Source: a virus
Lineage: Duplodnaviria > Heunggongvirae > Uroviricota > Caudoviricetes
Virus record (IMG/VR): IMGVR_UViG_3300037484_000445
Location: 323,863-387,862 of that record
Length of the DNA stretch: 64,000 nucleotides
Strand: one strand, 5' to 3'
The notes beneath the pieces are model-generated. The model had not been told where the DNA came from. It ran no database searches and saw nothing but the letters and a program-made list of their open reading frames with translations. Shown one piece after another: positions 1-64,000 of the stretch. Position 1 is the first letter of the stretch. Each line of letters opens with the position of its first letter. The position numbers were made by a program, and so were the translations under genes.

Positions 1-1
1 C

Positions 2-1009
2 CTGCGGATCCCTGACAACGGTAAAGAGTACCCCCTTCCTCCAGGATTGGGCACGTTTCCCCTACGCCAGATCGACGACTTCAAGGACCGTGTTCCAGCC
101 AAGTGGGTCGAGCATGGAGGGATCTTTCTGCCTCTCTACCAGAGTGAAGCCCTATGGCTCAGGTTTGCCCCGAGCTCAGTCGATAGACGTGGAATCTACC
201 CCTTTGCCATCAAGGTGGCCGCGGGCAAAGTCAGTGCTGTCACGGGTGATGAATGGACGAGCGGGCTCAAGGCCAAGGACTACATGGTAGCGCCTAAGCA
301 GCCCTGGTTGGATGGCTACGCTGTCGGCGATGGGGTGATTCGGCAATTCGTGGCGGCTCCCCTGGGATCGGGATTCTCGGTGGAAGAGCAGATCACAGGC
401 AAAGCTGAGTTTGGTGGGATCCAGATCGAGGTCTTCCCAATGAAGTGGGAGGTTTTCAAGGAGAAGTTCCCCAAGCACAAGCCCGAAAGCATCCTCAGAA
501 GTGCAAAGTTCCGTGTGAGCGCCCCTTCAGGACAGTCAGTAAATTACAGTTCCGATTCCCTATGCCTCATGGACTGCATGGAGATGGAGCGTAGTGATTC
601 TCGCGGCCTCGACATGAGCTTGGCTGCTGGTGGTCGTATGAAGCAGCAGATCTTCGACGATCCTTACCAGATCAGCGATTGGGACACAAACCACGGGATC
701 CGGTGCTTCGTACACCTAGCCAATAGTGTGCTGTGGCGAGACATCACGCAGACGGATCCACCCCACGTCCCCTTCACGGCACAGAACTATGCTCGTCAAG
801 GCCTCCCCTGGTACGACTACTATTCCGATGGTCCGACCATCGGAGGCACGGAGAAGCTTCAGGGCGTCAAGAGCGTAGCCGAAATAGCGGGATCCAAGGG
901 GATCACGTCCGTCATCCTGCCGAACAACGGAGACATCTCGATCCCAACTGAGAAAATCACTCACGTAGGGACTGAGAAGCGGCCAGGTGTCCGCACCGGC
1001 AACTGGTAA
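2..1009 (+). CDS. Conserved hypothetical protein, 5'-partial
   Basis: Frame is open to the window edge (LRIPDNGKEYPLPPGLGTFPL...). Motifs PLYQSEALW, QPWLDG, IRQFVA and LAAGGRMKQQI recall a widespread uncharacterised family. Confidence 0.8.
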   Translation: MRIPDNGKEYPLPPGLGTFPLRQIDDFKDRVPAKWVEHGGIFLPLYQSEALWLRFAPSSVDRRGIYPFAIKVAAGKVSAVTGDEWTSGLKAKDYMVAPKQPWLDGYAVGDGVIRQFVAAPLGSGFSVEEQITGKAEFGGIQIEVFPMKWEVFKEKFPKHKPESILRSAKFRVSAPSGQSVNYSSDSLCLMDCMEMERSDSRGLDMSLAAGGRMKQQIFDDPYQISDWDTNHGIRCFVHLANSVLWRDITQTDPPHVPFTAQNYARQGLPWYDYYSDGPTIGGTEKLQGVKSVAEIAGSKGITSVILPNNGDISIPTEKITHVGTEKRPGVRTGNW

Positions 1010-1018
1010 GCAGCTCGT

Positions 1019-1045
1019 GAGGGGGACGCCAAAAACGTCCCCCTC
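1019..1045. terminator. Hairpin between convergent genes
   Basis: GAGGGGGACG-CCAAAAA-CGTCCCCCTC, perfect 10-bp stem. Confidence 0.7.
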
Positions 1046-1057
1046 AACGCTCTAGCT

Positions 1058-1624
1058 TTAGAGGTCCTTCACACGGGCGAGGGCTGCAATCGATGTGGCG
1101 AGGGCCGAGATGATCTCATTGTCTCTGGCTACATTCGCTAAGTATTGGTCTTGACTGACTTTATCCTCATAACCCTTCGGTACTTCGGTATCAGCCTTTC
1201 CCAGGTGTTCGTGTCGACGCTCTGTCTGCCAAAGAAGTCGTTCCGAGAGGACTCCTAGGACGTGTTGGATGGGCGGGTCACCTGGCTCTGAAAGATACTT
1301 TGGGTTGATGGCCCCATTCCTAGCCAAGGTGATGAGGTAGAAGATCATGCCACTTACGGCAGATTCCACCGTTTCTCCAGTACAAACGATAGCTCTGTAC
1401 GGGTTTACGGCTATGTAGTAGGGTTTACCGTGGTTATCTTCATCTGAGGTCGGAATGACCCTCTTCACAGCGAATTCAAATTCGTTGTCTCTTACGGGTG
1501 AAGTCTCACAGGAATGTCTAAGGACATACTCCCCTGGATAATCATCCATGTTGTACCATGGGCGCGTACCGTGGGTAAGGATGGGACTATCCGTTGTGCT
1601 AACCGAGTCTTCAGCTGTTTTCAT
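1058..1624 (-). CDS. Hypothetical protein with HicB-like motif
   Basis: 188 aa; YYIAVNPYRAIVCTGETVESAV resembles the HicB-type beta-beta-beta-alpha motif. Confidence 0.65.
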   Translation of the reverse strand: MKTAEDSVSTTDSPILTHGTRPWYNMDDYPGEYVLRHSCETSPVRDNEFEFAVKRVIPTSDEDNHGKPYYIAVNPYRAIVCTGETVESAVSGMIFYLITLARNGAINPKYLSEPGDPPIQHVLGVLSERLLWQTERRHEHLGKADTEVPKGYEDKVSQDQYLANVARDNEIISALATSIAALARVKDL

Positions 1625-1722
1625 ACAATCCTTTCAGCTTTCCGGTAACCCGTGGGCCCGGGAGCTAACTGGGGTTGCACTTCAGGGAGCATAAGTGGAT
1701 TCGTACTGGTGTATTTACTACC

Positions 1723-2079
1723 ATGGCTGAAATGAAGCCCGAAGTCTGGTGCCGCGACGTAAGCGAGTATTTTAGCGCCATCACAGATGCCGTGAGAGTT
1801 CATGGTCTGGGGCAATCGAGTCCCATGAATGACACAAGAACGCTTACCGTTGGCGTAGTCTTTCCTGATAGAACGCTCCGCATCAGGCTGAACCAGATCA
1901 AGGTCCTTGGAGAAACGAAGGAGTGGCACGAAAGCGTTCTAAAGTTGCCTTCAGGAACAATTGTCAAAAGAATTAGCCGCTTCGATGAGCGTAAGTGCCT
2001 AGCAGAATTCAAGCGAAGAACCCTGGAAGCCGTCGAGGAAGGAGAACGCCTCCGAGCTTTAGGCACCACTTACCATTGA
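1723..2079 (+). CDS. Hypothetical protein
   Basis: ATG 9 nt after GGTGTA (1708-1713). Confidence 0.7.
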   Translation: MAEMKPEVWCRDVSEYFSAITDAVRVHGLGQSSPMNDTRTLTVGVVFPDRTLRIRLNQIKVLGETKEWHESVLKLPSGTIVKRISRFDERKCLAEFKRRTLEAVEEGERLRALGTTYH

Positions 2080-2100
2080 CTCTGGTGTATTAGACGGTCC

Positions 2101-2370
2101 ATGAGAACGTTCAAAATTGCTCTCGGGACCAAAGTCAAGGACAAGGTAACAGGGCTCAAGGGCGTGGTCGTAGCACGAACGGAATGGTTGTTCGGATGTC
2201 TACGTTACACGGTCCAACCCCAAAAGCTGAAAGACGGATCCCCTATTGCTATGGAAACCTTCGACGAGGCTGCCCTCGTGGTTCTAGGCACCCTCAAGGG
2301 TTGTACCGTCAAGGGCGATCCCGGCGGGTCTCGTGATGTCCCCAAGCGTGGGCAGACTGTCCGACGATAA
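2101..2370 (+). CDS. Small phage hypothetical protein (SH3-like beta fold)
   Basis: LGTKVKDKVTGLKGVVVARTEWLFGC pattern; GGTGTA 11 nt upstream. Confidence 0.8.
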   Translation: MRTFKIALGTKVKDKVTGLKGVVVARTEWLFGCLRYTVQPQKLKDGSPIAMETFDEAALVVLGTLKGCTVKGDPGGSRDVPKRGQTVRR

Positions 2371-2565
2371 AAGGTCCTGGTTGCCCTCCTCACAGGGGAT
2401 CAAGGCAACATAGTCTCCAGCCCCTACGGTCTTGTGGGGACGTGCTCCTGAGGCTTTCAGGCGGTCTGGCAGGCATTCTAGGCAGAAGGGGTTCTCGGCG
2501 TAGGACATACCACTGACTTTCATTTCTCGGCCACAGAACCTACAACGGTGTATCCGTTCGAGCAT
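2284..2565 (-). CDS. Small Cys-motif hypothetical protein
   Basis: CRFC...CLEC; 3' end overlaps the opposite-strand gene. Confidence 0.45.
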   Translation of the reverse strand: MLERIHRCRFCGREMKVSGMSYAENPFCLECLPDRLKASGARPHKTVGAGDYVALIPCEEGNQDLLSSDSLPTLGDITRPAGIALDGTTLEGA

Positions 2566-2582
2566 AAGATCTCTGGAGTATC

Positions 2583-3011
2583 ATGCTACCCAAGTACCGT
2601 CCACCGACACCACCCGGAACTCTCCTTCGAGAAATCATGCAGGATTTTGGCTTGACCAAGAGCGAGGTTGCAAAAAGTCTCGGTCTTACACGTGGAAAGG
2701 TCGATGGTCTTCTAACAGGGCGAGCAAGAATCACCGCGTCGGATGCCCTCAGATTGGCAAAAGTCCTCAGAACCACACCCGAATTGTGGTTGAACCTCCA
2801 AATGAACGTTGACCTATGGAAAGCCCAGAACGAACTGAAGAAGGGGCTGTCTGGGTTAAAGCCTCTAAAACAGCTGGAACCTACGCAACCCGTCGATATT
2901 ACGGTCGAAGATTGGCGTAAACTCGAGGACATGGCACAGAAACAAGGTATTTCAGCTGATGTTTTGGCCGCTATGATCTTGCATCGTTGCCTTCGAGCGG
3001 TGAAGTTGTGA
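2583..3011 (+). CDS. higA: HigA-family antitoxin (XRE HTH) with C-terminal RHH-like extension
   Basis: PTPPGTLLRE...GLTKSEVAKSLG...ITASDALRLAKVLRTTPELWLNLQ is a typical HigA signature; no higB is adjacent. Confidence 0.85.
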   Translation: MLPKYRPPTPPGTLLREIMQDFGLTKSEVAKSLGLTRGKVDGLLTGRARITASDALRLAKVLRTTPELWLNLQMNVDLWKAQNELKKGLSGLKPLKQLEPTQPVDITVEDWRKLEDMAQKQGISADVLAAMILHRCLRAVKL

Positions 3012-3214
3012 GCTTTTCCGAGGCTCTCATCCTCCTCAAGGCGGGTCGCCAGATCCGTCGTAGAGGTAGGGTCGTTTGGATTCACATTGACAAGTACGGC
3101 CACATTCGAGAGCTGGACTTCGATTTTGGGTTTCCAGATTCAACTCTTTGGGAGCCAACCCACGAAGACCTGCTGGCCGAGGACTGGGAAGTTAGGAAGT
3201 CCGAAGGTACTTAA
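3008..3214 (+). CDS. DUF2829 / Tad2-like anti-defence protein
   Basis: GTG start overlaps the higA stop; SFSEALILLKAGRQIRRRG...WEPTHEDLLAEDWEV matches the DUF2829 end motifs. Confidence 0.75.
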   Translation: MSFSEALILLKAGRQIRRRGRVVWIHIDKYGHIRELDFDFGFPDSTLWEPTHEDLLAEDWEVRKSEGT

Positions 3215-3246
3215 GCTTTTGAGCGTTGCCACCGTATTGGCCCATC

Positions 3247-3540
3247 ATGCCCTACGTCCAAAGCGGAACCTACGCCCCTGGCGAAGTCCCGGAGTATGCC
3301 TTCTGCGAGTCGGTCACAGCCGGTCCTAAGGCTCCCTGGCATATCAGGAAGGTAGCCACAATTCTGAAGCTCACGGGCGGTATAGACTCCTCCAGCTTGT
3401 GCGGGAGCGTACACCCTTCTGGCCCCGAGTGGGGCCACCTCGGGGGCTGGGACGTGAACGTCAAGATCTCCGAGGGTCATCTAACGCACACCTGCCCGGG
3501 ATGCCGTGAGGCCTATCGCAAAATTGGTGAACCCAAGTGA
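3247..3540 (+). CDS. Hypothetical Cys/His-rich protein
   Basis: ATG follows class I promoter TTAAGC(3211)-N18-TATTGG. Confidence 0.7.
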   Translation: MPYVQSGTYAPGEVPEYAFCESVTAGPKAPWHIRKVATILKLTGGIDSSSLCGSVHPSGPEWGHLGGWDVNVKISEGHLTHTCPGCREAYRKIGEPK

Positions 3541-4067
3541 TCATCACTTCAAGCCAACGGGTTTTCCCATTTCACAAGGAATCACGGGTTTTCTTGGACT
3601 CTAAGCGTATTCTCAATCCCAATGAGCCTCCGAAGAAATGGGAGGTTTCTCCTCGAGTCAGTAAGACGGCAACCTCGGCTCCACAGATTTTCCTCTACCC
3701 TAAGACCGTCGAACAGGCGATCTATTCTATGCAGCACGAGATTCACGCCTGTGGCATCATCTTCGATGACGAGCCTATAGTCCCATTATTCCCTTTTGGG
3801 CCGGTCTGGCTTAACACCAACGACGGTATATACTCTTGGGGCGTGGGTGACGCTAAAGAGAAGTTCAAAGGGCAACCCTTTCAAGGAGCCTTCGGACATC
3901 TCTGCCAAGATGGGTGCAAGTTTCACTCAGGGGCATCGAGTAACAGGCCGCCTAGTCTTGAAGGGATTATCATCAAGAGGGCCTGGATCCCTCATCTTAC
4001 ACAATCTCTACAAGCCTTCGTGCAGAAAAATGAACCTTGGCATAACGGGACTGGAGTTTACACCTGA
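3537..4067 (+). CDS. Hypothetical protein
   Basis: 176 aa; GTGA overlap with the previous stop. Confidence 0.65.
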   Translation: MIITSSQRVFPFHKESRVFLDSKRILNPNEPPKKWEVSPRVSKTATSAPQIFLYPKTVEQAIYSMQHEIHACGIIFDDEPIVPLFPFGPVWLNTNDGIYSWGVGDAKEKFKGQPFQGAFGHLCQDGCKFHSGASSNRPPSLEGIIIKRAWIPHLTQSLQAFVQKNEPWHNGTGVYT

Positions 4068-4107
4068 TAGGGCTTAAGATCTTGAGGGGGTCGTTCGTAC
4101 TATCAGC

Positions 4108-4686
4108 ATGACCGACCCCATCTACGTACCCACCAAAGAGCTCCCCGAATCCGTTCGCCATGCCCTCAAAGAGATCGGCTACGGAAAGACGGACATCGGC
4201 CTCAAGGCGTCGGAAACCGTAAGCGTGGGGCAAGGTGGAGGCGACGGTCGTCGGTCCTTCTACGCTATCGTCTCCTTGGACGGCTCAGTGGCTCACAAGG
4301 TCGAGTACGGTAGTTGGGGCGGTGCCAACCCCTTCGAAGCGAAGCGTGTCGACCGCGACCAGCAAAGTCACCCGATCGTCCCCGGGTACGCAGTCATCGT
4401 TGGCTCAGAGGCCAATGGGACCAAGGTCTACTGCACGATGCACGTCCACCCGAGCAACTTCGCTCCCTTGCTCCCTGCCAAAGCCGAGCTCAACGATCAT
4501 CTTCGCGGAATCCTTCGGGTCTTTGCTAGCTACACGAGCGCCGGCCGCAAGAACGAGTGGGAGCGCTCCCCTGAGTCCAAGCCGACCGAAGCTGACTACG
4601 AGACTCTTTTCGGCCTAGGGCTACTCAAGAAGAATGCTTCCGGCGCCGTATCGATCACCACGGCTGGTAAAAATGAGGCGCGGTAG
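4108..4686 (+). CDS. Hypothetical protein, possible C-terminal winged helix
   Basis: 192 aa; class I promoter TTAAGA(4074)-N18-TACTAT-N4-ATG. Confidence 0.8.
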   Translation: MTDPIYVPTKELPESVRHALKEIGYGKTDIGLKASETVSVGQGGGDGRRSFYAIVSLDGSVAHKVEYGSWGGANPFEAKRVDRDQQSHPIVPGYAVIVGSEANGTKVYCTMHVHPSNFAPLLPAKAELNDHLRGILRVFASYTSAGRKNEWERSPESKPTEADYETLFGLGLLKKNASGAVSITTAGKNEAR

Positions 4687-4712
4687 GGCGGCTTGGTGTA
4701 TATACGGATCGC

Positions 4713-4880
4713 ATGGGGCATGAAATAATAGCGATGGCATTTGCTGAACTACGGGGTTCCAAACGTGAACGTATTGCAGGAACCATCTACACGGTTTTTG
4801 CAATTACCCTAGGTTTAGTCATACTCGCCACATCAATCGTCGGGATTTGGTACCTCGGCCATCGTTGGGAGATCTGGTGA
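4713..4880 (+). CDS. Small membrane protein (55 aa, not in ORF track)
   Basis: MGHEIIAMAF...TIYTVFAITLGLVILATSIVGIWYLG; GGTGTA 12 nt upstream. Confidence 0.65.
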   Translation: MGHEIIAMAFAELRGSKRERIAGTIYTVFAITLGLVILATSIVGIWYLGHRWEIW

Positions 4881-4884
4881 GAAC

Positions 4885-5055
4885 ATGGACGACTTGATAG
4901 ACGGCTACACGGAACGCAAAAAGGAAATGAGAGTCAAGGCCGATAAGGCCGCTCGGGCCTTCAAGGTGTTCTTCATCGCAACCCTTGTGCTAGGGTTGAC
5001 TTTGCTGGGTACTGGGCTCTACGTAGCCTGGCATTTTCTATCCAAAGTTTGGTGA
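4885..5055 (+). CDS. Small membrane protein (56 aa, not in ORF track)
   Basis: MDDLIDGYTERKKE...VFFIATLVLGLTLLGTGLYVAWHFL. Confidence 0.65.
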   Translation: MDDLIDGYTERKKEMRVKADKAARAFKVFFIATLVLGLTLLGTGLYVAWHFLSKVW

Positions 5056-5275
5056 GCATTTGGTCCTTGGTGCGATTATCTATCAATCCTTGGACACCCC
5101 GCCCAGTGACCGTGGGCTAGTCGGGTTGCATCCCGATGAAAGTAACCGAGGTTGGTCGCTCGGAAAACCGCACCTGGGACCGGAGGTCCCGTCGGCTTGG
5201 CGGCGTAGGCTGAATCGGCTGAGAGAAATCGTTGACGTCGGAATGGCCACCAAGCACTAATTTTCACCAAACTCC

Positions 5276-5305
5276 TTAATCGCCTGTCTTGAATGTCCGT
5301 ATAGC
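5276..5305 (+). promoter_or_regulatory. Class I promoter upstream of non-coding region with solo CRISPR repeat
   Basis: TTAATC-N18-TATAGC. Confidence 0.6.
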
Positions 5306-5571
5306 CCAATGAAAGGGAGATGATCGCTTCAAAGCACCCTAGTAGCTTGCAGGTGTAACCCCTGCCTACCATCAGGCAAAAGGGAATTCCTGGTCGATTC
5401 GAACGGCCGCGATTGACCTCTGACGGTTGAAGTTCTTACGACAGCACCCTACGAAGGTGTTGAGTTACTAGCGTGCCTTGAGGTGGTCATCACGAAGATA
5501 ATCGCTTCAAAGCACCCAATCGATAGAGGTTCGAGCCCTCCGGGCTTATTCCCAACACGAATTTGAAGGCC

Positions 5572-5607
5572 GTCATCCTATGAACCGAGTCCTTTAGCTC
5601 TTCTCAC
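5572..5607 (+). CRISPR. Solo copy of the IscB array repeat
   Basis: GTCATCCTATGAACCGAGTCCTTTAGCTCTTCTCAC, 34/36 identical to the array consensus (crRNA sense on +). Confidence 0.9.
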
Positions 5608-5763
5608 CTCTGCTGTAGGGTTGGTTCAACAGTCTTCGAAAAGGTTTATTGCCTTTTCGGGAGTTGAAACGTTGCATAATTGTTTTCTCCAACAGAAGGA
5701 GAGAGCCCACCATCCAGGTCATGGCATACCCTGGATGGTGGGCTCTCCGATTAGAAAGACGCC

Positions 5764-6258
5764 ATGAGTGCCGAAGGTTTAGTTCCCGGAATGTCCAAAG
5801 ACGAGGTAGCTGCGAGACTCCAATTACGCATGGAGCGTGACGTATCACCCGAATCTACGGACGAGTTTCAAACCTCCATCGATTCCCTGATCCAAGAGGG
5901 TGAAGCGCTCGCCGCCGTAGGTAAAGTTCTCAAGGGTCTGAATCGAAGATCGGCTCTCAAAGTCCTCATCATCACGGCTATTCGCTATGATCTCTTCGAT
6001 GCCGCTAGAGAAGCTCTAGGTGTGTTGGAACGTCTCCCCAAAGAGGAACCCCCAGAAGTGTCGGACACTGCTGATTACAGCAAGTGTGCCTACTGCCCTA
6101 AGCCGACAACACGGATGCTGACCTCTCCAATGATTGTCGGGTCGAAGGGGATCCCCTTCTGTGCGGATGATCACGACGTGCAACAGACGCCCCAATACAA
6201 GGTCCTCATCGATCCTAAGTTCATAACACTTGGTGTATCACCCGAGGATGGCCAATAA
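5764..6258 (+). CDS. Hypothetical protein with C-terminal Zn-finger-like motif
   Basis: 164 aa; CAYC...CADDH. Confidence 0.7.
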   Translation: MSAEGLVPGMSKDEVAARLQLRMERDVSPESTDEFQTSIDSLIQEGEALAAVGKVLKGLNRRSALKVLIITAIRYDLFDAAREALGVLERLPKEEPPEVSDTADYSKCAYCPKPTTRMLTSPMIVGSKGIPFCADDHDVQQTPQYKVLIDPKFITLGVSPEDGQ

Positions 6259-6610
6259 GTTCGCGTCTGTCGTGTTCCCTCGATACGCCGAAGACGTATC
6301 GACGAAGAAACGCACCCTGTATCATTGCGTCGACACGCCTTGGGATGTTGGCCAGCACCTGATTCTGACGCCGCACCACAACTTCCCCCGCGGCACCCCA
6401 GCCAAAGTCACGAACGTGACTCAGGTGAAGCTCAAGGATCTGAGCGAAGAGGATCTATTGAAGCTCGGTGGCATCACCGCCGAAGAATACTTAGCCCGTT
6501 GGGACGCCGCGTTTCCCGAACACTCTTCCAATACCGATCCCTTGGTGTGGAGGATTGAGTTCAAGTATAACTACTACGAGTCTTTCCTGATACCAGGACC
6601 GAAGCCCTAA
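6248..6610 (+). CDS. ASCH/PUA-like domain protein
   Basis: VKLKDLSEEDLLKLGG...YLARWD...DPLVWRIEF; GGTGTA 10 nt upstream. Confidence 0.7.
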   Translation: MANKFASVVFPRYAEDVSTKKRTLYHCVDTPWDVGQHLILTPHHNFPRGTPAKVTNVTQVKLKDLSEEDLLKLGGITAEEYLARWDAAFPEHSSNTDPLVWRIEFKYNYYESFLIPGPKP

Positions 6611-6680
6611 CCTTTGAGCTGATAGGCCCTCTTTGTAAGGTGCCTGGCTGCAGCTGTTCCTTTTATGCCACCCTCAGGGC

Positions 6681-7403
6681 ATGAGGACCGCTCGGGCCAT
6701 ACTGGTCGACAAAAACCGCCTTAGGGAGCTCTCACGGGAGCTGCAACGAGCCGTCGCCATGAAGACCCGGGGTAGGGAAGGCCCCTTAGGAAAGACCGTC
6801 CTAGTGCCCTCAGCGCCCTACGATATACGGACCGTTGACGGCCGAAGCCGGGACATCTTCATTCGGATGCAGTCGGTAGTGACCCAGAGTCCCTACTACG
6901 CCGTTAGTGGTGGGTTTGGATCAACGGCTTCCGGCAAGCCTACGCTTGTCGTGAACATCAACGGGAGCCTCAATGCTGAGAACCTGTTCAAGTCAGCCAA
7001 CTCGGACAGCTTCCTCATAGCCAACCAGATTTACGACGTCTTGCTCCATGAAGTGACCCATGCGGCCGATATCTTCACCAAGGGCGTCGCCGAATCCCTC
7101 AGCGAGCAAGAGGCCCGGGAAAACCCTAAAGCCTATTACAATCATCCAAGTGAGGTACGTGCCTACCTCCAAGAGATTCTAAGCGAGCTTGAGCACACCT
7201 TCAAAAACTACGAGAAGTTCGTCAAGCTTTTTGGGCCAAGCAAGGGTATCACCGTCATGCTCAACCAGAGTAAGACCTGGCAGGAGATCGAACCGTATCT
7301 AACAGAGAAGAACAAGCGACTCATTATCAAGGCCGTAGCTCAAAGGGTCACCGAAGAAACACCAGCTAAGAGGCTGGTCGCGAGGTATTTGGGGCATCCA
7401 TGA
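6681..7403 (+). CDS. Putative zincin-like metallopeptidase
   Basis: LLHEVTHAAD (HExxH) and a downstream YYNHPSEVRAY. Confidence 0.6.
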   Translation: MRTARAILVDKNRLRELSRELQRAVAMKTRGREGPLGKTVLVPSAPYDIRTVDGRSRDIFIRMQSVVTQSPYYAVSGGFGSTASGKPTLVVNINGSLNAENLFKSANSDSFLIANQIYDVLLHEVTHAADIFTKGVAESLSEQEARENPKAYYNHPSEVRAYLQEILSELEHTFKNYEKFVKLFGPSKGITVMLNQSKTWQEIEPYLTEKNKRLIIKAVAQRVTEETPAKRLVARYLGHP

Positions 7404-7756
7404 GAGGTCTCTTTAGTCTCATTCAGTATTGCCCCGACTTAGGCCGTATGGAATGTGCCAATGTCGGGATTGTCCTTGTCACGCTACCTTACGAGGTTCA
7501 CGTCAAGATGAGCCCGGACAATGAGGTCCCAAAGCAGCGAGGATTCATATTCGATGATGACTTTCTTACTTCGGCAAAGACCGCTATAAGGAACCGTATT
7601 AGCCACGAGGCGGCGTCTTGGTCCGATCCCAAGGAGTTGGAGGTCTTTCGTAGGAAAGAGGGCAACAACCTCGTTCTGACGGTGCCAAAGACCGTTCTTT
7701 TTGAGGATCCCGAGGCAGAGCTCGACAAACTGTACGAAGAGCTGGTGCAGCTCTAG
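7400..7756 (+). CDS. DUF3037-family protein
   Basis: SLIQYCPDLGRMECANVGIVL signature. Confidence 0.75.
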   Translation: MRGLFSLIQYCPDLGRMECANVGIVLVTLPYEVHVKMSPDNEVPKQRGFIFDDDFLTSAKTAIRNRISHEAASWSDPKELEVFRRKEGNNLVLTVPKTVLFEDPEAELDKLYEELVQL

Positions 7757-8241
7757 TCGATCGAGGTCGGTAGCCGCAATTCTGTAACCTGTTCGGCCGT
7801 GAGTTCAGGACTAACGAAGTACGGCTCCAAGGGATGGGTCGAGAAAGCCAACCCCAGCCGAATCGAGATCATTGGCTGTTCCAAGCGTCTGAGGCCGTAG
7901 CTCTGCACTACGCCATAGATCGCTCCTTCATCGGCTGAGATACTTGGGCGGACATTCGCAGGTTCGATCCATCTACCCCTAATGTGGTGAGCTAAGAACT
8001 CGAGGTCCTCTACAACCTTGTTCGCCAGCCCATGGGTTCCTTCACGTAGAGTGGCTTGGTACTCGAGGGTCCGAAGCATAACGGGACGCACACCATAGAC
8101 ACCCAACACAACCCTATCGAGGGCAAGGATCAGGGATTCTTGATTCTCTCCCTTGCTGGCAAACCCCATGCTGGTTTCCACGAATCTGTCGAGATTCTTG
8201 GTGTCCTTTTCGACGAGCCACCACTTGATAGGAATGGTCAC
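7753..8241 (-). CDS. Hypothetical protein
   Basis: GTG start overlaps the upstream TGA; 162 aa. Confidence 0.65.
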   Translation of the reverse strand: MTIPIKWWLVEKDTKNLDRFVETSMGFASKGENQESLILALDRVVLGVYGVRPVMLRTLEYQATLREGTHGLANKVVEDLEFLAHHIRGRWIEPANVRPSISADEGAIYGVVQSYGLRRLEQPMISIRLGLAFSTHPLEPYFVSPELTAEQVTELRLPTSID

Positions 8242-8837
8242 ACAGTATCCTTGAAAAGAGGGGCCAAGGACGAAATGACGTAGCGATCGACGATGACATC
8301 GGCAAGAGCTCCCAAGATGGATGCTTCGTTGGGTTCGAGCTTGACCCAAGTTGCCAAGGCCACACCAGTTTCCGCTGAAACCTTCTCCCACTTCATGATG
8401 ACGTCGGTGCCCTGGAAGGTGATGAACCCTAAATAACGTTCACCCTTGTATCCGCGAGGTCCCTTCCATTTGAAGACCACGTCGATGGTCGTCACAAGAT
8501 ACGCCAGCGAGTCCTCAAAGCACGAGGCTGAATCCCCTTCACAAGTGCAATCTGCCTTTGTGTCTTGTTCTTTCCACGTGATATCATAGGTCCCGCTATC
8601 GGGCAGTTGCAGCAGCTGAACGATGGTATTGGAGCAACTGGCTAGAAGTCTCAACACGCTCGTCAACTTCTTTGTTGAATCGCCGCGGGCGAGGAGGGCC
8701 TTGACGGCGATCTCTTTTTCGGCGGCAAAACGACGTTGAATGGCCTCGTGAATGGTGCCTAGGGTAATGACGTGCAAGGTGGGGTTTCCTGAGGGTGGTG
8801 GGACTTTGGCGTAGCGAAGCATAAACGGCTTGAACAA
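8238..8837 (-). CDS. Hypothetical protein
   Basis: 199 aa; TTG start 12 nt after the minus-strand GGTGTA. Confidence 0.7.
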   Translation of the reverse strand: MFKPFMLRYAKVPPPSGNPTLHVITLGTIHEAIQRRFAAEKEIAVKALLARGDSTKKLTSVLRLLASCSNTIVQLLQLPDSGTYDITWKEQDTKADCTCEGDSASCFEDSLAYLVTTIDVVFKWKGPRGYKGERYLGFITFQGTDVIMKWEKVSAETGVALATWVKLEPNEASILGALADVIVDRYVISSLAPLFKDTV

Positions 8838-8841
8838 GATT

Positions 8842-8855
8842 GGTGTATATACACC
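8842..8855. promoter_or_regulatory. Bidirectional class II motif
   Basis: Perfect palindrome GGTGTATATACACC, with start codons 10 nt (+) and 12 nt (-) downstream. Confidence 0.65.
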
Positions 8856-8857
8856 GA

Positions 8858-9103
8858 ATGGTCAAGCCCGACGAGGTATTTATTATCGACGGCATTACTC
8901 GCCGCCAGATCCTCGAAGATATTGGGGGTATTCTGGGTCTAGACATTTGCCTCAATGATCCACGAGTAACCCGAGAAATGTGCGTCGAGCTGGCCCACGA
9001 ACTTAGCCTAGTCAAACCCGAGGAACGGGATGCTCGCTACTTCATCCTGCTGGGACGTATTGCTAACGCTTCAGGTCTCCATCAGGAGGCGTACACGCCT
9101 TAG
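8858..9103 (+). CDS. Hypothetical protein
   Basis: ATG 10 nt after GGTGTA. Confidence 0.65.
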   Translation: MVKPDEVFIIDGITRRQILEDIGGILGLDICLNDPRVTREMCVELAHELSLVKPEERDARYFILLGRIANASGLHQEAYTP

Positions 9104-9848
9104 GCCATAAGACCTCCGTAGAAAGTCTGAAAACCTTACCTGGAAAGAACTTCTTTAGGGCTTCCGTCCACCCGTTATCATCAAGTATTGAGGCAAACCC
9201 TATGGCTTGTTCGACGGAGTCCAAGTAGACGCGCATAACACCAGCAGCGTCGGACACAGCTACTCTCTCTTCATTCGTTGACGGCTCAGGTATAATAGTT
9301 GCTTGCCCGATCCTGCCCGGCAATGGCCAAGAAAGGGGTTCGTCGAGGGGGTTACATGGGAGGGGGCCCCAATTCACACCCGTCTTATCCCTTATGAGGA
9401 TGTGAGCCTTAGGTAGATCCGGGTCCTTACGATAGTAGTCTGGGAAGAACGTGGAGCCCGTCTTGAGGGTATCGTAATCTTCTCCCCAGATGGCTACTTC
9501 TGCGACAGCCAAGTCCCTGGACTCAATCAGGATCTGGTAGTTGTAAATCGTGTCCCGATAGGCATCAGTGAGAGCGCTATCGATGTCCCGCAACGAACGC
9601 ACTTCATGGTGAGTTCTTAGGGGTCTAAGAGGTTCAAGAATACACGTAACATCATTTCCACGAAGTGCAGTCTCCTCGTACCCAACTTCAATTTGGTACA
9701 GGACCTTCCAAGGAAAGTTGGTCGAATCGAGCACCACTTCATTTAGTTTGAGAAGTGGCCTGGTTTCGGGATCATAGGTAACGGTAACAACTGTTTTCTG
9801 ATCGCGTACGGCAACAACAGGCATCCTAGTAGATACACCAAAGCACAC
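9063..9848 (-). CDS. Hypothetical protein
   Basis: 261-aa ORF in a minus-strand run; start uncertain. Confidence 0.7.
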   Translation of the reverse strand: MCFGVSTRMPVVAVRDQKTVVTVTYDPETRPLLKLNEVVLDSTNFPWKVLYQIEVGYEETALRGNDVTCILEPLRPLRTHHEVRSLRDIDSALTDAYRDTIYNYQILIESRDLAVAEVAIWGEDYDTLKTGSTFFPDYYRKDPDLPKAHILIRDKTGVNWGPLPCNPLDEPLSWPLPGRIGQATIIPEPSTNEERVAVSDAAGVMRVYLDSVEQAIGFASILDDNGWTEALKKFFPGKVFRLSTEVLWPKACTPPDGDLKR

Positions 9849-10096
9849 TAGGTCGAGATTTTAGTCAAGGACGTGAACATCACGGACTGAATGGTACCGT
9901 CCTTGAAGCGTACCTCGGCTGAACGCACCTTCTTTGAGTGCCTCTTTGGGCACTTGCCAGACTTCACGAGGCGTAAGAGTACAACCTCTCGAGTACCATA
10001 GAGATGTGTAGGGCTCCAACGCGCTGTAGTCATTTGGCCCACCAAAGCCCCTGAATCATAAGCCCCCGACCAAACCAAGCTCGGTTGCAAGCTCAA
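9848..10096 (-). CDS. Hypothetical protein
   Basis: Fills the operon gap; start uncertain. Confidence 0.5.
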   Translation of the reverse strand: MSLQPSLVWSGAYDSGALVGQMTTARWSPTHLYGTREVVLLRLVKSGKCPKRHSKKVRSAEVRFKDGTIQSVMFTSLTKIST

Positions 10097-10640
10097 CGTT
10101 CTCAGGGAAGTCGAAGCGTCGCTCGGCTAGACATTCGGCAATGGTTAGATCTGGTTGGACCTTCACTTGTCGATCATAGAGAACCGTGTAGACCGCCGCG
10201 GCCAGGTTGACGCAATGTCGGGTCGGGATGACCACGAACCTATGGCATCTACAGAGGACTGATGGGGGGATCGATCCATCCTCTGGCCCAAAGATGTAGA
10301 GGGGGTTCTCGGGGTGTACGAACGCCGGCAGCGATTCAGAATTGGGCCGTAGCTCGATAGCTACGGGGGTGACAGCGCCGTCTTCATATTGGTCGAAGAA
10401 GTGGTCAAAGTGTCTCAGGTCGACGTCACGAAACCCCTTCATACGCTCTTCACGAGGCAAGCGCTTCTGACCCTTAAGTCCAAGAGTCACCCGATCCCCA
10501 GTGAACCATACTTGGGGCACACCATAACAAGAAGCCGCTCGCATGGCGGCTCCCACGTTGCAGGGGAATTTCGGATTGATAAGGGCTACCGCCGGAGCAA
10601 GCCCAAGCTTCTTTGCATTCTTACCGTAAATGTCAGGCAT
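10056..10640 (-). CDS. SpoU/TrmH-family RNA 2'-O-methyltransferase
   Basis: INPKFPCNVGAAMRAASCYG; YIFGPEDGSI; VIPTRHCVNLAAAVYTVLYD. Confidence 0.88.
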   Translation of the reverse strand: MPDIYGKNAKKLGLAPAVALINPKFPCNVGAAMRAASCYGVPQVWFTGDRVTLGLKGQKRLPREERMKGFRDVDLRHFDHFFDQYEDGAVTPVAIELRPNSESLPAFVHPENPLYIFGPEDGSIPPSVLCRCHRFVVIPTRHCVNLAAAVYTVLYDRQVKVQPDLTIAECLAERRFDFPENVELATELGLVGGL

Positions 10641-11176
10641 TACTTTCGTTCCTCGGGTTCACCACAGAAGAGGCAATCATCGTGGCACTTGTCTTCATCG
10701 TTGTTGTAAACGCACACACGAATTGGACTCTTGTGACAGTCGTGCGGACCTTCAACAAGGTCTGTGTCCGCAGGTAGCTTCAAGGTCTCAGCGACCCATA
10801 GCATTAGCTGTTCGTGGAGTAGATAGTAAGTGGTCTCAGCCTCTTCAACAGCCTCTTTTGCCCGCCGACAGTCGTGGTAAACCTGGGGTAAGTTGCGTAG
10901 GGCAAATTCATCAAACAGGCTAAGCTGAAACTCGAGAGTTTTTCTTAGCCTTTTGGCCAAGCGGATGCCGTGGTCGTCGAAGTAGTCCAAAGCCTTGTGT
11001 AGGGCTTCCTCGAGTGTTTGTGGATTGGCACGCATACCACAATCAGCAAAGACTTTGGCCACAGCTTCGGAGATGATGAAGGTGTGCGTCCAATAGGGCT
11101 TTGTCGGCGGTAGGAACTCCGCTCGCAACTGCCACTTTGGTTCCTGCTCCGTTGGAGGTAAGATGGAGATCGTCAT
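10640..11176 (-). CDS. Hypothetical protein
   Basis: Starts MTISILPP; Cys-rich C-terminus. Confidence 0.7.
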   Translation of the reverse strand: MTISILPPTEQEPKWQLRAEFLPPTKPYWTHTFIISEAVAKVFADCGMRANPQTLEEALHKALDYFDDHGIRLAKRLRKTLEFQLSLFDEFALRNLPQVYHDCRRAKEAVEEAETTYYLLHEQLMLWVAETLKLPADTDLVEGPHDCHKSPIRVCVYNNDEDKCHDDCLFCGEPEERK

Positions 11177-11604
11177 ACTAACTCGATACGCGGCACATGG
11201 GCATCTGGCCAAACACGATGGATCCACGTCTCTAGGGCCAACTCCACACTAACGTCTATGACCTGGAAGCAAGCTGTTTCGAAGATGACCTCAGGGAGGT
11301 GTTGTTCCAGATCACTCTTCTTGATCAAGACGCAAGTGAATAAGGGGCCATCAGACGAGTTCACGTAAGCGTGGGAATAGCAGGGATCCGACTCATCAGG
11401 GTAGACTTCTACTTCAAGAGTTTCTCGAACTAGACCCGCCTTCAATAGCTCCAATCTAGGAACATCTTCTTCCTCAATGAAGCGGCGTTCAAGTTCCTTC
11501 GTCAGGTCCTCAATTTGGATTGGACTCATGAAGTCAACGTGCCCGAAGACTCGACCCTTTTGCCCTGTAGGAAGGGCTAGTTCGAAGCTGATCAGCTTGG
11601 ACAT
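11173..11604 (-). CDS. Hypothetical protein
   Basis: 143 aa, overlaps the next gene. Confidence 0.7.
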   Translation of the reverse strand: MSKLISFELALPTGQKGRVFGHVDFMSPIQIEDLTKELERRFIEEEDVPRLELLKAGLVRETLEVEVYPDESDPCYSHAYVNSSDGPLFTCVLIKKSDLEQHLPEVIFETACFQVIDVSVELALETWIHRVWPDAHVPRIELV

Positions 11605-11608
11605 GTGC

Positions 11609-12358
11609 TTATGAGTGGGTCAAGCTTGGAAGTAGAACCTTTAGGTACTCGGTCAATTTGTCGTAGTCCCAAGCATGAATCAAGCTTGGTCCTTTGGTGA
11701 CATTATCGTCGGAAACCGTGACGCTAGCGCCGTTAGCGGACCAATCGAGGTTGACGACTCGCTTCCGCCAGCCCACCTTGACGAAGCCCTTACACCCAGC
11801 GACCCGAACCTCGTACCACGCGGTACAAAGTTCACAAGTACAGTACTCGTTGGGAATCGGATTGAAGGTGTACTTCCTAGCAGGATCGGCCTTATTGAAG
11901 GCTTCTTTGAACTGATTGAGAGTCTCCGTTTCGATCTCTTGATGCTGACAAGCCTTGTGTCGAAACTTCTCGTCTCTGTAATACCAACGTGCAGTTTGAG
12001 CGTCCTCAAGAGTCCAACCGACACCACAAACCGCACACACAGCATCGGCCTTTGGAGGGTATACGATCGAGGTCGTTAGAGAAGTATCTTCTGGGAGATA
12101 CACCCAGAGGTCCTCGACTACGTCCGGGATACTCTCGACGTGGCGAGAATCGATGGGTAAAGTGCCTTGGATTAGATGGCATTGGCCAAAGGTGTCCACC
12201 TGCCAACGACCTAAGAGCCAAAAAGTCTTGAGACGACGGCGTTCACCCTTCTCATTACTTTTGGCTGCGTTGCCCCGATCAGCCAAAAGACGGTTGAACC
12301 CACTCAATCCGTCTTTGAGGTATTCCTTGATTCCTTCTAGCGTGTCAAATGAGTCCAT
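11609..12358 (-). CDS. Phage hypothetical protein with CxxC motifs
   Basis: ATG 10 nt after GGTGTA; VKVGWRKRVVNLDWS...IHAWDY. Confidence 0.75.
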   Translation of the reverse strand: MDSFDTLEGIKEYLKDGLSGFNRLLADRGNAAKSNEKGERRRLKTFWLLGRWQVDTFGQCHLIQGTLPIDSRHVESIPDVVEDLWVYLPEDTSLTTSIVYPPKADAVCAVCGVGWTLEDAQTARWYYRDEKFRHKACQHQEIETETLNQFKEAFNKADPARKYTFNPIPNEYCTCELCTAWYEVRVAGCKGFVKVGWRKRVVNLDWSANGASVTVSDDNVTKGPSLIHAWDYDKLTEYLKVLLPSLTHS

Positions 12359-12386
12359 GCCCAGTATATACACCGGCTAGACGTTC

Positions 12387-12683
12387 TCAAATCTCTATGA
12401 TGCCCAATAAGCCATGACTTCGCACTTCTGGCGAGTAGATGGCCTGAGGATCGCCCTCCTTAGGAAGGGGCTCGTTGAACTCGAGGGTATAGACGGTGTC
12501 GGTCTGGTCCTCCTCATTTCGCTTGAATGCCGAGTAGCCCACCCAGGCATGGCTACCCCTCATGGCCTGCAGGACAACGAACCCTTCCTCCAAGAGCGCT
12601 CGGGCTCGGGTTTGTATGGCCTCCACCGTATCGAAGTGCTCCGTGGTGTAAGTGCTTCCGTTTTCGCTTGTTTCAGTAGGCAT
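12387..12683 (-). CDS. Hypothetical protein
   Basis: Probable start MPTETS. Confidence 0.55.
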   Translation of the reverse strand: MPTETSENGSTYTTEHFDTVEAIQTRARALLEEGFVVLQAMRGSHAWVGYSAFKRNEEDQTDTVYTLEFNEPLPKEGDPQAIYSPEVRSHGLLGIIEI

Positions 12684-12691
12684 AGGGGTCC

Positions 12692-13063
12692 TTACGGTTT
12701 GACAAGGGTTAGGGTCTTCTTTGGGTAGACGGTCACGAGGCACCAGCCTTCGGACACAACGCCATCGAATGTCCACGAGGCCTTTGTCTCTCGTCCCCGA
12801 CGAGTGGCCATATTACACACCCTTTGCACGTTAGCTGAATGGACTGCAGCGGAAAACTCAATAGGTTCAGAAGCTAGGCGCTCACGAAATTGAGCCCACT
12901 CTACACCCAACACAAACGAATCTGTGTTGGATTGGCCATTAAGTTCTTCGTTGTCTATTTCGAAGGGATCAGTTAGCTCCCACGTCTCAGAAAAATTAAT
13001 GCTAGTCATCGAAGGCACCTCCCATAAGTATTCTGTCCAAGGGCTCAATCGAGGGTACTGCAA
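12692..13063 (-). CDS. Hypothetical protein
   Basis: ORF in minus-strand run; start possibly MTSINF. Confidence 0.6.
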   Translation of the reverse strand: MQYPRLSPWTEYLWEVPSMTSINFSETWELTDPFEIDNEELNGQSNTDSFVLGVEWAQFRERLASEPIEFSAAVHSANVQRVCNMATRRGRETKASWTFDGVVSEGWCLVTVYPKKTLTLVKP

Positions 13064-13424
13064 CCAAAGTAGGCTCCGGCCACAGCATGCTTTGAAGCCG
13101 TTGGATTGTCTCCAAAACCTTTAAAACCGAGTCGACTTTGGTCCGGCCGATATGCCAACCGACCCTTATATTGTCCCAACTGATTTCACTGAAAACGTTC
13201 CGAATACCCTCATCGTCGTAGGACTCATCCAAACACAGCTGAGCAAGCATACTACTAGTGCCGTTGGGGTAGAAAGCGTGAATCGTTAGACCCCAATTTT
13301 CATTCCAAAGTACCTTGATCTCGTAACCCCCTGTTGGAGGGGGTTCGAACAAAGTGAAGTCGATAGTAGCTAATTCGGAACGTGTCACCTTGAACTCCTT
13401 AGAGGTATCGGCGTCCGGAGTCAC
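13002..13424 (-). CDS. Hypothetical protein
   Basis: 140-aa ORF. Confidence 0.6.
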   Translation of the reverse strand: MTPDADTSKEFKVTRSELATIDFTLFEPPPTGGYEIKVLWNENWGLTIHAFYPNGTSSMLAQLCLDESYDDEGIRNVFSEISWDNIRVGWHIGRTKVDSVLKVLETIQRLQSMLWPEPTLVAVPSIEPLDRILMGGAFDD

Positions 13425-14238
13425 GTATCATGGGCATAGCGTCTCGAACTGCTTCAGCATCCTTTCGGCCTTGCTCAAGAGCCTCTTGGATTTCCTCTTT
13501 GGTTAGATGGGGGACATTCTCCAGCTCTTCGGGAGTGAGGCGCTTCAAGGGATCTTGTTGAGTGCTGTATTCCTGTGCTTGACCAGGTGTACACACTCGC
13601 GGTGGCGCTTCAATGTTAGGTCTGGGCATGACCGTTGTGATGACTCGATCGACGGCCGCATGAAGAGTCAACCCTGTCTCCAGGGTGCCCTCAAGATTGA
13701 GGTCATACAACTCGTTTGCTGGTTGGATTAGGAAACTGTGCTCAATCATCCGCATACCACTCGAGGCATCCACATGACTGCCACCAATTAGGCCCCCGCC
13801 GTCTAATGGCCTAACATGAAGACCTGTGATACGTAGCTTCCTGAGAGCTTCCTCGGGTGTCTGAATCTCCGATCCCTGGAAGAGTGTGACTCGAATCCCC
13901 AAACATTCGTGAAAGGCAAGGAAGAGCTCACCGTTGTAGTAGCTCTCCCTTGAGTGCAGCTCTTTGAGAGCCGTATCCAAACAGCACTTAGTCCAGGAAA
14001 GTCGGATGATATCGTTGCGAACAGCCCCCATAAATAAAGGCTTCTCGAACACATAAGTGTCTCGATCCCACGGATCCCCTAGAAACTGAAGGATGATGGG
14101 GTAGCCTATCTCAAGAGGCATAAGAGTAGTGGCCATTGCCATCAGGTCAGCCTGATAGTGCTCCACATTGAAGGTACCCTTCGATATGGATGTCGGAGGG
14201 ATTGACGGAGCGTACAAGTCTTGGGTAATTGGTCTCAT
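13399..14238 (-). CDS. Hypothetical protein
   Basis: 279 aa; ATGA overlap. Confidence 0.7.
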   Translation of the reverse strand: MRPITQDLYAPSIPPTSISKGTFNVEHYQADLMAMATTLMPLEIGYPIILQFLGDPWDRDTYVFEKPLFMGAVRNDIIRLSWTKCCLDTALKELHSRESYYNGELFLAFHECLGIRVTLFQGSEIQTPEEALRKLRITGLHVRPLDGGGLIGGSHVDASSGMRMIEHSFLIQPANELYDLNLEGTLETGLTLHAAVDRVITTVMPRPNIEAPPRVCTPGQAQEYSTQQDPLKRLTPEELENVPHLTKEEIQEALEQGRKDAEAVRDAMPMIRDSGRRYL

Positions 14239-15104
14239 ACGGCTATCTCGAGGGGTGCTGGTTCATTGGGTTGAAACACGCGTTGGCCATCTTCATCGAG
14301 ACGCCAAGTATTCGTAATCTCGTGAAACATCGACGGGTTAGCCCGAAGAAGGAGCATTTGGGCTAGCATTTGGTCGTGACTGGGCACAAAATGTTTGGAT
14401 ACGATGCAATACTCGAAAACACGACGCCCAGCCTCAACCCTAAAGACATTGTGCTGGAATTGGTCGACAATGAGGTAGTCGTAGCCGTCGGCACCGCGGA
14501 CGTGAAACTGGCCGTTTGCGTCGAATTCTCGACGCTGCTCGCTATTGAGGTGTGACCGAAGAAGCTCCCTTGCCCTACTAGTTATGCGGCAATGGGTCTC
14601 TTCGCGCTCCCGTCTTCGATTCTCAACACGAACTAGAAACTCGGGAATTTCTGGGACCTCTTGATCGAACTCTGCACCCGCCAAAGCCAAACAAGTTTGT
14701 TCGACCTGGTAGACTAAATCACGATCCCCTACGTCAATACCCACATGTAATCCCTCGACGTAGGCAAGACCTCCCAGAAGAAGGACGCCGTGACGGTCGA
14801 CCACTTTAACTCCACGATAGTCAACAATCCCATCATAAATGGTTGATTGCCATACTGACCGTAAGACTAGGATCAGCGTCCCGTCGGGGGAGACACCAGA
14901 ACCTTCGCAGATAAGGCCCTGAAGGCGTCTAGGTAGTTCGTCAACGAGTGTAGTTAGGGGTTCGTCGAGGTTGACGCCAATGAACGTCCTTTGACCGCAA
15001 CCGTGGATATCCCAAGCAGGGGGATCCCACTGGTAGCAAGTCGACGGCTCAAAGTCAAAAACGGGGATCTCGCCTGGGTCCAAAGGCTCGATTAGAAGAT
15101 GCAT
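14235..15104 (-). CDS. Hypothetical protein
   Basis: 289 aa. Confidence 0.75.
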   Translation of the reverse strand: MHLLIEPLDPGEIPVFDFEPSTCYQWDPPAWDIHGCGQRTFIGVNLDEPLTTLVDELPRRLQGLICEGSGVSPDGTLILVLRSVWQSTIYDGIVDYRGVKVVDRHGVLLLGGLAYVEGLHVGIDVGDRDLVYQVEQTCLALAGAEFDQEVPEIPEFLVRVENRRREREETHCRITSRARELLRSHLNSEQRREFDANGQFHVRGADGYDYLIVDQFQHNVFRVEAGRRVFEYCIVSKHFVPSHDQMLAQMLLLRANPSMFHEITNTWRLDEDGQRVFQPNEPAPLEIAV

Positions 15105-15105
15105 C

Positions 15106-15804
15106 TCAAGCCCCTTCGGGAGGTACTTCGCACGGAGTCCCTATACCAGCTTCAACTTTGACCACCTGACGCTTTCGGAAGTAGTCGGGCTCCAAAGTGG
15201 TAACTCGTTCAACTTCCAAATCTTCTTCCTCCTCGGCCGAGATGCCGAACTTTTCGCAAAGGGCGAGAAGAGCGATCCCTACGCCGCCAGCCTCTTGCCC
15301 GATGATGCCAGCGGGTCGGGAGTAAACGTACTCGAGGAGCTCCCGAGCCTTCTCGATGGGAAGACCCGCTGCCTGGACAAGCTCCAGGGACTCCTCCAAG
15401 AAGCGGAGGGTCCTTTCGTTCGCACTCAAGGAGGCTTCGCCGAAAGTACGTTGGATCCACTCCGTAATGATCCTCTGACGGTAATCTCGAGTGTCGTGAC
15501 GACACGTATGAAGAGATTCGGTTATGGCCGCCGTCATGGTCACCCGGATCAGGTGGTGTCGGCCTTGAGGCGTCTCCAGCATCTTGGTCAACCGAGCTTC
15601 CACTGGATGCTTGTTTCGACGTGGATCGTGAGCATCGAGTATGCTGATCTCAAAGATCTTGCCGCAATCAGCGCAAGTGAACCAGTAGTTGGAAGGACCT
15701 TGGTTCCCGGCCTCAAGGGGACTCATTTCGATTGAGTGGTTTTGCCCATCGCAATGCCGACGGATCCCCTTCAAGAGTGATATGATCTGGACGTATCGAG
15801 GCAT
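15106..15804 (-). CDS. MazG-like NTP pyrophosphatase-fold protein with N-terminal Zn ribbon
   Basis: ERTLRFLEESLELVQAAG...QEAGGVGIALLAL. Confidence 0.55.
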   Translation of the reverse strand: MPRYVQIISLLKGIRRHCDGQNHSIEMSPLEAGNQGPSNYWFTCADCGKIFEISILDAHDPRRNKHPVEARLTKMLETPQGRHHLIRVTMTAAITESLHTCRHDTRDYRQRIITEWIQRTFGEASLSANERTLRFLEESLELVQAAGLPIEKARELLEYVYSRPAGIIGQEAGGVGIALLALCEKFGISAEEEEDLEVERVTTLEPDYFRKRQVVKVEAGIGTPCEVPPEGA

Positions 15805-15821
15805 AGTGCCTAATACACCAG

Positions 15822-16196
15822 CTACGGGTAGCGCTTTTTCAGGTCGAGCAGACCAAGCTTAGCTGAATTCTTATGAGTGAGCGTGGTCATGTCTAAGCTC
15901 AAGGATTCTCGATGTTTGGTGCATACTAAGTCTTCATCGATAACCAGCCACGTAACGCTAGCTAGATGACTTAGGACCAACGGTCCGAGGTCCTCTTTTT
16001 CCTTGTACATCACCAACCACGCTTCATCACTATCCCACAAGAGCCAAAATCGTTTTCCGCCCTCCCTCTTGGAACCGGCCCTATTCAGAGCATCGATGAC
16101 ACTGGTTAGGTCTTCTGAGGCTAGAAAGGCTTTTTGATACTCGCCTAACAGGTGGTGAATGTTCTCAACACAATCGGGTGGCAGTGTCCAATACAC
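15822..16196 (-). CDS. Hypothetical protein
   Basis: 124 aa; start uncertain. Confidence 0.6.
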   Translation of the reverse strand: MYWTLPPDCVENIHHLLGEYQKAFLASEDLTSVIDALNRAGSKREGGKRFWLLWDSDEAWLVMYKEKEDLGPLVLSHLASVTWLVIDEDLVCTKHRESLSLDMTTLTHKNSAKLGLLDLKKRYP

Positions 16197-16206
16197 CAGA
16201 AGCGGC

Positions 16207-16572
16207 CTAGAGCATCTCGATGGCTAGGGCGACAAGCTTCGAGCCCTTAGGCCAATCAAAGGGTACGTAAGCCTCATCGGAATCATCGTCGTACGTGCCC
16301 TTGATTAGCCCCTCCCGAGCAAGGGACCGCATGACGTCTCCTTGCCAGCCAGAGTTGCCAAAAGGGCGCTTACCCGAGAACCCCTCATCTTCAACCCAAA
16401 GACGCGCCACAAGGGCAATGAGGTACTCTCGGAGGGTGCAAACGCCGATGTCCTTACTATTCACGGTCAGGGCCAATATGTGCTGGCCCAACTCTCGTAC
16501 CATTGGATTCTCGATCTTGTTCTTCCAATGCTCAAGAAGTATGTCAACCGTCATTGAATCCCAAGAGGTCAT
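16207..16572 (-). CDS. Phage hypothetical protein
   Basis: TLREYLIALVARLWVEDEGFSGKRPFGNSGW. Confidence 0.75.
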   Translation of the reverse strand: MTSWDSMTVDILLEHWKNKIENPMVRELGQHILALTVNSKDIGVCTLREYLIALVARLWVEDEGFSGKRPFGNSGWQGDVMRSLAREGLIKGTYDDDSDEAYVPFDWPKGSKLVALAIEML

Positions 16573-16575
16573 GGT

Positions 16576-16839
16576 TTACCTAGAATGTGCTGATACTGTG
16601 TCCTCGATCATCTTGAGCACACAGGCATCTTCGACGGCACAAATCTCGTCACGAGCTCTTCGGGTAACACTGTCAATGATCGACATTTCGGTCATATGCC
16701 GCATGAGTAGGGCTCTTCGAGCTTCAGCCTTAGAAAGCCGTTTAGTGAGCTCTCCATATTCATTCTTGTGCCAACCGCAATTAATATGACGAAGCTGTGC
16801 CTTCACAGCCTTTCGCTTGTCTCGATGCTTGTGTCCCAT
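16576..16839 (-). CDS. Basic hypothetical protein
   Basis: GGTGTA motif upstream. Confidence 0.65.
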   Translation of the reverse strand: MGHKHRDKRKAVKAQLRHINCGWHKNEYGELTKRLSKAEARRALLMRHMTEMSIIDSVTRRARDEICAVEDACVLKMIEDTVSAHSR

Positions 16840-16862
16840 GAAGAGGGCCTACACCGGAAGGG

Positions 16863-17423
16863 TTAAGGCCAGGCACCCACTTTGGCCAGATCAACGGCGG
16901 CCCTCACTTCGGCCATGTTGGTTCCATCGTAGCGAACGACCTGTGGGTGTTTGATGTCTTCGTTCCAAGGGTGGGCCACCGATATGACGACTCCTCTTGG
17001 ACGTACTTCGAGCCAAGGGAGGAAGTAGGGTGGGTAGTCGTCCACAAGAACGCGGCCGTACACGAGGCTTTTCAGCTCAGTGATTGTGTACGATGCATCA
17101 GGTAAGTGCTTGCAACACCAGTTGACTTTCTCAGCCCAAGCTGAGGCATTACGCTTGGAGCATTTGGTCAGGACGTTGAGCTGGTAACCCGTCTCCCGCA
17201 AGTACTCAACCACGTGGAAGCCTAGATCGATCCGTGACAACCCCTCCCAGAACCCTGGTGTGTGTTTGATGAGCTCGCGACGAGCTTCAATGTGAGGAGG
17301 CACACCGTCATAGACTTCATCATAGGTGGTTTCACCTGGTGAATAGAGAGGGAACATTCGACGAGACATCTCGCCATCGAAGTCCGCCGTTGTCCCATCG
17401 AGGTCAATGAGGGCGATTGCCAT
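16863..17423 (-). CDS. 5'(3')-deoxyribonucleotidase (HAD, NT5C-like)
   Basis: IALIDLDGTTADF; PGFWEGL; EKVNWC; VLVDDYP. Confidence 0.85.
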   Translation of the reverse strand: MAIALIDLDGTTADFDGEMSRRMFPLYSPGETTYDEVYDGVPPHIEARRELIKHTPGFWEGLSRIDLGFHVVEYLRETGYQLNVLTKCSKRNASAWAEKVNWCCKHLPDASYTITELKSLVYGRVLVDDYPPYFLPWLEVRPRGVVISVAHPWNEDIKHPQVVRYDGTNMAEVRAAVDLAKVGAWP

Positions 17424-17471
17424 GAAGAGTGACTACACCAAGTCAACCGCTTCGGTGTAGTCATTTGGACC

Positions 17472-18236
17472 ATGAATCTTGATGAGTACAATGATGAAGT
17501 CACACCCAAAAAACCTGAAAAGACGTCATTACTCTTGGAAGCGTTGGATTACCCGCTTGAGGTGGCTCAACTAGATGCCGAGAACGATTATGGCCTAAAG
17601 CCTATCGTTGAATGTGTTGTACCCACCATCCCGATCACGTATGAGGCCGCCAGTGTCTACGAATTCATGGACGATGACACATATCAACGTTTGACTCTTA
17701 ACCTAATAAGGAAGCTCCTAAGCACTGGGCCGTTTTCACTGATAGACATACCGTCCTTCAAAAGATCCGGTATCTACGCTATCTTTTACCATGGTGAGCT
17801 TCCGATCTACACGCCATTACGGTCAGTAGGGTCCACGTGTCCTATCTACATAGGTAAAACGGAAAGTCTATCAACCCGAATACGAGACCACATAAAGACC
17901 ATCAAGTATACCACCTTAGGAATAGAGAACTTCACGTTTCGTTTCGTGAGGCTCGACGACTACGTGGAACAAGCTGAACGCAAGCTTATCGATCTTTTTA
18001 ATCCCGTGTGGAACAAGTTCCTAAAAGGGTTTGGCGAGCGGGCTGGGAATCACCAGACTAGTCGGAGGACAGGGCAACAAGTATCGAAGTGGGATGCTTA
18101 CCACCCAGGACGTAAGACCAACGCCGACGTTCCTCGTGATCTAGCCGAGATTGAGGAGGAATTGAAGGTATGGTTAAGAATCAGTCGTAATTCCTACGAC
18201 AACACGATAGAGCTTCTAGGTCTTCCTCGGCCGTGA
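17472..18236 (+). CDS. Eco29kI-family GIY-YIG endonuclease
   Basis: SGIYAIFYHG...PIYIGK; AERKLIDLFNPVWN...GFG; SKWDAYHPGR; GGTGTA 12 nt upstream. Confidence 0.82.
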   Translation: MNLDEYNDEVTPKKPEKTSLLLEALDYPLEVAQLDAENDYGLKPIVECVVPTIPITYEAASVYEFMDDDTYQRLTLNLIRKLLSTGPFSLIDIPSFKRSGIYAIFYHGELPIYTPLRSVGSTCPIYIGKTESLSTRIRDHIKTIKYTTLGIENFTFRFVRLDDYVEQAERKLIDLFNPVWNKFLKGFGERAGNHQTSRRTGQQVSKWDAYHPGRKTNADVPRDLAEIEEELKVWLRISRNSYDNTIELLGLPRP

Positions 18237-18704
18237 CCTCTTCCAATTGAACGGAATAAACCCATTTTGCTGACCCCAGACAATCCAGGCCATAGTAACC
18301 TCCGAGACTCGACCAGCGTCCTTACCGTTCACAGGATTGACACCCGTAAGTGTCATCAAAGCCCCATGCCAGTTCAAACCAGAATAGTTGACTCGAAGCT
18401 CCTCGAGAATAAGAGGAATGACTCGAGGACCCAAACCGATGATAGCTTGATAGCTTGGATGTAGGGTCATTTCAATCATTGAGGTGATCCGCTCCGTCTC
18501 ATGTTTCCAGATTCGAAGATGCTCTTCAAAAGCCTCTTCAAGCTGGGTCCTACGCACTAGTGACCGGATGCCCCTGAATGCCTTATCGGGGCTTCTAGAC
18601 AGGTAGCTGAGGGACGGATAGGCGGAGCAGATCGCTACATATTCGCGATCCTCTTCCGACCACTGAACTGTATAGGTTGGATGGTTAATCTTAAGGCTCA
18701 TCAT
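18216..18704 (-). CDS. HicB-like domain fused to an unknown helical domain
   Basis: YTVQWSEEDREYVAICSAYPSLSYLSRSPDKAFRGI. Confidence 0.65.
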   Translation of the reverse strand: MMSLKINHPTYTVQWSEEDREYVAICSAYPSLSYLSRSPDKAFRGIRSLVRRTQLEEAFEEHLRIWKHETERITSMIEMTLHPSYQAIIGLGPRVIPLILEELRVNYSGLNWHGALMTLTGVNPVNGKDAGRVSEVTMAWIVWGQQNGFIPFNWKRSRPRKT

Positions 18705-19033
18705 GTTCCGTCCAAGGCAGTCATTACGGCATCGAGGATCTTAGTCGTCTCTGGAAGGTCCTCTACAACGCAAGTCACCATACCCACATCATGAATCACG
18801 ATCATAGCACAAAGGGTTGTGACTTCTTCCAGTGTCGGACTTGCGTTGAGGACCGTTTGGGTCGCCTTGTCCTTGAAAACCAAAACACCTGAATGTTGGG
18901 GTAGATCCCCCAATTGCAGAACGCTACCCTCATTGTCAAGTTCTTCAATTACACCCTCGGTCCAGACGCTAAGTATTGCCTGGACTGCGAGAGTTAGGGA
19001 CTTTGAAGTCTTGCTTGGGATACTTACTTTCAT
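18701..19033 (-). CDS. Hypothetical protein (paralog of next gene)
   Basis: VQAILSVWTEGVIEE...VTCVVED shared with the neighbour. Confidence 0.7.
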   Translation of the reverse strand: MKVSIPSKTSKSLTLAVQAILSVWTEGVIEELDNEGSVLQLGDLPQHSGVLVFKDKATQTVLNASPTLEEVTTLCAMIVIHDVGMVTCVVEDLPETTKILDAVMTALDGT

Positions 19034-19039
19034 GAGCCC

Positions 19040-19411
19040 TCAGGCTTTGGTCAAACACTTCTTCACAGCTTCGAGGATCTGGGCTAGTTCAGGGTCCTTC
19101 TGGTCTTCGACGACGCAGGTTACAACCACTGGATCCTCTCGGATGATCAGGACGTTGACCAGGGCCTTAGCGTGCTTCTCAGTCCAACCGTCGGCCGTCC
19201 AAGCATCTAGTGCCGCTTGTTCCTTGTAGACAAAGATCTCTGAAGCGCTCGCCTCTTCTACAACACCTTTGGGCCAAGTACCGAGAATCGCTTGAACAAC
19301 ACGGGCTCTTGACTCATCGGAGGCGTAGTCACTCAAAAAGTCTGTATCAATTCCGCCTATTTGCATGTATCTCCTCCAAACAACGACTACTTGGATCAGA
19401 GCCTCTTTCAA
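19040..19411 (-). CDS. Hypothetical protein (paralog of previous gene)
   Basis: VQAILGTWPKGVVEE...VTCVVED; probable start MQIGG after GGAGGAG. Confidence 0.7.
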   Translation of the reverse strand: MKEALIQVVVVWRRYMQIGGIDTDFLSDYASDESRARVVQAILGTWPKGVVEEASASEIFVYKEQAALDAWTADGWTEKHAKALVNVLIIREDPVVVTCVVEDQKDPELAQILEAVKKCLTKA

Positions 19412-19611
19412 TACACCAAAAGGTCTAGATCACATCGGTCGGTCGCTAGATAGCCGGTCGAGATTTGACGCTACTTGGAAGACATTGCAACCATTCATGT
19501 TTCGTACTTTTCCAAAATCTTGGTTGCCATGGCCCCCAAAGATCCCATACGGTCCCCAACCAGCCCAGCGAAGGGTATAGACACCATTCGTGTCTAGGAA
19601 GGGAAGTCAGT

Positions 19612-20232
19612 ATGGGACTAGCTCATTTGAACATTTGGGTTCGTAACCGAAATTGTGACTTGCTAACCGATATGTGGCGTACCGACTTGGTGATCCAAGC
19701 CTGCACAGGTACGTATTTGGTCGATGTTTGGCCTGAAGTCATAACACAATTGCAGGCCAGATATCCCACCTACACCATTCTGAGTCATTTCTACCAAGGC
19801 GCCCAACGGATCATGTTGATGCCTCCGGCAGGCACCTTCTTCAATCACATCGAGATAGACATCCCTCCGGGCTGCTACAAGGTGTGGACTCGTTGCTGCC
19901 ATGGGCAAAACGAAGAGACGTCATTGCAGCTGATCTCGCCACGGTGCGGTGAGGAAGCTTGTGTGAATCTCTTGCTGCCAACGCTCAAGATCTGTGCCCA
20001 AGCCATCGTTCACCCGCTCATCGATCACATCGTAGTGCAAGGGGCTTTCCCCGCAGTAGCGGATAGGCTCACCATCCTGAAGGGTGTGATGTACGCAGGC
20101 GACATTGGCAGAGCACTTCTCTTGGAGCAGCTGCAATACCGCCTGTCGGAAGCAGTCGCAAAGGGAGACACGGCTTTGCAGGCTCGTGTCAACGCTGTGA
20201 TAGCAATCGCCGATCAACTACCGGCTTGCTAA
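19612..20232 (+). CDS. Cys-rich hypothetical protein
   Basis: 206 aa; purine-rich RBS; lone plus-strand gene with its own hairpin. Confidence 0.7.
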   Translation: MGLAHLNIWVRNRNCDLLTDMWRTDLVIQACTGTYLVDVWPEVITQLQARYPTYTILSHFYQGAQRIMLMPPAGTFFNHIEIDIPPGCYKVWTRCCHGQNEETSLQLISPRCGEEACVNLLLPTLKICAQAIVHPLIDHIVVQGAFPAVADRLTILKGVMYAGDIGRALLLEQLQYRLSEAVAKGDTALQARVNAVIAIADQLPAC

Positions 20233-20245
20233 GACCCACCTGAGT

Positions 20246-20283
20246 AGTGAGTCCCCGGTTCATCTCGGGATCGGGGACTCACT
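20246..20283. terminator. Hairpin between convergent genes
   Basis: AGTGAGTCCCCG / CGGGGACTCACT, 12-bp stem. Confidence 0.7.
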
Positions 20284-21391
20284 CCGGGATATCTTTTGCG
20301 TCAAAATCCATATAGTTGTAGGGTTTTAGGCCCAAAGGGAGGCTTCGGAGTTTAGGCCTTTCCACTCCAAGAGACTTGGGGCTATCTGCTGTGAAATCCA
20401 CGTCTCGAACCAATTGGACAGCCTCTCGTGCGTTTTTGCCAACATCCTCGATCGATCCCAAGCAGACCATACCGGGGATCATGAAAAGGTAGTGCCTTAT
20501 TAGGGCTTCATAGAAGTCTTTGACGCTTCCACCCTCAGGGACTCCAGCCGTGCCGCCGTCATTGACTTCCACGACCGTCCAGGTCCCGTCGGTCTTCTCG
20601 GCCACATCAACAGCGTAGAAATGGCTCTTGACCTTACCTAGGACGCTGGAGAGCACATTGGGTTCGGGAAGAGCCCACCCATCGTAGTTTCTCTCAGGCC
20701 AATACTTCCCCTCGTAGATGACCTTGTCGTTGAGAACGAAGAATCGGTGCTCATTCGCCAGCGGTAGCTCACTCTTCGGATGCTTCCCGATGATCCGAAG
20801 GTCGACATACTCACGGAAGACGAGGCCGCCAACCAGGTCTTCTTGGCGTTCGACGAAGTTGCCTATCACACGGAGAGTATTCTCCCCGTCGGCCACATCT
20901 GGGATGTAGCAAGCGTCCAGCCATTCGTGCTTACGGCTCTTCACGTAGTCCTTGAGGACTACTCCGCCCGTGAAATCCTTTTGAATGCAACTGGTCAGGA
21001 ACTTAACGTCATCCTTTGACGGCCTGTTGTGTACAGTCCAAGTGGATTTTGGGGTCAAACCCTTAAGCTGCCGGTACCAGTTCGGTAAGTAGTAGCAGTT
21101 CAGGTAGCTCTCTTGACCCGTTACGAGCTCGACGTTGCGTTCTGACAGCGCTTTAGCCATCCGCCCATAGTCTGCCTCGGTGAGGATCCACCCACGGTAG
21201 AGGGCCGTAACGATCCCCGTACTAAAGCCCACCACATTGGGAAGCACCAGGCTCACATCATTGGACTCGATGCCAATGAATCCAACCTGAAAGCCTGCCC
21301 TACGTGCCGCTTCGAACTCCTCGGCAAACGAGGGATCGATCTCTCGGGGTTTCGTGGGGTAGCAAGGGAACAAGACGAACGGAGCGGACAT
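20279..21391 (-). CDS. ATP-grasp domain protein (R2K-like)
   Basis: YRGWIL; VLKDYVKSRKHEW; LVFREYV; FYAVDVA...VVEVNDGG; GGTGTA 10 nt upstream. Confidence 0.8.
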   Translation of the reverse strand: MSAPFVLFPCYPTKPREIDPSFAEEFEAARRAGFQVGFIGIESNDVSLVLPNVVGFSTGIVTALYRGWILTEADYGRMAKALSERNVELVTGQESYLNCYYLPNWYRQLKGLTPKSTWTVHNRPSKDDVKFLTSCIQKDFTGGVVLKDYVKSRKHEWLDACYIPDVADGENTLRVIGNFVERQEDLVGGLVFREYVDLRIIGKHPKSELPLANEHRFFVLNDKVIYEGKYWPERNYDGWALPEPNVLSSVLGKVKSHFYAVDVAEKTDGTWTVVEVNDGGTAGVPEGGSVKDFYEALIRHYLFMIPGMVCLGSIEDVGKNAREAVQLVRDVDFTADSPKSLGVERPKLRSLPLGLKPYNYMDFDAKDIPE

Positions 21392-21398
21392 CTGCGAA

Positions 21399-21863
21399 CT
21401 ATACACCAAGAATCCGCTGGTCCAACCACAAGCAGGTTCGACCAGGGTTCCAACCCTGTCGCTTCATGAAATCAACAACTCCACTAGTAGGGCATGCCCA
21501 AGCGTAAACGTAGCTAACTCCTCGCTCTTTAAGCTCTTCCCGGAGTTGGTCGTAAAGCTTCTGGGCTATTCCCTGTCTTCGACATTCCGGAGCAACGGCC
21601 AAGTAAACCAGACAGGTCTGAGTGGCGTTGGGTAGACGATCGAGGTCCCCCACAAGGGCAAAGATGAACCCGACTAGGGATCCATCAAGCTCAGCCAGAA
21701 ACAACATCCCACCCGTTTGAGATACGGCCTCTTGCGTCTCCTCAAGCGTCATGAACTCGACCTGCGAGCTTACTTTGAGCTCCGGGATCGTCAGACCAAA
21801 TCGATGTAGGTCCAAGGCGTCCGCTGCTTCAGCTCTTCGGATCTCTAGGGTCATTGTCAGCAA
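21399..21863 (-). CDS. GNAT N-acetyltransferase
   Basis: LVYLAVAPECRRQGIAQKL. Confidence 0.85.
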   Translation of the reverse strand: MLTMTLEIRRAEAADALDLHRFGLTIPELKVSSQVEFMTLEETQEAVSQTGGMLFLAELDGSLVGFIFALVGDLDRLPNATQTCLVYLAVAPECRRQGIAQKLYDQLREELKERGVSYVYAWACPTSGVVDFMKRQGWNPGRTCLWLDQRILGV

Positions 21864-21904
21864 GAAAGAAATTGAAGTAGATCATCTGGCCAGTCAGTCA
21901 AATA

Positions 21905-22495
21905 CTAAATACTAATCAAATTAGTTTCAAATTGACAGTTGGAATCTTCAACACCTTCACGCACTTGAACCGCTTCTACCTTCACACCCTCTGGCAAACG
22001 GGTCTCTAAAGAATCTCGGAGACGCATCAGGGCCTTCAAACCAAGATCCGGGTGAGTTAGGACCAAAGCATTGGGCTTCAAGACGAGCTCGGCCTTCTCG
22101 TCCCGGCATAGCACCTGCAGGACCGGTCCCCGCCACCGTGCTAGCTCACGCCGCCGCTGGTCGATAAAGAACTCCTGCCTCTTTATCCGCCAAACATCCT
22201 CGGTGACCCGTTGTGCCGCCGGCTTCCAAGGGCCGATCGAATCCCCGTCCATGTCCTTGACCGTGGGCGTAATCTTGAACTGGCTAAATAGCCAATCGAG
22301 ACAGAACTCGCAAAGGCTAAACCGATACGATGTTCGATCGTCCAGCGCCCCACTTCCGTTTCCAGGCGTAGAACTGTAGCCTCCGGAGACTTCTGCATCC
22401 ACGAGGCCCATAGGACCTGATCCTGCCTCGAGGACAAGGGGCATTCCACAGAAATTGCACTTGTGCTCAGGCACCGGACCCACCCTCGTCTTCAA
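21905..22495 (-). CDS. Hypothetical protein with CxxC motifs
   Basis: CNFCG; FSLCEFCLDWLF. Confidence 0.7.
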   Translation of the reverse strand: MKTRVGPVPEHKCNFCGMPLVLEAGSGPMGLVDAEVSGGYSSTPGNGSGALDDRTSYRFSLCEFCLDWLFSQFKITPTVKDMDGDSIGPWKPAAQRVTEDVWRIKRQEFFIDQRRRELARWRGPVLQVLCRDEKAELVLKPNALVLTHPDLGLKALMRLRDSLETRLPEGVKVEAVQVREGVEDSNCQFETNLISI

Positions 22496-23258
22496 TGTGA
22501 TTCATCGGCTTAGGGCAGATTGCGTGATACCGGCGAACAAGTGAGGCTTGATCTATGTCTCGATAGGTCAAGTTCTCTGGTAAATTCCAGCTGTGTCGTT
22601 TTCTATCGGCTATTTCGTGGGCATCGCAAAACTTCGGCATATCACCGAGGGGGATCGCCAGAGTCAATTCACGCGTAGCAGGTTCACCGCAGACACAACA
22701 CTTTTGGAGGTAGTCGGTTACGACTTCTCGAAGCAAGGACTCAGCGGTATCGGGCATGAGGGGTGATACACCAGATATAGCGTCTAAAGCGTCGAAGAAA
22801 GCTTGATCCTCAGCGGCCTGTTGCTTGTACTTGTAACCCATGAAGAAAATAGACGCTGCCGGTTTCTTCATAGGCATAACCCGAACCTTGCCTATGTTGA
22901 ACAGTCCCTCCGTTGAAGGTGGGGGCTTCCAATCGTTATCAAACTTAGGCCAAGGAGGGATGCTTCCAGGCTCGCGTTCCTCTTGGATCACGAAAGCCTG
23001 ATTGTAGGCAACATTCCCCCTCGTCACGGGATCCACGGCTACTAACTCGTCCCCCATGACCTTGTGAAAGCCAGAGGGGCCAGGTTGGATGTAGACCCGA
23101 CGGAACCTCCAACCCCGATCGGTCAAGGCTTTCTTACGAGCCTCATATGCCTCTCGACCGGCTTTGGCCCTTCGAGCATCCTCGGCAAAGTCCTCAGGGG
23201 TCCAATTCTCGACCCCCAGGCGTCTCATTGGAGGGAACGTGACCTTCTCGTCGGTCAT
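22467..23258 (-). CDS. Hypothetical protein
   Basis: 263 aa. Confidence 0.7.
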   Translation of the reverse strand: MTDEKVTFPPMRRLGVENWTPEDFAEDARRAKAGREAYEARKKALTDRGWRFRRVYIQPGPSGFHKVMGDELVAVDPVTRGNVAYNQAFVIQEEREPGSIPPWPKFDNDWKPPPSTEGLFNIGKVRVMPMKKPAASIFFMGYKYKQQAAEDQAFFDALDAISGVSPLMPDTAESLLREVVTDYLQKCCVCGEPATRELTLAIPLGDMPKFCDAHEIADRKRHSWNLPENLTYRDIDQASLVRRYHAICPKPMNHIEDEGGSGA

Positions 23259-24085
23259 GGAATATCCTTCACAACATCAACCCCAAGCAGGTCAACGATC
23301 TGCTCTAGAGTGAGGTCACATTGTTCGTCGACCCAATCCCCAACGAAGTACAGTTTGCGGCTCCCTTCCATCAACCCAAAGAGGATGGGGTCCTTGCGAG
23401 CAGCTACCTCGGCTTGTGTCTCCGCCCAAGACTTCTTATCCGGATCGTAGTGAAGGACCACGTAGTTGTCGAAGATGCCGAGATTGTCCATGCAAGCTTT
23501 CTTCTCGGCTACGGGAAGCGGGATCATGCGAGTAAAGTTGCGGATCCAGTCCAAGCGGAGGCCCTTAGGGGAAGCCTTGATGAACCGCACTAAGTCCTCT
23601 TCCGTGAGGTATTTTCGACTGCCGATAGATACCAACTGACTCTCGTTACGGCACGTCTCGATGCCTTTCTTCAGCTTCTCGAGGAGCGCCGTCTGACCAC
23701 AATTCTTGGCTTGCACCAAAGCCACTTCATAACCAGCGGCACGCCCTCGAACCACATCGAGCTCTTGAGTGGAGTTGCTCACCGAAGTGAAGAACTCCCT
23801 CACGGTCATCGTTGGCACTGGGGGCTTAGTTTTTAGGGCAAAGAACGAACGCCACGCCGTCACGATCATTGACCCCACCCAATCCCAAAAACCTCTTTTC
23901 CTCTTCCCCCAAGGGTTCTTAGAGATGATGAGTTCTCCTTCAGACTCGTCGTGGAGCATGAAAGAGTCTTCCGTGCCAAAGGAGACGTTGACGGCTCTGG
24001 GTTGATCTTCGAGCGCAAACTTGAGCAAGTTCCGGTCGACACGGAAATTCTCGAATACCTTGAGCTTGTTGTCGGGGGTAATCAT
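23255..24085 (-). CDS. Phage hypothetical protein
   Basis: FDNYVVLHYDP...DPILFG...LYFVGDWVDEQCDLTL. Confidence 0.8.
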   Translation of the reverse strand: MITPDNKLKVFENFRVDRNLLKFALEDQPRAVNVSFGTEDSFMLHDESEGELIISKNPWGKRKRGFWDWVGSMIVTAWRSFFALKTKPPVPTMTVREFFTSVSNSTQELDVVRGRAAGYEVALVQAKNCGQTALLEKLKKGIETCRNESQLVSIGSRKYLTEEDLVRFIKASPKGLRLDWIRNFTRMIPLPVAEKKACMDNLGIFDNYVVLHYDPDKKSWAETQAEVAARKDPILFGLMEGSRKLYFVGDWVDEQCDLTLEQIVDLLGVDVVKDIP

Positions 24086-24645
24086 GACTTGTCCCTGTTA
24101 GCTAAGAACTTCTCCCTACGAGCAGGATCGTGTTGAAGGGCATGGATAACAAGTCCAGCGGTAGCTATCAAGGATGTGCCGAGATCGGTTCGATTGGAGA
24201 TTTCTTGGGAAATCTCTTTGGAGGAGTACCCTCTCCCTTTATGGTCCGTGTAGGTGACGGCGTCTTGATCCGGGACCTTTTTCAAGCATTCCAAGAGGAA
24301 CACGATCCTTTTTTCACGGTCAACCATCACGTCGTCGGGTAAGGCCAAGTCAGGAAAGGCCGAGGTCATCTCCTGTAGTATTTGGTCCACACTCAATGGG
24401 GTCTCACTTAGACTCTGCCAGAGTTGAATAGCGTTCCATCTCTGACTGCACGTGTAGCAATAGAGACTTGAGGCTCGATCACCTTGTGCTAGGAAAATTC
24501 GTGCTGAGGGTATGCTCTCTTTACCCGCCTTATGAAAAGGGCACGCAATCGGTTCTTCCACATCTTCTTCAGTTCTTTCCTGTGATTGAAGAGGTACTTG
24601 GAAGTGCTTCAGGACATCACGAACGGATATGGCTTTGGTGGACAT
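24082..24645 (-). CDS. CHC2-type zinc-finger protein (primase ZBD-like)
   Basis: CPFH...YCYTC. Confidence 0.65.
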   Translation of the reverse strand: MSTKAISVRDVLKHFQVPLQSQERTEEDVEEPIACPFHKAGKESIPSARIFLAQGDRASSLYCYTCSQRWNAIQLWQSLSETPLSVDQILQEMTSAFPDLALPDDVMVDREKRIVFLLECLKKVPDQDAVTYTDHKGRGYSSKEISQEISNRTDLGTSLIATAGLVIHALQHDPARREKFLANRDKS

Positions 24646-24654
24646 AAACTCCTT

Positions 24655-25050
24655 CTAACCGACACTCAGGGGTTCAACCTTGATGACCGATCGACCCATG
24701 GCGTGGTAGTAACCCTCTTTTGCTTCACAGCTCTCACAGACGAAGTGCTTTCCAGCGAGAATTTTAGTATGCCTCAAACCCCACAGCTTGATAGCCGTCA
24801 GGGACGTAAGCTTTCGCTTGTAAGTCTTCATGTAAGGGCGGTACTTGCGGCGTGTCTTGACTTTCTTTGGGGGTCCTAGCTCGGCAACAGCTAGCTTCAG
24901 GGCTTCTTCGACGGTAGCCTCCATAGAAATCCTGCTCTCCAGGGCCATGTTACCCCCACAGACACAAAGAATCGGCATGGCTCCTCTATACACCGATCCT
25001 AAGGGTTGGTGTATAGAGGAGCCATGCATTTCTGTGGCAACCCCTTCCAT
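24655..25050 (-). CDS. Zn-ribbon hypothetical protein
   Basis: CVCGG...CESC; start probably MPILC. Confidence 0.6.
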   Translation of the reverse strand: MEGVATEMHGSSIHQPLGSVYRGAMPILCVCGGNMALESRISMEATVEEALKLAVAELGPPKKVKTRRKYRPYMKTYKRKLTSLTAIKLWGLRHTKILAGKHFVCESCEAKEGYYHAMGRSVIKVEPLSVG

Positions 25051-25134
25051 GACATTCCAATGTACTTACTGCTTGGGGTCCCTTTCCTTGGTCGCCTATG
25101 GTTTTGGTTAAAGACTCGTCGCAGCATGCATCGG

Positions 25135-25305
25135 CTATCGACCCATGTAGAGTGCGTAGCCGCCAAAAGCGACACTCGAAGCAAGGCCTAAGGCAAGTGT
25201 CCAAGGGTTGTGCCAAAAGCCCACAACCCCTATGCTGATAAGCCAAAAGCCCACAACCCCTATGCTGATAAGCCAAAACCCCGTGAAAGTCCAAAACGTC
25301 TTCAT
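25135..25305 (-). CDS. Small membrane protein with internal duplication (56 aa, not in ORF track)
   Basis: AGGAG RBS; MKTFWTFT-GFWLISIGVV-GFWLISIGVV-GFWHNPW... Confidence 0.65.
   Translation of the reverse strand: MKTFWTFTGFWLISIGVVGFWLISIGVVGFWHNPWTLALGLASSVAFGGYALYMGR
25212..25271. repeat. 30-bp perfect tandem duplication
   Basis: GCCAAAAGCCCACAACCCCTATGCTGATAA x2. Confidence 0.95.
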
Positions 25306-25628
25306 GTGTCTCCTAGGGCTAACTTTTCTCTAAAGACTCGCTTTAGATTCCAACAATTGGTACAAAGCTCAGGGTAGTCATCGTCACAACCATCGCATTG
25401 GCCCACACGCTGATTACAGCCGGGACATAGGAACGTCCCACAACAACTGCAACGCTGTTCTACTTTCATTTCCGTGAAGAAAGACCACTTCCCTACGGCT
25501 CCTAGCGTTCCCGGCTCGGTAGAGTGCTCCCAATGGAACTTGGCGGCCCGCCCAACAGCGTCCAAGACCTTCACGTAGACATGCCCTGTGGCGGCTAACT
25601 CGGTTACGACCTCAAGGACAGGATCCAT
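25302..25628 (-). CDS. Hypothetical protein, Cys-rich C-terminus
   Basis: ATG 10 nt after GGTGTA. Confidence 0.7.
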   Translation of the reverse strand: MDPVLEVVTELAATGHVYVKVLDAVGRAAKFHWEHSTEPGTLGAVGKWSFFTEMKVEQRCSCCGTFLCPGCNQRVGQCDGCDDDYPELCTNCWNLKRVFREKLALGDT

Positions 25629-25649
25629 CCCAAGAGAATACACCGAACT

Positions 25650-26024
25650 CTACCCTTGGCTACTCAAGGTCAACTTATCCAAGCACTTCTTGTTGATCCA
25701 GCAACTCATAGTCCAAGCGTTGCGATCATCCTCGCCCCGGCACAAGGTGCCAATGAGTCCACCGGTATCTAAGTACATCGTGTATTTATCACGAACAATG
25801 ACCCCAACAAGGTAACCACCAAAGAGACCAGCCGAACAGTATTGCTGACCTTCCACGAGCTCTTCCGTGGCTGGAATCGGTTCAAGAACAGGCTTGCCAT
25901 CAACGACCTTGAACAGTTTGCACCCCAAGTATTCATGAACTGTAAACCCAAGCGTGATATTTTTGGGGGCGTCAGCAGAAAGCACAGTTAGCGGTACGGA
26001 ACAGGGGATCTTGTCTTCCGGCAT
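25650..26024 (-). CDS. Hypothetical protein
   Basis: ATG 9 nt after GGTGTA. Confidence 0.65.
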   Translation of the reverse strand: MPEDKIPCSVPLTVLSADAPKNITLGFTVHEYLGCKLFKVVDGKPVLEPIPATEELVEGQQYCSAGLFGGYLVGVIVRDKYTMYLDTGGLIGTLCRGEDDRNAWTMSCWINKKCLDKLTLSSQG

Positions 26025-26047
26025 AAGATCCCATACACCAGGCTTCA

Positions 26048-26926
26048 CTAGTTGAGTTCGTAATCCTCGGGCCGTTCAGGCCTTAAATACCAACCAACAT
26101 AGGACGCATCTGAACGGCCTTCGACCGTAAAAACGCGATCCTTGGGGATACCCTCCGGATGCCAGGGACTCTCACGAAGAGTCTTTATGCAACGCATTTG
26201 AACCACACGAAAGACGAATTCGCCTCGTTGTTCCGGGGCATCGCTCAGAACGGTAACTAGCCAGCGTCCTCCGTCCTCGTGGTAAACGTGTCGAACTTCT
26301 GTCATGAAAGGGCCTTCCATCTGCAGCGTAGCACTACAGGGCTTGAGGTCGGATCGCTTCAGCACAATACGCAACGTGGGCTCATACTGAGTCCCCGTCG
26401 TGTCCTTCGGGATGAGACACGGTGGCGGTCTTAGGCCATCGAAAAAGTGATTGGCTTGCAAAACACTATAGTCCTCCAGGCGTGGCGTTGAAGTTCTATG
26501 CCCGGTCGATTCATAGCTCTCTATGACAGCAGCCATCGAAAGCTCAAGGGCAGCCCCCTCCGGTACTGGAATGAGACGTATGAAGCTCTCCTCAGCCGAG
26601 GGTCCACTCCGTGTGTACTGGACCCAGTACTCGGCCCCATCGGTTGACCCCTTAAGCCTCAATAAGGCGTTCATGTGGAGCCACATAGGCCCGAAGTACA
26701 CGACCGGGTTGTCTTCCCAAGGAAATCCCTCTGAAGACTGGTGCGGTCCACTATGGCCCGCCGTCAAGGCACACAAAAGACGTATGCACCCTTCCTCGTC
26801 GTCGTAATCTAAAGCACTAGGGCAAGCGGCACCATGCCGGTCTAAGATCCGTTGGCGATGGGCATCCAGTGCCTCTTGGCTTGGAGTCTCAAGCATTTCT
26901 CGATCAAAACGGTCCTTCTCAGTCAT
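26048..26926 (-). CDS. Hypothetical protein
   Basis: Start MTEKD overlaps the upstream stop. Confidence 0.7.
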   Translation of the reverse strand: MTEKDRFDREMLETPSQEALDAHRQRILDRHGAACPSALDYDDEEGCIRLLCALTAGHSGPHQSSEGFPWEDNPVVYFGPMWLHMNALLRLKGSTDGAEYWVQYTRSGPSAEESFIRLIPVPEGAALELSMAAVIESYESTGHRTSTPRLEDYSVLQANHFFDGLRPPPCLIPKDTTGTQYEPTLRIVLKRSDLKPCSATLQMEGPFMTEVRHVYHEDGGRWLVTVLSDAPEQRGEFVFRVVQMRCIKTLRESPWHPEGIPKDRVFTVEGRSDASYVGWYLRPERPEDYELN

Positions 26927-27551
26927 GACCCTTTGCCTCACCAAATGGCTTCATTCGTTGAAGGTCTCTTGGAGTGAAACCCTCCCTCACTCGGGACCTA
27001 TCTAGAAGCGTCAAGAGGCCCTGTAGGACCGGTTTCTGGAACGCTAAGAAGGTTGCCCCACCAACTCCGCCCTCAAGGGCTTCAAGAGCTATTCGCAAGC
27101 TGTGGGCATACCCAAAGGCATCGTCACCCCGAATGAAGACACCAGGCCAGTCGTCACCGAAGGCCATCACGCCCGTCTCAGCACGCGTCGAGGGTTCGGG
27201 AATGAGGTTCAAATAACAGTCTGGGTACGCTATGTAGGCAGTCTCACAGAAACGTGGGAGAGTACACGTCTTGTTCCCAGACTTAGCAAAACTCTTCCGT
27301 CTATCGTAGCAGTTAGGACAGAGTTCCGGGCTTCCAGGCTTACGCTGGCAATCATCACACTCGAAATAGGCACTCGACAAGAAGCGCTTGGGTAGGTATT
27401 CCAGGCAAATCTGGAGGTCCTTTTTGGTGCTAGTTCCCAAAGGCATTAGGGTCACAATATCGCCAACGGCTGTGACCCTGTAGAGCTTTGATCCTTTACA
27501 GAGCCCGAGTCCTATCTTAAGCCAACCGGGAACAGGTACTTTACCAGGCAT
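26919..27551 (-). CDS. Hypothetical protein with Cys motifs
   Basis: ATG 11 nt after GGTGTA. Confidence 0.7.
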   Translation of the reverse strand: MPGKVPVPGWLKIGLGLCKGSKLYRVTAVGDIVTLMPLGTSTKKDLQICLEYLPKRFLSSAYFECDDCQRKPGSPELCPNCYDRRKSFAKSGNKTCTLPRFCETAYIAYPDCYLNLIPEPSTRAETGVMAFGDDWPGVFIRGDDAFGYAHSLRIALEALEGGVGGATFLAFQKPVLQGLLTLLDRSRVREGFTPRDLQRMKPFGEAKGHD

Positions 27552-27576
27552 CCCCGTGTACATACACCGAAATGGC

Positions 27577-27831
27577 CTATGGTGTTAGACTGCCTTCACG
27601 CTTCTCGGCCGCCTTATTGCAGATGGCCGTGACCTTACTACCGTCCCAACTGCACTCGAGGACGGGAAGACCATCGCAAATCTCATGGCAGGCCCTATTG
27701 AACTTATTCTCGCTGGAGATCAGGCTAGTGAAGGCTGCCGTAACAAAGATGCCAAACAAGATAGCCGCTACCCTCCCAGGGCGCTGGGTCACGAAGCACT
27801 TGAGAGCCATCAACCATTTAGGGGTTTTCAT
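27577..27831 (-). CDS. Small membrane protein
   Basis: Hydrophobic helix followed by a Cys-rich tail. Confidence 0.6.
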   Translation of the reverse strand: MKTPKWLMALKCFVTQRPGRVAAILFGIFVTAAFTSLISSENKFNRACHEICDGLPVLECSWDGSKVTAICNKAAEKREGSLTP

Positions 27832-28469
27832 TAAAGGGCCTTTTTCAGCTCACTACGACGTGCCGCTGCCTCTTCAGGAGTCTCGATTGGAGCGTCCTTC
27901 AACACAAGATTGAGTACAGCGACCACGAAGTCGCTGCTACCGCTGCAATAGACCAGTTTGTCCAACAGATTGCGAATGAACGTGAAGATGCCACTGAAGT
28001 CCTCACGGCTCAGGTATTCGGAGATCTCTTGAGAGAACTTCGGATCTAGCTGAGTGCCCGGAGCTTTCACGAGCTCGCTCAATAGGGCTACAATGGGGGA
28101 TGGGGGATCCTCGTACCAAAGTGTTGGATCCCAAATGTCTTTGCCTGCAAGATGTTTCCCCCACTCCTCCTTGGTGGCTAGCCGGAAGTCCCCGTCGAGA
28201 TACGTGTCGGGATCTTCGTGATTGTCGCTTACGAGACGCCCCTTCCAAACGTAAACCCCCGAGGCAACTCCTTCGCAGCAAGGATCTAGGTAGTCGTCCA
28301 TCATTCCGGCGTCGGAGATGTAGCTAAACCCAGGACCAATGTGGTCCAAGACCAATGCTCTCCCTTCGTGAACGACGACCAACGCCATGTCGTCTGGGCA
28401 GGGGCGACGGTACTTAGGGGGAGCGGGGCCGTCGGATTGGAGTGCTTGAAAGATTTGAGGTTCGGACAT
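27831..28469 (-). CDS. Hypothetical protein
   Basis: 212 aa. Confidence 0.7.
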   Translation of the reverse strand: MSEPQIFQALQSDGPAPPKYRRPCPDDMALVVVHEGRALVLDHIGPGFSYISDAGMMDDYLDPCCEGVASGVYVWKGRLVSDNHEDPDTYLDGDFRLATKEEWGKHLAGKDIWDPTLWYEDPPSPIVALLSELVKAPGTQLDPKFSQEISEYLSREDFSGIFTFIRNLLDKLVYCSGSSDFVVAVLNLVLKDAPIETPEEAAARRSELKKAL

Positions 28470-28909
28470 TAGTTCATCTCAACAAATAGGTGTAAGGCTA
28501 GTTTGCTTGAATCTAGGCCCAAATCAGTCAACAATGGCTCAAGAAGGGCAGTCTCTTCTTTTAGCTTGTCTAAGCTATAGGTGTTTATCTTGTTGGTTCC
28601 GGCATCCATCAGATCGGTCCCAAACACAGTGGTGCCCAGACGTGGCCCCCGATAGATATACACACTCAACCGCTTCAAGGCCTCAACTACAGTGATTTTG
28701 GCTTTATCTGCGTAAGCTATTAAGGTAGGCGACGGTTCCCACTTGTGCTTGTTTGTAATAGCCTGACCACAACATGGACAGTAGGGCTGATCTGTGATTG
28801 TGTGCTTACGGTCTTTAGGACAGGTACGTTCCAAAGCACCTTTGACTTGCAGAAGCTCTTCAGGCATCGCAACCCCAAGAATGACTGTACCGTAGGCAGA
28901 TAAACTCAT
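28469..28909 (-). CDS. Hypothetical protein
   Basis: ATG 11 nt after GGTGTA; CPCC motif. Confidence 0.7.
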   Translation of the reverse strand: MSLSAYGTVILGVAMPEELLQVKGALERTCPKDRKHTITDQPYCPCCGQAITNKHKWEPSPTLIAYADKAKITVVEALKRLSVYIYRGPRLGTTVFGTDLMDAGTNKINTYSLDKLKEETALLEPLLTDLGLDSSKLALHLFVEMN

Positions 28910-28931
28910 GGACAGATGTATACACCGGGGT

Positions 28932-29162
28932 ATGCCGACACCCAAGCAAATGGCGGACTGGTGCGTCAATACCTGCCTGACCTTCGGTACCTCCGTTAGT
29001 ACGGCGTACAAGGTGGCTGGGCTCCTCGCTGAAGCCCTCGAGAACGATGGTCTGGAGGTAGATTCGGAAGAGCTCAAACCCCCGCTAGACGTCAGAGGGA
29101 TCCGCAGGGTACAGACCTCGAGTAACCCGAACTTCGGCGAGCCCTCCCCCGAAAAAGGCTGA
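28932..29162 (+). CDS. Hypothetical protein
   Basis: Divergent partner at a near-palindromic GATGTATACACC. Confidence 0.5.
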   Translation: MPTPKQMADWCVNTCLTFGTSVSTAYKVAGLLAEALENDGLEVDSEELKPPLDVRGIRRVQTSSNPNFGEPSPEKG

Positions 29163-29399
29163 CGGCACGAGGTATGTACGCGGTATGACTATCTGGCTTC
29201 CGTCCTCCAATAGGATGCTCCCATCGGCTCGACCGTGCCCACAACACGACCCCCTAGTGAAGCACCCAGCGGCATTGAGGGCCTCCACCAATCTGGCTAT
29301 GCACTTATCTACCGGCTTTAGAGCCCAACGCCGTATCCCCGTGTGGCTCAAGTCCGCCGCGATCGGGACCAGAATGTCTCGAGTTACTCCTTGGCACAT
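29085..29399 (-). CDS. Phage hypothetical protein (D..I..LV..LN..G..T..SC.GH motif)
   Basis: VDKCIARLVEALNAAGCFTRGSCCGHG. Confidence 0.7.
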   Translation of the reverse strand: MCQGVTRDILVPIAADLSHTGIRRWALKPVDKCIARLVEALNAAGCFTRGSCCGHGRADGSILLEDGSQIVIPRTYLVPSAFFGGGLAEVRVTRGLYPADPSDV

Positions 29400-29908
29400 G
29401 GGGAACTGGTCTCCAACAACGACTTAGTCCGGATTGGCCCAGGCAGTTCCTTGACGGCCAGCTTTTGGCACCACTGCTCTTCGAAGTCCTTGCGGCTTCC
29501 GCCCAGCGTTTCGAAGGCTTCCTGGAACAAATCTCCCAACTTTCGTTCTGGGCCAACCAGCCTCTCAGCCGTTCCACAACGAAACGTGAAGCCCTCGACG
29601 TCCAACCCAGCCGCTTGAGCTCGCATTCGCAGGTCCAAAAGCGCGGGAAGGATGGCTAGATACTCAGGGGCCTTCGGCGATCCCGAATGAATGTAAGCCA
29701 AGGCCATTGACAGCGTTCGCCCTAAGTAAGCCCTTGGGTCAAAGCCAGTTGGGCCAAAAAGACGGTTCAAGAAGTCATCTGCTTCGACTTTTACTGTACT
29801 TCCTTCTGGTATGACGCCCTCGTGACCGATCCACTCCTTGAGCCGTTTGAGCTCCCACCTTCCGAGCCGCGGGTCACGAATGACGAGCTGATACTGCTTC
29901 TTGGCCAT
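29384..29908 (-). CDS. Hypothetical protein
   Basis: 174 aa. Confidence 0.7.
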   Translation of the reverse strand: MAKKQYQLVIRDPRLGRWELKRLKEWIGHEGVIPEGSTVKVEADDFLNRLFGPTGFDPRAYLGRTLSMALAYIHSGSPKAPEYLAILPALLDLRMRAQAAGLDVEGFTFRCGTAERLVGPERKLGDLFQEAFETLGGSRKDFEEQWCQKLAVKELPGPIRTKSLLETSSPCAKE

Positions 29909-29912
29909 AGGG

Positions 29913-30359
29913 CTAGTACAGCTCCGCTTCTTCGATCCGGAACAACGAACAAGCGTCCTTTTCTTGCATATCGTTGAGGGCCATCAATAGAAGCCATGGG
30001 AGATTAGCAACCACGCTCCAAGTTCCCGGAATATGTTGGATTCCATACCAAGCAACGACCTCATCCGTTTTCGACTGGAGCTCTACTTCGTAGTCGATAC
30101 GAGCCCAGAAACAATCAACGGACCGCCCACCGTTGTTGGCGCCAGAGAGCACAGCGAAACGCTTCCAATACGAGATTGATAGCCCGGCCTCTTCCTTGAA
30201 CTCACGGATCATGGCCTGAAGAGAGTCCTCGCCGAGTTCAATATGTCCACCGATGGCATTGAGCTTTCCAGCCATCCACTGAGGTCGAGCCTTACGTATC
30301 AGAGCCACTCGCTGAAGTTGAGGATGAAACAGAAAGCCGGCAACATATTGAGTGGGCAT
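29913..30359 (-). CDS. NUDIX hydrolase
   Basis: GGHIELGEDSLQAMIREFKEEAG Nudix box; GGTGTA 10 nt upstream. Confidence 0.9.
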   Translation of the reverse strand: MPTQYVAGFLFHPQLQRVALIRKARPQWMAGKLNAIGGHIELGEDSLQAMIREFKEEAGLSISYWKRFAVLSGANNGGRSVDCFWARIDYEVELQSKTDEVVAWYGIQHIPGTWSVVANLPWLLLMALNDMQEKDACSLFRIEEAELY

Positions 30360-30388
30360 ACGCCCAACATACACCGAAGGTTGCAGGA

Positions 30389-30547
30389 TTACTGATTCCC
30401 AAGGTTCAGCTTGGCCTTGAGCTCGTTGGCCCGGATACGATCGGCCTTGGTCCAAGGGAACTTGTTCATGACTTCAGCGAGCTCTTTACGCTCTTCTGCG
30501 GTCAGGCCGGAGGGAGCTGAGTCGTAGTCATGCATGGGATTGGTCAT
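30389..30547 (-). CDS. Small protein (52 aa, not in ORF track)
   Basis: Class I promoter TTAACC-N18-TACTAT-N4-ATG. Confidence 0.65.
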   Translation of the reverse strand: MTNPMHDYDSAPSGLTAEERKELAEVMNKFPWTKADRIRANELKAKLNLGNQ

Positions 30548-30577
30548 GAAGATAGTACGAGGGGTGACCCCGAAAGG

Positions 30578-31102
30578 TTAAGGCGAGATCCCCGCATCCC
30601 TGAGGGCCTGAAGGATTTTGGTGGCCTCATCCAAGGTCAAGTGCCTGAATTCAATGCTGATACCAGAACTGGTACTGCCCTCAAATTCTGGAAAAGCCTC
30701 ACGAATCTTCGTGAGCTCAGACTGAGCCGTCCTTCTGGCCTCGTCCTTCGAAGCACTGTGCTTGTCGGCTGCCACGATCTTCTCGTGGCGTTCCTTGACG
30801 GAGTTGACGAGCTTGGCAACGAGATCCTTTGCGTCTCCCTTGAAAGCTTTGGCGGCTACCGTGCCGGTAGACAGGAAAAGACTCTGGAAGTGCCACTTGA
30901 CCTTACCATTTGGAGGACCAAAGCGAAGGTGCTCTTCTGCGACACAAAAGATGGTTTGAGGGTATTTCTTGGCAACTACGGCCACGCCGTCTGAGTTGTG
31001 GTTTAGTTCAGCTGGAACGCCTTGCTTGACGAGTTCTGCAATGACGGCGTCGAGTGTTGCCTTGACCTGCTCCGTGAGTTCTGGGGTGCTGAATTTTGCC
31101 AT
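30578..31102 (-). CDS. Hypothetical protein
   Basis: Class I promoter TTAACC-N18-TACTAA-N4-ATG. Confidence 0.8.
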   Translation of the reverse strand: MAKFSTPELTEQVKATLDAVIAELVKQGVPAELNHNSDGVAVVAKKYPQTIFCVAEEHLRFGPPNGKVKWHFQSLFLSTGTVAAKAFKGDAKDLVAKLVNSVKERHEKIVAADKHSASKDEARRTAQSELTKIREAFPEFEGSTSSGISIEFRHLTLDEATKILQALRDAGISP

Positions 31103-31141
31103 GGTGTTAGTACGAGAAAACGTGACTGGAGGTTAATACCT

Positions 31142-31486
31142 TCACACTCGATTGGATTTCCAAAGATTGGACAGGGCGGTCGAGAAGTCCTGGAACTTAC
31201 GGCGGACACCCACTTGGAAGGGATAGCTACCACGAGGCCCTTTGCCTACCTCGTACCAAAGCCCACGATCCCTCAGAGTGATGGTCTTGATGATACCCTT
31301 GGGGTTGGCCTCATATCGGTACTCTTGGGCATCAACACGACTGTTGCCGATCCGAAAGGCTTGGTCCTCCTGGATTCGAAGGGTCTTTCTGTCGACGATC
31401 TCGATGATGGTGTAGGGAGTACGACCAAGGTCATGGATCCCCGTTGTACCCATTCCAACGACTGGAACAACAACGACGTCTGCCAT
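31142..31486 (-). CDS. Phage hypothetical protein (paralog of 55398-55718)
   Basis: VPVVGMG.T...PYT.IE....KTLRIQED.A; class I promoter. Confidence 0.8.
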   Translation of the reverse strand: MADVVVVPVVGMGTTGIHDLGRTPYTIIEIVDRKTLRIQEDQAFRIGNSRVDAQEYRYEANPKGIIKTITLRDRGLWYEVGKGPRGSYPFQVGVRRKFQDFSTALSNLWKSNRV

Positions 31487-31531
31487 GAGGGTGTATACGG
31501 CCAACAAGAGCTAGAGATTAAGCCCCGACAA

Positions 31532-31909
31532 ATGGACCACTCCTTCTACATCGACCGACTGGTTAGGTTGCTTCGAGCCTTCGATGTAAAGGTCCACCTG
31601 TACGCCTTCAACCTTCCTTGTGCCGGTATGTACCGATCGGAAACCAAAGAGGTGTTCCTCAACGAACCGACAGCCCTCGGCGGACTTCTGACACTGGCCC
31701 ATGAGGCCGGACACTGGCTCGGCTACGAGGGCTACGGCGAGAAGCGGCACTCATACCAACGAGAGAGGCAGGCGTTCGTCTACGGTTGGCAAGTACTGGA
31801 GTTGATTGAGGCAACCAATGTGGTGTCACGTGCCGAGTGGATCAACGCCGAGCGTGCTCGGAGGGCGGCACCAGACGTGGACACGTCGATGGTCGCTTCA
31901 CGGACTTAG
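31532..31909 (+). CDS. ImmA/IrrE-like metallopeptidase
   Basis: TLAHEAGHWLG (HExxH)...RERQA. Confidence 0.7.
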   Translation: MDHSFYIDRLVRLLRAFDVKVHLYAFNLPCAGMYRSETKEVFLNEPTALGGLLTLAHEAGHWLGYEGYGEKRHSYQRERQAFVYGWQVLELIEATNVVSRAEWINAERARRAAPDVDTSMVASRT

Positions 31910-32060
31910 GCGTCTCGTCAGCGTTCTCTAACTTCCGTATGTCTCCCAATGCCTTGCTCGCCCTACGATTAGCTTTCCACGCCACTACGGCCGAAATCAT
32001 GGCTACCAAACCAGCAATTATCTGGCAAATCGACGTGAACACACTAACAGAACTAGTCAT
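31842..32060 (-). CDS. Small membrane protein
   Basis: N-terminal hydrophobic helix; tail overlaps the opposite gene. Confidence 0.45.
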   Translation of the reverse strand: MTSSVSVFTSICQIIAGLVAMISAVVAWKANRRASKALGDIRKLENADETPKSVKRPSTCPRLVPPSEHARR

Positions 32061-32067
32061 ATAACCC

Positions 32068-32829
32068 TTACAGTGTTAACTCGGGATCTACACCAAGGAT
32101 CCGGTCCAACTGACTGATCTCCGGCTCTTCGTCCACCAATAGCTCGGGCATAAGCTCATCAGCGAATGTCATCCCCACCGCCTTGCAATTCTCTATTCGG
32201 ACATCCATGGGCTTCATGCAGAGGATTGCGTGCCCGGGTAGGATCCAAAGAGCGAAGGCGCTCTTGGACAAGGCTATCATGGCATCAAGCCGCCTTGCTA
32301 AGTCGTCCCGGTACGCTAACCCATGGAGCTCCCCACAAAACACGTAGAAGGCGTGGCTCCAAGCGAAACTATTGAAATGAGTTTCGTTTAAGAACCTTTG
32401 ATACTCGGCATGGACAGGGTACCGGACAAAAGGTGCCGGCAAAGTGTTCGAGATAAGGTTCGAAAGCTCTCGAGTGACTCCTCGAACATTAGGGGTGTCC
32501 GCCATAATAGGGGGTTGCATTACCGTATCCCTCAGGCGATCTATGAGGTCGCACCAAAGGGTGTCCCTTAGTTGGTGAAGCCACGTTTCCCCTATCCCTT
32601 GATACAACGGGCCCACTATTACCGCCGCCAACTCATCGTTAAGGCGATCCCCTTGCTCGGGATTCGGCACCCAATGGGTTTGATACGATGTCATGAACGA
32701 CGTCATGAGGGTCTTTATCGCTCCTTCAGCCGCCGCTCGATCCGTCCCTACCGACGTTGCATATCCGAAGTTCTCGTCAGCCAGCTCGTGTAGACGGTCG
32801 ACTTGCTCGTTCGTTAGCGATACTGCCAT
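32068..32829 (-). CDS. Hypothetical protein
   Basis: 253 aa. Confidence 0.7.
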   Translation of the reverse strand: MAVSLTNEQVDRLHELADENFGYATSVGTDRAAAEGAIKTLMTSFMTSYQTHWVPNPEQGDRLNDELAAVIVGPLYQGIGETWLHQLRDTLWCDLIDRLRDTVMQPPIMADTPNVRGVTRELSNLISNTLPAPFVRYPVHAEYQRFLNETHFNSFAWSHAFYVFCGELHGLAYRDDLARRLDAMIALSKSAFALWILPGHAILCMKPMDVRIENCKAVGMTFADELMPELLVDEEPEISQLDRILGVDPELTL

Positions 32830-32848
32830 CTAAATACCCTCTACTCGC

Positions 32849-33439
32849 TCAGGATCCAACAGTGGTCGAGAACGGCTCCCCATTGACCGTCTCGTCCGTG
32901 TAGTAAACCTGTTGGCCACAGCTGACGCAACGGTCCAATCGAACTAGCTTGAAGTCAACATCCCGATAGATCAGAAGAAGTCCGTCCTTGCATGCAGGGC
33001 ACTTAGACTTGTAGGCGCTATCACTCCATCGCTCCAAAGAAGCGTGCGAGACATGCGTGGGCTCGTTAGTCATGTTGGGAACACGGGTTTTAGGGTAGTC
33101 CTCACCAGGACAACGTAGAGGCTTTACCATTGCGGCTGCAAGACAGTGTGTGCAAATTCGAAGTTCCACCCCGTCCTTTGGAAGAGTTAAGGTTCGCTGG
33201 AACCCGTGTTTACTGCACCACTTCCGAGCCTTGAAGTCGGAGATCTTACGAGTCGTATCACGATAGACACCCTCAATGAAGACGGTCGTGAAGATTAGCC
33301 CAATGATTAGCTTTTCCCTAACCGAATAACGAAATGGAGCTCCACACTTGGGGCACGTTCCTGAATCCCTTGGCTTGTCAGTACCACAAGCTTTGCAACG
33401 GGGCGTGGGTAGTAGAAAAAGACTCTCGTAGGGGGCCAT
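32849..33439 (-). CDS. Multi-Zn-ribbon hypothetical protein
   Basis: Several CxxC pairs. Confidence 0.7.
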   Translation of the reverse strand: MAPYESLFLLPTPRCKACGTDKPRDSGTCPKCGAPFRYSVREKLIIGLIFTTVFIEGVYRDTTRKISDFKARKWCSKHGFQRTLTLPKDGVELRICTHCLAAAMVKPLRCPGEDYPKTRVPNMTNEPTHVSHASLERWSDSAYKSKCPACKDGLLLIYRDVDFKLVRLDRCVSCGQQVYYTDETVNGEPFSTTVGS

Positions 33440-33799
33440 CTACGCTTCTTCCCAGCTTGTCATCCTGAACTTGGGATTCTCGCCGCTTTCATAGAGCTCT
33501 ATGGTCAGCGACGACTCGTAGGTCCCGAAGGTCGCTTTGTACGTTGTTTGATTTGACTTGAGCTTGTAATCTACAATATATTGAGTCCAACCGCCTTTCG
33601 TCTCGCACTGGGATTCCTCAATGCTGGAAGGTTCGACCTCAGACCATTGCTTAAGGAACGACAAGAAGGCTGCCTTCGCCTTGTCTCGAAGCTCGTAGGC
33701 CACTTCGGCTTTCTCCGTGTGGACTCCCTGCGCCATAGTGTCCTTTCGGTCCCGAGTAATCATAAAAACGAACCAACGCGGAATGGTAAAGGTCTTCAT
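33440..33799 (-). CDS. Hypothetical protein
   Basis: 119 aa. Confidence 0.7.
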   Translation of the reverse strand: MKTFTIPRWFVFMITRDRKDTMAQGVHTEKAEVAYELRDKAKAAFLSFLKQWSEVEPSSIEESQCETKGGWTQYIVDYKLKSNQTTYKATFGTYESSLTIELYESGENPKFRMTSWEEA

Positions 33800-33814
33800 A
33801 GAAGTCTCTAGTAC

Positions 33815-34036
33815 TCAACACGAACAGATAATCAATTGACCCTTGCAAATAGGGCATCGCTCCATGTCACACCCAGGATGATGTAAACCCCCTGGAGGAG
33901 TGTTACAGTCGTGACAGTTAGAGCTCTCTTCAAGAGGATAAACGACCCTTTCCTGAACTTCCCCTTCATAGTGAGTCAAAGTGCAGCTTACGCCAGGCTT
34001 CATCTCTTGCTTACACGCATTGCAAATTGCTGACAT
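33815..34036 (-). CDS. Small Cys/His-rich protein
   Basis: CHDC...LHHPGCDMERCPICKGQLIICSC. Confidence 0.75.
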   Translation of the reverse strand: MSAICNACKQEMKPGVSCTLTHYEGEVQERVVYPLEESSNCHDCNTPPGGLHHPGCDMERCPICKGQLIICSC

Positions 34037-34051
34037 ACGATCCCTTACAGT

Positions 34052-34285
34052 TCATCTGGTTCGCTTTTCCCAATCGATCACTTCGAGCTTGTCCTTGCGC
34101 TTTTCCCTCAACTTAGGAAGCTTCTCTCCCAAGTAGGTGTTGCGTAGCCGTAGATAAGCCTTACGGCTAGGGTTCAAGGGAGGGTTGTCCATAAGCTCAA
34201 GCTCCTCCTTGTTCGAAGCTATTTCTGCCTCCAAAAGCTCGATGTCAGCATTGATTGCCTTTAGATCTTCTTCGTGTGTAGCCAT
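34052..34285 (-). CDS. Coiled-coil hypothetical protein
   Basis: 77 aa. Confidence 0.65.
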   Translation of the reverse strand: MATHEEDLKAINADIELLEAEIASNKEELELMDNPPLNPSRKAYLRLRNTYLGEKLPKLREKRKDKLEVIDWEKRTR

Positions 34286-34288
34286 GAC

Positions 34289-35674
34289 TCAGTTCCTAGC
34301 CAAGTAGCATGAGGTTTCATCCCATGTGAGAACCTTCCAACCGATCGTCCCCACCCGTTCATGAAACCACTGCTGCACGTCGTAGATCAACTCGGGTACG
34401 ACTTTCCCAGTCCCCAGTCGGTAGAGGTCCAAGACGAGAGCGTGTGGTACTTGAACCCCACGAAACTCGGGCGGCGCCTTGAGGGGTCTCTGCACTCGCC
34501 CCTGAAGTGCCTCTGCTTCCTCACGTACCAGCGTCTGAGCCGTTAGAGCGTCATCCTTGGACAATCCCGCGTTCCGAAACTTCGTGAGCGTCAGAAGGTC
34601 TTGTAGGTCCTCCAGGACCATACCCGGCGTCACCCCTGAGGGATGAACGGGGACGCCCACGACCCCAAGCCCCATCGGCTCGTCGTCCTCTTCATCCCTG
34701 AGCATGAGTCCCGAGATGATCTGAATCATATCCCGGTGGTACTTCATCCAACGAAGCCACCCATGCTCTTGGCCTCCAAGCACAGAAGGCTGCCAGACTA
34801 CCTCGCGATAGCCGTTCACCATCTCAACCCAGACCGCCTCAGCGACCCCGGCGAAGAACTCCTCGAGTTCCTCTTCGGGGACGGCCCCTTCCAAAGCCCT
34901 CAGCCATTGGGTCCCCCAGCCGGTCACGAGTTCGTCCTTGATGCTCTGGCTCAACGGGTGTTCTAGCCGGCGGGACGAAAACGACGACGTCCCACGAATG
35001 AGGTTCCGGATCGACTCTCTATCCAATCCCTCGACTTGAGCCGTCGCCCACTCCTCTCGAGGCCAGGTAGCTAGGTACTTGGCCTCGCTCAGAAGGTCCT
35101 TGCAGTAAGTCCAGTAAGACCTGACCTGCTCTAGAATGTCAATTATCGTCGTTGGCTTACTATCCCAATGCTGGATCCATGTCGACAGCATCGATTGCCA
35201 AACGTCCTCGCGGACCATAGCCACCGCGACCCGAACGTTTCGAACACACCAACTAGGCACGTCCTCAGGCTTAGCGTAGGTCTTGTCGGGAACTCGACCT
35301 CTTCCAAGATCCCCAAGCCCAGATACAATAAGGCGTTCCTCCCAGATCGCTTCCCACAGCTTGTCCCACTCCATATTTCGAGTCACTGGAACGTCGTGAC
35401 ACGGATTCTCACCTTCACCAAGCTCAATTAGGTCCTTCTGTAGCCCCTCAATCCAAAGACGCTTGAACACCCCATCGGTTACGTTCTCGAGGCCACCAGC
35501 GTCATTATAGGTGCCTCGCACGGGGAATGTTCGGGGGAGCCACTTCGATGAGAAGTCACAACATCTCTCGGCCAAGGTTGCTCGCGGGTGCTCCGTCACT
35601 AAAAGGACTCGCACTGGATCCTGATAGGTGATCGGTAGTCCTGATAGCATGCACGTCGTGTTGAAACTTCCCAT
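34289..35674 (-). CDS. Large phage hypothetical protein
   Basis: 461 aa, MGSFNTTCMLSGLPI; GGTGTA 11 nt upstream. Confidence 0.85.
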   Translation of the reverse strand: MGSFNTTCMLSGLPITYQDPVRVLLVTEHPRATLAERCCDFSSKWLPRTFPVRGTYNDAGGLENVTDGVFKRLWIEGLQKDLIELGEGENPCHDVPVTRNMEWDKLWEAIWEERLIVSGLGDLGRGRVPDKTYAKPEDVPSWCVRNVRVAVAMVREDVWQSMLSTWIQHWDSKPTTIIDILEQVRSYWTYCKDLLSEAKYLATWPREEWATAQVEGLDRESIRNLIRGTSSFSSRRLEHPLSQSIKDELVTGWGTQWLRALEGAVPEEELEEFFAGVAEAVWVEMVNGYREVVWQPSVLGGQEHGWLRWMKYHRDMIQIISGLMLRDEEDDEPMGLGVVGVPVHPSGVTPGMVLEDLQDLLTLTKFRNAGLSKDDALTAQTLVREEAEALQGRVQRPLKAPPEFRGVQVPHALVLDLYRLGTGKVVPELIYDVQQWFHERVGTIGWKVLTWDETSCYLARN

Positions 35675-35771
35675 GAAGGGGTATATACACCGGGAGAAGG
35701 CCCCTTTCGATGACCTTCCCCCGATTGGTCTACCCCAAAGTTCCTGGGTTCGTCGGCAGAATCAAGGACCG

Positions 35772-36059
35772 TCACAAATCCTTCGAGCCCAATCGGACTA
35801 GGACTACGTAGACGATCCAATTCAGGCCACTCGACGCCCAACCATCGGCGACCCAACGAAGCACCGGGGGCGCCAACGAGGTGACGCAACTCAAGCCAAT
35901 AAGGGACAGGCCTAAGCCCACCCAGAAGCCCATGCACATCGGGCAACAGAGGAACTTAGACCCGGTACGATTCTCAAAACCCCGTCGGATGGGTGCGAGG
36001 AGCTTGGATTGCGTGATGATGGTCGTCAGACCAACCACGGTCAGAGCCCAGGGCAACAT
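35772..36059 (-). CDS. DUF1360-like membrane protein
   Basis: CPMCMGFWVG flanked by hydrophobic helices. Confidence 0.65.
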   Translation of the reverse strand: MLPWALTVVGLTTIITQSKLLAPIRRGFENRTGSKFLCCPMCMGFWVGLGLSLIGLSCVTSLAPPVLRWVADGWASSGLNWIVYVVLVRLGSKDL

Positions 36060-36194
36060 CAGTCTTCACCACCCGACGGGCACCGTCTGCTACCGGAGCA
36101 GCAACGGCGTAGAAGGTTCACTCTCCAACTGGTCAGCTTGTTCATAGGGTGTCCTTTCGACTACAGCCACCACTACGTCCGGAAGAGCAAAGTA

Positions 36195-36674
36195 TTAAGG
36201 GACCTTCCAGTGGGCCAATATCGAATTGTGCGGCACGCCCTTTTCGTTCTCAATTTGTAGCGGCCCTGGGGCCACCGTCAGGATCGCGTAACTCGAAGTC
36301 GCTTGAATGCTCGCCACCACGGGTACAAGCTCAATCAAGTCACCAACATACCCGGCCTCGAACAAGGGCTTACGGTAGCGACTCTTGAAGATCTGTAGGG
36401 CTTTTAGCTCCCGGCGATCCTTAGCTAGATTGAGGTTCCAGTTACGATCGCAGAAGATCGAAGTCGACTCCCTCATCAAAGCCTCAGCGGCCGACCACGC
36501 AAGCACCACTAAGGTCGCTTCTCTCCCATAGAGAGGGCCTAAGTGGTTGACCATCGCAAGCAGTCCAGCAGCCGTCAAGGGCACGTCTTTGAGGTATTCA
36601 CAATCGAAGCAGTCATCGTACTGCAAACGCTCGTGGACTTCATCAATGATCTGTTGTGTGATGATCAAGGACAT
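36195..36674 (-). CDS. Hypothetical protein
   Basis: Probable start MSLII. Confidence 0.6.
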   Translation of the reverse strand: MSLIITQQIIDEVHERLQYDDCFDCEYLKDVPLTAAGLLAMVNHLGPLYGREATLVVLAWSAAEALMRESTSIFCDRNWNLNLAKDRRELKALQIFKSRYRKPLFEAGYVGDLIELVPVVASIQATSSYAILTVAPGPLQIENEKGVPHNSILAHWKVP

Positions 36675-37015
36675 ACTGACACACCAGGAAATCCAATAAC
36701 CCAATCATCTCGCTTTGGAATGTCCGTCAAGGCTAGGAACGTGGTCGTTCGGTTAGGACCCGAACCGTGCTCCGTTACCTGTGCGATCGAGACGTTTACG
36801 GAATTCCAACCATGCCAGCTCACCCACGCCTTTAGGGTTGGTTTGCCCCGATGCCCTAGAGCTGTCGCCTCCAACCAACTAGGGCGAGCCATGAGTATCT
36901 CGAGCATCTCTGGCGTTGTGTGTGTTTTAGGGCCTGCATGCGCATAGGTCTCGGTGAAGCAACGTAGAGACTGTGCGACTGCCGTCCGAAAACGTCTCAT
37001 CTTCGCTTGAAACAT
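36665..37015 (-). CDS. Hypothetical protein
   Basis: 116 aa. Confidence 0.55.
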   Translation of the reverse strand: MFQAKMRRFRTAVAQSLRCFTETYAHAGPKTHTTPEMLEILMARPSWLEATALGHRGKPTLKAWVSWHGWNSVNVSIAQVTEHGSGPNRTTTFLALTDIPKRDDWVIGFPGVSVCP

Positions 37016-37074
37016 AGCTTAGTTCTCCTCTGTCACCAACTAGGGTGCATCAATGATTTCACCTAGCCGAGACA

Positions 37075-37290
37075 TCAGGGATCCTCGTCATCCTCGTCTT
37101 CAAAGTCATCATTATCGAAGCCATCATCGTCAGGATCTTCGTCCAAATCCTCAACGTCTTCGGTAGTCCAACCTTGGTCCTCTAGGGCCTTCTTATACCC
37201 TTCCACAAGCTTGAAGAGATCATCCTCAGAGTGATCACTATCAGGTACTTCCACGATCCGACGAACTGTAAAAGTTAGTCCTCTTTTCAT
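37075..37290 (-). CDS. Small acidic protein
   Basis: D/E-rich tail; GGTGTA 11 nt upstream. Confidence 0.7.
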   Translation of the reverse strand: MKRGLTFTVRRIVEVPDSDHSEDDLFKLVEGYKKALEDQGWTTEDVEDLDEDPDDDGFDNDDFEDEDDEDP

Positions 37291-37314
37291 GGAAGTACCA
37301 ATACACCAAAGTCC

Positions 37315-37620
37315 CTAACCAGCCTTTTTAGGTGTCTTTTCAGGCCTGTTGTAGCGCATCTCCCAGGGCTGACCCTCAGTGTCCCAATAGGTGATGTACC
37401 AGTTGTCCTGCGGCCGATGAAGGGTCAACTGCTCTACAACCTTGATCAGGAGAGGATAGGGGTAACCACCGTTGAAGTCGGGGCCCTCCTTGGTGTTACA
37501 ACCAAGAGCCTCTTCGATGGCGTTCTCCAAAGTTTCCCTAAGTACCTTGGTTCTCGCGTACACATCGACATAGAGACCGGCATTTCCGATGGGTCGTAGG
37601 GTAACTGAAATGGTCTGCAT
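37315..37620 (-). CDS. Hypothetical protein
   Basis: 101 aa. Confidence 0.65.
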   Translation of the reverse strand: MQTISVTLRPIGNAGLYVDVYARTKVLRETLENAIEEALGCNTKEGPDFNGGYPYPLLIKVVEQLTLHRPQDNWYITYWDTEGQPWEMRYNRPEKTPKKAG

Positions 37621-37623
37621 TGC

Positions 37624-37827
37624 TCAACCTCCATCATTCATGCCATCGCAGTCACAAGGGTCGTAAGGAAATGAAACCACTGTCAACGGGATGACGACCT
37701 CCCAACCTAAGCCCTCAACAAGCTTCTGAATTTCTGATTGAGCCTTATAGATCTCAGATCTTTGGTCAGGATCCCCTTCCTTCACTTCCACCGACTTGCG
37801 AAGTTCTAGAGTCAACACCTGAAGCAT
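37624..37827 (-). CDS. Hypothetical protein
   Basis: 67 aa. Confidence 0.55.
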   Translation of the reverse strand: MLQVLTLELRKSVEVKEGDPDQRSEIYKAQSEIQKLVEGLGWEVVIPLTVVSFPYDPCDCDGMNDGG

Positions 37828-37836
37828 GAGAGACTT

Positions 37837-38724
37837 CTACACCGACGGAAGGCCGTACAGCTTCAAAAGTCGCCCCGGACGAGCTTTCCCATCTTTACCC
37901 AGGATGAAGACGTCATCCGGATCCAACCCAGCCGTTCTAGCATCCGCAGCTATTTCGGACAACACCCGCAAGAACTCCTTCTCAGGGTCCTTCTTTCCCG
38001 GTAGCAAACCTTTGCAAGCAGGACCCTTTGTCATCCTAGGAGCATCCCCCAAGTTCAAAGTGTAGGGTGTCTCGCTGAGGAAGAACTCGATTATTTGCTT
38101 ACACTTATCTCGCCTGAAAGGGTAGGGACGTCCTTCGGGAGCGTAGTACGTTAGGACATCCGAGTTGTGCATCATCGCGATAGCACACTCAGCTAAAGTG
38201 CTGACATATGAGCTCGAAGCGATGTAGCCACGACCGTCCGCTCTGGGGATCTTGCCCTTAGCATCCCTAGGAAGGACACCTCTTGCGTAGTACCAGACGG
38301 CCCGAAGGGATTGGGCACTTACACGATACTTCTTCGCTATGGGTTCGAGAGCAACCAAAAGGTCCTCTTCTCTTGGGCCTTCCGTGGATGCTTTCACGAC
38401 ATGAAGGATTTGTTCTGCTATGTCAGCACCCTGGACCGTCAGCATTACCCGCTGCCAAGGCCCGCCCTCAGTGGTTTTTTCGGCCCACCCAAGCTCTACA
38501 ATCCCGTCATAGTCCCCGATGTCATCCTTGAAGTCTATGAACCCGGAAGCTTCAAAGACTTGGAGCAGAACACCGACGTTATGGGTTAGCCACTGGTCGG
38601 AGATCTCCCTGGTCGGAGGCTTCGCTGCAGGGGATGCCAAAAGGTACCCCCTGGCACAGCTTTCGTAATCAATGAACCCTCCTGGGGTACCGTGGCGGCG
38701 TAGCATACGGGCCAATACGGCCAA
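37837..38724 (-). CDS. Hypothetical protein
   Basis: 295 aa. Confidence 0.75.
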   Translation of the reverse strand: MAVLARMLRRHGTPGGFIDYESCARGYLLASPAAKPPTREISDQWLTHNVGVLLQVFEASGFIDFKDDIGDYDGIVELGWAEKTTEGGPWQRVMLTVQGADIAEQILHVVKASTEGPREEDLLVALEPIAKKYRVSAQSLRAVWYYARGVLPRDAKGKIPRADGRGYIASSSYVSTLAECAIAMMHNSDVLTYYAPEGRPYPFRRDKCKQIIEFFLSETPYTLNLGDAPRMTKGPACKGLLPGKKDPEKEFLRVLSEIAADARTAGLDPDDVFILGKDGKARPGRLLKLYGLPSV

Positions 38725-38743
38725 GAGCCAAATTCCTTAATGG

Positions 38744-39133
38744 TCAGGACCAGTTGATCCGGTTGAGAACGTCACTGACCCGTCGCCCTCGCTCCAACTT
38801 CTCGTTGATGAAGACGGCCCGGTGGACCATCCCGTGACTCACCATGAGGTGTAGGGTCACCTGCTTGGGCTCTACGCCCAATGCTTGTGCCAACTTGCTC
38901 AACAGCTCTGGTTGATCCTGCGAAGTGATGACCAAGTCCTCGTTCCACGTCTCAGGTACCGACGTTGCCTTCCCTGTATTCAAAGCCACTACCTTTTCCA
39001 CTTGGATCAAAGTGGCAGCCGCAGCCGTTGGGGGTATCGTGTCCCAAGACTCTTCCTGTACCGAAGATGCTTCCCGTATTGATGATGCTCTAAAACTTGA
39101 TGGCTTGATTTGGTTTGGGTCCATACCAAGCAA
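38744..39133 (-). CDS. Hypothetical protein
   Basis: 129 aa. Confidence 0.65.
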   Translation of the reverse strand: MLGMDPNQIKPSSFRASSIREASSVQEESWDTIPPTAAAATLIQVEKVVALNTGKATSVPETWNEDLVITSQDQPELLSKLAQALGVEPKQVTLHLMVSHGMVHRAVFINEKLERGRRVSDVLNRINWS

Positions 39134-39155
39134 TACGAACAGAACCGCCTGGTTC

Positions 39156-39347
39156 TTAATGGGGTTCGAAGTCTAGGACTACATGGTCAGACGCCACTTG
39201 ATATCGTAGGCCACGTGGCGGAAGAACCGCGGCTTGATCTCCCTCGAAGCGGGTGTCCGACGTCCTGGGTGACTTGACCAAGATCGCACCAGACGATGCA
39301 AAGATACTTGTTGCCGACATGGATACCCTATTCACGACTACGAACAA
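39156..39347 (-). CDS. Hypothetical protein
   Basis: 63 aa. Confidence 0.45.
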   Translation of the reverse strand: MFVVVNRVSMSATSIFASSGAILVKSPRTSDTRFEGDQAAVLPPRGLRYQVASDHVVLDFEPH

Positions 39348-39370
39348 TCTAGCGTCAAAAGCAAAGTGGA

Positions 39371-39574
39371 TCAGAGATCGGGCTTAGCTTTGGCGGCCCG
39401 CCAAGCATCAACTCTCTTGGCCATCTCTTCGAGAGCTTCTTCTCGTCGAATACTCACCACGGTCGGATTGTAGTTCTCGGAGACATTTGAACAGTCAATG
39501 CGGACAGTACCTTCGTTGACTACTTCGATCTTGAGGCCTATAGCGCAATGAGTTCGATCAATGATGATGTTCAT
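39371..39574 (-). CDS. Hypothetical protein
   Basis: 67 aa. Confidence 0.55.
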   Translation of the reverse strand: MNIIIDRTHCAIGLKIEVVNEGTVRIDCSNVSENYNPTVVSIRREEALEEMAKRVDAWRAAKAKPDL

Positions 39575-40037
39575 AGGCTACAGATACACCAACAATCCCT
39601 CAGGGAGCGACTCAGATCGGTGTATGTTACCCCTCATGGAACCACTGACCATTGAAACCCTACTAAACCAAATACCCTCCAGAATCCGTCTCGGCCGTCA
39701 GCTCATCAAAGAGTACATGTCATCACCCGAGAAGCGAGTGAAGCTGTTCGCTGCCTTGGCTAAATCCGAGATCGAGGAAACAAGCGAAGAGGCTGAACGG
39801 CTCCTCACTGGAATCGCTGACCTCTTGCTCTACAGCGATGGATCAGAGGAGTTCGACAAGGCCTCCCTCAACACGATTATCCAAAAGCTCTCCAAACTCA
39901 TACCCAACCCAAACTTCGGCGATCCTAAGGTCAACGCCTCGATAGATTTGGACCTCAAGGGCCTCGAACGCCTTCGAGAGAGCGCAAATCCACCAGAGAA
40001 GCTGCCTCACGCCGACGGATCGGAGCACCCTTCATGA
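39561..40037 (+). CDS. Hypothetical protein
   Basis: 158 aa; start uncertain. Confidence 0.6.
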   Translation: MMMFIGYRYTNNPSGSDSDRCMLPLMEPLTIETLLNQIPSRIRLGRQLIKEYMSSPEKRVKLFAALAKSEIEETSEEAERLLTGIADLLLYSDGSEEFDKASLNTIIQKLSKLIPNPNFGDPKVNASIDLDLKGLERLRESANPPEKLPHADGSEHPS

Positions 40038-40158
40038 TACAGAGATCCTCCACTACCTCAAGGGCCTCACCTACCGTCATCTTGGTCACCCCCTCCCACG
40101 CTTCCTTAGGGACACGGAAGGATACGGTCACGTAGCCTACTTTTGGTTCTGACATCAC
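39955..40158 (-). CDS. Small hypothetical protein, RHH-like N-terminus
   Basis: VTVSFRVPKEAW. Confidence 0.5.
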   Translation of the reverse strand: MMSEPKVGYVTVSFRVPKEAWEGVTKMTVGEALEVVEDLCIMKGAPIRRREAASLVDLRSLEGVRGP

Positions 40159-40439
40159 TCACCCCTCAAGGACGCAGCCACCCTAGCCCGTGCTTCTTCG
40201 CTGATCTCCAGCTCAACCTCCGTCACCTCGAGTTCAGGGTACGACCAGTCCACATGGTTCTGGAGGAGTACCATCAACCGAGCTCGTGCCTCCTCAGGAG
40301 TGTCACCGCACGCCCAAATAGACTTCTCCTCACTCCAAGGGAAAGGACGGCAAACGGCCGTGTAAGGACCAGCAAGCTGGTCCTTGAAAAGCTTGTCTAC
40401 CGCCGCCGACCGCCGGTACGTAGCTATCTGGAATTTCAT
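40155..40439 (-). CDS. HicB-like protein
   Basis: YTAVCRPF...IWACGDTPEEARARL; GGTGTA 13 nt upstream. Confidence 0.65.
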   Translation of the reverse strand: MKFQIATYRRSAAVDKLFKDQLAGPYTAVCRPFPWSEEKSIWACGDTPEEARARLMVLLQNHVDWSYPELEVTEVELEISEEARARVAASLRGE

Positions 40440-40504
40440 GGCTCCAAGAAGATACACCGAAGACGCCCCTTAACCCTCGCCTCACCAGGCTCGTAATACC
40501 CTTC

Positions 40505-40678
40505 ATGCCATCGGCCGCTCAGTACTTCGCCATCATGTCCCAATACGAACGTTGGTGCGTCTATATGGGCGGAACGGCTTTCACTACATACGAAGACAAC
40601 GGCGAGCAATTCTGTCGAGACCTGAACGAGCTCTGCCGCTCCTGGCATGACCAAGGTTGCCCCGAAAGTGCCCCATGA
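40505..40678 (+). CDS. Small protein (57 aa, not in ORF track)
   Basis: Class I promoter TTAACC(40470)-N18-TAATAC-N5-ATG. Confidence 0.6.
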   Translation: MPSAAQYFAIMSQYERWCVYMGGTAFTTYEDNGEQFCRDLNELCRSWHDQGCPESAP

Positions 40679-41034
40679 AGCTACGTGATCTCCGCCCAGA
40701 CGAAGTGATCTTCACCGTGAATATCACGAACGATTTGGACACCCCCGTCAAAAATACCGTCCACGCCAATGGAGAGTACCTGTCCGTGGACACCATACTC
40801 GAGAGAGTTAGGTCGGGGGACCGATATGCCTGGTTCACAGCTACCGTCACCGCCTCATGGAAGAGCTTGATCGCTCCAGATTGGAAGTGGGGTCTCTCCT
40901 TCGAGAACGGTCAAGCTTTCCTCGCCAGCGATACCTACGAAGGCATGAAGACCAGAGCACTCGAACGCCTGCAGTACGTTCTAGAGGAGAAGTTCAAGAC
41001 CGTCGCCCCGCTCATCGAGAAGGATGCCGGTTGA
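40675..41034 (+). CDS. Hypothetical protein
   Basis: ATGA overlap. Confidence 0.7.
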   Translation: MKLRDLRPDEVIFTVNITNDLDTPVKNTVHANGEYLSVDTILERVRSGDRYAWFTATVTASWKSLIAPDWKWGLSFENGQAFLASDTYEGMKTRALERLQYVLEEKFKTVAPLIEKDAG

Positions 41035-41108
41035 AGGCGGCTAAACGCCCCGCTAAGCCCCGTTCTCACCGGGTCCGTCACACCTGAGTCTAGGAGAGAA
41101 GCCTACGC

Positions 41109-41525
41109 TCAAAATGGCATTTGACCTACTTGCTCGGAGAGTTTTTGCATCTTGATGGCTCCGTAGAGAGCTCCAAATAGAGACTCGGAAATAGTAGGAC
41201 CTCCTCCCACCACAACATTCTGTCCCCCAACAATCTGTAAGGTTGGAGAGGCGTCCTCCGATGCTGTAGTATTCGGAATCAGAGTGCCAAGCGCCCCCTG
41301 ATTAACTTCCCCTAATTGATAGTAGATCGTCCGTTGACGCAAAACAAGCTCAAATCCTAAGTCCAAGTCCTTAGATATCTCATTTATGGCTGGAATTACG
41401 TGATTCCGCAGATCACGTAAGTACATATCATCGAGGATTTTCTCCTTGTGTGTACGTGTTTCTCGTCTTGTTTGCATCTCGTTTCTATCACGTGTCAGGC
41501 GTAGCTTGAGTTCGTCTTTGTTCAT
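41109..41525 (-). CDS. Hypothetical protein
   Basis: 138 aa. Confidence 0.65.
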   Translation of the reverse strand: MNKDELKLRLTRDRNEMQTRRETRTHKEKILDDMYLRDLRNHVIPAINEISKDLDLGFELVLRQRTIYYQLGEVNQGALGTLIPNTTASEDASPTLQIVGGQNVVVGGGPTISESLFGALYGAIKMQKLSEQVGQMPF

Positions 41526-41559
41526 GGCCTAAACCTCTCCAACTTATACACCGAAAGGG

Positions 41560-41808
41560 GTGCCGCCCTACAACTTGAGAGTGAACTTCTTGGCCATGAC
41601 GGTCTCTTTAGACGTCCGTCACGACGTCGAAAACCTTGAGCGGTATGTAGGCTATGACCTGCCCGTTAGAGTTGACCATCGCTTTGAGCGGACCCAGGTT
41701 CGTCTCCGCATGCTGGAACTTCCAACCCCTATTGAACCCCACAGATTCACTGAGAACCCGGATTACTTCCCTGACCTGAAGATCATCGGGATTAAGACCC
41801 TTAGGTGA
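41560..41808 (+). CDS. Hypothetical protein
   Basis: 82 aa; conflicts with a 200-nt antisense overlap. Confidence 0.4.
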   Translation: MPPYNLRVNFLAMTVSLDVRHDVENLERYVGYDLPVRVDHRFERTQVRLRMLELPTPIEPHRFTENPDYFPDLKIIGIKTLR

Positions 41809-42030
41809 TACCTTGGGTGGCACCTCGTCCTTGAGCCGATCAGCTACGTCCTGGGCATAATCAGCTAACCATCCGTTGGTGTACGTCACCTCAGACACTT
41901 GTGAGTCCTGGACTAGCTCTTCGACACTGCCAGCCGGTAAGTGATCCCTCAAAAGCCCATAGAGGAAGCTCACAAGCTTGCTGCTATACGTCACGTTCCC
42001 ACTGCGGTTCTTCAAGGCTTCTTGAGTCAT
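41608..42030 (-). CDS. Phage hypothetical protein
   Basis: SSKLVSFLYGLLRDHLP...NGWLADYA; GGTGTA upstream. Confidence 0.65.
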   Translation of the reverse strand: MTQEALKNRSGNVTYSSKLVSFLYGLLRDHLPAGSVEELVQDSQVSEVTYTNGWLADYAQDVADRLKDEVPPKVSPKGLNPDDLQVREVIRVLSESVGFNRGWKFQHAETNLGPLKAMVNSNGQVIAYIPLKVFDVVTDV

Positions 42031-42071
42031 GTCAAGGGGTATACACCAAGAACCGGTGTATCTAGAACGCT

Positions 42072-42509
42072 ATGAACACCACGGACGGCCAGAAAACAAA
42101 CTTGATAGCTTACCTGAAAGCCGAAAAGGTACGCGTTGTCGAAGAACGTAAGGCCAACCTCGAACTACGAGAAAAGGCAGACCTAGCTTACAATGAAGCT
42201 AAAGTAGCGCTTAGTGTAAGTATGTTCGAGATGACAATGGCAATGAAGGATGCAGGGATCCCTTGGGAGTTGGTGTGGTCGGGGGAGGGCACTATACTCC
42301 TTAGGAACACCAACATTTTGACGATTACGGCTTCCAGAGTAGTAGGGGACCTCGTGAAGAGCTGGGACTTCAATTACTTTGGCGTGTACTTCAAGGATTG
42401 CCTGAACAGTGAGTGGCCCGTTTTGACCAGCTTCTTCGAAGGTAAGACATTGACCCCCGAAAAGTGTCTGCTCCAAGCTCTCAAACCCGTCTTCAATGAC
42501 GTGCTCTAA
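42072..42509 (+). CDS. Hypothetical protein
   Basis: GGTGTA 11 nt upstream. Confidence 0.75.
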   Translation: MNTTDGQKTNLIAYLKAEKVRVVEERKANLELREKADLAYNEAKVALSVSMFEMTMAMKDAGIPWELVWSGEGTILLRNTNILTITASRVVGDLVKSWDFNYFGVYFKDCLNSEWPVLTSFFEGKTLTPEKCLLQALKPVFNDVL

Positions 42510-42942
42510 CCCTATGAACAAAGTGATCTGGGTCAAACATTGTGAACCAGGAAATCCAGCCTACAATAAGAACGAAGGAGACCCTTTCATCGTCATTGGA
42601 AACGAAGGAGAGAATATCTTGTTGGTCACAAGGTCGACAAAGCTGTTCATTCCTATCTTCGAGCTCTTCTCAACGAAAAGCCTCGAAGACGTCTCCAAAA
42701 AGGTCCTGGACCGTATGGAAGCACTAGCCAAAGAATGCCTAACCCTGTGGGGTAGCGACGGAACCATCTTCGGAGTGTTTAGAAACTCGTCTCGAATCCA
42801 AGACGAGAACGATGCTAACCATGTCGTATACGTACTTAGAGTAGGACTAGCCTGCACTACCCTCGAATTCACCCTACCAGAACCACACTTGACCCCAGAA
42901 GAGTGTGTTAAGTTGGGTCTCCCGTCCGGTATTCCCAAGTAA
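42496..42942 (+). CDS. Hypothetical protein
   Basis: 148 aa. Confidence 0.7.
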   Translation: MTCSNPMNKVIWVKHCEPGNPAYNKNEGDPFIVIGNEGENILLVTRSTKLFIPIFELFSTKSLEDVSKKVLDRMEALAKECLTLWGSDGTIFGVFRNSSRIQDENDANHVVYVLRVGLACTTLEFTLPEPHLTPEECVKLGLPSGIPK

Positions 42943-43219
42943 GAAAGGCTTGGGGTGAAGGCCCTACCTCGGATCGCTCCTCGGGCGTTATGCAATAGGT
43001 GACGTCACTCTTCGTCTAAAGCCTTCTTCCCCAACCTTCGGGATAGATGGACCGTAGCCCTCTTGACTCCAGAACGTGCCTTGGCAGCCCCGTGAATGCC
43101 CCGACAGTTGTCGTGATGCCTCATCGCCTCCGAGGATAGAAGCCCGTTGCTCATGCTCGTAGTACCCGCACGATGAACATGCTGACCCGACAAGCTCCTA
43201 CAATCGTCCTTTCTCGAGG

Positions 43220-43414
43220 TCATCGCTTCCTGCCCATGAGCCTACTCACCACACCACGGCCGCCAACTGTCGTGTGATTCACCGTGAGATCCCGAGCTAC
43301 GCCTATCTCTGGTGCCCAACGCTCTCCCCCAAAGGTTGGAACCTCCGGATGCCACCCTTCATCAAAGGTGATGGGCGATGACAAAACTACTGCCTCACGC
43401 TTCTCGTCAGCCAT
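43220..43414 (-). CDS. Hypothetical protein
   Basis: 64 aa. Confidence 0.5.
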   Translation of the reverse strand: MADEKREAVVLSSPITFDEGWHPEVPTFGGERWAPEIGVARDLTVNHTTVGGRGVVSRLMGRKR

Positions 43415-43419
43415 GTAAC

Positions 43420-43665
43420 CTACGAACCTTTGATCTCCTCAACGGATACCGGCGAACCCAATAGGGTTTCACCGCCTATCACAAACCGCTTGTCGGCAAA
43501 TAGATTGGACGCCGCCTCGTAGGCTATGTCGTTAACACTCTCGCCCTGGTTGACCTCAACCTCAAGAACGACCTGTGCCTTGCTCCCAACACGCTTACCT
43601 GAAAAGGCTAGGAATATATTGTAGGTGACTCGGTACCTCATAGGCATGTGATTATTCTCGATCAC
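43420..43665 (-). CDS. Hypothetical protein coupled to iscB
   Basis: GTG start overlaps the iscB TGA. Confidence 0.65.
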   Translation of the reverse strand: MIENNHMPMRYRVTYNIFLAFSGKRVGSKAQVVLEVEVNQGESVNDIAYEAASNLFADKRFVIGGETLLGSPVSVEEIKGS

Positions 43666-45089
43666 AAGTGGACTTCGTACCCACTAGTTCGCTCAACCAA
43701 GGTGAGCTTTCGAAACGTAATGTTGCGATCCTTGTCGGACCCAAAAACCCGGACTTGCATAGAACCCGAGGCCCTAGCCCCAACGACCCTAGCTAGAACA
43801 CCATCGGGAAGTCGAACAATGTCTCCCGTAGAGAAACCATGAGGCCGTTTGCCTAGCTCACCCCTCGACTTCTCAAGCTCACCCTTGGGATAGACTATCT
43901 CGGGCTTTCGTTGCCCTAAGCGTCCAGGGTCACGATAAAACATATGGCGTTTTCTCGGATGGCCTGGGCCAAGTTTGGCCTTAGGGAACCCGTAAGCATC
44001 GGTTTTCACCAGCTTGTGACTGCCACGCCCAATGCTCTTGATGAACAAGATCGGAATGTTCCAATACCGAATACGATCAACCTCACCCACGCAAAGGGCA
44101 TCATAGGCATGACCCTTAGGCACTCCTAGTCGCGTTCGATTCCACTTCGTTCTACCTCCGGTGCCTACAGCAACTTCAACTCCAAAGGTCTTCAGGAGAT
44201 CCCTCAAAGCCCAACGAGTCGAGTTCACAGCAGCGGCGTCCTTCAATGGAGCCTTCATCTGTGCCTTAATTCGGGCTAGGACTTTTGGCTTACCCTTGAG
44301 GAACTCCTCCAAAGGTCGATTGCTCTTCCTCAGATTACAGGGCCTGCAGGCTGTACATAAGTTGCTTACACGATCGCTGCCACCGCGGGACCTAGCCTCG
44401 ATGTGATCTAGCTCCAGAGGTACATCCTTGGCTTCACAATAGGCACACTTGTGTCCCCATTTTAGCAAGACATACTCACGCACTTCATAGCCGAACAAAG
44501 TGCCCTGTTGATACTCAACGCCTTGGATTTCAGCGTTCTCCAACTTTTGAAGGTCGAAGCGTACAAGCTCTTGCACTATGCGTGTAACAGGCACCAACTT
44601 ACTGAGACGTCTAACCCACGTCACGACGTTCTCGAGACGATTCCGAATGCTCGGTGCAAGCCAACCTTCTGGTTTGGCCCTGTGCTTGAACCTTCCACCA
44701 GGGCACTTCTCACGCTGCTTTTGATTACTAGATAGGTTCAACGGCGTCTTTCGCCGAAGACCTCCACAACGGTATCTCAAGTTGGCCGAACGGCGACGTC
44801 GGCGACACGCCGAGCGACTTTTCAGGTTGTCCCTTACCCTAGAACCCTTGTGCTCGATTTCAGCCAGGTATACGGGACGATCGTTGGCGACAACAGCCAC
44901 ACCCGTGTACTTCGATCCCGGATCCAATTTCAAGTCAAGCGGCTGCGTATGCTCTGATGTGAGCTTCTTGAGACGTATCGTGAAAGGCATACGCTTGACT
45001 ACTACGGCTTCACCACTCCGTAGAAGCTTGCGTGCCTTCTGGGGCTTGGCCGGCATCAAAGGCCTGCCTTTATAGTCTAAGCAAAACAC
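43662..45089 (-). CDS. iscB: IscB RNA-guided endonuclease (OMEGA family), CRISPR-associated
   Basis: PLMP domain (VFCLDYKGRPLMP), RuvC-I LKLDPGSKYTG, Arg-rich bridge helix RRRRRSANLRYR, GWLAPS, RuvC-II IVQELVRFD, HNH CAYC...LDHIEARSRGG...N...CN, RuvC-III GHAYDA, C-terminal GFSTGDIV. Canonical start would be GTG at 45089; an alternative in-frame ATG lies at 45470. Confidence 0.97.
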   Translation of the reverse strand: MFCLDYKGRPLMPAKPQKARKLLRSGEAVVVKRMPFTIRLKKLTSEHTQPLDLKLDPGSKYTGVAVVANDRPVYLAEIEHKGSRVRDNLKSRSACRRRRRSANLRYRCGGLRRKTPLNLSSNQKQREKCPGGRFKHRAKPEGWLAPSIRNRLENVVTWVRRLSKLVPVTRIVQELVRFDLQKLENAEIQGVEYQQGTLFGYEVREYVLLKWGHKCAYCEAKDVPLELDHIEARSRGGSDRVSNLCTACRPCNLRKSNRPLEEFLKGKPKVLARIKAQMKAPLKDAAAVNSTRWALRDLLKTFGVEVAVGTGGRTKWNRTRLGVPKGHAYDALCVGEVDRIRYWNIPILFIKSIGRGSHKLVKTDAYGFPKAKLGPGHPRKRHMFYRDPGRLGQRKPEIVYPKGELEKSRGELGKRPHGFSTGDIVRLPDGVLARVVGARASGSMQVRVFGSDKDRNITFRKLTLVERTSGYEVHL

Positions 45090-45096
45090 CCGGTGA

Positions 45097-45470
45097 GGGT
45101 GCCGTGGAGTTTCCTCTACGGCACCCTTCGGGTTTCCCCTGAGATTATCAGGGCAGCCTTGCGGCTGTGACGACGTATCAGGTAGCTGCCCAGTTACGTC
45201 ACCTCTAGGAATTGTATCAGAATGACCTTCAGGACTTGCGTCCGTCTGCTCCGCCCCGTTTCGGGATTGTTGTCTGCTGACAGAGCTTCGAGAGCCCGGA
45301 ACTGAGGAAGCATTCCGGGGTCTTATTGATATCGTTTCTGAGCACGCTTCACGTGGGGACTTGCTCGTACCACGTGATATCCTTGGACACCCTGTTAACG
45401 GATTTTTAGGTCCGTCTGAACCGAATCCTTTAGCTCTTCTCACCTCTCGCAAAGGCGTGTCCGTCTTCAT
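45097..45470 (-). ncRNA. omegaRNA-like scaffold with 5' anti-repeat (tracr-omega RNA)
   Basis: HEARO/omega-type motif CCCCGGAATGCTTCCTCAGTTCCGGGCTCT (45320-45291), CAATTCCTAGAGG, several hairpins (TCACGTGG/CCACGTGA, CAGCC-GCAA-GGCTG, GGGTGCCGT/ACGGCACCC), directly upstream of iscB. Ends are approximate. Confidence 0.85.
45417..45443 (-). ncRNA. Anti-repeat (tracrRNA-like)
   Basis: GTGAGAAGAGCTAAAGGATTCGGTTCA pairs with 27 nt of the minus-strand repeat (one G:U against the consensus). Confidence 0.92.
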
Positions 45471-45482
45471 CTGCAGTCCTTC

Positions 45483-45488
45483 TACACC
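45483..45488 (-). promoter_or_regulatory. Class II motif for the tracr-omega/iscB transcript
   Basis: GGTGTA 12 nt before the in-frame ATG at 45470. Confidence 0.6.
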
Positions 45489-45595
45489 GATCGTGACGTC
45501 ATCCGACAAACTATTTTCAGGTTCGAGAGTTTTATCGAGACCCCCTCGCAAACCTGATTGAATACCGTTGGAATCATTGGGGTCCTGAAGGGAGG

Positions 45596-46271
45596 GTGAG
45601 AAGAGCTAAAGGACTCGGTTCATAAGGTGACGCCGTCCTAATCGAGTTACTCACCAGGGACAAGGCGTGAGAAGAGCTAAAGGACTCGGTTCATAAGGTG
45701 ACACTCGTCCTCGTCGAGACCCCAGTCCTCCTCCTCGTTGTGAGAAGAGCTAAAGGACTCGGTTCATAAGGTGACTGGCCGTTCCGTTGTGATAGATCCA
45801 TTGGTAGATAGGTGAGAAGAGCTAAAGGACTCGGTTCATAAGGTGACTACTCAGTCTCAGTCTGACCCTTGAGGATGGCAGTAGGTGAGGAGAGCTAAAG
45901 GATTCGGTTCATAAGGTGACGGGGCACGACCTATAGCGTGTACTGGTAGGGGTGTGAGGGGAGCTAAAGGACTCGGTTCATAAGGTGACTCGTGCTTCGT
46001 GATCTCCCCGATTGGCGAAGAAGGGTGAGAAGAGCTAAAGGATTCGGTTCATAGGATGACGACCAACCAACGCTGTCATGGCTATCGTGTTGGCAGTGAG
46101 AAGAGCTAAAGGGTCCGGTTCATAAGATGACTGCTCAGTGTCACCACTGTTCTGGCAAGTTTGAGGTGAGAAAAGCTAAAGGATTCGGTTCATAAGGTGA
46201 CGAGTCTCCGACCACTGCGGTTCCAGCTCTTGTAGGTGAGAAGAGCTAAAGGACTCGATTCGTAAGGTGAC
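45596..46271 (-). CRISPR. CRISPR array, 10 repeats / 9 spacers
   Basis: 36-nt repeats start at 45596, 45667, 45740, 45812, 45885, 45954, 46025, 46096, 46166 and 46236; minus-strand consensus GTCACCTTATGAACCGAGTCCTTTAGCTCTTCTCAC; unique spacers of 33-37 nt. Strand inferred from the anti-repeat and promoter. Confidence 0.98.
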
Positions 46272-46300
46272 TGGGTACTGCAACATCTGATGGACTCGAC

Positions 46301-46789
46301 TCATAGGGTGGCCGGGCGAGAGAGCTCAGCCAACTTCCTATACACCGAGAGGTCACCGAAATACCTCGGAGGATACCCGCCCTCCAAAGTACTCCCCACC
46401 AAACCCCGCTCAATCAACCGCCTAAGCGCTTCCTTTACCTCGGCTTCCCGTTGCCCCCTCTCCAGGTCCTCGGCCGCGAATTGGGCCTCTATGGCCTCGC
46501 AATAGCCCTTGTCCTCGTAGTTGTCGTTAGGCGGTTGAATCCGCTCCAAGTACACCCGGTTCGTCCCGTACCAGTCCTCAGCCAAACCCTCCTCCCCCAC
46601 AGGACTCACCAGAACCTGGCCCAATACCCACCGGTCTACCTCGTCAGCAAGTATCCCACGGTCCTTCACCTCTGCCGCCATCACTTCGCCCAACACCCTG
46701 CGGACGTAGCCGATCTCTACGTCCGGACACATCGAATGAGGATTCTCAACCTTGCTCCAAATCAGCTTCAAAATGTCAGGTACTTGCAT
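46301..46789 (-). CDS. Hypothetical protein, possible C-terminal winged helix
   Basis: 162 aa; EVKEALRRLIERGLV. Confidence 0.7.
   Translation of the reverse strand: MQVPDILKLIWSKVENPHSMCPDVEIGYVRRVLGEVMAAEVKDRGILADEVDRWVLGQVLVSPVGEEGLAEDWYGTNRVYLERIQPPNDNYEDKGYCEAIEAQFAAEDLERGQREAEVKEALRRLIERGLVGSTLEGGYPPRYFGDLSVYRKLAELSRPATL
46341..46346 (-). promoter_or_regulatory. Class II motif upstream of the array
   Basis: TCGGTGTATA about 70 nt before the first minus-strand repeat, inside the upstream ORF's 3' end. Confidence 0.55.
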
Positions 46790-46805
46790 GACACACCGAG
46801 ACCTT

Positions 46806-47147
46806 CTAGCTTACCCTATGCCAACGATTTTTGGTCCGGGTAAATCCATTCCCTTTGGAACATGTGATGGACAGGGCGGCACTAACGCTATGTGGGTACT
46901 CGTCGAACCCGAACGTAATCAAACGATCTATGACTCCACGAGTGGTGAGGTATTCGCCTACACGAACGACAGATCGTATCTTAGCTATAATGGTCTTAGG
47001 TTTAGGGGTTTGGTGACGTTTTGGGCGGACCTTGGGTTTACTTTGGGCTTTCAAAAGGTCAAAGGCCTCTTTGAACAGGTCTGCTCCGTATTTGTCTTGG
47101 AGTGAGACTAGTATGTTGGAGAGGGTGGTAGCTTCTAGGTCGGGCAC
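46806..47147 (-). CDS. Basic hypothetical protein, HTH-like
   Basis: 113 aa. Confidence 0.65.
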   Translation of the reverse strand: MPDLEATTLSNILVSLQDKYGADLFKEAFDLLKAQSKPKVRPKRHQTPKPKTIIAKIRSVVRVGEYLTTRGVIDRLITFGFDEYPHSVSAALSITCSKGNGFTRTKNRWHRVS

Positions 47148-47698
47148 TTCTTCTTCCTCCTTAGGACTGGGAAGGTCGGTTTAGGTTTTTCGGGTTCAGG
47201 TAACGCGGGGGCTTTAGGTACCCTACTGACAGGGATCCTACTCTCAGGTAACACCTCAACAGATACTGGGTCTTTCTCAAGTTTTAAGTAGTGGGCCTCC
47301 TTTTCCTTCTCGTAGCTGGCTCTCCGCACTATTCTACCCTCTCTGATCAGGCTTAGAAGACTAGACTTGAGTCTAGTCTTGTTGATTCGGGTACGGCTCA
47401 GGATCCCGCGGAAACCCAAGTACTTGTCCGTAGGTAGGTTGGCTAGAATGATCTCATTCAACACACTTGGGGTCAGGAGGGAATCCCCAACAGGGGTACG
47501 GCAGTAGAGACGGACCCTGCGGGTACCTTGTTTGCTGGTGAAGCACTTCGAGTTACTTGACAGCAAGGTCCCTAAGTAGCCTATTAGGTCCACGGATTTT
47601 ATTGGGTATGGGGAGTCTCGGATCCTGCTGGCGATCACATTTTTCGAGATACATTCTCCGTCTTGGAATATCGAAAGTAGAACTTCTAGTGAATTCAT
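47135..47698 (-). CDS. Tandem winged-helix-like protein
   Basis: 187 aa; two helical HTH-like segments. Confidence 0.6.
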   Translation of the reverse strand: MNSLEVLLSIFQDGECISKNVIASRIRDSPYPIKSVDLIGYLGTLLSSNSKCFTSKQGTRRVRLYCRTPVGDSLLTPSVLNEIILANLPTDKYLGFRGILSRTRINKTRLKSSLLSLIREGRIVRRASYEKEKEAHYLKLEKDPVSVEVLPESRIPVSRVPKAPALPEPEKPKPTFPVLRRKKKCPT

Positions 47699-47713
47699 GC
47701 AAGAAAACCACCC

Positions 47714-48811
47714 TTACTTGTAGTGGACCATAATATCTGGGGAGCACTTGATTTGGTGACTTTGGGCGATGGTCTTACCTTCAAGGTGGAGTCTGAGGGC
47801 TGTCAGGACTCGGAACACGATTCTGTGTTTGGCTGAGGAGGATGGCTCCTCGTTGCGTTCTTTGCGTACCTTGTCTTCTTTGGCCTTACTCTCTAGCTCT
47901 CGCTTGATTACGGCGGATTTACCACCATTTCGATTCAGGTAGTCGAATAGCCGCTTCAGGGGGTCATTCAACTCTTCAGAGACGTTGGGGATAGTAATAC
48001 TGTAGAACGGGTCATACACTCGCTCTGAGTACTTTTTGTACGCGATCAACATGGCTGCCAGGACGCTAGATTCATGAATGATCTGTTTATTTGAGGCTGT
48101 TTTGCTCTTGTACAACCGAGCTAGAAACTCAAGAGCATCCTTGAATTCGTTGAATATGTCTGCGGTGTCTTGATCGGTGTTGGGTTGGTGTTTGTGTTTC
48201 AGCTCAAAGATCAGGCTTAGCGCTGGCCACAAGATACCTCTAGGTGGTAACTTGTCGTAGTCCACATCGATTTTACCGAGCATGCTAGCGTTATCGTACT
48301 TCTTCCTAGGGGTTTGGCCATCTTGACGAGCTATATCCTCTTCGGTCGCGTCAAGCAGTATATCGAAGATGGCATCGGAACCACAAACCAAGCAGGAGAA
48401 GCAGCGGTGCTGGCCGTTAACCAGTTTACCCTCTCGAAAGGTCACTCGGTCACTGGAGTGTCCCCACTGACCTTCTTTGTGAATTTGGACGAACCTCTTT
48501 ACGTTTGAAGCGGTCAGGGGGCGTTGGTTGGTTGCATTTACCTTCAGAGCTCTGAGTATGTTGAGCCTGGAGAAGGAAACTCTGTCCTTAGAGGTTCTTT
48601 TACCCCCGGTAGTGAAGACCAAGGGATCACAGTACTCAAAGGTGGGATTTTCAACCAACCCATCTTTCAAGAGTTTGTAGAGTGTGCCGGTCAGGCCTGG
48701 AAATATGAGATTCCATTCCGAAGCCCCATCGACTTCCCGATCAAACTTTATGGATGCGCCTCCGGTGCATTCGTCAACGGAGATTATCGTGATGGTCGAA
48801 TTCTTGGACAT
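47714..48811 (-). CDS. ParB/Srx-like domain protein
   Basis: NQRPLTASNVKRF...GQW...LVNGQHR. Confidence 0.7.
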   Translation of the reverse strand: MSKNSTITIISVDECTGGASIKFDREVDGASEWNLIFPGLTGTLYKLLKDGLVENPTFEYCDPLVFTTGGKRTSKDRVSFSRLNILRALKVNATNQRPLTASNVKRFVQIHKEGQWGHSSDRVTFREGKLVNGQHRCFSCLVCGSDAIFDILLDATEEDIARQDGQTPRKKYDNASMLGKIDVDYDKLPPRGILWPALSLIFELKHKHQPNTDQDTADIFNEFKDALEFLARLYKSKTASNKQIIHESSVLAAMLIAYKKYSERVYDPFYSITIPNVSEELNDPLKRLFDYLNRNGGKSAVIKRELESKAKEDKVRKERNEEPSSSAKHRIVFRVLTALRLHLEGKTIAQSHQIKCSPDIMVHYK

Positions 48812-48823
48812 AGAGATTCTCCG

Positions 48824-49312
48824 TTACCGGGTCCCGTCGACCATTTTGAGGTAGTTATGGGCGACCGATCGGTCGCTTGATAGTTTGACGTTTTTACCAA
48901 CTCGGACCAAAACCCCGAGTACTACGAGTGGTTTGATCACTCTTCGGATTAGGTCTTTCTTCCCCTCAGCGCGGAGAATAGATTCGATACCGGGCCTGCC
49001 TATTCCAGTTTTGTCATACACTGAGTTGTCGAGTAACCCTCGGATCAATAGACTGGAGTACCTCTTCATCTTTTCTTCAGAAATTCCGTCGTGATGGAAT
49101 GTCAGCCCTTTTGATTGTGACGACAAGTCTTGGTCGGACGGGTCGCAAACCCCTCGTTTGGTGGTAGTAAGGCTTGGGTTTTGACCCCTAGTCGCAGCCA
49201 CCACCTTGGTCAATTCCACCCTAGTTTGACGTAGTTCCTGTACCAGTTCCCCTAGTAAGGGGGGTAGGCTAATCACGGATTTGATAAATTCGAGCAGGTC
49301 TTGATCTCTCAT
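48824..49312 (-). CDS. Hypothetical protein
   Basis: ATG 10 nt after GGTGTA. Confidence 0.65.
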   Translation of the reverse strand: MRDQDLLEFIKSVISLPPLLGELVQELRQTRVELTKVVAATRGQNPSLTTTKRGVCDPSDQDLSSQSKGLTFHHDGISEEKMKRYSSLLIRGLLDNSVYDKTGIGRPGIESILRAEGKKDLIRRVIKPLVVLGVLVRVGKNVKLSSDRSVAHNYLKMVDGTR

Positions 49313-49473
49313 GGAGTTTTTGTACACCAGAGTAGGGCTCGCCAGCCTCGAAAAAATAGACTTAGCGAGGGTAGAATGGCCGCTCGGCCTAACGTGAATG
49401 TGCCAGTTGACACTGGTGAACAGGATGGGCCGTTCAGGCCCCGGGAGGTGATTCCGGTGTACTGTCATCGTAC

Positions 49474-50778
49474 ATGAACGAACTCATCCAACTCTTCGAA
49501 CGCCAGGTCGATTACATTTCACGTCGGGAGGGCCGAGGGCTGCTTCTCGCTGTTCCTCGTCTAATTCAGTTGGTCGCTTCGGAACCTCGCCTTCGTGCAA
49601 TAGCCAAGGATCTGGAGACTGAGTATGAAACTGCCCGCCAAGAGTACCTGACTACTGACACAAGCCTGGCCGAGAGGCTCCTACAACTCTGGCAACAGCA
49701 CGAAGGTTGGTTCACGGCTGCTTGGGATGCAGCCTTGGACGCCAGTGAACATGACGAATCCATGCGGTCACTCGGGCACCCAAGCAGCATCCAGCAACTT
49801 TTGACGAGCGAACGTAACCCGACACTTTCATCCGATGGATACAAGCACGAGCAATCCCTAGTCGAAATGGTCTTGAGCCCAATGGGAATGTGGCTTGCCA
49901 ACGTCAAGAGGCAATGCCAGTCGGACACTGACAAGCAGGAGTTCGACAAGTTTCAGAGCGCATACGACCAGATCAAATTTGACCACGACGTCGCCCAGCG
50001 AATAAGATGTGCGGTTGAGCAAGTCCATGCTGGAGCCGCCTGGAGCCGCCTCGTCCGTTTTGCCCAGTCTTTGATTCCACCGAAGACCGACGATCTTGAG
50101 TCGTACATCGCAACGATCTACGAGCTTAAGGTGGCAAATACTGCGTTGGACATAGACGTAAGATATGAGCACGAGAAGGGTGACTTGGCTTCCTACCGCG
50201 CAACCATTTTCGAAGCCCTCGGCACCTTTCGTGAGGAAATGGTGCTCAGGTTCGGGTTGCACCTTTCCCACCGAGCCCTCGTAATGCGGTTCAAGACGAA
50301 ATGTGAGCGGTTCATGGCTCAGACCCTCTTGGAGCGATGCAAGGACGCGAGTCGGCCCGAAGACATCCTTACTTCCGCGGCCGCCGAGTACCTCTTTGAC
50401 CAAGGGTTGAACCCGCTTTTCAATGCTCCAATCGTGACACTTCGACCCGACTTGTTCGATCCGTCCTTGCCCCATGCCCTCTACATCGAAGCCAAGCAGT
50501 ACAACGATGGCTCCCCCAAGACTAAGGTAGTGAGGGCAACGTGGCAGGTTTGGGACACTTGGAATCAGCTAGATGGTCAGCACAAGGTTCTGGAGGCCTT
50601 CTTGCTTGTCTTTCGTCGCGGAGGTTCACTCTTAACTTTTGACGAGTGCGTCCGGTTGAATGGACGAACCCTCTACCCGATAGTCGTGGACATCGCTCCT
50701 TCCAATGCAAAGGGATCATGTGCCAAGAGCAAGTCCATTCATATCAGTGGCGAAGAGCTGCTTCCTCAGCATGCGTGA
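49474..50778 (+). CDS. Helical protein with C-terminal PD-(D/E)xK-like nuclease domain
   Basis: 434 aa; RPDLF...LYIEAKQY; GGTGTA 12 nt upstream. Confidence 0.7.
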   Translation: MNELIQLFERQVDYISRREGRGLLLAVPRLIQLVASEPRLRAIAKDLETEYETARQEYLTTDTSLAERLLQLWQQHEGWFTAAWDAALDASEHDESMRSLGHPSSIQQLLTSERNPTLSSDGYKHEQSLVEMVLSPMGMWLANVKRQCQSDTDKQEFDKFQSAYDQIKFDHDVAQRIRCAVEQVHAGAAWSRLVRFAQSLIPPKTDDLESYIATIYELKVANTALDIDVRYEHEKGDLASYRATIFEALGTFREEMVLRFGLHLSHRALVMRFKTKCERFMAQTLLERCKDASRPEDILTSAAAEYLFDQGLNPLFNAPIVTLRPDLFDPSLPHALYIEAKQYNDGSPKTKVVRATWQVWDTWNQLDGQHKVLEAFLLVFRRGGSLLTFDECVRLNGRTLYPIVVDIAPSNAKGSCAKSKSIHISGEELLPQHA

Positions 50779-50904
50779 AGAACGCGGTCACAAGCATTCA
50801 GAGCTTGCATTCGACGGGTAGTAGTCTTCGGGGGACATGAGGTCAAAGAAGTCGTCTAGACGTTCGTGAGGAATCTCGACGCGGACTGTAGTCTTCTTAT
50901 CCGG

Positions 50905-51261
50905 TCAATCGTCAGAACTCATCGCTGGCGGCCGCCACTTGAGCTTGAGGGCCTTCTTCATCCACGGTTGAGTGTCAGCCTTGAGTAGCCCATCACCCAC
51001 TCGCTCAATGGCCTTGCATGCGGATAGAGCCGTCTTGTAGTAGCGGGTGTGTTTCCTTACGAGCGACCCGCCGTTGATTGAGTAGAAGTTCAAGAACCCT
51101 CGGTAGCCACGCCTAACCTTGTCAACGTACAGAGTGAGGCTTTGGGGCCAGGTGAGGATGGGGACGCTGCACCCAATAGGTCGGTGGGTCAATGAGGGCG
51201 ACTCCCACTTGTACTTGGTGCCCTTCGGTGGCAGGTACTCAATGCGGTATTCGCGGCTCAT
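50905..51261 (-). CDS. Hypothetical protein
   Basis: Probable start MSREY. Confidence 0.6.
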   Translation of the reverse strand: MSREYRIEYLPPKGTKYKWESPSLTHRPIGCSVPILTWPQSLTLYVDKVRRGYRGFLNFYSINGGSLVRKHTRYYKTALSACKAIERVGDGLLKADTQPWMKKALKLKWRPPAMSSDD

Positions 51262-51271
51262 TGGTAGGTTC

Positions 51272-51478
51272 CTACTCGTCGATCTCGGAGCAAAGCTTCT
51301 TGGACTGGGCACGGGCACGACGCTTATGAATACGGCGAATGGTGTCCTTGGCCCCATTGCGAAGAGCCTTGAAGGCACGTGCGGTGATGCTGTAGAAGTG
51401 GGTAGCTCGGCCGCCGTTGATACAGCCGACTACGTCGAGGTCGCCGGCTTCAATTCGGTTTAGTCCGTAGGGTTTCAT
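51272..51478 (-). CDS. Small basic protein
   Basis: 68 aa. Confidence 0.6.
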   Translation of the reverse strand: MKPYGLNRIEAGDLDVVGCINGGRATHFYSITARAFKALRNGAKDTIRRIHKRRARAQSKKLCSEIDE

Positions 51479-51696
51479 GGCTTTGGGTCCTTCATTCGAT
51501 GAGGTTCTGAGTCATGATAACCATTACGTACCTTCTTCCGCTTTTCTTAAGCCCTTGTGTCAGTGACACCCAGAAGGCCCTCAGACGCTCGGGGTGTCCC
51601 AAGGCTAGAGAGACCCACCCCCTGTGGCCAAAACGTCGTCAGAGACCATCCTCGCTCATCCGAGGGACTATCCCAGGGTTCTCTGAACCCAACCTG

Positions 51697-52257
51697 TCAC
51701 CGCGTAGGGTTGGATTGGTTCTTGCGAACCCACTCCCACACGTCGGGTCCAAAGACAGTGGCCATCGCCGCTTCGTAGACGTAGTGCGGTAGGTCTGAAT
51801 CCTCATTGGTACCCTCGACGTACTCCTTGAGACGATCTTGACAGCTTCGGACAACCCCGGACCAGTCTGGGTTCTCAAGGGGTTTGGGCACATCTCGTAG
51901 TCGGCAAGCATCCACGACTTTCTGGCACCCAGCCAAGTCGAACATACCCATATGGCAATCGTCAGGGGACAGGTTGAGGGCCGTGGCAAGCCAGGCGTAG
52001 GCGGCACCCCGGGACATGGACCCTTCTCTCCAGAGAGGGTCGAAGGCTGCATGGGCAGCCATCTTGGCCTTACGTAGGTCAGCATCGGCAAGACGCCCAA
52101 GAGGCGTCTCAGTGCCAGGATGACACCCTACGTAGGCCTTGCAGGGTGAACAGTGCCAGAACTTCTTGTCGTAGAGATCTCCCCGGTGAGGGTAGATGAC
52201 ATCTCCACCAACAAGTTTCGCAGGGGCTCCGCAGTAGGGGCAAAATAAGTCAGGCAT
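51697..52257 (-). CDS. DUF3268-family zinc-finger protein
   Basis: CPYCG...IYPHR...C..C.AYVGCH...PLGRLAD...AHAAFDPLW...CHMGMFD. Confidence 0.85.
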   Translation of the reverse strand: MPDLFCPYCGAPAKLVGGDVIYPHRGDLYDKKFWHCSPCKAYVGCHPGTETPLGRLADADLRKAKMAAHAAFDPLWREGSMSRGAAYAWLATALNLSPDDCHMGMFDLAGCQKVVDACRLRDVPKPLENPDWSGVVRSCQDRLKEYVEGTNEDSDLPHYVYEAAMATVFGPDVWEWVRKNQSNPTR

Positions 52258-52263
52258 GGTTTT

Positions 52264-52551
52264 CTATCGAATCAAAAAGTAGGTGGTGCCGGCGGGAACA
52301 AGGGTTTGGAATGCGGGGTGGCTCCCAGGTGGGAGTGGTTTTTGGGTGATGGCCTCGACGGACTGGACGGACTGGACCGGCGAAGTATCATAGGATCCCC
52401 TGTTCCTCGTAGAAGACAGGGCAATCCCCATGAGGCCTAAGGCGCGTGTACAGCGCCGTCCTGTCCGTCCCCGTTCCTCGTGGAAGACAGGGCAATCCCC
52501 GTGGGTAGCGGTTAGGGTAGCAATGGCACGGGAGAGTTCGCTGGCTAGCAT
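52264..52551 (-). CDS. Hypothetical protein
   Basis: GGTGTA 12 nt upstream; contains an out-of-frame 28-nt repeat. Confidence 0.55.
   Translation of the reverse strand: MLASELSRAIATLTATHGDCPVFHEERGRTGRRCTRALGLMGIALSSTRNRGSYDTSPVQSVQSVEAITQKPLPPGSHPAFQTLVPAGTTYFLIR
52402..52500. repeat. 28-nt direct repeat pair, period 71
   Basis: GTTCCTCGT(A/G)GAAGACAGGGCAATCCCC at 52402 and 52473. Confidence 0.9.
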
Positions 52552-53312
52552 TGATCTGGGACATACACCAAGAACCCCCTTGAAGCTCTTTGCTCCCTCA
52601 AGGCTATAGACCCTCTTCTAGAACACCCTCTTCGGTACGTAACCAAGGGGAGTAAGAAGTGATTGGGGCTTTTCTGGGAATTGAACAAAAATCTGTTCAA
52701 AAATCAGCGCTCTCAAAAGCTCCGTTTGCCCTCAAAACTTGCGAAGCCTACCCCAGGCCCACGGTTCGTCCTCTCCCTGGAATCAATGGGATGGGGCCGG
52801 CGGGGCGAATTCCAGCGTAGTTGGCAATACTCTGGAGAATTGGGCCAAGGGTCCTAATTTATCCCGGCCGACCGCCTTGTAGTTCTAACACCGCAAGCCG
52901 ACCGCTAATTATGGGAGAGTGTGGGATGAGGCTGTGGGTGTTACACTCCTAGTGTGAAGGTACACGGTTCACACTTTTTGAAAAATACACTGTGTGATTT
53001 TCTGAAAAATGGAGTGTGTGATCCGGAGAGGGCGAGGGCTTCGCCGAAGCCAGCTCGAAGGGGGAGCACACGGCATGCGAAGCCTGCCTGGCTTTATTGA
53101 AAGTGAGGGCCCCCGCTTGGCTACTCGATGGTTCCGAGGGAGAGGCTGAGGGGGGTCAGGACGATCCCCCTCGGGTGTGAGTAGACGGGAGCCCTCGAGA
53201 GCTACTCTACACCGGGGGGCGGTGGACGTAGATCTTTTTCTCGAGGGCCTCCACAAAATAGGGAGACCGCCCAGGTGAGGGGGATACCCGGACGGCCTCG
53301 AATCTGTCAGGG

Positions 53313-53348
53313 GTGAGGAGAGCTAAAGGATTCGATTCATAAAGTGAC
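53313..53348 (-). CRISPR. Solo copy of the IscB array repeat
   Basis: Plus strand GTGAGGAGAGCTAAAGGATTCGATTCATAAAGTGAC, 32/36 identical to consensus, in an intergenic region. Confidence 0.88.
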
Positions 53349-53435
53349 CCTCGAGTCTGACATTGGGGGGATGTTTGCCTGACACTAGCCATTACGGCTG
53401 GGCAAGGCGGGGGATAAGGGCTTCTTCAAAAAGAG

Positions 53436-53729
53436 TCAGCCTGAGATCCTTTTGGCGGCACGCCCCGACCAAGAATCGGCAATGCTGTGGACGCGGACGG
53501 TCACGGCAATCATCTCAGCGAGGGGCTTGCTCAGTAGGGTGTCCCGCAGAGTGGCATCCAAGAGAGTGTCGTGAAGGGCGAGGACGGCCTTGGCTTGGTA
53601 GGGGTAGACCACACGGCCCCGGATGAGTCTGGCACGCTTGGTGGCGGCTTCTAGCTCGGCGAGGAGGGCCTCGTGCTCGGGCTTGGGCGGCAGCATGAAC
53701 GTTCCACTGGCTCTTGGTTCCCCTGTCAT
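53436..53729 (-). CDS. Hypothetical protein
   Basis: Class I promoter at 53785-53756. Confidence 0.6.
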   Translation of the reverse strand: MTGEPRASGTFMLPPKPEHEALLAELEAATKRARLIRGRVVYPYQAKAVLALHDTLLDATLRDTLLSKPLAEMIAVTVRVHSIADSWSGRAAKRISG

Positions 53730-53866
53730 GGTCGTACCCCTTTGGTTGGCCCGGATAGATACGTGGGGAACGAGTGGTCCCTTAATGGGATTATATGAGG
53801 GGTCGGACGGTGGTCCTAATAGCAGGCAAGGCTTAAGGTTCGAGGCACTTTGGCCGTACTATATGC

Positions 53867-53971
53867 ATGGACGAAGCAGATCTTACACCGGAAGAAGAGA
53901 GTCTCCTAGCCGAGCTCGAAGATCAGGACGATTCTGAGGTCGTTGACAAGCGGACCTCAGAAAGGGCTTAA
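53867..53971 (+). CDS. Tiny acidic peptide (34 aa, not in ORF track)
   Basis: Class I promoter then MDEADLTPEEESLLAELEDQDDSEVVDKRTSERA. Confidence 0.5.
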   Translation: MDEADLTPEEESLLAELEDQDDSEVVDKRTSERA

Positions 53972-54004
53972 GCTTTTCGAGGGCCGCCTCGTATCTATTT
54001 ACAG

Positions 54005-54170
54005 AAAGCAGCGGGTCATATGGCCTCACTCGAGAGGACAACCCCGCTGGAATAGGGCCGCTTTGGAGGGGTCTGTCCCGTGATTTTTGGGGGAGTTGAC
54101 AGATCTCCCCGAAGCCGGGCCTACTCCGCCGGGGGTCAGCACCTCTGTGGTGCGAGTTCCCGTCGCTTAT
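54005..54170. ncRNA. Rod-like structured element, copy 1
   Basis: Long imperfect inverted repeat between convergent class I promoters; homologous to 59753-59923. Confidence 0.6.
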
Positions 54171-54208
54171 AGGAGTAGATACGAGGGGAAGGGGCGGAAG
54201 ATTAAGGG

Positions 54209-54547
54209 CTATTTCAAGCCAAACTTCAGGTAGATCCTGTTTGCTTCGTCGTAGGCTTGGCTCAACTCTTTGATGGCCTCTTCCACGGCGTCGATGGCTT
54301 TTTCCAGGAACTCCCCTTGCTGTTCGGGGGCGTACTTGCTCATGCCCTCTAGCTGGGCTACGTCAGGGTCCTGAGCGGCCATCTTCTTGATGGCTTCTAT
54401 GGCTACCTTGGCCTGCCGAACCCGCTTCAGGTTGGAGTCTAGGGCATCTACGGCGGCCACAATCTTCATGAAGTGCGGACCATAGCCACCGCCGGCCGTC
54501 CTTGTTTGCTTGACCCTGGAGACCAACTTTTTGGCTGAAGCGCTCAT
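54209..54547 (-). CDS. Helical hypothetical protein
   Basis: 112 aa. Confidence 0.7.
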   Translation of the reverse strand: MSASAKKLVSRVKQTRTAGGGYGPHFMKIVAAVDALDSNLKRVRQAKVAIEAIKKMAAQDPDVAQLEGMSKYAPEQQGEFLEKAIDAVEEAIKELSQAYDEANRIYLKFGLK

Positions 54548-54573
54548 ATACCCTAGGGGTGGATATAAGAAGG

Positions 54574-54819
54574 TTACTTCTTAGGTGGTTCGTTGGCGAG
54601 GGTAGTGACACGAGCCCAGCCGGCGGCGGTCAAGATGGCCTCATGGTACGGGCCGAAGAGAGTTTTCGTGCAGTGGAGGGTCAAGAAGGCTTGGCGTTCG
54701 AGTGCTTTGGCCGTGCGGAGCTCGCCCTTACGGATCTCCACACGCCTGTTGCCGGTGCCGGCAACAGTACCCGCGAGGGCTTTCAAGAGGGTTTCTTGGG
54801 GGTTGGTCAGCTTGGCCAT
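54574..54819 (-). CDS. Small HTH-like early protein
   Basis: MAKLTNPQ...; class I promoter; similar to 55967-56188. Confidence 0.75.
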   Translation of the reverse strand: MAKLTNPQETLLKALAGTVAGTGNRRVEIRKGELRTAKALERQAFLTLHCTKTLFGPYHEAILTAAGWARVTTLANEPPKK

Positions 54820-55077
54820 GGGATTAGTACGAAGGGGAGGATCAGAAGATTAAGGTCCTTTTGGCTCTATTTTTGAGCGTTCTGCCTTACGACACCGACG
54901 TCCATCGCTACGATCATGATCGAATAGGGGGTGGGGACCTTTCGAACCTGGGGTATACCAGCCTTCGGTGCCACAATGGGGGCATTTCCAGCGTGTTTGA
55001 TGGACCTTGCGGGTCATTTGAAGGCACTTCCGATGAGGAAACCGAGGACTCCGAACGCTATTCCGAGCCAGAAGGGC

Positions 55078-55284
55078 TTAGATCCGATCGTATTCGTAGC
55101 CTTTTTCGTCACTTGTGACCGTGGCATAAGGTAGGTCCTTGACTGTGAGGGTGATGCTCCGGCCGGGCTTGGCATCGAGGAAGGCTACGGCGCTTGCTAC
55201 AGCGGCTTCTCGTGCCTTTGGGAGGTGTTTTTCGGCTCGCCACCGGTTCCAGTCGGCCTTGGGGATCTTTCGTCTCGCTGGCAT
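55078..55284 (-). CDS. Small hypothetical protein
   Basis: 68 aa. Confidence 0.55.
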   Translation of the reverse strand: MPARRKIPKADWNRWRAEKHLPKAREAAVASAVAFLDAKPGRSITLTVKDLPYATVTSDEKGYEYDRI

Positions 55285-55394
55285 GGTCGTCTTTCAGTGA
55301 TGGGTTTGTGGGTCAGCCGTTGTCGGAAGCACTCCCTTCCGGCTTCAAGATCGCTCTCGAGTGCTCCACAGTGAGGGCAGATAGCACTGGTCAT
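55197..55394 (-). CDS. Small CxxC protein
   Basis: CPHC; overlaps the downstream ORF. Confidence 0.45.
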   Translation of the reverse strand: MTSAICPHCGALESDLEAGRECFRQRLTHKPITERRPCQRDERSPRPTGTGGEPKNTSQRHEKPL

Positions 55395-55397
55395 CTT

Positions 55398-55718
55398 TCA
55401 GAAGCTATAGTCGTGATACTTGCGGCGAACGCCTACTTGGAAGCGGGAAGCTTCGGGGACGATCTTGGGGGCCTTTACGCGCCACTCGCCGTTCTTCCGA
55501 AGGGTGATGGTCAAGATCTTGCCGTTTGGGTCGGCTTCGTAGTCGTACGACTGGGTTTCGCTCATGCCGTTAGTATCGGTGCGGGTGGCCTTATCCTCTT
55601 GGATGCGGAGGGTTTTGGGGTTGATGACCTCAATCACCGTGTAGGGGTGGCGATCGGTATAACCGAGACCGGTGACGCCCATACCAACAACCGGGACGAC
55701 AGTTTCTTCGTTTGGCAT
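55398..55718 (-). CDS. Phage hypothetical protein (paralog of 31142-31486)
   Basis: Shared motifs; class I promoter. Confidence 0.8.
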   Translation of the reverse strand: MPNEETVVPVVGMGVTGLGYTDRHPYTVIEVINPKTLRIQEDKATRTDTNGMSETQSYDYEADPNGKILTITLRKNGEWRVKAPKIVPEASRFQVGVRRKYHDYSF

Positions 55719-55749
55719 GAGGATAGATACGGGGTGAAGGCGTGAGAAG

Positions 55750-55959
55750 TTAAGACCTTGGTTCGGGGAGGAAGTCCACTCGAAGGGTGAGGGAGCAATC
55801 GGTGCAAAGGGACGCCCATCTGGCGTTGTAGGAGCCTGGGAGGGCGGTTCGGTACCACTTGACGTAGTGAACGGCCTTTGCCGGTTCTTTACGGCAGCTC
55901 TGGCACGTCTTGGCGAGGGGTGGCTTACGCTTCTGAGGGGGAATGAAACGCCACTTCAT
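55750..55959 (-). CDS. Small Zn-finger-like protein
   Basis: CQSC...CTDC. Confidence 0.6.
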   Translation of the reverse strand: MKWRFIPPQKRKPPLAKTCQSCRKEPAKAVHYVKWYRTALPGSYNARWASLCTDCSLTLRVDFLPEPRS

Positions 55960-55966
55960 GGGGTAG

Positions 55967-56188
55967 TTAGGGCTCGTCAGGATGTTTGACGGCTTCGGCT
56001 TCCCCTTCGGGCGTGGGAACCAAGATCAAAGTGAACTTGTCATCATTAGTGACCTTCACGAGGCCAAGCTCAACGAGCTTCTGAGCCGGCTTGTAGTTCG
56101 TGACGCAGGTGAACTTCCGAAACCCCTTGACGTGGGTGTCGACGATCTCTTTGAGCGTTCGGGCCTGGGCTGCAGTAAGCTTTGCCAT
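55967..56188 (-). CDS. Small HTH-like early protein
   Basis: MAKLTAAQ...KLVELGLV; class I promoter. Confidence 0.75.
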   Translation of the reverse strand: MAKLTAAQARTLKEIVDTHVKGFRKFTCVTNYKPAQKLVELGLVKVTNDDKFTLILVPTPEGEAEAVKHPDEP

Positions 56189-56219
56189 GGGGGTAGATAC
56201 GGGGTTGGGCGTGGGAGAG

Positions 56220-56369
56220 TTAAGGGTTACTCACGGGTTCGACGGGGGAGAGCTCGCAGGTGTGAACGAGCTCGGCATCGACTTCTTCGTCGGTTATGTC
56301 GACCTCATCGACAATTACGATGGCCTCGGGGTCGTCCCACACGTTCGGGTGTAGCACTATTTGGTTCAT
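56220..56369 (-). CDS. Small acidic protein (49 aa, not in ORF track)
   Basis: GGTGTA 10 nt upstream; MNQIVLHPNVWDDPEAIVIVDEVDITDEEVD... Confidence 0.6.
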   Translation of the reverse strand: MNQIVLHPNVWDDPEAIVIVDEVDITDEEVDAELVHTCELSPVEPVSNP

Positions 56370-56402
56370 TGGCCGTACATACACCGACTAGGCCACGTCC
56401 GT

Positions 56403-56566
56403 TCAAAAGCGGAGAGCCCCTCCCGAAAGGAAACGGGAGGGGCTCTATCCTTCAATGTCTCACCACTGAGGAACCAGGTCATGCCTAACCTGAAGCGTAC
56501 CCCTACGCTTAGCAGTGGTGAGATATCGAGTGAGGTATCTGTTGCGGTATATCAACCTCACACACC
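56403..56566 (-). ncRNA. Structured ncRNA with intrinsic terminator
   Basis: Class I promoter 56596-56567, four helices, then a 13-bp hairpin followed by TTTT. Confidence 0.65.
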
Positions 56567-56612
56567 CTAATACGGATGAAGGGGTGGGGGAGTTAAGGGG
56601 GAACGTGCGAGG

Positions 56613-56801
56613 TTAAGAGTCTTCGCTGAGGACCTCTAGTTCTTCAGGAGTGAGGGGCGCATTCGAGATGATGAAGCCAAAGCCGTCTGAGCCTTCAAAG
56701 AGGGGGTCACTATAAAGATGAAGGCCAAAAGGTTTGAGGGCTTTCTCGAGGTTCTCCTTAGAAGGTCCCCGTTTCCAATCCCAATGAATGCTTGAATGCA
56801 T
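56613..56801 (-). CDS. Small phage hypothetical protein
   Basis: GGTGTA motif upstream. Confidence 0.65.
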   Translation of the reverse strand: MHSSIHWDWKRGPSKENLEKALKPFGLHLYSDPLFEGSDGFGFIISNAPLTPEELEVLSEDS

Positions 56802-56962
56802 GTGGGTAGCTTACACCGGGGCGTTGCCGCCATCAGGGCAAAGATCTGGCTTTAAAGTGGATCCGAAAACGTGGCTTTTCGGACTTCGTTTCACGCACAA
56901 GGAATTTAGGTCTAGGTCTTAACCTCTAGCTCCCCCGTCTCGTACTAACCACATACTCCGAT

Positions 56963-57007
56963 AACCAAGAAGCCGGGACCAAGCAACAAGGGCCCGGCTT
57001 CTTGGTT
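56963..57007. terminator. 15-bp perfect hairpin
   Basis: AACCAAGAAGCCGGG / CCCGGCTTCTTGGTT. Confidence 0.7.
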
Positions 57008-57014
57008 TAAGCCT

Positions 57015-57770
57015 TCAGGTACTTCGCGCTCCCATGATCGATTCAAGTATGTCCGTATGGTATGCCCCTACGAGACCAAATCGAGGGTCAAGCACCTTTT
57101 GGATGGGGTAGCCACTCTGTTCAGAATCCCTTGTAGCTCGCTTCCCAAGGCTAGCGGCCTTGGGAAGCGAAAGCTTCATCCCGAGGATTTTAGACCAAGC
57201 CAAGATCGTGTAGAACTCGGGATCAGGCTGTCGATGCTCTTCTAACTGGGTCACCCGCTCTTCGACATTGGCGTGAGCCAGCCTGAGAGCTACTTGTTCG
57301 TCCCGGAGTCGCACAAACTCTCGAGAGATGGCAAGAGCCGTTTCCGCTTGAGCAATCAGAGGGTCGACAGAGAGAGTTATCTGCTGGGCCAAACGTCTCT
57401 CAAGTTCCTTGTGTGCCTTGATCAGCTGAACGGTCAGTTTATTGGCAATAGGTAACTCCGACTTGCTAATCAAGTACTTGGCTTGTTCGACGTTGTAGAG
57501 GGGCATTTGTACAATACGTGTTACAGCACTAGCACTCACTGAAATCCCCGTCGTGGGGACTTCGCCGAATTCATTGAGAAATTCAGTATGTCTGCTAGCT
57601 AGCTCCTCCAATTTGCTACGTTTAGCGTATCCCAGCTTCGAGGCCAATAACTCGCTAGTGATCCGCAGTTCTTGATTTTGGTCAACGTGGAATTCAAAGC
57701 CGTCTACGGGGATTATCTGGTTCATGTCGGCCCGTACACCGAGGGGCCCGAAAGCAAACCTCGTTTTCAC
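57015..57770 (-). CDS. Phage antirepressor-like protein
   Basis: ITSELLASKLGY...YNVEQAKYL; C-terminal DPRFGLVGAY. Confidence 0.7.
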   Translation of the reverse strand: MKTRFAFGPLGVRADMNQIIPVDGFEFHVDQNQELRITSELLASKLGYAKRSKLEELASRHTEFLNEFGEVPTTGISVSASAVTRIVQMPLYNVEQAKYLISKSELPIANKLTVQLIKAHKELERRLAQQITLSVDPLIAQAETALAISREFVRLRDEQVALRLAHANVEERVTQLEEHRQPDPEFYTILAWSKILGMKLSLPKAASLGKRATRDSEQSGYPIQKVLDPRFGLVGAYHTDILESIMGARST

Positions 57771-57818
57771 CCTTAACCTTTCCGTCCTCCCCCTCGTACT
57801 ATCATCATGCTGATTGAA

Positions 57819-57935
57819 GCTCCCCTAACGTAAGAGGTCGATTCCTCAGAGGGAGCGTACCGAGGCCAGCGGACGATAGTAAAGTCTCAGAAGCAATGCC
57901 TTGGTGTTCGGGTTCGATTCCCGGTGGGAGTTTCA
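57819..57935 (+). ncRNA. tRNA-like cloverleaf with enlarged D and anticodon loops
   Basis: Acceptor GCTCCCC/TGGGAGT, T8A9, D stem ACGT/GCGT, stem CCGAGGC/GCCTTGG, T arm TCGGG-TTCGATT-CCCGG; no canonical anticodon loop. Confidence 0.6.
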
Positions 57936-58039
57936 AGCAGCACCGACACCTCGGAAAGACGGGGAGTGTCCACTACCTCAGTGTGGAGGGATAGCAACGC
58001 CTAGTTGCCAGTAAACGTCCGAACCCGAAGCAAGACACC

Positions 58040-58222
58040 ATGTCAAACACCGCCAAAAAGATTGCAGCCTGGAAGCACAACGAGGCTGGTTCGTTCAGCA
58101 CACGGTCCTTCGCTCACGGTTATCGCTCCTACATGCCCAAGAGGGCTCAGAAGGCTAAGCGCAACGTTCGTCGCTTGGCGGACGTGAAAGAAGCTCGCCT
58201 GGCCTGGAAAGAAGTCTACTGA
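58040..58222 (+). CDS. Small basic protein
   Basis: 60 aa. Confidence 0.6.
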   Translation: MSNTAKKIAAWKHNEAGSFSTRSFAHGYRSYMPKRAQKAKRNVRRLADVKEARLAWKEVY

Positions 58223-58224
58223 CC

Positions 58225-58452
58225 ATGCAACTCAAGACCGTCCCAGACTACGACAACAACCACCCAAGGTGCTTCGTGCTGGTCCAGGATGGTATGTACG
58301 GCCCTTGGAAGCTCCGAGACGAGCTAGGCATCATGACCTTTCCAACCCTAGCCAGAGTGTTCCTTACGCTCGGTGGGATGATTGAGTGGGGTCGCTGGTC
58401 GGAAGAGTCCCAAACGTGGATCAGAGACATGAACGAGGGGAAGGGGATTTAG
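58225..58452 (+). CDS. Hypothetical protein
   Basis: 75 aa. Confidence 0.6.
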   Translation: MQLKTVPDYDNNHPRCFVLVQDGMYGPWKLRDELGIMTFPTLARVFLTLGGMIEWGRWSEESQTWIRDMNEGKGI

Positions 58453-58488
58453 CCCTTAACCCCCAAGTCAGCCGGACGTAAAGGAAAT

Positions 58489-58767
58489 ATGGACCAAGCT
58501 GTCACGTTCCCCCTAGGACGCCTCGTCATGACCCCCGGGGCAGAGGCCACGTTCGACGAGAAGACGCGTACAAGGTGCCTCCAACGGCACGCAAAGGGCG
58601 ATTGGGGTGAGGGTCTCGATCCCGAAGACGTAGCGACCAACAACGAAGCCGTTCGAAGCAACGGACGCCTTCTGTCTTGCTACAACATCGAGGACAAGGG
58701 GGATCTCTGGATCATAAGCGAGGCCGACCGTTCAGTTACAACCCTATTGCTCCCGAGCGAGTACTGA
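58489..58767 (+). CDS. Conserved plasmid/phage hypothetical protein
   Basis: FPLGRLVMTPGA...RHAKGDWG...IISEADRSVTTLLLPSEY. Confidence 0.85.
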   Translation: MDQAVTFPLGRLVMTPGAEATFDEKTRTRCLQRHAKGDWGEGLDPEDVATNNEAVRSNGRLLSCYNIEDKGDLWIISEADRSVTTLLLPSEY

Positions 58768-58780
58768 AAGAAGGCCCTTC

Positions 58781-59389
58781 GTGCGAGTCAAAAGTCACCC
58801 GGCATACCCCTTGGCTTGGCCCGAGGGCTGGAAGAGGACCCTTCCAAATAAACGGTCTAGAAATCTACGATACCGAATCTCCTTGAAGCAAGCTCTAAAC
58901 GAGCTCCTAGAAGAGCTTCGTAAGATGGTTGGGAACTTGAAGTATGCTGTCATTAGCAGCAATATCCCTATAAAGAGAGATGGTAACCCCTACATCACAG
59001 GGCATTCCATTAAGCCCAAGGATCCTGGCGTAGCCGTCTACTGGTATGACGTCACTGCCAAGACGGAAAGGGTTATTGCGTGTGATGCTTGGGTAGAGGC
59101 CCGAGAGAACATTCGGGCCCTTGCTTTGGCCCTAAGGGCTCTAAGACAGCTCGAACGTTGTAAGGCCACAGAGATCCTTGATCGGGCCTTCTCTGGGTTT
59201 GCTGCCCTAACGGACGGGCAAGAACCCTGGTGGGTCGTGCTGGGTGTAGAGCAAGGATCTTCCCCAGCAGTTATCAAGGATACCTATCATATTTTGGCCA
59301 AGACTCATCATCCAGATGTTGGCGGAGACCATGTTCAAATGGTCAAAATCAGCAAAGCCTATCAAGAGGCCCTAGAAGGTAACCCTTAA
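58781..59389 (+). CDS. Phage J-domain-containing protein
   Basis: YPLAWPEGWKRT; VISSN; DPGVAVYW; WWVVLGV...LAKTHHPDVGG (HPD). Confidence 0.85.
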   Translation: MRVKSHPAYPLAWPEGWKRTLPNKRSRNLRYRISLKQALNELLEELRKMVGNLKYAVISSNIPIKRDGNPYITGHSIKPKDPGVAVYWYDVTAKTERVIACDAWVEARENIRALALALRALRQLERCKATEILDRAFSGFAALTDGQEPWWVVLGVEQGSSPAVIKDTYHILAKTHHPDVGGDHVQMVKISKAYQEALEGNP

Positions 59390-59420
59390 GATTCGAGGGC
59401 TGGCCCTCGTACTATACATC

Positions 59421-59528
59421 AAGAGCACGAACTACCGGTCCTGGTCCTGGAACTGTTTAGCAGCCTGCACGTGTGAAGCGTAAGGGGATGGCCGGAGTGG
59501 TTCAGAGGTCGCAACTCTAAGTGCTCTT
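59421..59528 (+). ncRNA. Small structured RNA candidate
   Basis: Class I promoter at 59385; closing stem AAGAGCAC/GTGCTCTT; internal hairpins; no ORF. Confidence 0.45.
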
Positions 59529-59560
59529 AACTTCCAACCCACACCTAACGTACTATCATC

Positions 59561-59722
59561 ATGGACACCGAAGACACCTCCTTTGCTCGTAGGATCCAGC
59601 AGATTGCACAGCTTCTGGCCTACAAGCAGGACACTTCGAGCTTCGATCCCCTTGAGGTAGCCGCCGCCAGGATGTATCTGAAGGACCAAGAGACCCACGA
59701 AGAAATCGAAAGTCACCCTTAA
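59561..59722 (+). CDS. Small protein (53 aa, not in ORF track)
   Basis: Class I promoter TTAACT-N18-TACTAT-N4-ATG. Confidence 0.65.
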   Translation: MDTEDTSFARRIQQIAQLLAYKQDTSSFDPLEVAAARMYLKDQETHEEIESHP

Positions 59723-59752
59723 TCTTCGACGCCCACCCTTCGTACTATCACT

Positions 59753-59923
59753 ATAAAGCGAGAGGCTAAGGGCTCCGAAAGGCGGAGCCGGAACGCCCTC
59801 GGGAGGCCCACGGGTTCGGAGGGATCTGCCCACATTTTTGGGATCGTGTGGGCAGATCCCTCCGAAGCGTGCCTTCTCCGCCGGGGGTGTCCTCTCAGTG
59901 AGGCCATGGTACCCGTCGCTTAT
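59753..59923. ncRNA. Rod-like structured element, copy 2
   Basis: 18-bp core stem; convergent class I promoters; homologous to 54005-54170. Confidence 0.6.
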
Positions 59924-59997
59924 GTTAGTAGTACGGTGCGAGGGTCCTAAAGGTTAAGGGCCCTTCACACTAAATTTAGGTCTTGGAGGGAAGATAC

Positions 59998-60243
59998 CTA
60001 AGGAGTTAGTTCTAGATCCCTAGTATCGACGATGACTCGAAAGCCGTCCGACTCCTCTACAACTACTTTGTGAGCTCCGTCCGTACCAACAATGGTGCCC
60101 TTTGCGGTTGAACGGCGGTAAGCTTGAACTTGGGCACCAATTACGAGGGTCGCTTCGTGGGCCACTAGAGCCTCATAGGCCCGCAATTCCCCTTGTTCTC
60201 CACCACCAAAAGCAGCGCTTGAGTATCGATTAGTCGTTGGCAT
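59998..60243 (-). CDS. Small early protein
   Basis: Class I promoter. Confidence 0.7.
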   Translation of the reverse strand: MPTTNRYSSAAFGGGEQGELRAYEALVAHEATLVIGAQVQAYRRSTAKGTIVGTDGAHKVVVEESDGFRVIVDTRDLELTP

Positions 60244-60274
60244 GAAGACTAATACGAGGGGAGGGCCCTAAAGG

Positions 60275-60430
60275 TTAAGAGTTGTCCCTAAATTTTATGA
60301 CTTGGTAGGAGAGAATAACGAAGCCAATGCCCGCCTGAAAGGTTGCGGCCGTTTCCTCGATGTAAGCGATCGTGAGTTCTCCCTTGAGGGTCGCCCGGAT
60401 GTAGTGGATGACGGCTTCGCGGGTGTTCAT
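60275..60430 (-). CDS. Small protein (51 aa, not in ORF track)
   Basis: Class I promoter; its stop TAA forms the next -35 element. Confidence 0.6.
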   Translation of the reverse strand: MNTREAVIHYIRATLKGELTIAYIEETAATFQAGIGFVILSYQVIKFRDNS

Positions 60431-60455
60431 AAGGATAATACGGTCAGAACCCCGT

Positions 60456-60477
60456 GAAGCTTAAGGCCTTAAGCTTC
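60456..60477. promoter_or_regulatory. Back-to-back class I -35 palindrome
   Basis: GAAGCTTAAGGCCTTAAGCTTC, perfect 22-nt palindrome serving divergent genes. Confidence 0.7.
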
Positions 60478-60503
60478 GGCCGTCCTCTTCCGTATCAAGC
60501 TCC

Positions 60504-61442
60504 ATGGCAACACAGTACGCAACGTTCACGAAGGTCGGGTCGAATTGGGCCATCAAAGTTCCGGGAAAAACCAGCGTAGGGTCTCGAGTTACGACCCGCA
60601 AGAGCTCCGGAGAGACCAAGGACGTTGTTGTGACCGACGTCATTTCGTGTTCGAACGGCGTGACCGTGTGCAGCTTCCGTGACGTCGACAGCCCGGCGCC
60701 CAAGGCAGCTACCAAGCAAGCGGCAACCGACAAGTCTCGCCAAGCCCAACGTAACACCCAAAACAGATATCCCAATCGACCCTCTACGCCCCGCAAGGGT
60801 GGCGTTCAGGAGGGTAAGTACCGCTCGGTGAGGGAAGGCGAGGGGGACGACGAGGTCGGCCGCGTATGCTTCCTCAAGCACCAAGGAAACCGTGTTCCCG
60901 TGACCGTCGTCGGTTGGCAGTGCGAGTACGTTCGTGAGGACGGCCTCTCGTTCGGTATGCCCGCCGATGACGGCTGGTTCGTGTCGAGCTACTACCGGGA
61001 CGCTACGCCCGAAGAGGCCGAGGCCCTGACTACCAAGGACACGGCTCAGAAGACTGCACAGCAAGCCAAGATCGACGCCGCCAAGGCCGCCGAGCAAGCT
61101 GCCATGAGTACCGCCCGTGCCCCTCTCGAGGGCCTTGTCTCGTGTGACATGGTCGAGACCCCCGCCGGCAACCGTGACCGTGTCGGCCAGTATGGCGAGC
61201 GGCCCACCGTGACCGTCAGCCGAATCACCATGGAAGACGGGACCGTCGTCTACCTGCAAGAGTCCTACGCCTTCGACGACTATCGCAGCTGCATCTACGC
61301 CACGCCCGAGGTCATCAACCGGCTTCGTGAAGAGCGCTTGATCAAGAGCCCTACGCTCACGAAGGAAGCGGCCGAAGAGTACCTGGCCAAGTACCGCGGG
61401 TGTGTCGGCACGCCCTTCTACGAGTGGTTGGCGGCTCGCTAG
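60504..61442 (+). CDS. Phage early hypothetical protein
   Basis: 312 aa; class I promoter. Confidence 0.85.
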   Translation: MATQYATFTKVGSNWAIKVPGKTSVGSRVTTRKSSGETKDVVVTDVISCSNGVTVCSFRDVDSPAPKAATKQAATDKSRQAQRNTQNRYPNRPSTPRKGGVQEGKYRSVREGEGDDEVGRVCFLKHQGNRVPVTVVGWQCEYVREDGLSFGMPADDGWFVSSYYRDATPEEAEALTTKDTAQKTAQQAKIDAAKAAEQAAMSTARAPLEGLVSCDMVETPAGNRDRVGQYGERPTVTVSRITMEDGTVVYLQESYAFDDYRSCIYATPEVINRLREERLIKSPTLTKEAAEEYLAKYRGCVGTPFYEWLAAR

Positions 61443-62149
61443 TCATCCAAGTCTAGATCTTCGAAGAACTTGGCATCCGAGTCCTCTTCATCGGAGCCGG
61501 GATCTTCGCTCGGACGCTCGGGAACTTCGTTCTCAAGCACGCTATCCGCCGAGGGATCTGGCCTATCCTCTGCCTCATAGTTCAAGGGCATTGGCACGAC
61601 CACGTCAGGGGCACGCTCGGGAAGCTTCGGAGCCGGGAAGTTCCACGTCCCGTCAGCCTCGGCCGCGATACGCCGGTCCTCGGCCATGCTCGTGAGGTCG
61701 TTCGGAATGAACTCTGGTTCTTTGGCCTTGAGATCGCGCTCGAACTCTTCCCCAGCTTGCTCAATTCGTGCAACTAGGCCCGGAGGGTGATTATCAGTGC
61801 TCTCTTGTACCATTGGTGATGAAGGGGGTAGAGTGTTACTGTTTGATACTGTTGGTGATGAGTTACCCTGTGTAGTAACGTTTAGTAATGTTGGTGATGA
61901 AGGGGGTAGAGTGTTACTGTTTGGTACATCACTGGTCACAACAGTAATACTAGGGGAAGTAGGGGGTGTAACAGTAACAATAGTGAGGTATTGTGATAAT
62001 GCGGCCTCGACCACATCAAACATCAACACACCGTCCTGAAAGGCACGTAGGCGTAACGCTCTGTGTAGTTGGTCCGGAATGGTACCTTTGATGGCTTTAC
62101 GGCCCTGGGGGGTGGAATGGGGCTTCTTGGACGGCTTGGTATCAGGCAT
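61439..62149 (-). CDS. RHH-like DNA-binding protein with S/T/P-rich repeat and acidic tail
   Basis: IKGTIPDQLHRALRLRAFQDGVLMFDVVEAALSQYL; GGTGTA 10 nt upstream. Confidence 0.7.
   Translation of the reverse strand: MPDTKPSKKPHSTPQGRKAIKGTIPDQLHRALRLRAFQDGVLMFDVVEAALSQYLTIVTVTPPTSPSITVVTSDVPNSNTLPPSSPTLLNVTTQGNSSPTVSNSNTLPPSSPMVQESTDNHPPGLVARIEQAGEEFERDLKAKEPEFIPNDLTSMAEDRRIAAEADGTWNFPAPKLPERAPDVVVPMPLNYEAEDRPDPSADSVLENEVPERPSEDPGSDEEDSDAKFFEDLDLDD
61813..61923. repeat. 33-nt direct repeats
   Basis: TTGGTGATGAAGGGGGTAGAGTGTTACTGTTTG at 61813 and 61891; partial copy at 61852. Confidence 0.9.
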
Positions 62150-62251
62150 TCCACGCCCATACACCGAAGTCCCCTTAAGGTTCGGCCCCTTCGGCCCGTA
62201 TTGGTCTTGAGAGTTCGAGGTCCGAGAGGCCTCGGTAATTGAAACACCTAC

Positions 62252-62650
62252 ATGTTGATCGCCCAGATCCCAGAAGAAGAGGTTGTCAGTTTGGACGACT
62301 TCTATCCCATCGTCCTGGGCATACAGTTGACGCCCACGCAGCCGAGCAAGAGCGGCCCATTTCGTGCCATTCTAGGCCCTGATTGGTGCTTCTCGCCTAG
62401 GTACACGCCCTATGAGGGGCAGGAGGGGGACCTCTGTGTGCTTGCCCTACAGGACCTCGAGGCCGCACCTGGGGACAAGCTCACGTGGGCCCTCGTTGTG
62501 CGTAAGCTTGGCACACCCCTCAGCCTACACGGCTATGGCCCTACCCTACATGAGGCCATCGAGAGCATATGTGCTGACCTCGAGGACCTAGCTGATGCCA
62601 CATCGTGGCTACAACTACACCTACTCACTTTGGCTAACGCACGTGTGTGA
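62252..62650 (+). CDS. Hypothetical protein with HicB-like motif
   Basis: LHGYGPTLHEAIESI; class I promoter at 62175. Confidence 0.6.
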   Translation: MLIAQIPEEEVVSLDDFYPIVLGIQLTPTQPSKSGPFRAILGPDWCFSPRYTPYEGQEGDLCVLALQDLEAAPGDKLTWALVVRKLGTPLSLHGYGPTLHEAIESICADLEDLADATSWLQLHLLTLANARV

Positions 62651-63034
62651 GGTGTGTATGCGCAACCTAAGAACGACATGTATGATCGTGGTAGCCCATT
62701 CTTCTGGGCATCTAGATACAGTGTCCTATTCTGGGCGATAGTGAGCACACTCACTCTCATTGTGTGTCACATGTGTCAGACATAGATCGTGCCAAGATGT
62801 GTTGGCATGCTTCATGACACACAGGCCGCAGGGCCCGCCGTAAAACAGGCCGGCCCCAGAACCGCTCGATTATCCGTCCGGTTCTCCCCGGACTGTAAAA
62901 ATGGCGTATCCAGTCTATACGTAATATTCTGTGGCAAAAGGGTGAAACTGCCCAAACAAGCCCTAAACAAGGCTGGTGGTGCTACGACAGGGGGCCTTAG
63001 AGATAGAGCTTCTGTCGTGTTAGGTATCAAAATT

Positions 63035-64000
63035 GTGGTCCGGAACAGATTTTTGGTCGAAGTGCCTCAAACGGAGAGGCTGTCCCTTGAGGGTATTCCA
63101 CAGAAACGTTGTTCTCAGTGCGGTAAAGTCCGTCCAAATACGAAGGGCTATTTTGTGGTCGACACTCGAAACAGCAGTGGTTTGGGAGCCAGCTGCAGGT
63201 TTTGTGTGCGGGATAGGGTCAGGAAGTACCTGAAGGATCACGTCAAGAAGTACAGTCTAGAGACTCGGCGTAGAAATCGAGAACGATCCAAAGTCTATAG
63301 GGCCACGAACAAGGATGCGATCCGGACTTCTAGTCTGAATCGGTTTCGAAAGGACCCGGCGAGGTTTTTACTGGCGGAGGCAAAGAGAAGGGCTCGCAAC
63401 AAGGGCTTGAAGTTCACCTTGAAACTCAAGCACGTCAGAGGTCTTGTGGGGGAGCTATGTCCTGTTCTTGGATTTGCCTACAGTTTTCAACGAGGCCGAG
63501 GGTGCAACATCACAAGCGTCGATAGTTCTCCTTCAATCGACCGTTTGGATCCAAAGTTGGGCTACACGCCGGACAACATTGCCGTCATCAGTAATCGAGC
63601 CAACCGGCTAAAGAGTGATGGATCGGCTGAAGAACACGAGGCGTTGGCTTTCCGTATGAGGGCCTTAAACAGCTTTGAGCCTCCGAAAATACTTCCGGAG
63701 GCCGATGGTCGCAGGATTATGAACCAGCTACGGGGTCGGTTAAGTGTGAAAGCCAAGAAGGGTTGCTTGATTGAACTCACCTTGACCCTGGGCGATTTAC
63801 CTGAGGTGCCTGAGGTGTGCCCTTATTTTGGGATCTTCTTGCAGAGGAGTGAACTCCGACCCGGGGACTCATCCTATTCTCTCGATCGTATTGATCCATC
63901 TAAGGGTTATGTGCGGGGGAATGTTGAATTTATCAGCAATCGGGCCAATCGTTTGAAGAGTGATGGGACAGCAGACGAGCACTCGAAAATAGCCGCTTGG
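63035..64000 (+). CDS. Tandem HNH-like endonuclease, 3'-partial (not in ORF track)
   Basis: N-terminal CSQC...CRFC, then two copies of S(I/L)DR(L/I)DP..GY...N...ISNRANRLKSDG; start uncertain. Confidence 0.8.
   Translation, partial: MVRNRFLVEVPQTERLSLEGIPQKRCSQCGKVRPNTKGYFVVDTRNSSGLGASCRFCVRDRVRKYLKDHVKKYSLETRRRNRERSKVYRATNKDAIRTSSLNRFRKDPARFLLAEAKRRARNKGLKFTLKLKHVRGLVGELCPVLGFAYSFQRGRGCNITSVDSSPSIDRLDPKLGYTPDNIAVISNRANRLKSDGSAEEHEALAFRMRALNSFEPPKILPEADGRRIMNQLRGRLSVKAKKGCLIELTLTLGDLPEVPEVCPYFGIFLQRSELRPGDSSYSLDRIDPSKGYVRGNVEFISNRANRLKSDGTADEHSKIAAW

Follow-up and report, generated by a model that had tools for sequence, protein, structure and literature searches.

Solo CRISPR repeats of a phage-borne IscB system lie at exact, motif-flanked deletion junctions and potentially act as one-guide crRNA genes against related phages

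CRISPR repeats situated outside a main array are known from viral mini-arrays and solitary units (PMC6858448; review PMC11656645), whose flanks match close relatives near the locus itself. Viral mini-arrays target regions near the array in related viruses, and the carrier escapes through mutation or deletion at its own locus (Medvedeva et al. 2019, PMC6858448). Omega-RNA-guided homing of IscB and TnpB at IS200/IS605 donor joints offers a second point of comparison: the guide is the flank of the element end, the element-less allele, consisting of that flank followed by the TAM, is cut, and the element-bearing copy serves as repair template. Cutting by IscB of the empty site adjoining its guide flank has been described (Meers et al., bioRxiv 10.1101/2023.03.14.532601). 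CRISPR-associated IscB systems (DelIscB/CasIscB; Altae-Tran et al. 2021 as cited in PMC12660989) possess an upstream array, an omega/tracr RNA bearing an anti-repeat and a guide located 5' of the repeat; published accounts of these systems present an array only, without mention of dispersed single-repeat units. Solitary CRISPR repeats also occur in phage genomes as RNA anti-CRISPRs (Racr; Camara-Wilpert et al. 2023, PMC10651486), decoys that imitate the repeats of the host and whose flanking sequence is of no consequence, and CRISPR-associated transposons use delocalized (atypical) crRNAs (PMC11656645), i.e. array-distant guide units with a variant repeat and one fixed 'homing' target.

The two solo repeats described here, S1 and S2, belong to a huge phage that carries IscB. 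As in viral solitary units, a near-identical repeat is found outside the array, its flank matches related phages close to the locus, and, for S1, the carrier has no motif-flanked match. They differ from mini-arrays in that the nuclease (IscB, not a host Cas complex), the tracr and the main array are the phage's own, that one repeat is present instead of two, and that the guide consists of abutting ancestral DNA. The geometry would be that of IS200/IS605 homing, but neither TnpA nor transposon ends are involved, a bare repeat replaces DNA instead of being inserted, the scaffold would come in trans from the tracr, and the target would be a rival phage allele, not the sister chromosome. In contrast to Racrs, the repeat is the phage's own and its flanks carry a target signature; unlike the delocalized transposon crRNAs, with which they share the remote guide unit, the solo repeats have no transposase and would lead to cutting or to conversion of an allele rather than to insertion.

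The window, i.e. the whole stretch of 64,000 nucleotides that was analysed, corresponds to bases 323,863–387,862 of a 451,925-bp huge-phage record, a 94%-complete genome. It contains an iscB gene (43662–45089, − strand), recognized by its translation, its RRXRR, HNH and HNH_5 domains and thousands of IscB relatives, and a main CRISPR array of 10 repeats (45596–46271, − strand). Upstream of iscB and on the same strand lies the 5' end of a tracr/omega RNA (45381–45447, − strand), composed of a 27-nt anti-repeat (45417–45443, − strand) and a second segment pairing with repeat nucleotides 1 and 3–8. The position of this anti-repeat implies that the array and the crRNA-sense repeat (GTCAC...CTCAC) are read on the − strand, and the predicted tracr pairing obtained by co-folding also supports reading the array on the iscB strand. 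IscB, array and anti-repeat-bearing omega/tracr are therefore found on one strand of the window, as in CRISPR-associated IscB systems, and the same layout was found in the related loci L025, L026, L038 and L041. The carrier thus possesses the cognate effector, with an intact-looking iscB, the tracr anti-repeat and the array. No Cas1, Cas2 or TnpA was found in the phage; for TnpA (Y1 transposase, PF01797) the 94%-complete genome gave no match, and no subterminal palindromes were seen in the sequence. Thirteen repeat copies are present in the whole 451,925-bp record: the 10 of the array, the tracr anti-repeat, S1 and S2. A search of IMG/VR with the window repeat returned only the window's own record. 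Array spacers of the window, L025, L038, L041 and L042, compared with the own genome and all fetched loci, gave array-to-array matches only, and the arrays and the S1 region had no usable match among INPHARED phages and PLSDB plasmids.

The sequence-only reading of this DNA had reported, 40 kb from the array, a 34/36 repeat copy with the variant end of array repeat 7, and this description holds. S1 (5572–5607, + strand, crRNA sense) matches the consensus at 34/36 positions and array repeat 7 (46025–46060) at 35/36, sharing with the latter the variant end, GTCATCCTA in crRNA sense; shuffled sequence yielded 0 matches of this type, two mismatches being allowed. On the + strand positions 5572–5607 read GTCATCCTATGAACCGAGTCCTTTAGCTCTTCTCAC, the reverse complement of the array repeat, so that S1 lies on the opposite strand to the array. 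Its assignment to the crRNA sense is valid provided that the array is read on the iscB strand, with which anti-repeat and predicted pairing agree. Its placement in a non-coding stretch was borne out as well: close strains differ by 1-nt indels (5059, 5130, 5273), which indicates that 5058–5763 is non-coding, and also by 134-nt and 78-nt indels in the S1 region. The same-strand class I promoter that had been placed about 270 nt upstream is represented by the motif TTAATC-N16-CG-TATAGC (5276–5305, + strand), located 267 nt before the S1 repeat; the ATG behind it opens a frame of 4 codons only. The class I motif (TTAA-N18-CGTA...) has 28 matches in the window versus 1.6 in shuffles, and this copy is conserved in the ancestral, a, b and d alleles defined below. 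Both solo repeats are in crRNA sense behind same-strand promoter motifs.

Pairing with the tracr was assessed by co-folding each repeat with the tracr 5' end. The predicted dG values are −61.2 kcal/mol for S1, −61.1 for the array consensus, −51.2 for S2 and −23.0 for shuffled sequence. The co-fold consists of two helices, a 27-bp duplex and the pairing of repeat nucleotides 1 and 3–8 with the tracr segment behind a small hairpin; with both helices formed, predicted pairing begins immediately 3' of the guide. The two variant bases of S1 are predicted to exchange C:G for U.G and U.G for C:G in the second helix. Window positions 45381–45410 together with repeat nucleotides 1–8 form a predicted three-way junction, in which variants at positions 5 and 7 (C/U) keep pairing. 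The flank of S1 in guide position (5536–5571, + strand), in the window's allele, is a remnant of an ancestral non-coding RNA, and the guide likely corresponds to its last 16–21 nucleotides (about 5551–5571). On the other side of the repeat, allele alignment reveals a 4-nt filler, CTCT (5608–5611, + strand), before ancestral homology resumes; CTCT also flanks the anti-repeat, at 45444–45447.

Relatives of the locus were reached via the neighbouring gene 5764–6258 and through cluster members, giving 20 further loci, to which contigs of four public DNA runs were added; no RNA run was found among the public runs carrying the sequence, and a search of IMG/VR with the flanking protein gave nothing. 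The alignment resolves five states, one ancestral and four S1 alleles, a to d. In the ancestral state (L021, L022, L043, L044) there is no repeat and the non-coding region is continuous, including a 262-nt segment absent from the window. Allele d (L028–L031, L035, L036) has the repeat in place of the last ~146 nt of this segment. In allele a (the window and, in part, run X6) the loss extends 116 nt further to the left, and in allele b (L012=L024, L023, run X1) another 134 nt are gone, namely the ancestral block that the window retains at 5438–5571 (+ strand), which starts with ACGACAG; the deletion ends at 5572. Indeed, L012, a metagenome contig with the repeat, is ~98% identical to the window and lacks precisely 5438–5571. 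Allele c (L032, L033, L034, runs X1 and X2) has its left edge at window position 4836: the missing region (4837–5571, + strand; joint 4836 to 5572), which starts with TCGTCGG, includes two small ORFs as well as the promoter and the entire RNA gene. In all four S1 alleles the right-hand breakpoint is the first base of the repeat. The repeat is 36/36 identical across alleles a, b and d (more than 10 independent contigs), which also have a common 3' junction (CAC/CTCT/GCTGTAGGG). Allele c is distinguished by a different repeat variant and a different 3' filler, and it continues downstream with a segment like that of L021; this suggests an independent event or a later conversion, and the S1 series is accordingly not one simple lineage. 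In relatives the repeat is kept and the guide differs in four alleles, the pattern which had been proposed as a check on the guide hypothesis.

An assembly artefact was ruled out, since each junction recurs in independent samples and assemblers; for allele a the exact junction depends on the record of the window, run X6 covering it in part. An origin of the deletions from microhomology or slippage was likewise rejected, because no bases are shared at the junctions and slippage between TTGAAG or GTCA copies predicts other products. TnpA-type excision was discarded in view of the missing TnpA and because the motif described below is lost with the deleted part and not left behind. A single sample can contain more than one allele: run X1 has both b and c, and ERZ27247798 has d together with the ancestral state. 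L028 has L021-like flanks and a window-like patch around S1, and L032 shows the reverse; as mosaicism is pervasive in these genomes, such recombination patches are only suggestive. Genomes with the ancestral locus carry IscB (P0163 on a 457,658-bp contig, P0170 on a 292,766-bp contig), and in L038, which shares its contig with L021, IscB is accompanied by an array of 17 repeats, S1 and S2 both being absent. L043/L044, like L021/L038, combine IscB and an array with the full non-coding RNA and have no solo repeat. This indicates that the solo repeats are derived.

The flank matches that the sequence-only reading had proposed to search for were found in related phages whose copy of this locus is unmodified. 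The 21 repeat-proximal nucleotides of the window's S1 guide are all identical in L043, where they are followed by ACGACGG, and the S1 flank also matches L021 and L028. The guide of allele b matches the window over 16/16 nucleotides, and that of S2 matches L038 over 16/16. On the other hand, the S1 guide has no motif-flanked match, full or partial, in its own genome, and the best own-genome matches of the S1 and S2 guides are 12–13 nt long, which is the level expected by chance. Approximately 32 array spacers from four strains were compared with the S1 and S2 flanks, and none matched. Between L021 and L028, the four 23-nt target windows contain about four times more differences per column (8/86) than elsewhere (20/923), in a comparison made post hoc. 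With respect to other ancestral-type alleles, L021 is altered at, or immediately beside, three of the four targets (L021:1195–1345 and L021:1450–1460): in the seed of the b site, in bases 1 and 2 of the a-site motif and at the G in the motif of the d site. These differences could be escape changes.

Inspection of the left-hand breakpoints revealed that the first 7 nucleotides lost from the progenitor fit N-Y-G-W-C-N-G at all six junctions. For S1 these are CCGTCTG in allele d (L021 has CCATCTG), ACGACGG in allele a (GTGACGG in L021), ACGACAG in b and TCGTCGG in c; for S2 they are CCGTCCG in the window and ATGTCAG in L041. A motif-agnostic test was applied, in which the summed information content was compared with that of six random 7-mers from the same loci over 200,000 draws. 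It gave p < 5e-6 with L022, L028 and L043 as progenitors and p = 1e-5 with the least favourable ones, 0–2 of the 200,000 draws being higher; in the same test the last 7 nucleotides of the guides displayed no motif (p = 0.996). The repeat-less locus of L043 contains 11 motif sites within 1,317 nt, and each of the four S1 breakpoints coincides with one. For IscB or a Cas9-type nuclease, the place taken by this motif is that of the TAM. With the motif read as the TAM, the six junctions would have the geometry of IscB homing, with the guide as element flank and the element-less allele as that flank followed by a shared motif, and N-Y-G-W-C-N-G, derived from these six junctions alone, is probably the TAM of this IscB. 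DelIscB, the one CRISPR-associated IscB that has been tested, has the unlike TAM NAC (PMC12660989). The start of the repeat, GTCAY, partly resembles the motif, from which it differs at the G and the last G, and in view of this resemblance a recombination preference may lie behind the motif.

The second solo repeat, S2 (53313–53348, − strand, crRNA sense), matches at 32/36 and is absent from L038, L039 and L040 and present in L041 and L042. The repeat-less allele of L038–L040 reads ...CCCCCAA TGTCAGACTCGAGG CCGTCCGGG. In the window, the repeat, CCC and a 12/14 copy of the 14-mer that ends the guide are inserted exactly between this 14-mer and CCGTCCG: the guide-position flank (53349–53384, − strand) ends in 16 nucleotides equal to the repeat-less allele, where they are followed by CCGTCCG, and behind the repeat (53289–53312, − strand) come CCC, the 12/14 copy and CCGTCCG. 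The two mismatches of the copy are at −7 and −12 from the motif. In L041/L042, from a genome with S1 allele c, the S2 allele is 15 nt shorter, the loss again ending at the repeat edge. S2 thus consists of two alleles built as those of S1. With the same pattern at two unlinked loci, the view that illegitimate recombination with the array merely dropped a repeat, later deletions being the ordinary decay of a dispensable region, becomes highly improbable. Loss of about 1 kb is indeed tolerated in allele c and these genomes are mosaic, but the right-hand end is the same base in all four deletions, a 7-nt motif is common to six left breakpoints (p ≤ 1e-5), and the repeat has not decayed. The junctions, the motif and the L043 sites already make such a neutral relic strongly disfavoured.

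The copy behind S2, together with its motif, would also constitute a candidate partial target in the phage's own genome, which bears on another explanation: a solo repeat could be a decoy, i.e. an RNA anti-CRISPR titrating a host or rival nuclease, or a regulator that steers IscB to a partial own-genome site and represses transcription. Solitary phage repeats are known as RNA anti-CRISPRs (PMC10651486, PMC11656645), and the 12/14 guide-end copy with motif behind S2 could permit binding without cutting. We nevertheless consider this explanation unlikely. A decoy needs no particular flank, yet the motif signature is present at 6/6 junctions; the L041 S2 allele has lost the matching guide. The only other near-match of the S2 guide end (11/12, followed by TCGTCAG) occurs at genome position 252111 on the − strand, 71.7 kb before the window; it is antisense inside a long ORF and was judged to be probably a chance match. 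The partial PAM- or TAM-adjacent own-genome match that characterizes regulatory crRNA-like RNAs (scaRNA, tracr-L, CreA, crlRNA) was not found for S1. Of the two roles envisaged in the sequence-only reading, the regulatory one, analogous to scaRNA/CreA, is therefore not sustained for S1, neither a full nor a seed match with motif being present in the phage's own genome, and the role of stand-alone guide, employed in trans by tracr/IscB, has the best support, the predicted pairing of S1 being equivalent to that of the array consensus.

We accordingly propose, with moderate confidence, that S1 is a one-guide crRNA gene of the phage's own IscB–tracr system, serving interviral exclusion or homing-like allele replacement. 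As the repeat replaced the 3' part of a non-coding RNA gene, the upstream DNA (about 5551–5571) came into spacer position. The class I promoter at 5276 would transcribe guide and repeat, and the guide would recognize the unmodified or less-deleted locus of related phages, flanked there by N-Y-G-W-C-N-G, the carrier itself not being a target since the repeat occupies the place of the motif. In a cell infected by both phages, IscB guided by the cassette would cut the unmodified allele, and the rival phage would either be excluded or have its locus converted by recombination with the carrier. Each further deletion from the repeat edge to another motif site would create a new guide hitting all earlier alleles, and S2 would be a second unit of the same kind. 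That such a unit would be transcribed, processed, loaded and used for cleavage, that the motif would serve as TAM, and that the phage would draw any advantage from it are inferences. Two further features argue against the guide reading: the guide of allele d lies mostly inside a 21-bp stem of the old RNA, and the transcript would need 130–380 nt of 5' trimming.

The exact junctions could have arisen in two ways, either as rare exact deletions selected because they create a new guide, or from a cut repaired with an array 'spacer + repeat'. Since chance deletions exact at both ends and then selected would be rare, a repair mechanism is favoured, and it would generate the same structures without present function. 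The main rival explanation, possible if somewhat doubtful, is that the solo repeats are repair scars: a related phage or the phage itself had array spacers against the locus, IscB cut by the motif, and the break was mended from an array 'spacer + repeat', an existing solo repeat providing the second homology arm in later events, so that the repeat would be the footprint of escape and not a working guide. The exact protospacer/motif-boundary and repeat-edge junctions would then require no rare chance events, in a phage without Cas1, Cas2 and TnpA. The short fillers after the repeats (CTCT, AACCTCAAT, CCC) look as if copying had entered the next spacer, and these, like the 14-nt duplicate of the target end that S2 retains behind its repeat, favour a repair origin; the repeat variant of allele c, moreover, is close to array repeats of other strains. 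That 0 of the ~32 array spacers from four strains match the flanks does not favour it, and for a scar without function one would not expect a repeat still 36/36 identical and predicted to be fully tracr-competent across diverged backgrounds, nor a sense orientation behind promoters at both loci. Scar and guide are not mutually exclusive, as such a scar is automatically a guide gene where IscB and tracr are present.

We conclude that the sequence flanking each solo repeat is probably a genuine IscB target, which would make each unit at least potentially a one-guide crRNA gene against the unmodified allele. We tentatively extend this to the possibility, which we hold with less conviction than the guide function itself, that the IscB system itself makes and spreads solo repeats, a TAM-adjacent cut being repaired by protospacer–repeat fusion without Cas1–Cas2, in an RNA-guided allele drive. 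If so, the fusion would at once be a new guide against every genome with the old sequence, and the ratchet of nested deletions would carry the loss of conserved genes through the phage population. If the guide function proposed for S1 is correct, it would represent a natural phage-versus-phage role for a CRISPR-associated IscB, at a stage between transposon homing and Cas9 immunity, and a route to new guides for a system without Cas1–Cas2. It would also account for the finding that the targets of viral mini-arrays in related viruses lie directly next to the position of the array itself: a series of nested-deletion alleles anchored at the repeat would provide a concrete reason for the 'proximity' left unexplained in PMC6858448. 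The allele series predicts the TAM of this IscB from natural variation alone, and the same analysis is applicable to other phage-borne nucleases.

The RNA displaced by S1 deserves a separate description. The 262-nt segment missing from the window is 95% identical between L021 and L022, versus 63% for the adjacent gene and 74% for the downstream spacer. The 21-bp long-range stem of this RNA encloses the later 'guide' and has undergone compensatory change in L043 and L022. High conservation and a compensated stem suggest that the S1 repeat replaced the 3' part of a functional structured RNA. The RNA is approximately 600 nt long and lies behind the class I promoter (L021:1080–1680, L043:2260–2900), with remnants at window 5306–5571. 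It has a T-arm-like hairpin (GAGGTTCGAGCCCTC) and is progressively deleted by the S1 alleles; Rfam, in gathering and E-value modes, and ARAGORN found nothing relevant in the window or in L021.

Other structures are found nearby. Upstream of the class I promoter, window 5090–5240 is a second structured stretch with three hairpins, which have fully compensatory changes in L030, L043 and L044 (e.g. GCCCAG/GTGGGC to AGCTCG/CGAGCT) and whose G.U pairs point to the + strand. A 78-nt block (5671–5748), located shortly ahead of the start of gene 5764–6258, folds into a very strong hairpin; the window, L021, L022, L032 and L043 have this block, and alleles b and d lack it. Between the array and S2, a 434-aa ORF (49474–50778) is without close relative in the related phages, the next best having 47% identity, and appears to be strain-specific cargo.

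The arrays themselves are polarised (window 45596–46271; L038:15710–16871; L041:14425–14814): iscB-distal spacers are common to strains, some with point changes, and tracr-adjacent spacers are different in every strain, although the phage is without Cas1 or Cas2. Two shared array spacers are shorter at their repeat-adjacent end in one strain. In a related huge phage (L026:9000–10000; NCBI JBFOMY010000030.1, 448,843 bp) IscB is 72% identical to that of the window. Its repeat, for which a search of public collections found nothing, is entirely different from the window's and is accompanied by its own matching anti-repeat, which indicates that repeat and tracr have co-evolved within this phage group.

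Follow-up and report, generated by a model that had tools for sequence, protein, structure and literature searches.

The 64,000-nt stretch of DNA analysed here (the window; positions 323,863 to 387,862 of the IMG/VR virus record IMGVR_UViG_3300037484_000445) in all likelihood carries a working CRISPR-associated IscB (CasIscB) cassette on a huge phage, with a probability of about 0.8 as judged from comparative sequence evidence. The cassette occupies 43642-46339 on the minus strand, as delimited by a cassette-free allele. An initial annotation had described, in this order on the minus strand, a promoter-like motif, a 10-repeat array, a second motif, an anti-repeat fused to an omega-like scaffold, and an IscB with its RuvC and HNH catalytic motifs. 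That order is confirmed, and the coordinates given for it were accurate. The same annotation proposed a dual-RNA, multi-guide IscB of about 475 aa used by a large phage. The protein found has 476 aa, and this reading is favored by three lines of comparative evidence, namely the covariation of the anti-repeat with the repeat, the structured scaffold, and the hallmark genes of the phage. Sequence and predicted fold identify the protein as an IscB, and the initial label of a minimal proto-Cas9 expresses a family resemblance only.

The iscB gene lies at 43662-45089 on the minus strand and encodes 476 aa when counted from a GTG, although it is uncertain that this GTG is the true start, and the reading frame stays open upstream across the entire scaffold. 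Compared with Pfam, the protein (P0001) matches RRXRR with an E-value of 8.5e-62, in an alignment that spans the full profile (positions 1-174 of 174), and HNH with 9.3e-11, both of which support its identity as an IscB. The PLMP motif can be read directly in the N-terminus, and RuvC-I, the bridge helix, RuvC-II, HNH, and RuvC-III were all located. The domain order is that of an IscB, with an N-terminal PLMP motif and a RuvC split by the arginine-rich bridge helix and the inserted HNH. IscBs have their TAM-interaction domain in the C-terminal part, and the beta-rich stretch of approximately residues 340-476 is its putative counterpart in the present protein. Among solved structures, the best sequence matches in the PDB are TbaIscB (2.2e-41) and OgeuIscB (8.8e-33), and the alignment is collinear with both through RuvC-III. 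Residues D57, E175, H230, N253, H328, and D331 align to the catalytic motifs of the solved IscBs and occupy columns that are invariant or at least 90% conserved in a 35-sequence alignment. Judged by these alignments, the RuvC D/E/H/D and HNH His/Asn catalytic positions are intact.

The predicted structure leads to the same identification. The AlphaFold2 model has a pLDDT of 79.8, and its best Foldseek matches are OgeuIscB (3.8e-28) and TbaIscB (3.0e-21). IscB structures fill the top of the Foldseek results (3.8e-28 to 1.3e-21, TM about 0.53), whereas type II-D Cas9 structures are far weaker (8.3e-14, TM 0.37/0.27). The model together with the Foldseek comparison indicates an overall IscB fold without a REC lobe in the 476-aa protein. 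Residues 104-137 of the model have a pLDDT below 50. A strain-variable segment (44664-44796, minus strand) falls within the linker that connects the bridge helix to RuvC-II, and is swapped for 94 other nucleotides in contigs from runs X1 and X2. By sequence and by modelled fold, the protein is an IscB.

The CRISPR array is located at 45596-46271 on the minus strand, from R1 (46271-46236) to R10 (45631-45596), and consists of ten 36-nt repeats and nine unique spacers of 33-37 nt, so that the repeat start-to-start spacing is 69-73 nt. The four repeats proximal to iscB are exact copies of the consensus, and the six distal repeats have 2-4 changes each. A promoter-like GGTGTA motif is present at 46341-46346 on the minus strand, at the upstream edge of the cassette and 69 nt upstream of the first repeat. 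In five of the six loci that retain upstream DNA, the motif precedes the first repeat by 33-75 nt on the same strand, and YGGTGTA is about 2-fold overrepresented in the genome (231 observed vs 110 expected). A leader-like stretch (45444-45595, minus strand) separates the last repeat from the anti-repeat. It contains the heptamer TTGCGAG (45551-45545, minus strand), which is invariant in a six-locus alignment of the stretch, a second GGTGTA (45488-45483, minus strand) that is conserved in relatives, and a conserved ATG (45470-45468, minus strand) 12 nt after this second motif. Scans for sigma-70 promoters and for intrinsic terminators returned no candidate above shuffled sequences.

The anti-repeat (45417-45443, minus strand) forms the 5' part of a putative tracr-like RNA and would pair with nucleotides 10-36 of the repeat. 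The two are complementary at 26 of 27 positions, the remaining one being a G-U wobble, and their predicted cofold is a 27-bp duplex of -55.7 kcal/mol, after which comes a small hairpin. Each of the seven loci has an anti-repeat that is complementary to its own repeat and lies 152-169 nt past the last repeat; in the six loci measured it precedes iscB by 327-357 nt. The repeats differ in sequence between loci, for example in L003 and L008, and the anti-repeats of the seven loci covary with them, giving cofolded duplexes of 26-30 bp. The anti-repeat is followed by the omegaRNA-like scaffold (45093-45416 on the minus strand, with an approximate 3' end), in which a conserved multi-stem body comes after a nexus-like hairpin. 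RNAalifold predicts 94 pairs in this scaffold, of which 39 show compensatory changes. In a covariation control, both partners have changed in 42 of the 92 pairs, and 93% of cells are paired. Slid structures give 4-10 such pairs and 35-45% paired cells, and shuffles do not exceed 26 such pairs. This comparative evidence identifies the scaffold as a structured RNA of the omegaRNA type, rich in compensatory pairs and encoded just upstream of iscB on the same strand. The scaffold matches the HEARO family of Rfam at 25.9 bits, a sub-threshold score, and the homologous place in four relatives scores 23.6-28.5 bits. The gathering score of the family is 83, and thus membership of HEARO is not reached at threshold.

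Taken as a working CasIscB cassette, the locus suggests the following course of events. The array would be transcribed on the minus strand, probably from the GGTGTA motifs, and the 27 nt at the 3' end of each repeat would pair with the anti-repeat in the 5' part of a long tracr-like omegaRNA. The latter would derive from the stretch that immediately precedes iscB and would probably share a transcript with the gene. An RNase III-type activity of the host, together with trimming, may then generate crRNAs in which the guide is the 3' part of the spacer; no phage RNase III was found with PF14622. The 476-aa IscB would bind the pair of crRNA and tracr-omegaRNA and cut matching double-stranded DNA beside a TAM by means of RuvC and HNH. 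The phage would most likely turn this activity against other mobile DNA or against its host, and new spacers appear to enter the array at the iscB-proximal end.

Comparison between loci shows that the array is a stable partner of the gene. In the IscB tree, P0001 and P0003-P0014 form a clade with an SH-aLRT of 100, and all seven loci of this clade with upstream DNA contain the array, anti-repeat, scaffold, and iscB in the same layout; the outgroup loci L022 and L023 contain no array. The linkage of array and iscB therefore holds across the whole clade. The spacers, on the other hand, turn over between natural strains. In L006, which is the closest relative (92% protein identity), the proximal spacer is not the same, and contigs from runs X1 and X6 have other spacers adjoining the same repeats.

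The cassette itself also varies in its presence. In one contig of run X2, positions 43641 and 46340 are separated by 29 other nucleotides, and this relative thus lacks exactly the 2,698-nt cassette. In addition, tblastx similarity to L003, L005, L007, and L008 is restricted to the cassette, and the neighboring sequences are non-homologous. Guided cutting followed by repair copying is the means by which the IscB and TnpB of transposons maintain and propagate their elements. The clean absence and the non-homologous surroundings could accordingly point to a cassette that serves chiefly as a selfish RNA-guided homing element, in which IscB cuts cassette-free relatives during co-infection and repair copies the cassette in. 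The array would then represent several homing or maintenance sites, which is compatible with a role in defense. Homing as the main function is nevertheless unlikely, as the spacers match neither the genome, nor the flanks of the cassette, nor the related loci compared, and no TnpA accompanies the gene. Moreover, the spacers differ even among close strains, which fits an immunity-like use better than a few fixed sites.

The initial annotation presumed that the targets are competing phages or host genes, and proposed to search for them. This search yielded no protospacer in the viral and host sequences covered. Against the 452-kb genome, the nine spacers gave matches at the level of chance, the best being S9 with 22 nt, 2 mismatches, and an E-value of 0.033 per query. 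The 3' 23-mers of S4, S6, S7, S8, and S9 have no exact match in IMG/VR, and that of S9 has none in the GTDB species genomes. The whole array matches neither cultured phages nor plasmids, and the spacers of relatives and of metagenome variants match neither the genome nor the related loci compared.

Two solo repeats lie elsewhere in the window. Solo repeat 1 (5572-5607, plus strand) matches the repeat at 34 of 36 positions and is situated within a 1-kb intergenic stretch; the 134 nt immediately upstream are missing from the strain variant L019. Solo repeat 2 (53313-53348, minus strand) matches at 32 of 36 positions, is also intergenic, and is kept in contigs from runs X1 and X4. Furthermore, L005 has a solo half-repeat of its own that matches the L005 version of the repeat. 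Some Cas9 and Cas12 systems silence genes with natural short guides. The retention of solo repeats between strains in long intergenic stretches, and the agreement of the L005 half-repeat with its own array, could suggest that IscB is mainly a regulator and not a cutter, which binds partial matches through crRNAs or solo-repeat RNAs to silence phage or host genes. This is very unlikely, since the catalytic residues are all intact, the spacers are of full length, and nothing in the 452-kb genome matches, beyond chance, the sequences that adjoin the solo repeats where a guide would lie. A single metagenome contig matches the repeat core, and it represents a variant of solo repeat 1 from another strain.

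The carrier of the cassette is a single contig of 451,925 bp, filed in IMG/VR as a virus and estimated by CheckV to be 94% complete. It encodes a TerL (phrog_2, 8.2e-20), a portal protein (phrog_16240, 3.8e-24), and a weak match to the HK97 capsid, together with 48 tRNAs and a tmRNA; most large ORFs of the scanned 107-180-kb region have no PHROG match. The genome is that of a huge phage (>200 kb) with packaging and head genes, in agreement with the large-phage carrier named initially. Phages of this group occur in wetland and sediment metagenomes. One related contig is filed in a bacterial MAG assembly (GCA_040961665.1) and is a single contig of 448,843 bp, the size class of the phage. The initial statement that cas1, cas2, cas4, and tnpA are lacking in the window can be extended to the whole 452-kb genome, in which no Cas1, Cas2, Cas4, or Y1 TnpA was found. 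A weak Cas1 match (13.7 bits) belongs to an ADP-ribosylglycohydrolase. With no Y1 transposase in the genome, an IS200/IS605 transposon setting is not apparent; many IscBs are non-autonomous, and therefore the missing TnpA does not exclude membership of the IscB family. The REC lobe and the usual cas1-cas2 module of type II CRISPR-Cas systems are likewise absent from the 476-aa protein and the genome. The repeat core is absent from IMG/VR and from 185,579 GTDB species genomes, which contain no host array with that repeat. With these phage genes in a virus record, a tRNA/tmRNA block, no cas genes anywhere in 452 kb, and no such repeat core in the species genomes, it is hardly credible that the locus stems from a host chromosome or from a mis-binned piece, with an array owned by a neighboring host Cas operon, a context that had been named as one that would overturn the phage reading.

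A working CasIscB cassette on a huge phage leaves room for a more far-reaching joint reading, which is doubtful as a whole. According to it, the phage lineage would renew its spacers at the scaffold-proximal, that is, transcriptionally downstream, end of the array with neither Cas1-Cas2 of its own nor a detectable host array of the same repeat, via an unknown way of acquisition or a foreign adaptation machine. At the same time, an extended iscB frame that starts from a leaderless AUG 12 nt after the phage promoter motif would take in the scaffold DNA as its 5' part, and the solo repeats would be dispersed single-guide units or docking sites for the cassette. If true, one stretch of DNA would be a guide scaffold and a translated leader at once.

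CRISPR-associated IscBs have been known since Altae-Tran et al. 2021, as cited in PMC12660989, and the initial annotation was right to call the association not unprecedented. The locus belongs to this known, biochemically tested CasIscB kind. DelIscB, a CasIscB with the same repeat and anti-repeat layout, cleaves DNA with the TAM NAC and a 16-nt guide (PMC12660989). That guides from the array are loaded and steer the cleavage of DNA has been shown for DelIscB (PMC12660989) and is presumed for the present clade. DelIscB corresponds to CasIscB-2/3 in a panel that also includes CasIscB-1 and CasIscB-4 (PMC13180657, supplementary table 1, sheet 2). The sources of CasIscB-1 to -3 are viral or viral-fraction metagenomes, and TbaIscB, the best sequence match of the present protein among solved structures, is counted among the CasIscBs as well (PMC13180657). 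Like DelIscB (457 aa), the present protein is a small IscB without a REC lobe. As in CasIscBs, the non-coding region upstream of the gene combines a repeat-spacer array and an anti-repeat with an omega-like scaffold, and two of the features that characterize the group, a regular array beside iscB and a repeat-pairing anti-repeat in the scaffold RNA, are both found here. In contrast, an 18-residue fingerprint of DelIscB is present in none of the 269 homologues compared, and the two are thus different proteins; the DelIscB repeat was not found in IMG/VR. The locus also differs from the CasIscB panel in its setting, a nearly complete 452-kb phage genome, and in its longer array of 10 repeats. Further features seen here are dispersed solo repeats, a promoter-like phage motif that is conserved, and a reading frame of iscB that stays open through the scaffold.

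The system resembles CasPhi and other CRISPR-Cas systems of huge phages without adaptation genes in having a compact single effector and a short phage array and no Cas1/Cas2, and the same likeness extends to the phage-borne TnpB/TranC-CRISPR intermediates (bioRxiv 10.64898/2026.03.27.714800). All of these share with the present locus a presumed role in conflicts between mobile elements. Unlike them, the effector here stems from the IscB/Cas9 branch and not from TnpB/Cas12, and a long tracr-omegaRNA would be needed.

The present protein has the same fold and domain order as OgeuIscB (PDB 7UTN/7XHT/8CSZ; Rfam HEARO RF02033), and in both cases a scaffold, here weakly homologous to HEARO, immediately precedes the gene and shares its strand. 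Unlike in transposon-borne OgeuIscB, the guide would be supplied by a separate array through the 27-bp duplex of repeat and anti-repeat and is not fused to the scaffold, and neither TnpA nor an IS200/IS605 setting is present. The RF..R and L(A/T)PS motif variants that flank the REC insertion site can be read in P0001 (motifs per PMC13180657). Unlike REC-bearing type II-D Cas9, the protein has no REC-like domain, and its linker of approximately 45 aa is modelled with low confidence. The clade offers seven natural versions with matched changes of repeat and anti-repeat and a full phage genome as context, and the population data show both spacer change and the gain or loss of the cassette. This makes testable how a single omegaRNA was split into two RNAs, how an array grows without Cas1-Cas2, and whether phages were the vehicle from selfish nuclease to immunity; it also adds one more compact nuclease of approximately 476 aa with a defined guide architecture that can be assayed. 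CasIscB systems stand between the guide RNAs of transposons and the crRNA/tracrRNA pair of Cas9.

The CRISPR-associated IscB locus forms a compact cassette on the minus strand of the window (46346-43662). The first GGTGTA motif, read from the sequence at 46346-46341, is followed by an array of ten 36-nt repeats, from R1 (46271-46236) to R10 (45631-45596); its nine spacers are all unique and measure 33-37 nt. The four repeats nearest to iscB are identical to the consensus, and each of the six distal ones departs from it by 2-4 changes. A 152-nt stretch containing a second GGTGTA (45488-45483) lies between the array and a 27-nt anti-repeat (45443-45417), and another stretch of about 325 nt, also non-coding, separates the anti-repeat from iscB, which ends at 43662 and encodes 476 aa counted from the GTG at 45089. 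These coordinates bear out the order proposed in the initial annotation, namely a motif, a ten-repeat array, a second motif, an anti-repeat with its scaffold, and IscB. Both iscB and the scaffold are single copy in the genome. The sequence TTGCGAG occurs about 45 nt past the last repeat (45545-45551, minus strand) and is invariant at the homologous place in five loci, and a second copy, TTTGCGAGAG, stands immediately 5' of the anti-repeat. These copies may represent a leader, a processing signal, or a relic of how the array arose.

The 476-aa product matches the Pfam RRXRR family across the full profile (8.5e-62) as well as HNH (9.3e-11), contains a PLMP motif, and has D57, E175, H230, N253, H328, and D331 as conserved catalytic columns in the alignment. 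By sequence, the nearest solved structures are TbaIscB (2.2e-41) and OgeuIscB (8.8e-33), whereas the similarity to type II-D Cas9 proteins is confined to the HNH/RuvC part. IscB structures are also the top fold matches of the AlphaFold2 model (pLDDT 79.8), at 3.8e-28 to 1.3e-21 with a TM of about 0.53, whereas the fold match to type II-D Cas9 is far weaker. Since the REC lobe is absent, the nuclease is an IscB rather than a Cas9; the profile matches, conserved columns, and IscB-like model agree with the initial identification of an IscB with RuvC and HNH motifs. The model has low confidence in the linker from the bridge helix to RuvC-II (residues 104-137), and the corresponding DNA (44664-44796) is swapped for 94 different nucleotides in other strains. 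Two distant IscB-like homologues of 590 aa, P0207 and P0212, have about 130 extra residues inserted between the bridge helix and RuvC-II, together with DelIscB-like N-terminal motifs, and are possible REC-bearing intermediates.

The anti-repeat pairs with repeat nucleotides 10-36, and the cofold yields a 27-bp duplex (-55.7 kcal/mol) with a small hairpin directly 3' of it. In the seven-locus alignment, the consensus fold from the anti-repeat to iscB comprises 94 pairs, and compensatory changes occur in 39. A separate covariation control found 42 of 92 pairs changing on both sides and 93% of cells paired, against 4-10 such pairs and 35-45% paired when the structures were slid by 1-3 columns, and at most 26 such pairs in shuffle controls. 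Matches to HEARO, the Rfam omegaRNA family, recur at the homologous position of five loci with scores of 23.6-28.5 bits, all well below the gathering score of 83, and three of the five span the full model. The anti-repeat pairing, covariation, and recurrent HEARO matches together argue that the scaffold is a divergent omegaRNA, the guide-proximal strand of which is predicted to come in trans from the array.

The iscB frame is free of stops across the whole scaffold in six of seven loci (111-171 open codons), while the other two frames contain 2-16 stops; this comparison covered window 45470-45090 (minus strand) and the homologous parts of L003 and L005-L009. A conserved ATG precedes the scaffold, 12 nt downstream of the GGTGTA motif, and compensating 1-nt indels restore the frame among loci. 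First, second, and third codon positions are substituted equally often in the scaffold, so this frame shows no conservation at the peptide level. The valine codon usually found at the N-terminus reads GTT, not a start codon, in L005, L007, L008, and L009. Translation of IscB may begin at a leaderless AUG and run through the scaffold.

The proteins closest to the window IscB (92% down to 42% identity) group in a clade with SH-aLRT support of 100, which a long branch separates from 107 ordinary IscBs. Every clade locus with upstream DNA has a same-strand array just upstream of iscB, with repeat counts of 10 in the window, at least 2 in the closest relative L006, 7 in L003, 4 each in L005 and L007, 3 in L008, and 7 in L020. 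In each array locus, an anti-repeat complementary to its own repeat lies 152-169 nt past the last repeat, and the repeats of L003 and L008 are very unlike that of the window. L022, which lies in a bacterial chromosome setting, and L023 both fall outside the clade and have no array. All seven loci have a GGTGTA 13-61 nt 5' of the anti-repeat, and five of six have one 33-75 nt 5' of the first repeat; YGGTGTA is about two-fold enriched in the phage genome and is conserved at the array and anti-repeat positions. In L009, a related phage contig, a tRNA gene (1924-1995; 67.6 bits) overlaps the 3' end of the called iscB (end 1933), starting within its last 10 nt.

Strains were compared by aligning wetland and sediment metagenome contigs to the locus. 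One run gave a 25-kb contig with the same flanks and with different and fewer spacers towards the iscB side, and another gave several short contigs with the same repeat beside different spacers. These contigs, an L006 proximal spacer unlike all window spacers, and degenerate distal repeats in three loci indicate array turnover at the iscB-proximal end. A contig of a relative in the metagenome run X2 joins 43641 to 46340 via 29 other nucleotides and therefore lacks exactly the cassette (43642-46339). The tblastx similarity to L003, L005, L007, and L008 ends at the cassette edges, L006 alone being syntenic, and in more distant relatives the cassette has non-homologous neighbors. Given the cassette-free allele and the similarity confined to the cassette, the latter is gained, lost, or moved as a unit.

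Two solo repeats, both conserved in strain contigs, lie in long intergenic stretches: one at 5572-5607 (plus strand; 34/36 match) about 40 kb from the array, and one at 53313-53348 (minus strand; 32/36 match) about 7 kb from it. L019 lacks the 134 nt immediately upstream of the first, so the sequence in the 'guide' position varies between strains. A solo half-repeat is also found in L005, about 430 nt downstream of iscB, and belongs to the repeat type of that locus. Upstream of the first solo repeat of the window (5310-5530, plus strand) are two copies of the motif ATCGCTTCAAAGCACCC, spaced about 180 nt apart, and a similar sequence adjoins a repeat in an X2 contig.

The carrier is a phage, as first proposed: the IMG/VR virus record is a single 451,925-bp contig (CheckV completeness 94%) with a large terminase (phrog_2, 8.2e-20), a portal (phrog_16240, 3.8e-24), and a weak HK97 capsid match. 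The contigs of two relatives measure 448,843 and 442,082 bp. A block outside the window (7573-27433 of the whole-genome contig G000:C1) holds 48 tRNA genes and a tmRNA with the tag ANDNSIADRLVA. Cas1, Cas2, Cas4, and Y1 TnpA were found nowhere in the 451,925-bp genome, extending the absence originally claimed for the window. A lone weak Cas1 match is an ADP-ribosylglycohydrolase. The repeat core was absent from 185,579 species genomes, and thus no host array able to lend an adaptation machine was identified. The suggested spacer search covered the phage's own genome, IMG/VR, GTDB species genomes, cultured phages, and plasmids and found no targets. The overall initial reading, a phage-borne dual-RNA, multi-guide IscB, is supported in its structural part.

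CRISPR-associated IscB was reportedly described in the OMEGA-system study. No publication on IscB-CRISPR in huge phages emerged from a literature search that did not take in two key papers. One member of this kind, DelIscB (457 aa; TAM NAC; 16-nt guide), which is not among the 269 homologues collected, has been shown to cut DNA with an RNA holding repeat and anti-repeat (PMC12660989). A panel of CasIscBs has also been listed, with CasIscB-1 to -3 recovered from Chesapeake and Delaware Bay metagenomes that were viral or viral-fraction, and TbaIscB is counted there among the CRISPR-associated proteins and placed as the founder of the Cas9 lineage (PMC13180657). CRISPR-associated IscB is already a known kind, and the window locus is a further example, valuable for being clean, comparative, and population-resolved.

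Follow-up and report, generated by a model that had tools for sequence, protein, structure and literature searches.

The iscB gene of a huge phage is probably read through its own tracrRNA scaffold, in a frame kept open across related lineages

Introduction

CRISPR-associated IscB nucleases were reportedly described by Altae-Tran et al. in 2021. The guide RNAs of both IscB and Cas9 count as non-coding, and the cloning of IscB genes takes M-x-VFVL as the start. Workman et al. are said to have found in 2021 that a long-form tracrRNA makes Cas9 repress its own operon. Dual-function RNAs such as SgrS/SgrT and RNAIII/hld are also known, as are leaderless mRNAs such as that of lambda cI, which begin with a 5'-terminal AUG and have no Shine-Dalgarno sequence. 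To our knowledge, the ORF of the known dual-function RNAs encodes a small separate peptide.

The omega RNA of IscB has been described as a 5' UTR that lies "upstream of or overlapping" the ORF (PMC9755519; bioRxiv 10.1101/2023.03.14.532601), and for TnpB it is the 3' end of the tnpB gene that the omegaRNA overlaps (Meers et al. 2023, bioRxiv 10.1101/2023.03.14.532601). The PLMP domain touches the terminal hairpins of the omega RNA (PMC9640706) and, according to the DelIscB study, N-terminal fusions reduced the activity of DelIscB and, in a model, collided with the guide's 3' stem-loop (PMC12660989).

Here, we analyzed an iscB locus whose reading frame extends upstream across the guide RNA scaffold. 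Its closest described relatives are CRISPR-associated IscB and DelIscB (PMC12660989), which, like the system studied here, combine a compact PLMP/RuvC/bridge helix/HNH protein with an omega-derived tracrRNA that carries an anti-repeat and lies between array and gene. They are found without adaptation genes, and our locus likewise has no Cas1. The present system differs from them in that several lineages are without the usual start codon and in that it is carried by phages of ~450 kb. OgeuIscB (PMC9640706) and GstIscB (bioRxiv 10.1101/2023.03.14.532601) also share the protein architecture, with the scaffold located 5' of the gene and on the same strand; compared with these OMEGA IscB, the guide of the phage locus is split into crRNA and tracrRNA, TnpA is absent, and the ORF spans the whole scaffold.

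Results

A CRISPR-associated IscB in a huge phage

The stretch of DNA that we analyzed (hereafter the window, 64,000 nucleotides) is part of a virus record of 451,925 bp, estimated as 94% complete. All features of the locus are on the minus strand, in the order CGGTGTAT motif, CRISPR array, CGGTGTA, ATG 45470, anti-repeat, scaffold and IscB body. The CRISPR array (45596..46271) consists of 10 repeats of 36 nt separated by spacers of 33-37 nt, with start-to-start distances of 69-73. The tracrRNA anti-repeat (45412..45443), which is 84-100% complementary to the 10 repeats, lies within the open frame described below. It is followed by a multi-stem, omega-like scaffold RNA (45096..45393), the last element of which is a terminal hairpin at 45127-45096, and then by the canonical IscB body of 475 aa (43662..45089), which runs from GTG 45089 and contains the PLMP, RuvC/bridge helix (RRXRR), HNH and C-terminal domains.

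The nuclease matched the full Pfam profile PF14239 (RRXRR, E=8.5e-62) as well as PF01844 (HNH, E=9.3e-11). The RRXRR match begins exactly at the valine of GTG 45089, which is residue 155 of the TTG-started ORF, and Pfam gave no match in the 154 residues preceding this valine. The conserved VFCLDYKGRPLMP, of which GTG 45089 encodes the valine, has a VFVL-like strand and the PLMP motif of the N-terminal PLMP domain; the RuvC of the protein is split by an Arg-rich bridge helix, an HNH is inserted and there is no REC lobe, as in IscB, and 7999 IscB-like homologs were found. The M-x-VFVL start of IscB is missing, as no ATG is present at that place, where the window has GTG and its relatives have GTT or GTA. 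The array adjoins the nuclease and the tracrRNA carries an anti-repeat, as in CRISPR-associated IscB, while searches of the 452-kb record with the profiles of Cas1 (PF01867), an adaptation protein of canonical type II systems, and of TnpA (PF01797), the Y1 transposase of IS200/IS605 transposons, gave no match. Judged by these features, the locus is a CRISPR-associated IscB carried by a huge phage.

The nearest homologs (51-92% identity) are often called as proteins of 574-609 aa, not of ~450 aa. Scans of IMG/VR with the single protein and with an alignment returned no further close relatives. Contigs from three DNA sequencing runs showed 10 strain SNPs and no indels at the locus, and one run with a doubtful "RNA" label matched the conserved 37-nt core only.

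The iscB frame is open across the scaffold

An initial annotation of this DNA had noticed that GGTGTA (45488-45483) precedes ATG 45470 by 12 nt, and we found that all of these coordinates hold on the minus strand. It had also placed this ATG in frame with iscB without an intervening stop, which is correct, as 45470 to 45089 is 381 nt or 127 codons. The extended frame (43662..45470, minus strand) goes from ATG 45470 to the TGA at 43664-43662, which makes 602 codons plus the stop; its N-terminal extension of 127 codons (45090..45470) overlaps the tracr/omega scaffold and is rich in S, P, R, G and T. The canonical start region, as the annotation had stated, has no ATG. It offers only GTG 45089, directly behind the terminal hairpin (14 bp), with the GAGG at 45116-45113 held in the hairpin apex, 23 nt before the GTG.

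Upstream of GTG 45089, the frame extends from stop to stop over 172 open codons, and within the stretch of 154 codons the other two frames contain 7 and 14 stops. When the mononucleotides were shuffled, 127 codons stayed open in 0.35% of trials, and 154 codons did so in 0.075%. Openness in the single window is therefore unusual, yet not decisive given the large scan. One explanation would be that IscB starts at GTG 45089 or at the PLMP methionine, and that the frame upstream is untranslated and open by chance or by inheritance in a fairly GC-rich, conserved RNA. A single-window P of ~0.003 with many windows scanned is compatible with this, as is the very existence of GTG 45089 in the window.

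Stops and frameshifts are absent from the scaffold in eight lineages

DNA was available for L006, L007, L008/L009, L010, L011, L012/L013, L014/L015, L016 and L104, which with the window were treated as eight lineages, at 51-92% protein identity; three of the eight are on contigs of 442-452 kb. Upstream of the V codon, the frame is open for 172 codons in both the window and L006, for 112 in L007 and L008, 157 in L010, 126 in L011, 132 in L012, 166 in L014, 116 in L016 and 156 in L104, and the non-iscB frames of the same lineages have 1-10 stops per 100 codons. In an alignment of seven lineages, frame 0 is free of stops in every one (7/7) between the anti-repeat and V, while stops occur at 15 distinct columns in frame 1 and at 26 in frame 2. 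As many as 11 and 17 of these columns, respectively, have no stop in the window's own sequence, indicating that these stops arose or persisted in other lineages. Column shuffles of the seven lineages preserve conservation and phylogenetic patterns; among 20000 such trials none kept all 7 open, and neither did any of the 332 where the window row itself was open.

Insertions and deletions give the same picture. The seven-lineage alignment has six single indels in the scaffold, of 3, 3, 3, 6, 6 and 18 nt, and an earlier alignment showed a further deletion of 21 nt in L007/L008. Three indels are not multiples of three and each is compensated, by -1/+1 within 18 nt in the window, by +1/+2 within 18 nt in L016 and by +11/-20 within ~50 nt in L104. 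No uncompensated frameshift was found in the scaffold among the aligned lineages, all of which keep the codon phase of the window from just past the anti-repeat to the V codon.

Scaffold stops or frameshifts in homologs had been set out in advance by the initial annotation as the observation that would speak against it, and the homologs instead gave eight open lineages with indels that are multiples of three or compensated. Chance openness, which the annotation had also considered, is not borne out: eight lineages stayed open as new stop columns accumulated in the other frames (11 and 17), no shuffle left all lineages open, and the indel lengths respect the frame. Judged by this comparison, it is selection and not chance that keeps the scaffold in frame and free of stops in all eight lineages.

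The usual start codon is missing in several lineages

We then looked at the codon of the valine itself. It is GTG in the window and in L006-L008, GTT in L010, L011, L012 and L104, and GTA in L014, where PLAP replaces PLMP, so that the PLMP methionine is gone too. Going upstream from V, the nearest in-frame ATG, GTG or TTG is at 100 codons in L010 and at 54 codons in L014, and the starts found at -14 to -17 in L011, L012 and L016 do not align with each other. The codons of the VF(C/V)L strand vary synonymously (GTG/GTT/GTA, TTT/TTC, GTC/GTT), suggesting that this strand is translated and therefore that the start must be upstream of it. Near-cognate starts (ATC, ATA, ATT) close to V were also considered in the lineages without a start there and were discarded, as they have no conserved position.

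The initial annotation had left room for a start at V155 or at the PLMP methionine. This is contradicted by five lineages that have GTT or GTA at V, one of which also lacks the PLMP methionine, and these lineages speak equally against untranslated, chance openness; the GTG of the window agrees with it. The GTG at V in the window and in L006-L008 is a possible internal start and counts against the reading in which iscB starts upstream.

Frame openness accompanies the absence of a local start among IscB loci

A survey of 74 distinct IscB loci served as a natural control, taking a start codon within four codons of V as a start near V. Such a start is present in 50 of the 74, typically as M-A-VFVLD (M(A/S)VFVLD-type). 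In these 50 loci, the gene's frame has 2.9 in-frame stops per 100 codons compared to 3.1 and 2.9 in the other frames, the median open length upstream is 8 codons, and the HEARO core is found in all three phases (14, 13 and 20 loci). As stops are as common in the gene's frame as elsewhere, the scaffold itself does not forbid stops there. The remaining 24 loci, about a third, have no nearby start, and they are open for a median of 98.5 codons (range 66-172). Their HEARO core occurs in two phases only (12 and 12). With respect to the conserved HEARO hairpin, the open frame keeps two fixed registers, and in one of them it begins at the AUG inside the hairpin. The start in some metagenomic groups is a conserved MLTRGSKAR, ~100 codons upstream of V, and in others an ATG or GTG inside the HEARO core, giving MLPQS... 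Frame openness therefore accompanies the absence of a local start.

The lack of in-frame stop depletion in loci that start next to V is a further argument against an open frame by chance. The survey also gave that explanation some support, since L041, L068 and L091 have open stretches of 80-94 codons despite a start next to V, which we attributed to chance, and the lack of amino-acid selection and the atypical codon-position GC of the extension (see below) point in the same direction. Considering all lineages together, we regard chance or inherited openness as very unlikely. That the IscB/IsrB family at large has long had the option of reading the nuclease through its own guide RNA, and that this is not peculiar to one phage clade, is a tentative proposal to which we give slightly less than even weight.

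GGTGTA marks the upstream start and is probably a promoter

The hexamer GGTGTA occurs at 317 sites in the genome, 109 of which have an ATG 9-13 nt downstream with a peak at 10, confirming that the spacing seen at iscB is that of many ordinary genes. Among these 109 ATGs, 99 open ORFs of at least 60 codons, and none of eight control hexamers gave an ATG-spacing peak. Of all hexamers, GGTGTA shows the strongest enrichment before gene starts (20-fold); it is the main start signal of the phage's genes and is found on ~18% of crude genes. Its fuller form is YYGGTGTAT, with nothing conserved upstream and no -35-like partner, and the window has 33 copies of YGGTGTAT versus 1.9 expected. GGTGTA also lies 13 nt before a tRNA-Leu gene and ~68 nt before the first repeat of the non-coding CRISPR array, where the CGGTGTAT motif (46340..46347, minus strand) has no gene start behind it and is a candidate array promoter. 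In divergent intergenic regions of 40-46 bp, copies stand back to back.

At the iscB locus, the motif (CGGTGTA, 45483..45489, minus strand) is 12 nt before ATG 45470, and a spacer of 12 nt to an in-frame iscB ATG is also found in L010, L011 and L104, with 14 nt in L012. L011 and L012 have an in-frame stop 1 and 4 codons, respectively, before the motif-linked ATG, so that the ORF begins at that ATG. L007/L008 have a rearranged upstream region without the aligned ATG; there, GGTGTA has moved to 10 nt before an in-frame GTG. This GTG stands at the first base of the anti-repeat and is where the ORF has its first start, and the motif itself forms a TAG that ends the frame immediately upstream. This independent re-creation of the motif, a spacing of ~10 nt, an in-frame start and an open frame is strong support for a start marked by the motif. 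Altogether, six lineages keep the promoter-proximal start or have a functional replacement for it; L014 and L016, which do not have the motif, speak against it.

Between motif and start the distance is short and fixed and no Shine-Dalgarno sequence is present, as for leaderless genes. Sigma-70-family proteins are encoded by the phage, and no RNA polymerase beta subunit was found in it. GGTGTA is probably a -10-type promoter element for a phage sigma factor, and the mRNAs behind it would be leaderless or nearly so. This is suggested by the sites before tRNA-Leu and the array, the back-to-back copies, the missing -35 element, the sigma-70 proteins and the poor fit to the anti-Shine-Dalgarno sequence, which, as we take it from the 16S rRNA 3' end, is limited to GGUG and too far from the ATG.

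Alternatively, the scaffold could be translated from an mRNA that is not leaderless, with GGTGTA as an unusual ribosome-recruiting signal on a longer transcript, for example one from the array promoter. Like a ribosome-binding site, the motif keeps tightly to 9-13 nt from ATGs and has no conserved sequence upstream. Moreover, a consensus scan found no terminator between the array and the tracr region, and the scan for sigma-70 and terminator consensus found nothing relevant near the start or between scaffold and gene. A ribosomal signal would, however, be hard to reconcile with the poor complementarity and the excessive distance to the ATG, or with its presence before a tRNA gene (13 nt) and a non-coding array. 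In addition, only ~18% of genes are marked, which is more like one per operon, and the back-to-back copies in 40-46-bp regions leave other promoters no room. We therefore consider this alternative unlikely.

The scaffold is a structured RNA and the peptide follows it

RNAalifold predicted 90 pairs from seven lineages, 41 of them with compensatory changes, and the single-sequence fold of the scaffold had z = -5.2. With cmscan, only a 31-nt core matched RF02033 (25.9 bits and E=0.0056, which falls short of the gathering score, 83); this is the most conserved scaffold hairpin (45291..45321, minus strand), the sole part matching Rfam HEARO. A covarying multi-stem RNA is located at the HEARO/omega place directly 5' of the gene, and by these predictions the scaffold stretch is a real structured RNA.

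We also asked if the amino-acid sequence of the extension shows selection. Variable columns at codon positions 1, 2 and 3 were 51, 53 and 53 of 89, with no third-position excess, and pairwise dN/dS in frame 0 of the extension (0.56-1.24) was equal to that of two control frames. GC by codon position was 0.58/0.58/0.44 in the extension and 0.58/0.45/0.54 in the gene body. As far as substitution patterns tell, the amino-acid sequence is not selected beyond the demands of the RNA, only the frame and its freedom from stops. With no codon periodicity and control-like dN/dS, we infer translation only from stop avoidance, indel lengths and missing starts.

A third explanation for the conserved frame is that the extension is a functional domain or propeptide, such as a disordered RNA-binding arm or an inhibitory pro-sequence. 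Its composition could fit this, being rich in Arg, Ser, Pro and Gly with K+R of 20 versus D+E of 14, as could its attachment beside the PLMP domain, which touches the guide RNA (PMC9640706), and a length that is roughly conserved across lineages (109-129 aa). Nevertheless, dN/dS equals that of the out-of-frame controls, compensated indels swap short peptide segments wholesale, putting them in a different frame in some lineages, and the apparent conservation of the peptide follows the conserved RNA core. The extension has no Pfam match and is 12% hydrophobic. In the AlphaFold2 model of the 602-aa form, the tail lacks secondary structure and has a pLDDT of 25-33; confidence is low for the model as a whole (mean pLDDT 45.9), so that the low values of the tail support disorder weakly. 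We rejected the peptide as a protein domain on its neutral dN/dS, and a functional extension is in our opinion highly improbable. The N-terminal peptide looks like a tolerated by-product and not a functional domain. Considering the contacts between PLMP domain and hairpins and the effect of N-terminal fusions on DelIscB, a tail of 127 aa may be harmful unless it is flexible or trimmed.

Discussion

Our results point to iscB starting upstream, here likely at ATG 45470, and being read through the tracrRNA/omega scaffold, likely from a leaderless mRNA, and we consider this explanation as a whole to be likely. Within it, translation through the scaffold from a motif-marked upstream start appears well supported by the comparison of lineages, and one transcript probably serves as both guide RNA and messenger. 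The ~602-aa IscB from a leaderless mRNA put forward by the initial annotation is in this sense sustained for the read-through, whereas for the leaderless start the evidence is that of motif statistics.

We propose the following mechanism. YGGTGTA(T) would act as a promoter, perhaps read by the phage's own sigma factor, and transcription would begin at or a few nt from ATG 45470, giving a primary transcript that is a leaderless mRNA and whose first ~375 nt are the tracrRNA. Ribosomes would load on the 5' AUG and cross the scaffold to reach the IscB domains. As stops and frameshifts in the scaffold would abolish IscB, they would be purged, which accounts for the constraints observed. The product would be an IscB with a disordered N-terminal tail of ~110-127 aa, with a sequence set by the RNA. 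More speculatively, the folded scaffold and the translated message may be mutually exclusive on one molecule. The anti-repeat is 27 nt from AUG 45470 and, if this speculation is right, crRNA pairing or IscB binding should for this reason block translation. IscB binding or pairing of crRNA with the anti-repeat, possibly then cleavage by RNase III, might switch the message to a guide, and such a switch might give negative feedback and match protein to RNA. The coupling of translation to RNP formation and the autoregulation raised by the initial annotation would both belong to this speculative part.

If this is true for many IscBs, annotations and expression constructs of these clades use the wrong start, and the natural protein has a tail that may affect activity or assembly. 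Having guide RNA and message in one molecule would make it simple for an RNA-guided nuclease to be dosed 1:1 and to limit itself. Should the arrangement be general, the competition between translation and RNP assembly would be a built-in dosage control of a selfish nuclease, later lost or replaced in the Cas9 lineage. The locus would also illustrate clearly how selection can keep a frame open without acting on the peptide, and such frames are missed by standard coding-potential tests. Finally, the motif provides a candidate promoter for ~100 probably leaderless genes of an uncultured 452-kb phage.

IscB, the omega RNA and CRISPR-associated IscB are already known, and it is the frame kept through the scaffold that is new to the literature searched. 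In the papers that could be searched, no description was found of a frame conserved through an omega RNA or tracrRNA or of the missing usual start. The DelIscB paper treats the RNA as a separate non-coding RNA, with nothing found there on a reading frame through it (PMC12660989), whereas here the tracrRNA is inside the conserved frame of the nuclease. OgeuIscB and GstIscB have a scaffold core that matches HEARO, compared to the sub-threshold core match of the phage scaffold, and they start with M-A-V-x-V directly after the RNA; the surveyed loci of that type have in-frame stops in the RNA.

The TnpB omegaRNA likewise has nucleotides in common with the gene of the nuclease that it serves, within its coding sequence. 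In that case the overlap is with the 3' end, which is conserved and protein-coding, while here it is with the 5' end and the peptide is seemingly unconstrained. With dual-function RNAs and leaderless mRNAs, our locus has in common that one transcript would be both structured RNA and message. Among the hallmarks of dual-function RNAs, we found the covarying structure and the conservation of an ORF frame without stops, and no purifying selection on the peptide. Unlike RNAs of the SgrS/SgrT type, the RNA here is fused in frame to a large effector that binds it. In the long-form tracrRNA of Cas9, as proposed here for IscB, a tracrRNA tunes its own effector; for Cas9 this is transcriptional repression at the promoter, whereas in the phage locus it would be, by analogy, a competition between translation and RNP assembly.

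A genome-wide gene-start signal

We looked for the GGTGTA element that precedes the ATG of the extended iscB frame (45488-45483 and 45470) throughout the 451,925-bp phage record (G000:C1), and found that YYGGTGTAT is a gene-start signal across the whole genome. GGTGTA occurs 317 times in the record, with an ATG 9-13 nt downstream at about 100 of these sites, and examples of the full motif in the window lie at 8841-8856, 24988-25014 and 42041-42061. No -35 partner was found for the motif genome-wide. Copies often stand back to back between divergent genes that are 40-46 bp apart, and at window 24965-25024 two of them form a perfect inverted repeat of 16 nt. YYGGTGTAT is probably a phage-specific promoter giving rise to leaderless mRNAs.

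Sigma-70 region 2 was matched by a 250-aa and a 259-aa ORF that both lie beyond the window (G000:C1:270016-270207 and 2591-2785; 35.1 and 22.5 bits, respectively). They are candidates for the factor reading the GGTGTA motif; the RNA polymerase beta subunit had no match in the record. ARAGORN identified 48 tRNA genes within about 20 kb (G000:C1:7573-27025, also outside the window), among which tRNA-Leu(taa) at 26748 has a GGTGTA upstream, the motif ending 13 nt from the tRNA 5' end. Adjoining this region and likewise outside the window, two HNH-like ORFs of about 200 aa each (G000:C1:27778-27951 and 28426-28608) resemble IscB solely in its HNH portion, at 36-39% identity. They probably encode stand-alone HNH endonucleases.

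Variation and repeated elements around the scaffold

Contigs from other metagenomes revealed strain SNPs in the scaffold at window 45105, 45207, 45377 and 45415, among others, and no scaffold indels. In the extended frame, the A>T change at 45207 turns CCT into CCA and is thus silent. The hairpin variant 45105 T>C is also present in the related lineage L006.

An 8-mer, TTTGCGAG, followed by (A/C/G)GG, occurs twice on the minus strand, about 45 nt past the last CRISPR repeat (45552-45545) and immediately before the anti-repeat (45453-45446). The first copy is kept in 7 of the 8 related lineages with DNA, being absent from L016, and the second in nearly all of them, with L012 and L104 retaining GCGAG only. 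CGAGAG is complementary to CUCUCG of the HEARO core (about 45296-45291), and thus the element may take part in a pseudoknot or mark a processing site; covariation was not observed.

In a related huge phage (L007 and L008; contig of 448,843 bp, GCA_040961665.1), the repeat and anti-repeat are shorter and different from those of the window (GTGAGAACTGCTAA…). Compared with the window, this phage lacks 21 nt, and the start motif is shifted onto the anti-repeat.

Upstream starts in other IscB groups

A metagenomic IscB group with SGNAC-VFVL (loci L018, L023, L025, L029-L031 and L077; proteins P0013, P0029, P0060, P0071 and P0092) has no start codon adjoining VFVL, the conserved strand at the usual N-terminus; its ORFs start about 100 codons further upstream, with MLTRGSKAR as a conserved N-terminus. 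A second group (L033, L034, L036, L039, L043, L047, L054, L056, L058, L070, L081, L083, L086, L089 and L093) possesses a conserved in-frame AUG/GUG in the loop of the HEARO core (GGAAUGCUUCC), encoding M/V-LPQS.ALE about 50-90 codons upstream of VFVL, typically 55-65. Translation may start at this candidate codon, within the guide RNA itself. The HEARO core of the SGNAC-VFVL group is read in the same register as in the phage clade (…ASS.P.SR…SRQ…), whereas that of the second group is in a different one.

Follow-up and report, generated by a model that had tools for sequence, protein, structure and literature searches.

The locus analysed here lies in a 451,925-bp virus record of IMG/VR, rated 94% complete, of which the window (the whole 64,000-nt stretch of DNA that was analysed) is a part. 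Along the minus strand, a 10-repeat CRISPR array is followed by a linker, an anti-repeat, an RNA scaffold, and an IscB gene (Table 1), the last being the only IscB gene in the record. Cas1, Cas2, RNase III, and TnpA gave no match in the 451,925-bp record (94% complete), with controls positive for all four. Nearly all ORFs between 38000 and 52000 of the window were without a Pfam or PHROG match, and the sole annotated neighbor (47714-48811) matched a PHROG of unknown function.

Judged by its family and structure matches, the protein is a standard IscB. Pfam identified RRXRR (4.7e-62, 209 bits) and HNH (42.7 bits) domains, and the NCBIfam model guided_IscB scored 408.7 bits against a cut-off of 175. 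Known IscB structures were matched in the PDB at 1e-32 to 4e-41, the nearest solved ones being TbaIscB and OgeuIscB. The catalytic residues D56, E174, H229, H327, and D330 are invariant throughout the clade described below. The Cas9d model scored 29.6 bits, below its cut-off of 375, and the 475-aa core has no Cas9-type REC lobe.

The four IscB-proximal repeats of the array are identical, and the six distal ones carry two to four transitions. The repeat search in the window returned 10 matches at ≤3 mismatches, compared with none in 100 shuffles. Seven of 10 distinct substitution events in the distal repeats keep the pairing with the anti-repeat, which is not significant. Exactly two further copies of the repeat occur in the phage genome (solo repeats 1 and 2, 40 kb and 7 kb from the array, respectively), and five of their six substitutions retain the pairing.

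Several smaller observations concern the same elements. Solo repeat 1 was also present, together with its flanks, in a strain from another sample. The 17-nt direct repeat upstream of it was absent elsewhere in the 452-kb genome, where its 13-nt core was used for the search, and a tRNA scan near solo repeat 1 detected none. A repeat-like fragment (46278-46313, minus strand; approximately 24 of 36 matches by eye) lies 6 nt before the first full repeat and overlaps the stop codon of the upstream ORF 46301-46789; from its sequence, it is possibly a decayed terminal repeat.

The spacers gave no significant self-match in their own phage genome and no match among GenBank phages, and exact matches were found neither for spacers 1-3 in IMG/VR nor for spacer 6 in the species genomes. 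A candidate target of the solo repeat 1 guide (genome positions 43293-43305) was rejected, being a 13-nt seed match at chance level amid overlapping predicted ORFs. A host array sharing the repeat was likewise discarded; the 64 genome and three viral matches were each a single chance match.

Table 1. Features of the IscB locus and related elements, in window coordinates
Feature	Position	Strand	Description
IscB core	43662..45089	-	475 aa; RRXRR/PLMP, RuvC, HNH; begins with GTG at 45089
Whole tracr/omega-type scaffold	45090..45443	-	354 nt; single copy in the phage genome
GAGG	45202..45205	-	Candidate strand for a pseudoknot with loop CCUC (45307-45304); closely follows the nexus stem
Nexus stem	45382-45380 with 45210-45208	-	3 bp, co-varying
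Nexus pseudoknot hairpin	45295..45319	-	CCCGGAA-UGCUUCCUCAG-UUCCGGG; stem co-varies; loop invariant in nine loci
Lower-stem strand CAGGGUGUC	45386..45394	-	Pairs with repeat nt 1 and 3-8
Branch hairpin	45397..45416	-	(G)ACGGA-CCUAAAAA-UCCGU(U); A-rich loop; stem sequence different in every relative
Anti-repeat	45417..45443	-	Partner of repeat nt 10-36 in the upper duplex of the split guide-adaptor helix
Linker, last repeat to anti-repeat	45444..45595	-	152 nt by coordinates
TTTGCGAG motif 2	45446..45453	-	Abuts the anti-repeat; TGCGAG core invariant
Conserved ATG in AATGAAG	45468..45470	-	IscB frame; 24 nt upstream of the anti-repeat
CGGTGTA box	45483-45489	-	Kept in six of eight aligned linkers, also in L225
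TTTGCGAG motif 1	45545..45552	-	~45 nt after the last repeat; TGCGAG core invariant in eight loci
CRISPR array	45596..46271	-	10 repeats of 36 nt, consensus GTCACCTTATGAACCGAGTCCTTTAGCTCTTCTCAC; spacers 33-37 nt, unique
17-nt direct repeat ATCGCTTCAAAGCACCC	5322-5341 and 5500-5519	+	Twice, just upstream of solo repeat 1
Solo repeat 1	5572..5607	+	Two mismatches, both pairing-compatible; intergenic, oriented as flanking ORFs
Solo repeat 2	53313..53348	-	Four mismatches, three pairing-compatible; intergenic, oriented as flanking ORFs

Pairing scheme of the repeat and scaffold across the clade

The protein search placed the IscB in a small clade at 54-92% identity, and all other matches were at ≤48% over the full length. 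The same scaffold was found in all nine clade members whose DNA was examined, and the order of array, linker, anti-repeat, scaffold, and IscB was retained in every member with enough upstream DNA, corresponding to eight loci (L010, L011/L012, L013, L015, L016, L017, L018, and L225). Their arrays comprise 3-10 units with intact repeats. Three members lie on contigs of 442-452 kb, on which a chaperonin, RtcB, an intein-bearing ribonucleotide reductase, and clamp-loader subunits are encoded nearby, as is typical of very large phages. A clade profile run against species genomes, IMG/VR, and JGI metagenomes returned nothing but ordinary IscBs at ≤52% identity, plus L017 again.

Close relatives differ in their spacers. 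The IscB of L010 is 92-96% identical to that of the window and its linker is almost identical, with no spacer in common. A strain contig from another sample matches the window up to the exact point where the proximal repeat ends and differs from there on.

Three IMG/VR loci in which an array stands next to IscB were rejected as members of this architecture. None of them has an anti-repeat, and the 28-nt repeat of L037 is of a different kind. In L046 (2336-2674) and L054 (2264-2639), arrays of 36-37-nt repeats run straight into the scaffold, and the repeat of L054 forms a hairpin by itself; these two loci show another mode of connection between an array and IscB, distinct from that of the clade.

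The 27-nt anti-repeat that the first-pass annotation had proposed as the complement of repeat nt 10-36 was confirmed. It pairs at 28 of 28 positions with the repeat variant at 46024-46051 and at 89-93% with the others, from which it usually differs by a G.U pair. The repeats differ among the loci and the anti-repeat changes along with them; in L011, both have been rearranged by indels. The repeat:anti-repeat pairing is almost certainly real. With 10 natural variants, the clade shows covariation strong enough to fix the pairing scheme, and the proposal that the first omega helix is divided between the CRISPR repeat and the scaffold anti-repeat was upheld by pairing that co-varies over eight loci.

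The base of this helix was revised. The initial reading paired a GAC following the anti-repeat with the repeat 5' end (GTC), forming a lower stem with a 6-nt bulge, and took the short hairpin beyond it as nexus-like. The hairpin is real (ACGGA/UCCGU, 45415-45398), but it is a branch of the first helix and not the nexus. The A and C of the GAC sit inside its co-varying stem, and the GAC is thus not the partner of the repeat 5' end. All eight loci instead pair repeat nt 1 and 3-8 with a 9-mer ending in GUC that stands just after the branch hairpin, with a U.U at repeat nt 2 in every case (8/8, by direct tabulation). Compensatory changes in this lower stem were observed at nt 4 (A-U to U-A in L011), nt 5 (C-G to U-A in L017), and nt 8 (U-A to C-G in L016, L018, and L011).

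An equivalent hairpin with another stem sequence was predicted in L010, L015, L016, L017, and L018 and is visible in L013; L011, L014, and L225 have a continuous duplex in its place. A version of the upper duplex extended through mismatches to repeat nt 5-9 was rejected, as it does not hold in L015 and L016 and is incompatible with the co-varying hairpin.

In the co-folding check suggested with the initial reading, RNAcofold, supplied with 6 nt of spacer plus the repeat and with the 5' part of the scaffold, yielded a three-way junction in all seven loci where extraction worked, consisting of nt 10-36 paired with the anti-repeat, then the branch hairpin, and then repeat nt 3-8 paired with AGGGUG. 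As modelled, this junction was shown to put the spacer 3' end where the omega guide sits.

The resemblance of the repeat start (GTCA) to IscB scaffolds, noted at first sight, also held, as published omega scaffolds begin with GTCAAC and close with GUUGAC-CAGGG. By this correspondence, the lower stem GUCACC/GGUGUC-CAAGG is homologous to the bottom part of the guide adaptor hairpin, and, on sequence comparison, the split is located in the apical part of that hairpin.

The consensus fold of the nine scaffolds comprises 93 pairs, 35 of which have compensatory changes. Its parts stand in the OgeuIscB order, namely nexus stem, central stem, nexus pseudoknot hairpin, GAGG, and terminal hairpins. The omega motif recognized in the initial reading (nexus pseudoknot hairpin) is the sole part of the scaffold matched by Rfam HEARO, and its stem co-varies. 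In the covariance-model check suggested for it, the core was matched at model positions 95-125 (31 nt; E-value of 0.015), at 25.9 bits and below the gathering threshold of 83. The downstream GAGG is where it was claimed to be for a pseudoknot, 2 nt past the 3' strand of the co-varying 3-bp stem, as is the OgeuIscB pseudoknot strand. Both the loop CCUC and the GAGG are invariant, and the pairing is a well-placed candidate pseudoknot. A search for RNA runs containing the locus gave none. In a run labelled RNA-Seq, which probably represents DNA, a 150-nt contig covered 45211-45360 only, and it was left out of the evidence.

The scaffold lacks the 5' strand of its first helix; a CRISPR repeat, located at least 150 nt away, provides it. 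Taken as a whole, the stretch is probably best explained as a gene for the guide-RNA scaffold of a CRISPR-associated IscB carried by a phage.

Linker and reading frame upstream of IscB

The linker is 150-157 nt long in six of the eight loci with upstream DNA and approximately 170-174 nt in L018 and L011. It contains two copies of TTTGCGAG, whose invariant cores argue, at the level of sequence, for sequence-specific recognition. RNAalifold paired motif 1 with motif 2 in a G.U-rich, weak helix, in which a flanking position (53/155) showed four pair types. The kept length and motifs suggest that the linker may be more than a spacer between two genes. A role of TTTGCGAG as a phage-wide promoter motif was rejected (three copies in 64 kb against 1.9 expected). 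The CGGTGTA box may be a promoter or ribosome-loading element, and a near-identical TCACGATCGGCGTA immediately precedes the anti-repeat in the published scaffold of CasIscB-4. A scan for sigma-70 promoters and intrinsic terminators from the array to IscB returned nothing.

The IscB frame contains no stop over the 354-nt scaffold in any of the nine loci tested, in which the first in-frame stop is met 339-519 nt upstream; over the same 354 nt, 2-11 stops occur in the two remaining frames. For comparison, the median open distance in 183 ordinary IscB loci was 66 nt, and frame 0 was not favored. In the window, the frame is open upstream to 45470 and beyond. All six indels in the scaffold alignment (3, 6, or 30 nt) are multiples of three, while the variable columns are spread over the codon positions without bias (47, 46, and 48). 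A frame that is kept while its peptide is not fits read-through of a passenger N-terminal tail, and not a folded domain.

The usual first IscB codon is GUU or GUA in six of 10 loci, which therefore have no start codon there; L017 also lacks the PLMP methionine, and in L013, L017, and L225, the nearest in-frame start is 162-306 nt upstream. The conserved ATG at 45470 is 381 nt upstream of the usual first codon. An in-frame ATG was found at the equivalent place in seven of 10 loci, always approximately 12 nt after CGGTGTA, and L225 has another in-frame ATG at an equivalent distance. Translation from the conserved ATG meets no stop down to VFVL, and the anti-repeat corresponds to codons 10-18 of the extended frame. 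Gene callers predicted clade proteins of 574-609 aa.

These features bear on the RNA 5' end, which the first-pass annotation had set at the anti-repeat. This was not confirmed; a conserved in-frame ATG and an invariant motif lie directly upstream. As the IscB frame probably starts upstream of the anti-repeat, transcripts should extend there, and a 5' end at the anti-repeat would need processing. A cis guide at 45444-45470, which had been named as a competing possibility, was rejected, as this stretch, with its ATG and TTTGCGAG, is conserved and not variable. Three features of this clade are new and were not described before, namely the frame open through the scaffold, the invariant motifs of the linker, and the solo repeats.

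Possible use of the scaffold in cis and in trans

In the model that we favor, minus-strand array transcripts, and probably those of the solo repeats too, would dock on the scaffold. The array-proximal unit could dock in cis across the 150-nt linker, and the other units would have to act in trans. The duplex of approximately 27 bp would be trimmed by RNase III, which would be that of the host because the phage encodes none; whether RNase III takes part in this trimming is, in our estimate, evenly balanced. IscB would then cut DNA whose sequence agrees with the final 16-20 nt of the spacer, beside a target-adjacent motif (TAM).

Trans use is favored indirectly, by the 3-10 intact repeats kept in all loci, by the spacers that differ in close strains (L010 and the diverging strain contig), and by the two solo repeats that are still able to pair. 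Folding of the proximal unit in cis is favored by the two invariant linker motifs, which can pair together. On balance, we consider trans use of the distal or solo repeats somewhat the better supported expectation, and the trans model of the initial reading is a plausible hypothesis. The solo repeats could work only in trans, and the biological setting is a large phage.

The strongest alternative is that the system acts in cis only, through one long RNA of spacer 1, repeat 1, linker, anti-repeat, and scaffold, which would make it an omega RNA whose apical loop is oversized. The remaining units of the array, like the solo repeats, would then be inert leftovers of duplication or past acquisition. 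Published CRISPR-associated IscB guides are single RNAs, both as defined and as used, the proximal repeat is separated from the anti-repeat by 150 nt on the same strand, and the linker retains its length and two motifs whose pairing could close the loop; the sigma-70 and intrinsic-terminator scan, moreover, detected neither a promoter nor a terminator between the array and the scaffold. However, this reading does not account for the several intact repeats kept in all loci, the array turnover that gives close strains different spacers, or the pairing capacity of the two dispersed solo repeats, and it places the conserved start codon inside the would-be loop. We regard it as possible but rather doubtful.

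Under the favored model, in which the scaffold can also be served in trans, the same DNA would be read by ribosomes, and one transcript may act as mRNA or as guide. An extension of this idea is that the IscB 5' coding region is itself the guide scaffold, with translation beginning at the conserved ATG and passing through all 354 nt of structured RNA, and that pairing with a repeat RNA, from the array or a solo repeat, leads RNase III to remove the start codon and thereby releases a trans-acting, tracr-like scaffold. This is speculative and we think it unlikely; if true, a single molecule, fed by distributed guides, would couple the synthesis of the nuclease to the loading of its guides. Translation of the scaffold frame, if it occurs, would connect the making of the nuclease with that of its guide RNA in a way that can be tested.

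The pairing might instead be mainly regulatory, with repeat transcripts controlling IscB translation or mRNA stability and not guide loading. The frame open through the scaffold in all clade loci, the in-frame ATG upstream of the anti-repeat, and a duplex long enough to block ribosomes or invite RNase III are in keeping with such control. Against it, the geometry copies the omega guide-adaptor helix base for base, including the GUCA..GUC base, the homologous duplex of DelIscB is part of an active guide, and L011 and L014 keep this pairing although they lack the upstream ATG; we consider it very improbable.

The notion that the stretch is no RNA gene but only an N-terminal coding extension of IscB with incidental complementarity to the repeat, which would suit the absence of in-frame stops in 354 nt, the indels in multiples of three, and the predicted 574-609-aa proteins, is already contradicted by the co-varying repeat and anti-repeat of eight loci and is negligible in view of the 35 compensatory base pairs, the lack of codon-position bias among the variable columns (47, 46, and 48), and the HEARO core match.

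Comparison with known systems

CRISPR-associated IscB was reportedly the subject of work by Altae-Tran et al. in Science in 2021 (volume 374, page 57). A summary in PMC11610941 likewise dates its first description to 2021, and the 329-nt ncRNA of KraIscB-1 was characterized as one continuous RNA. In the DelIscB RNA, repeat and anti-repeat regions are described that resemble crRNA and tracrRNA (PMC12660989, 2025). The DelIscB/CasIscB-2 guide was used as one cis RNA and cleaves DNA, and the processing of the RNA into two RNAs and its use in trans were left for future study (PMC12660989). The DelIscB locus was not found among viral contigs by repeat or scaffold words.

In the CasIscB table of the Zhang laboratory (PMC13180657 suppl. 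table 1), the scaffolds are listed as repeat, linker, and anti-repeat, and that of CasIscB-2 (Delaware; TAM NAC) is printed. It consists of a 36-nt repeat, a linker of approximately 70 nt, an anti-repeat, the hairpin GCGGAAAAAAUCCGC, and CAGCUACAAC (PMC13180657). Comparison by eye with this printed sequence indicated that CAGCUACAAC pairs with nt 1-8 of the CasIscB-2 repeat (PMC13180657 suppl. table 1). The junction is therefore the same three-way junction as in our clade, with a small A-loop hairpin and the upper duplex before it.

Further likenesses to the CasIscBs are a compact IscB behind a same-strand CRISPR-like array, an omega-type scaffold with an anti-repeat between them, and the lack of adjacent cas1/cas2; CasIscB-1 and CasIscB-2 are likewise from viral metagenomes. 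The locus very likely belongs to the CRISPR-associated IscB kind, and the layout of an array with an anti-repeat scaffold is known, being that published for CRISPR-associated IscB. The differences lie in the IscB clade, outside which nothing above 52% identity was found in genomes, IMG/VR, or JGI; in the linker, which is approximately 150 nt with two invariant TGCGAG motifs here and approximately 70 nt there; and in the start codon, as CasIscB-2 has its own Met start, whereas most clade members lack the usual N-terminal one. The IscB frame that crosses the whole scaffold here is not described for the CasIscBs, and the two solo repeats elsewhere in the genome and the 452-kb phage carrier are further differences. 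We conclude that, by its sequence features, the locus is a real and well-supported member of this kind with a corrected pairing scheme. On the practical side, it would offer another compact nuclease with a defined guide architecture.

The scaffold shares with the OgeuIscB omega RNA and HEARO (RF02033; PMC9640706) the nexus stem, the central stem, and the nexus pseudoknot hairpin with its UGCUUC..CAG loop, a strand rich in G that directly follows the nexus stem, the terminal hairpins, and a first helix that opens with GUCA.. directly after the guide. In an ordinary omega RNA, the first hairpin is a compact one of 14 bp, in one RNA with one transposon-derived guide (PMC9640706), whereas the first helix here is approximately 33 bp, branched, and formed by a CRISPR repeat and a distant anti-repeat.

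As in type II CRISPR-Cas9, a repeat:anti-repeat duplex long enough for RNase III links the spacer RNA to the scaffold, the guide is 5' of the repeat, and the effector has RuvC and HNH. Unlike Cas9, the effector here is an IscB of 475 aa that has a PLMP domain but lacks a REC lobe. An adaptation module is absent, the scaffold measures 354 nt instead of approximately 75 nt, and the whole repeat is paired. The functional RNA splitting of TranC on the way from TnpB to Cas12 (PMC13565253) is similar in that an omega RNA is divided into a repeat-borne guide and a scaffold, but it is part of the TnpB/Cas12 lineage, where the guide occupies the 3' end, and the sequences are unrelated. For the corresponding step from the single guide RNA of a transposon to the crRNA and tracrRNA of Cas9, CRISPR-associated IscB is the nearest living model.
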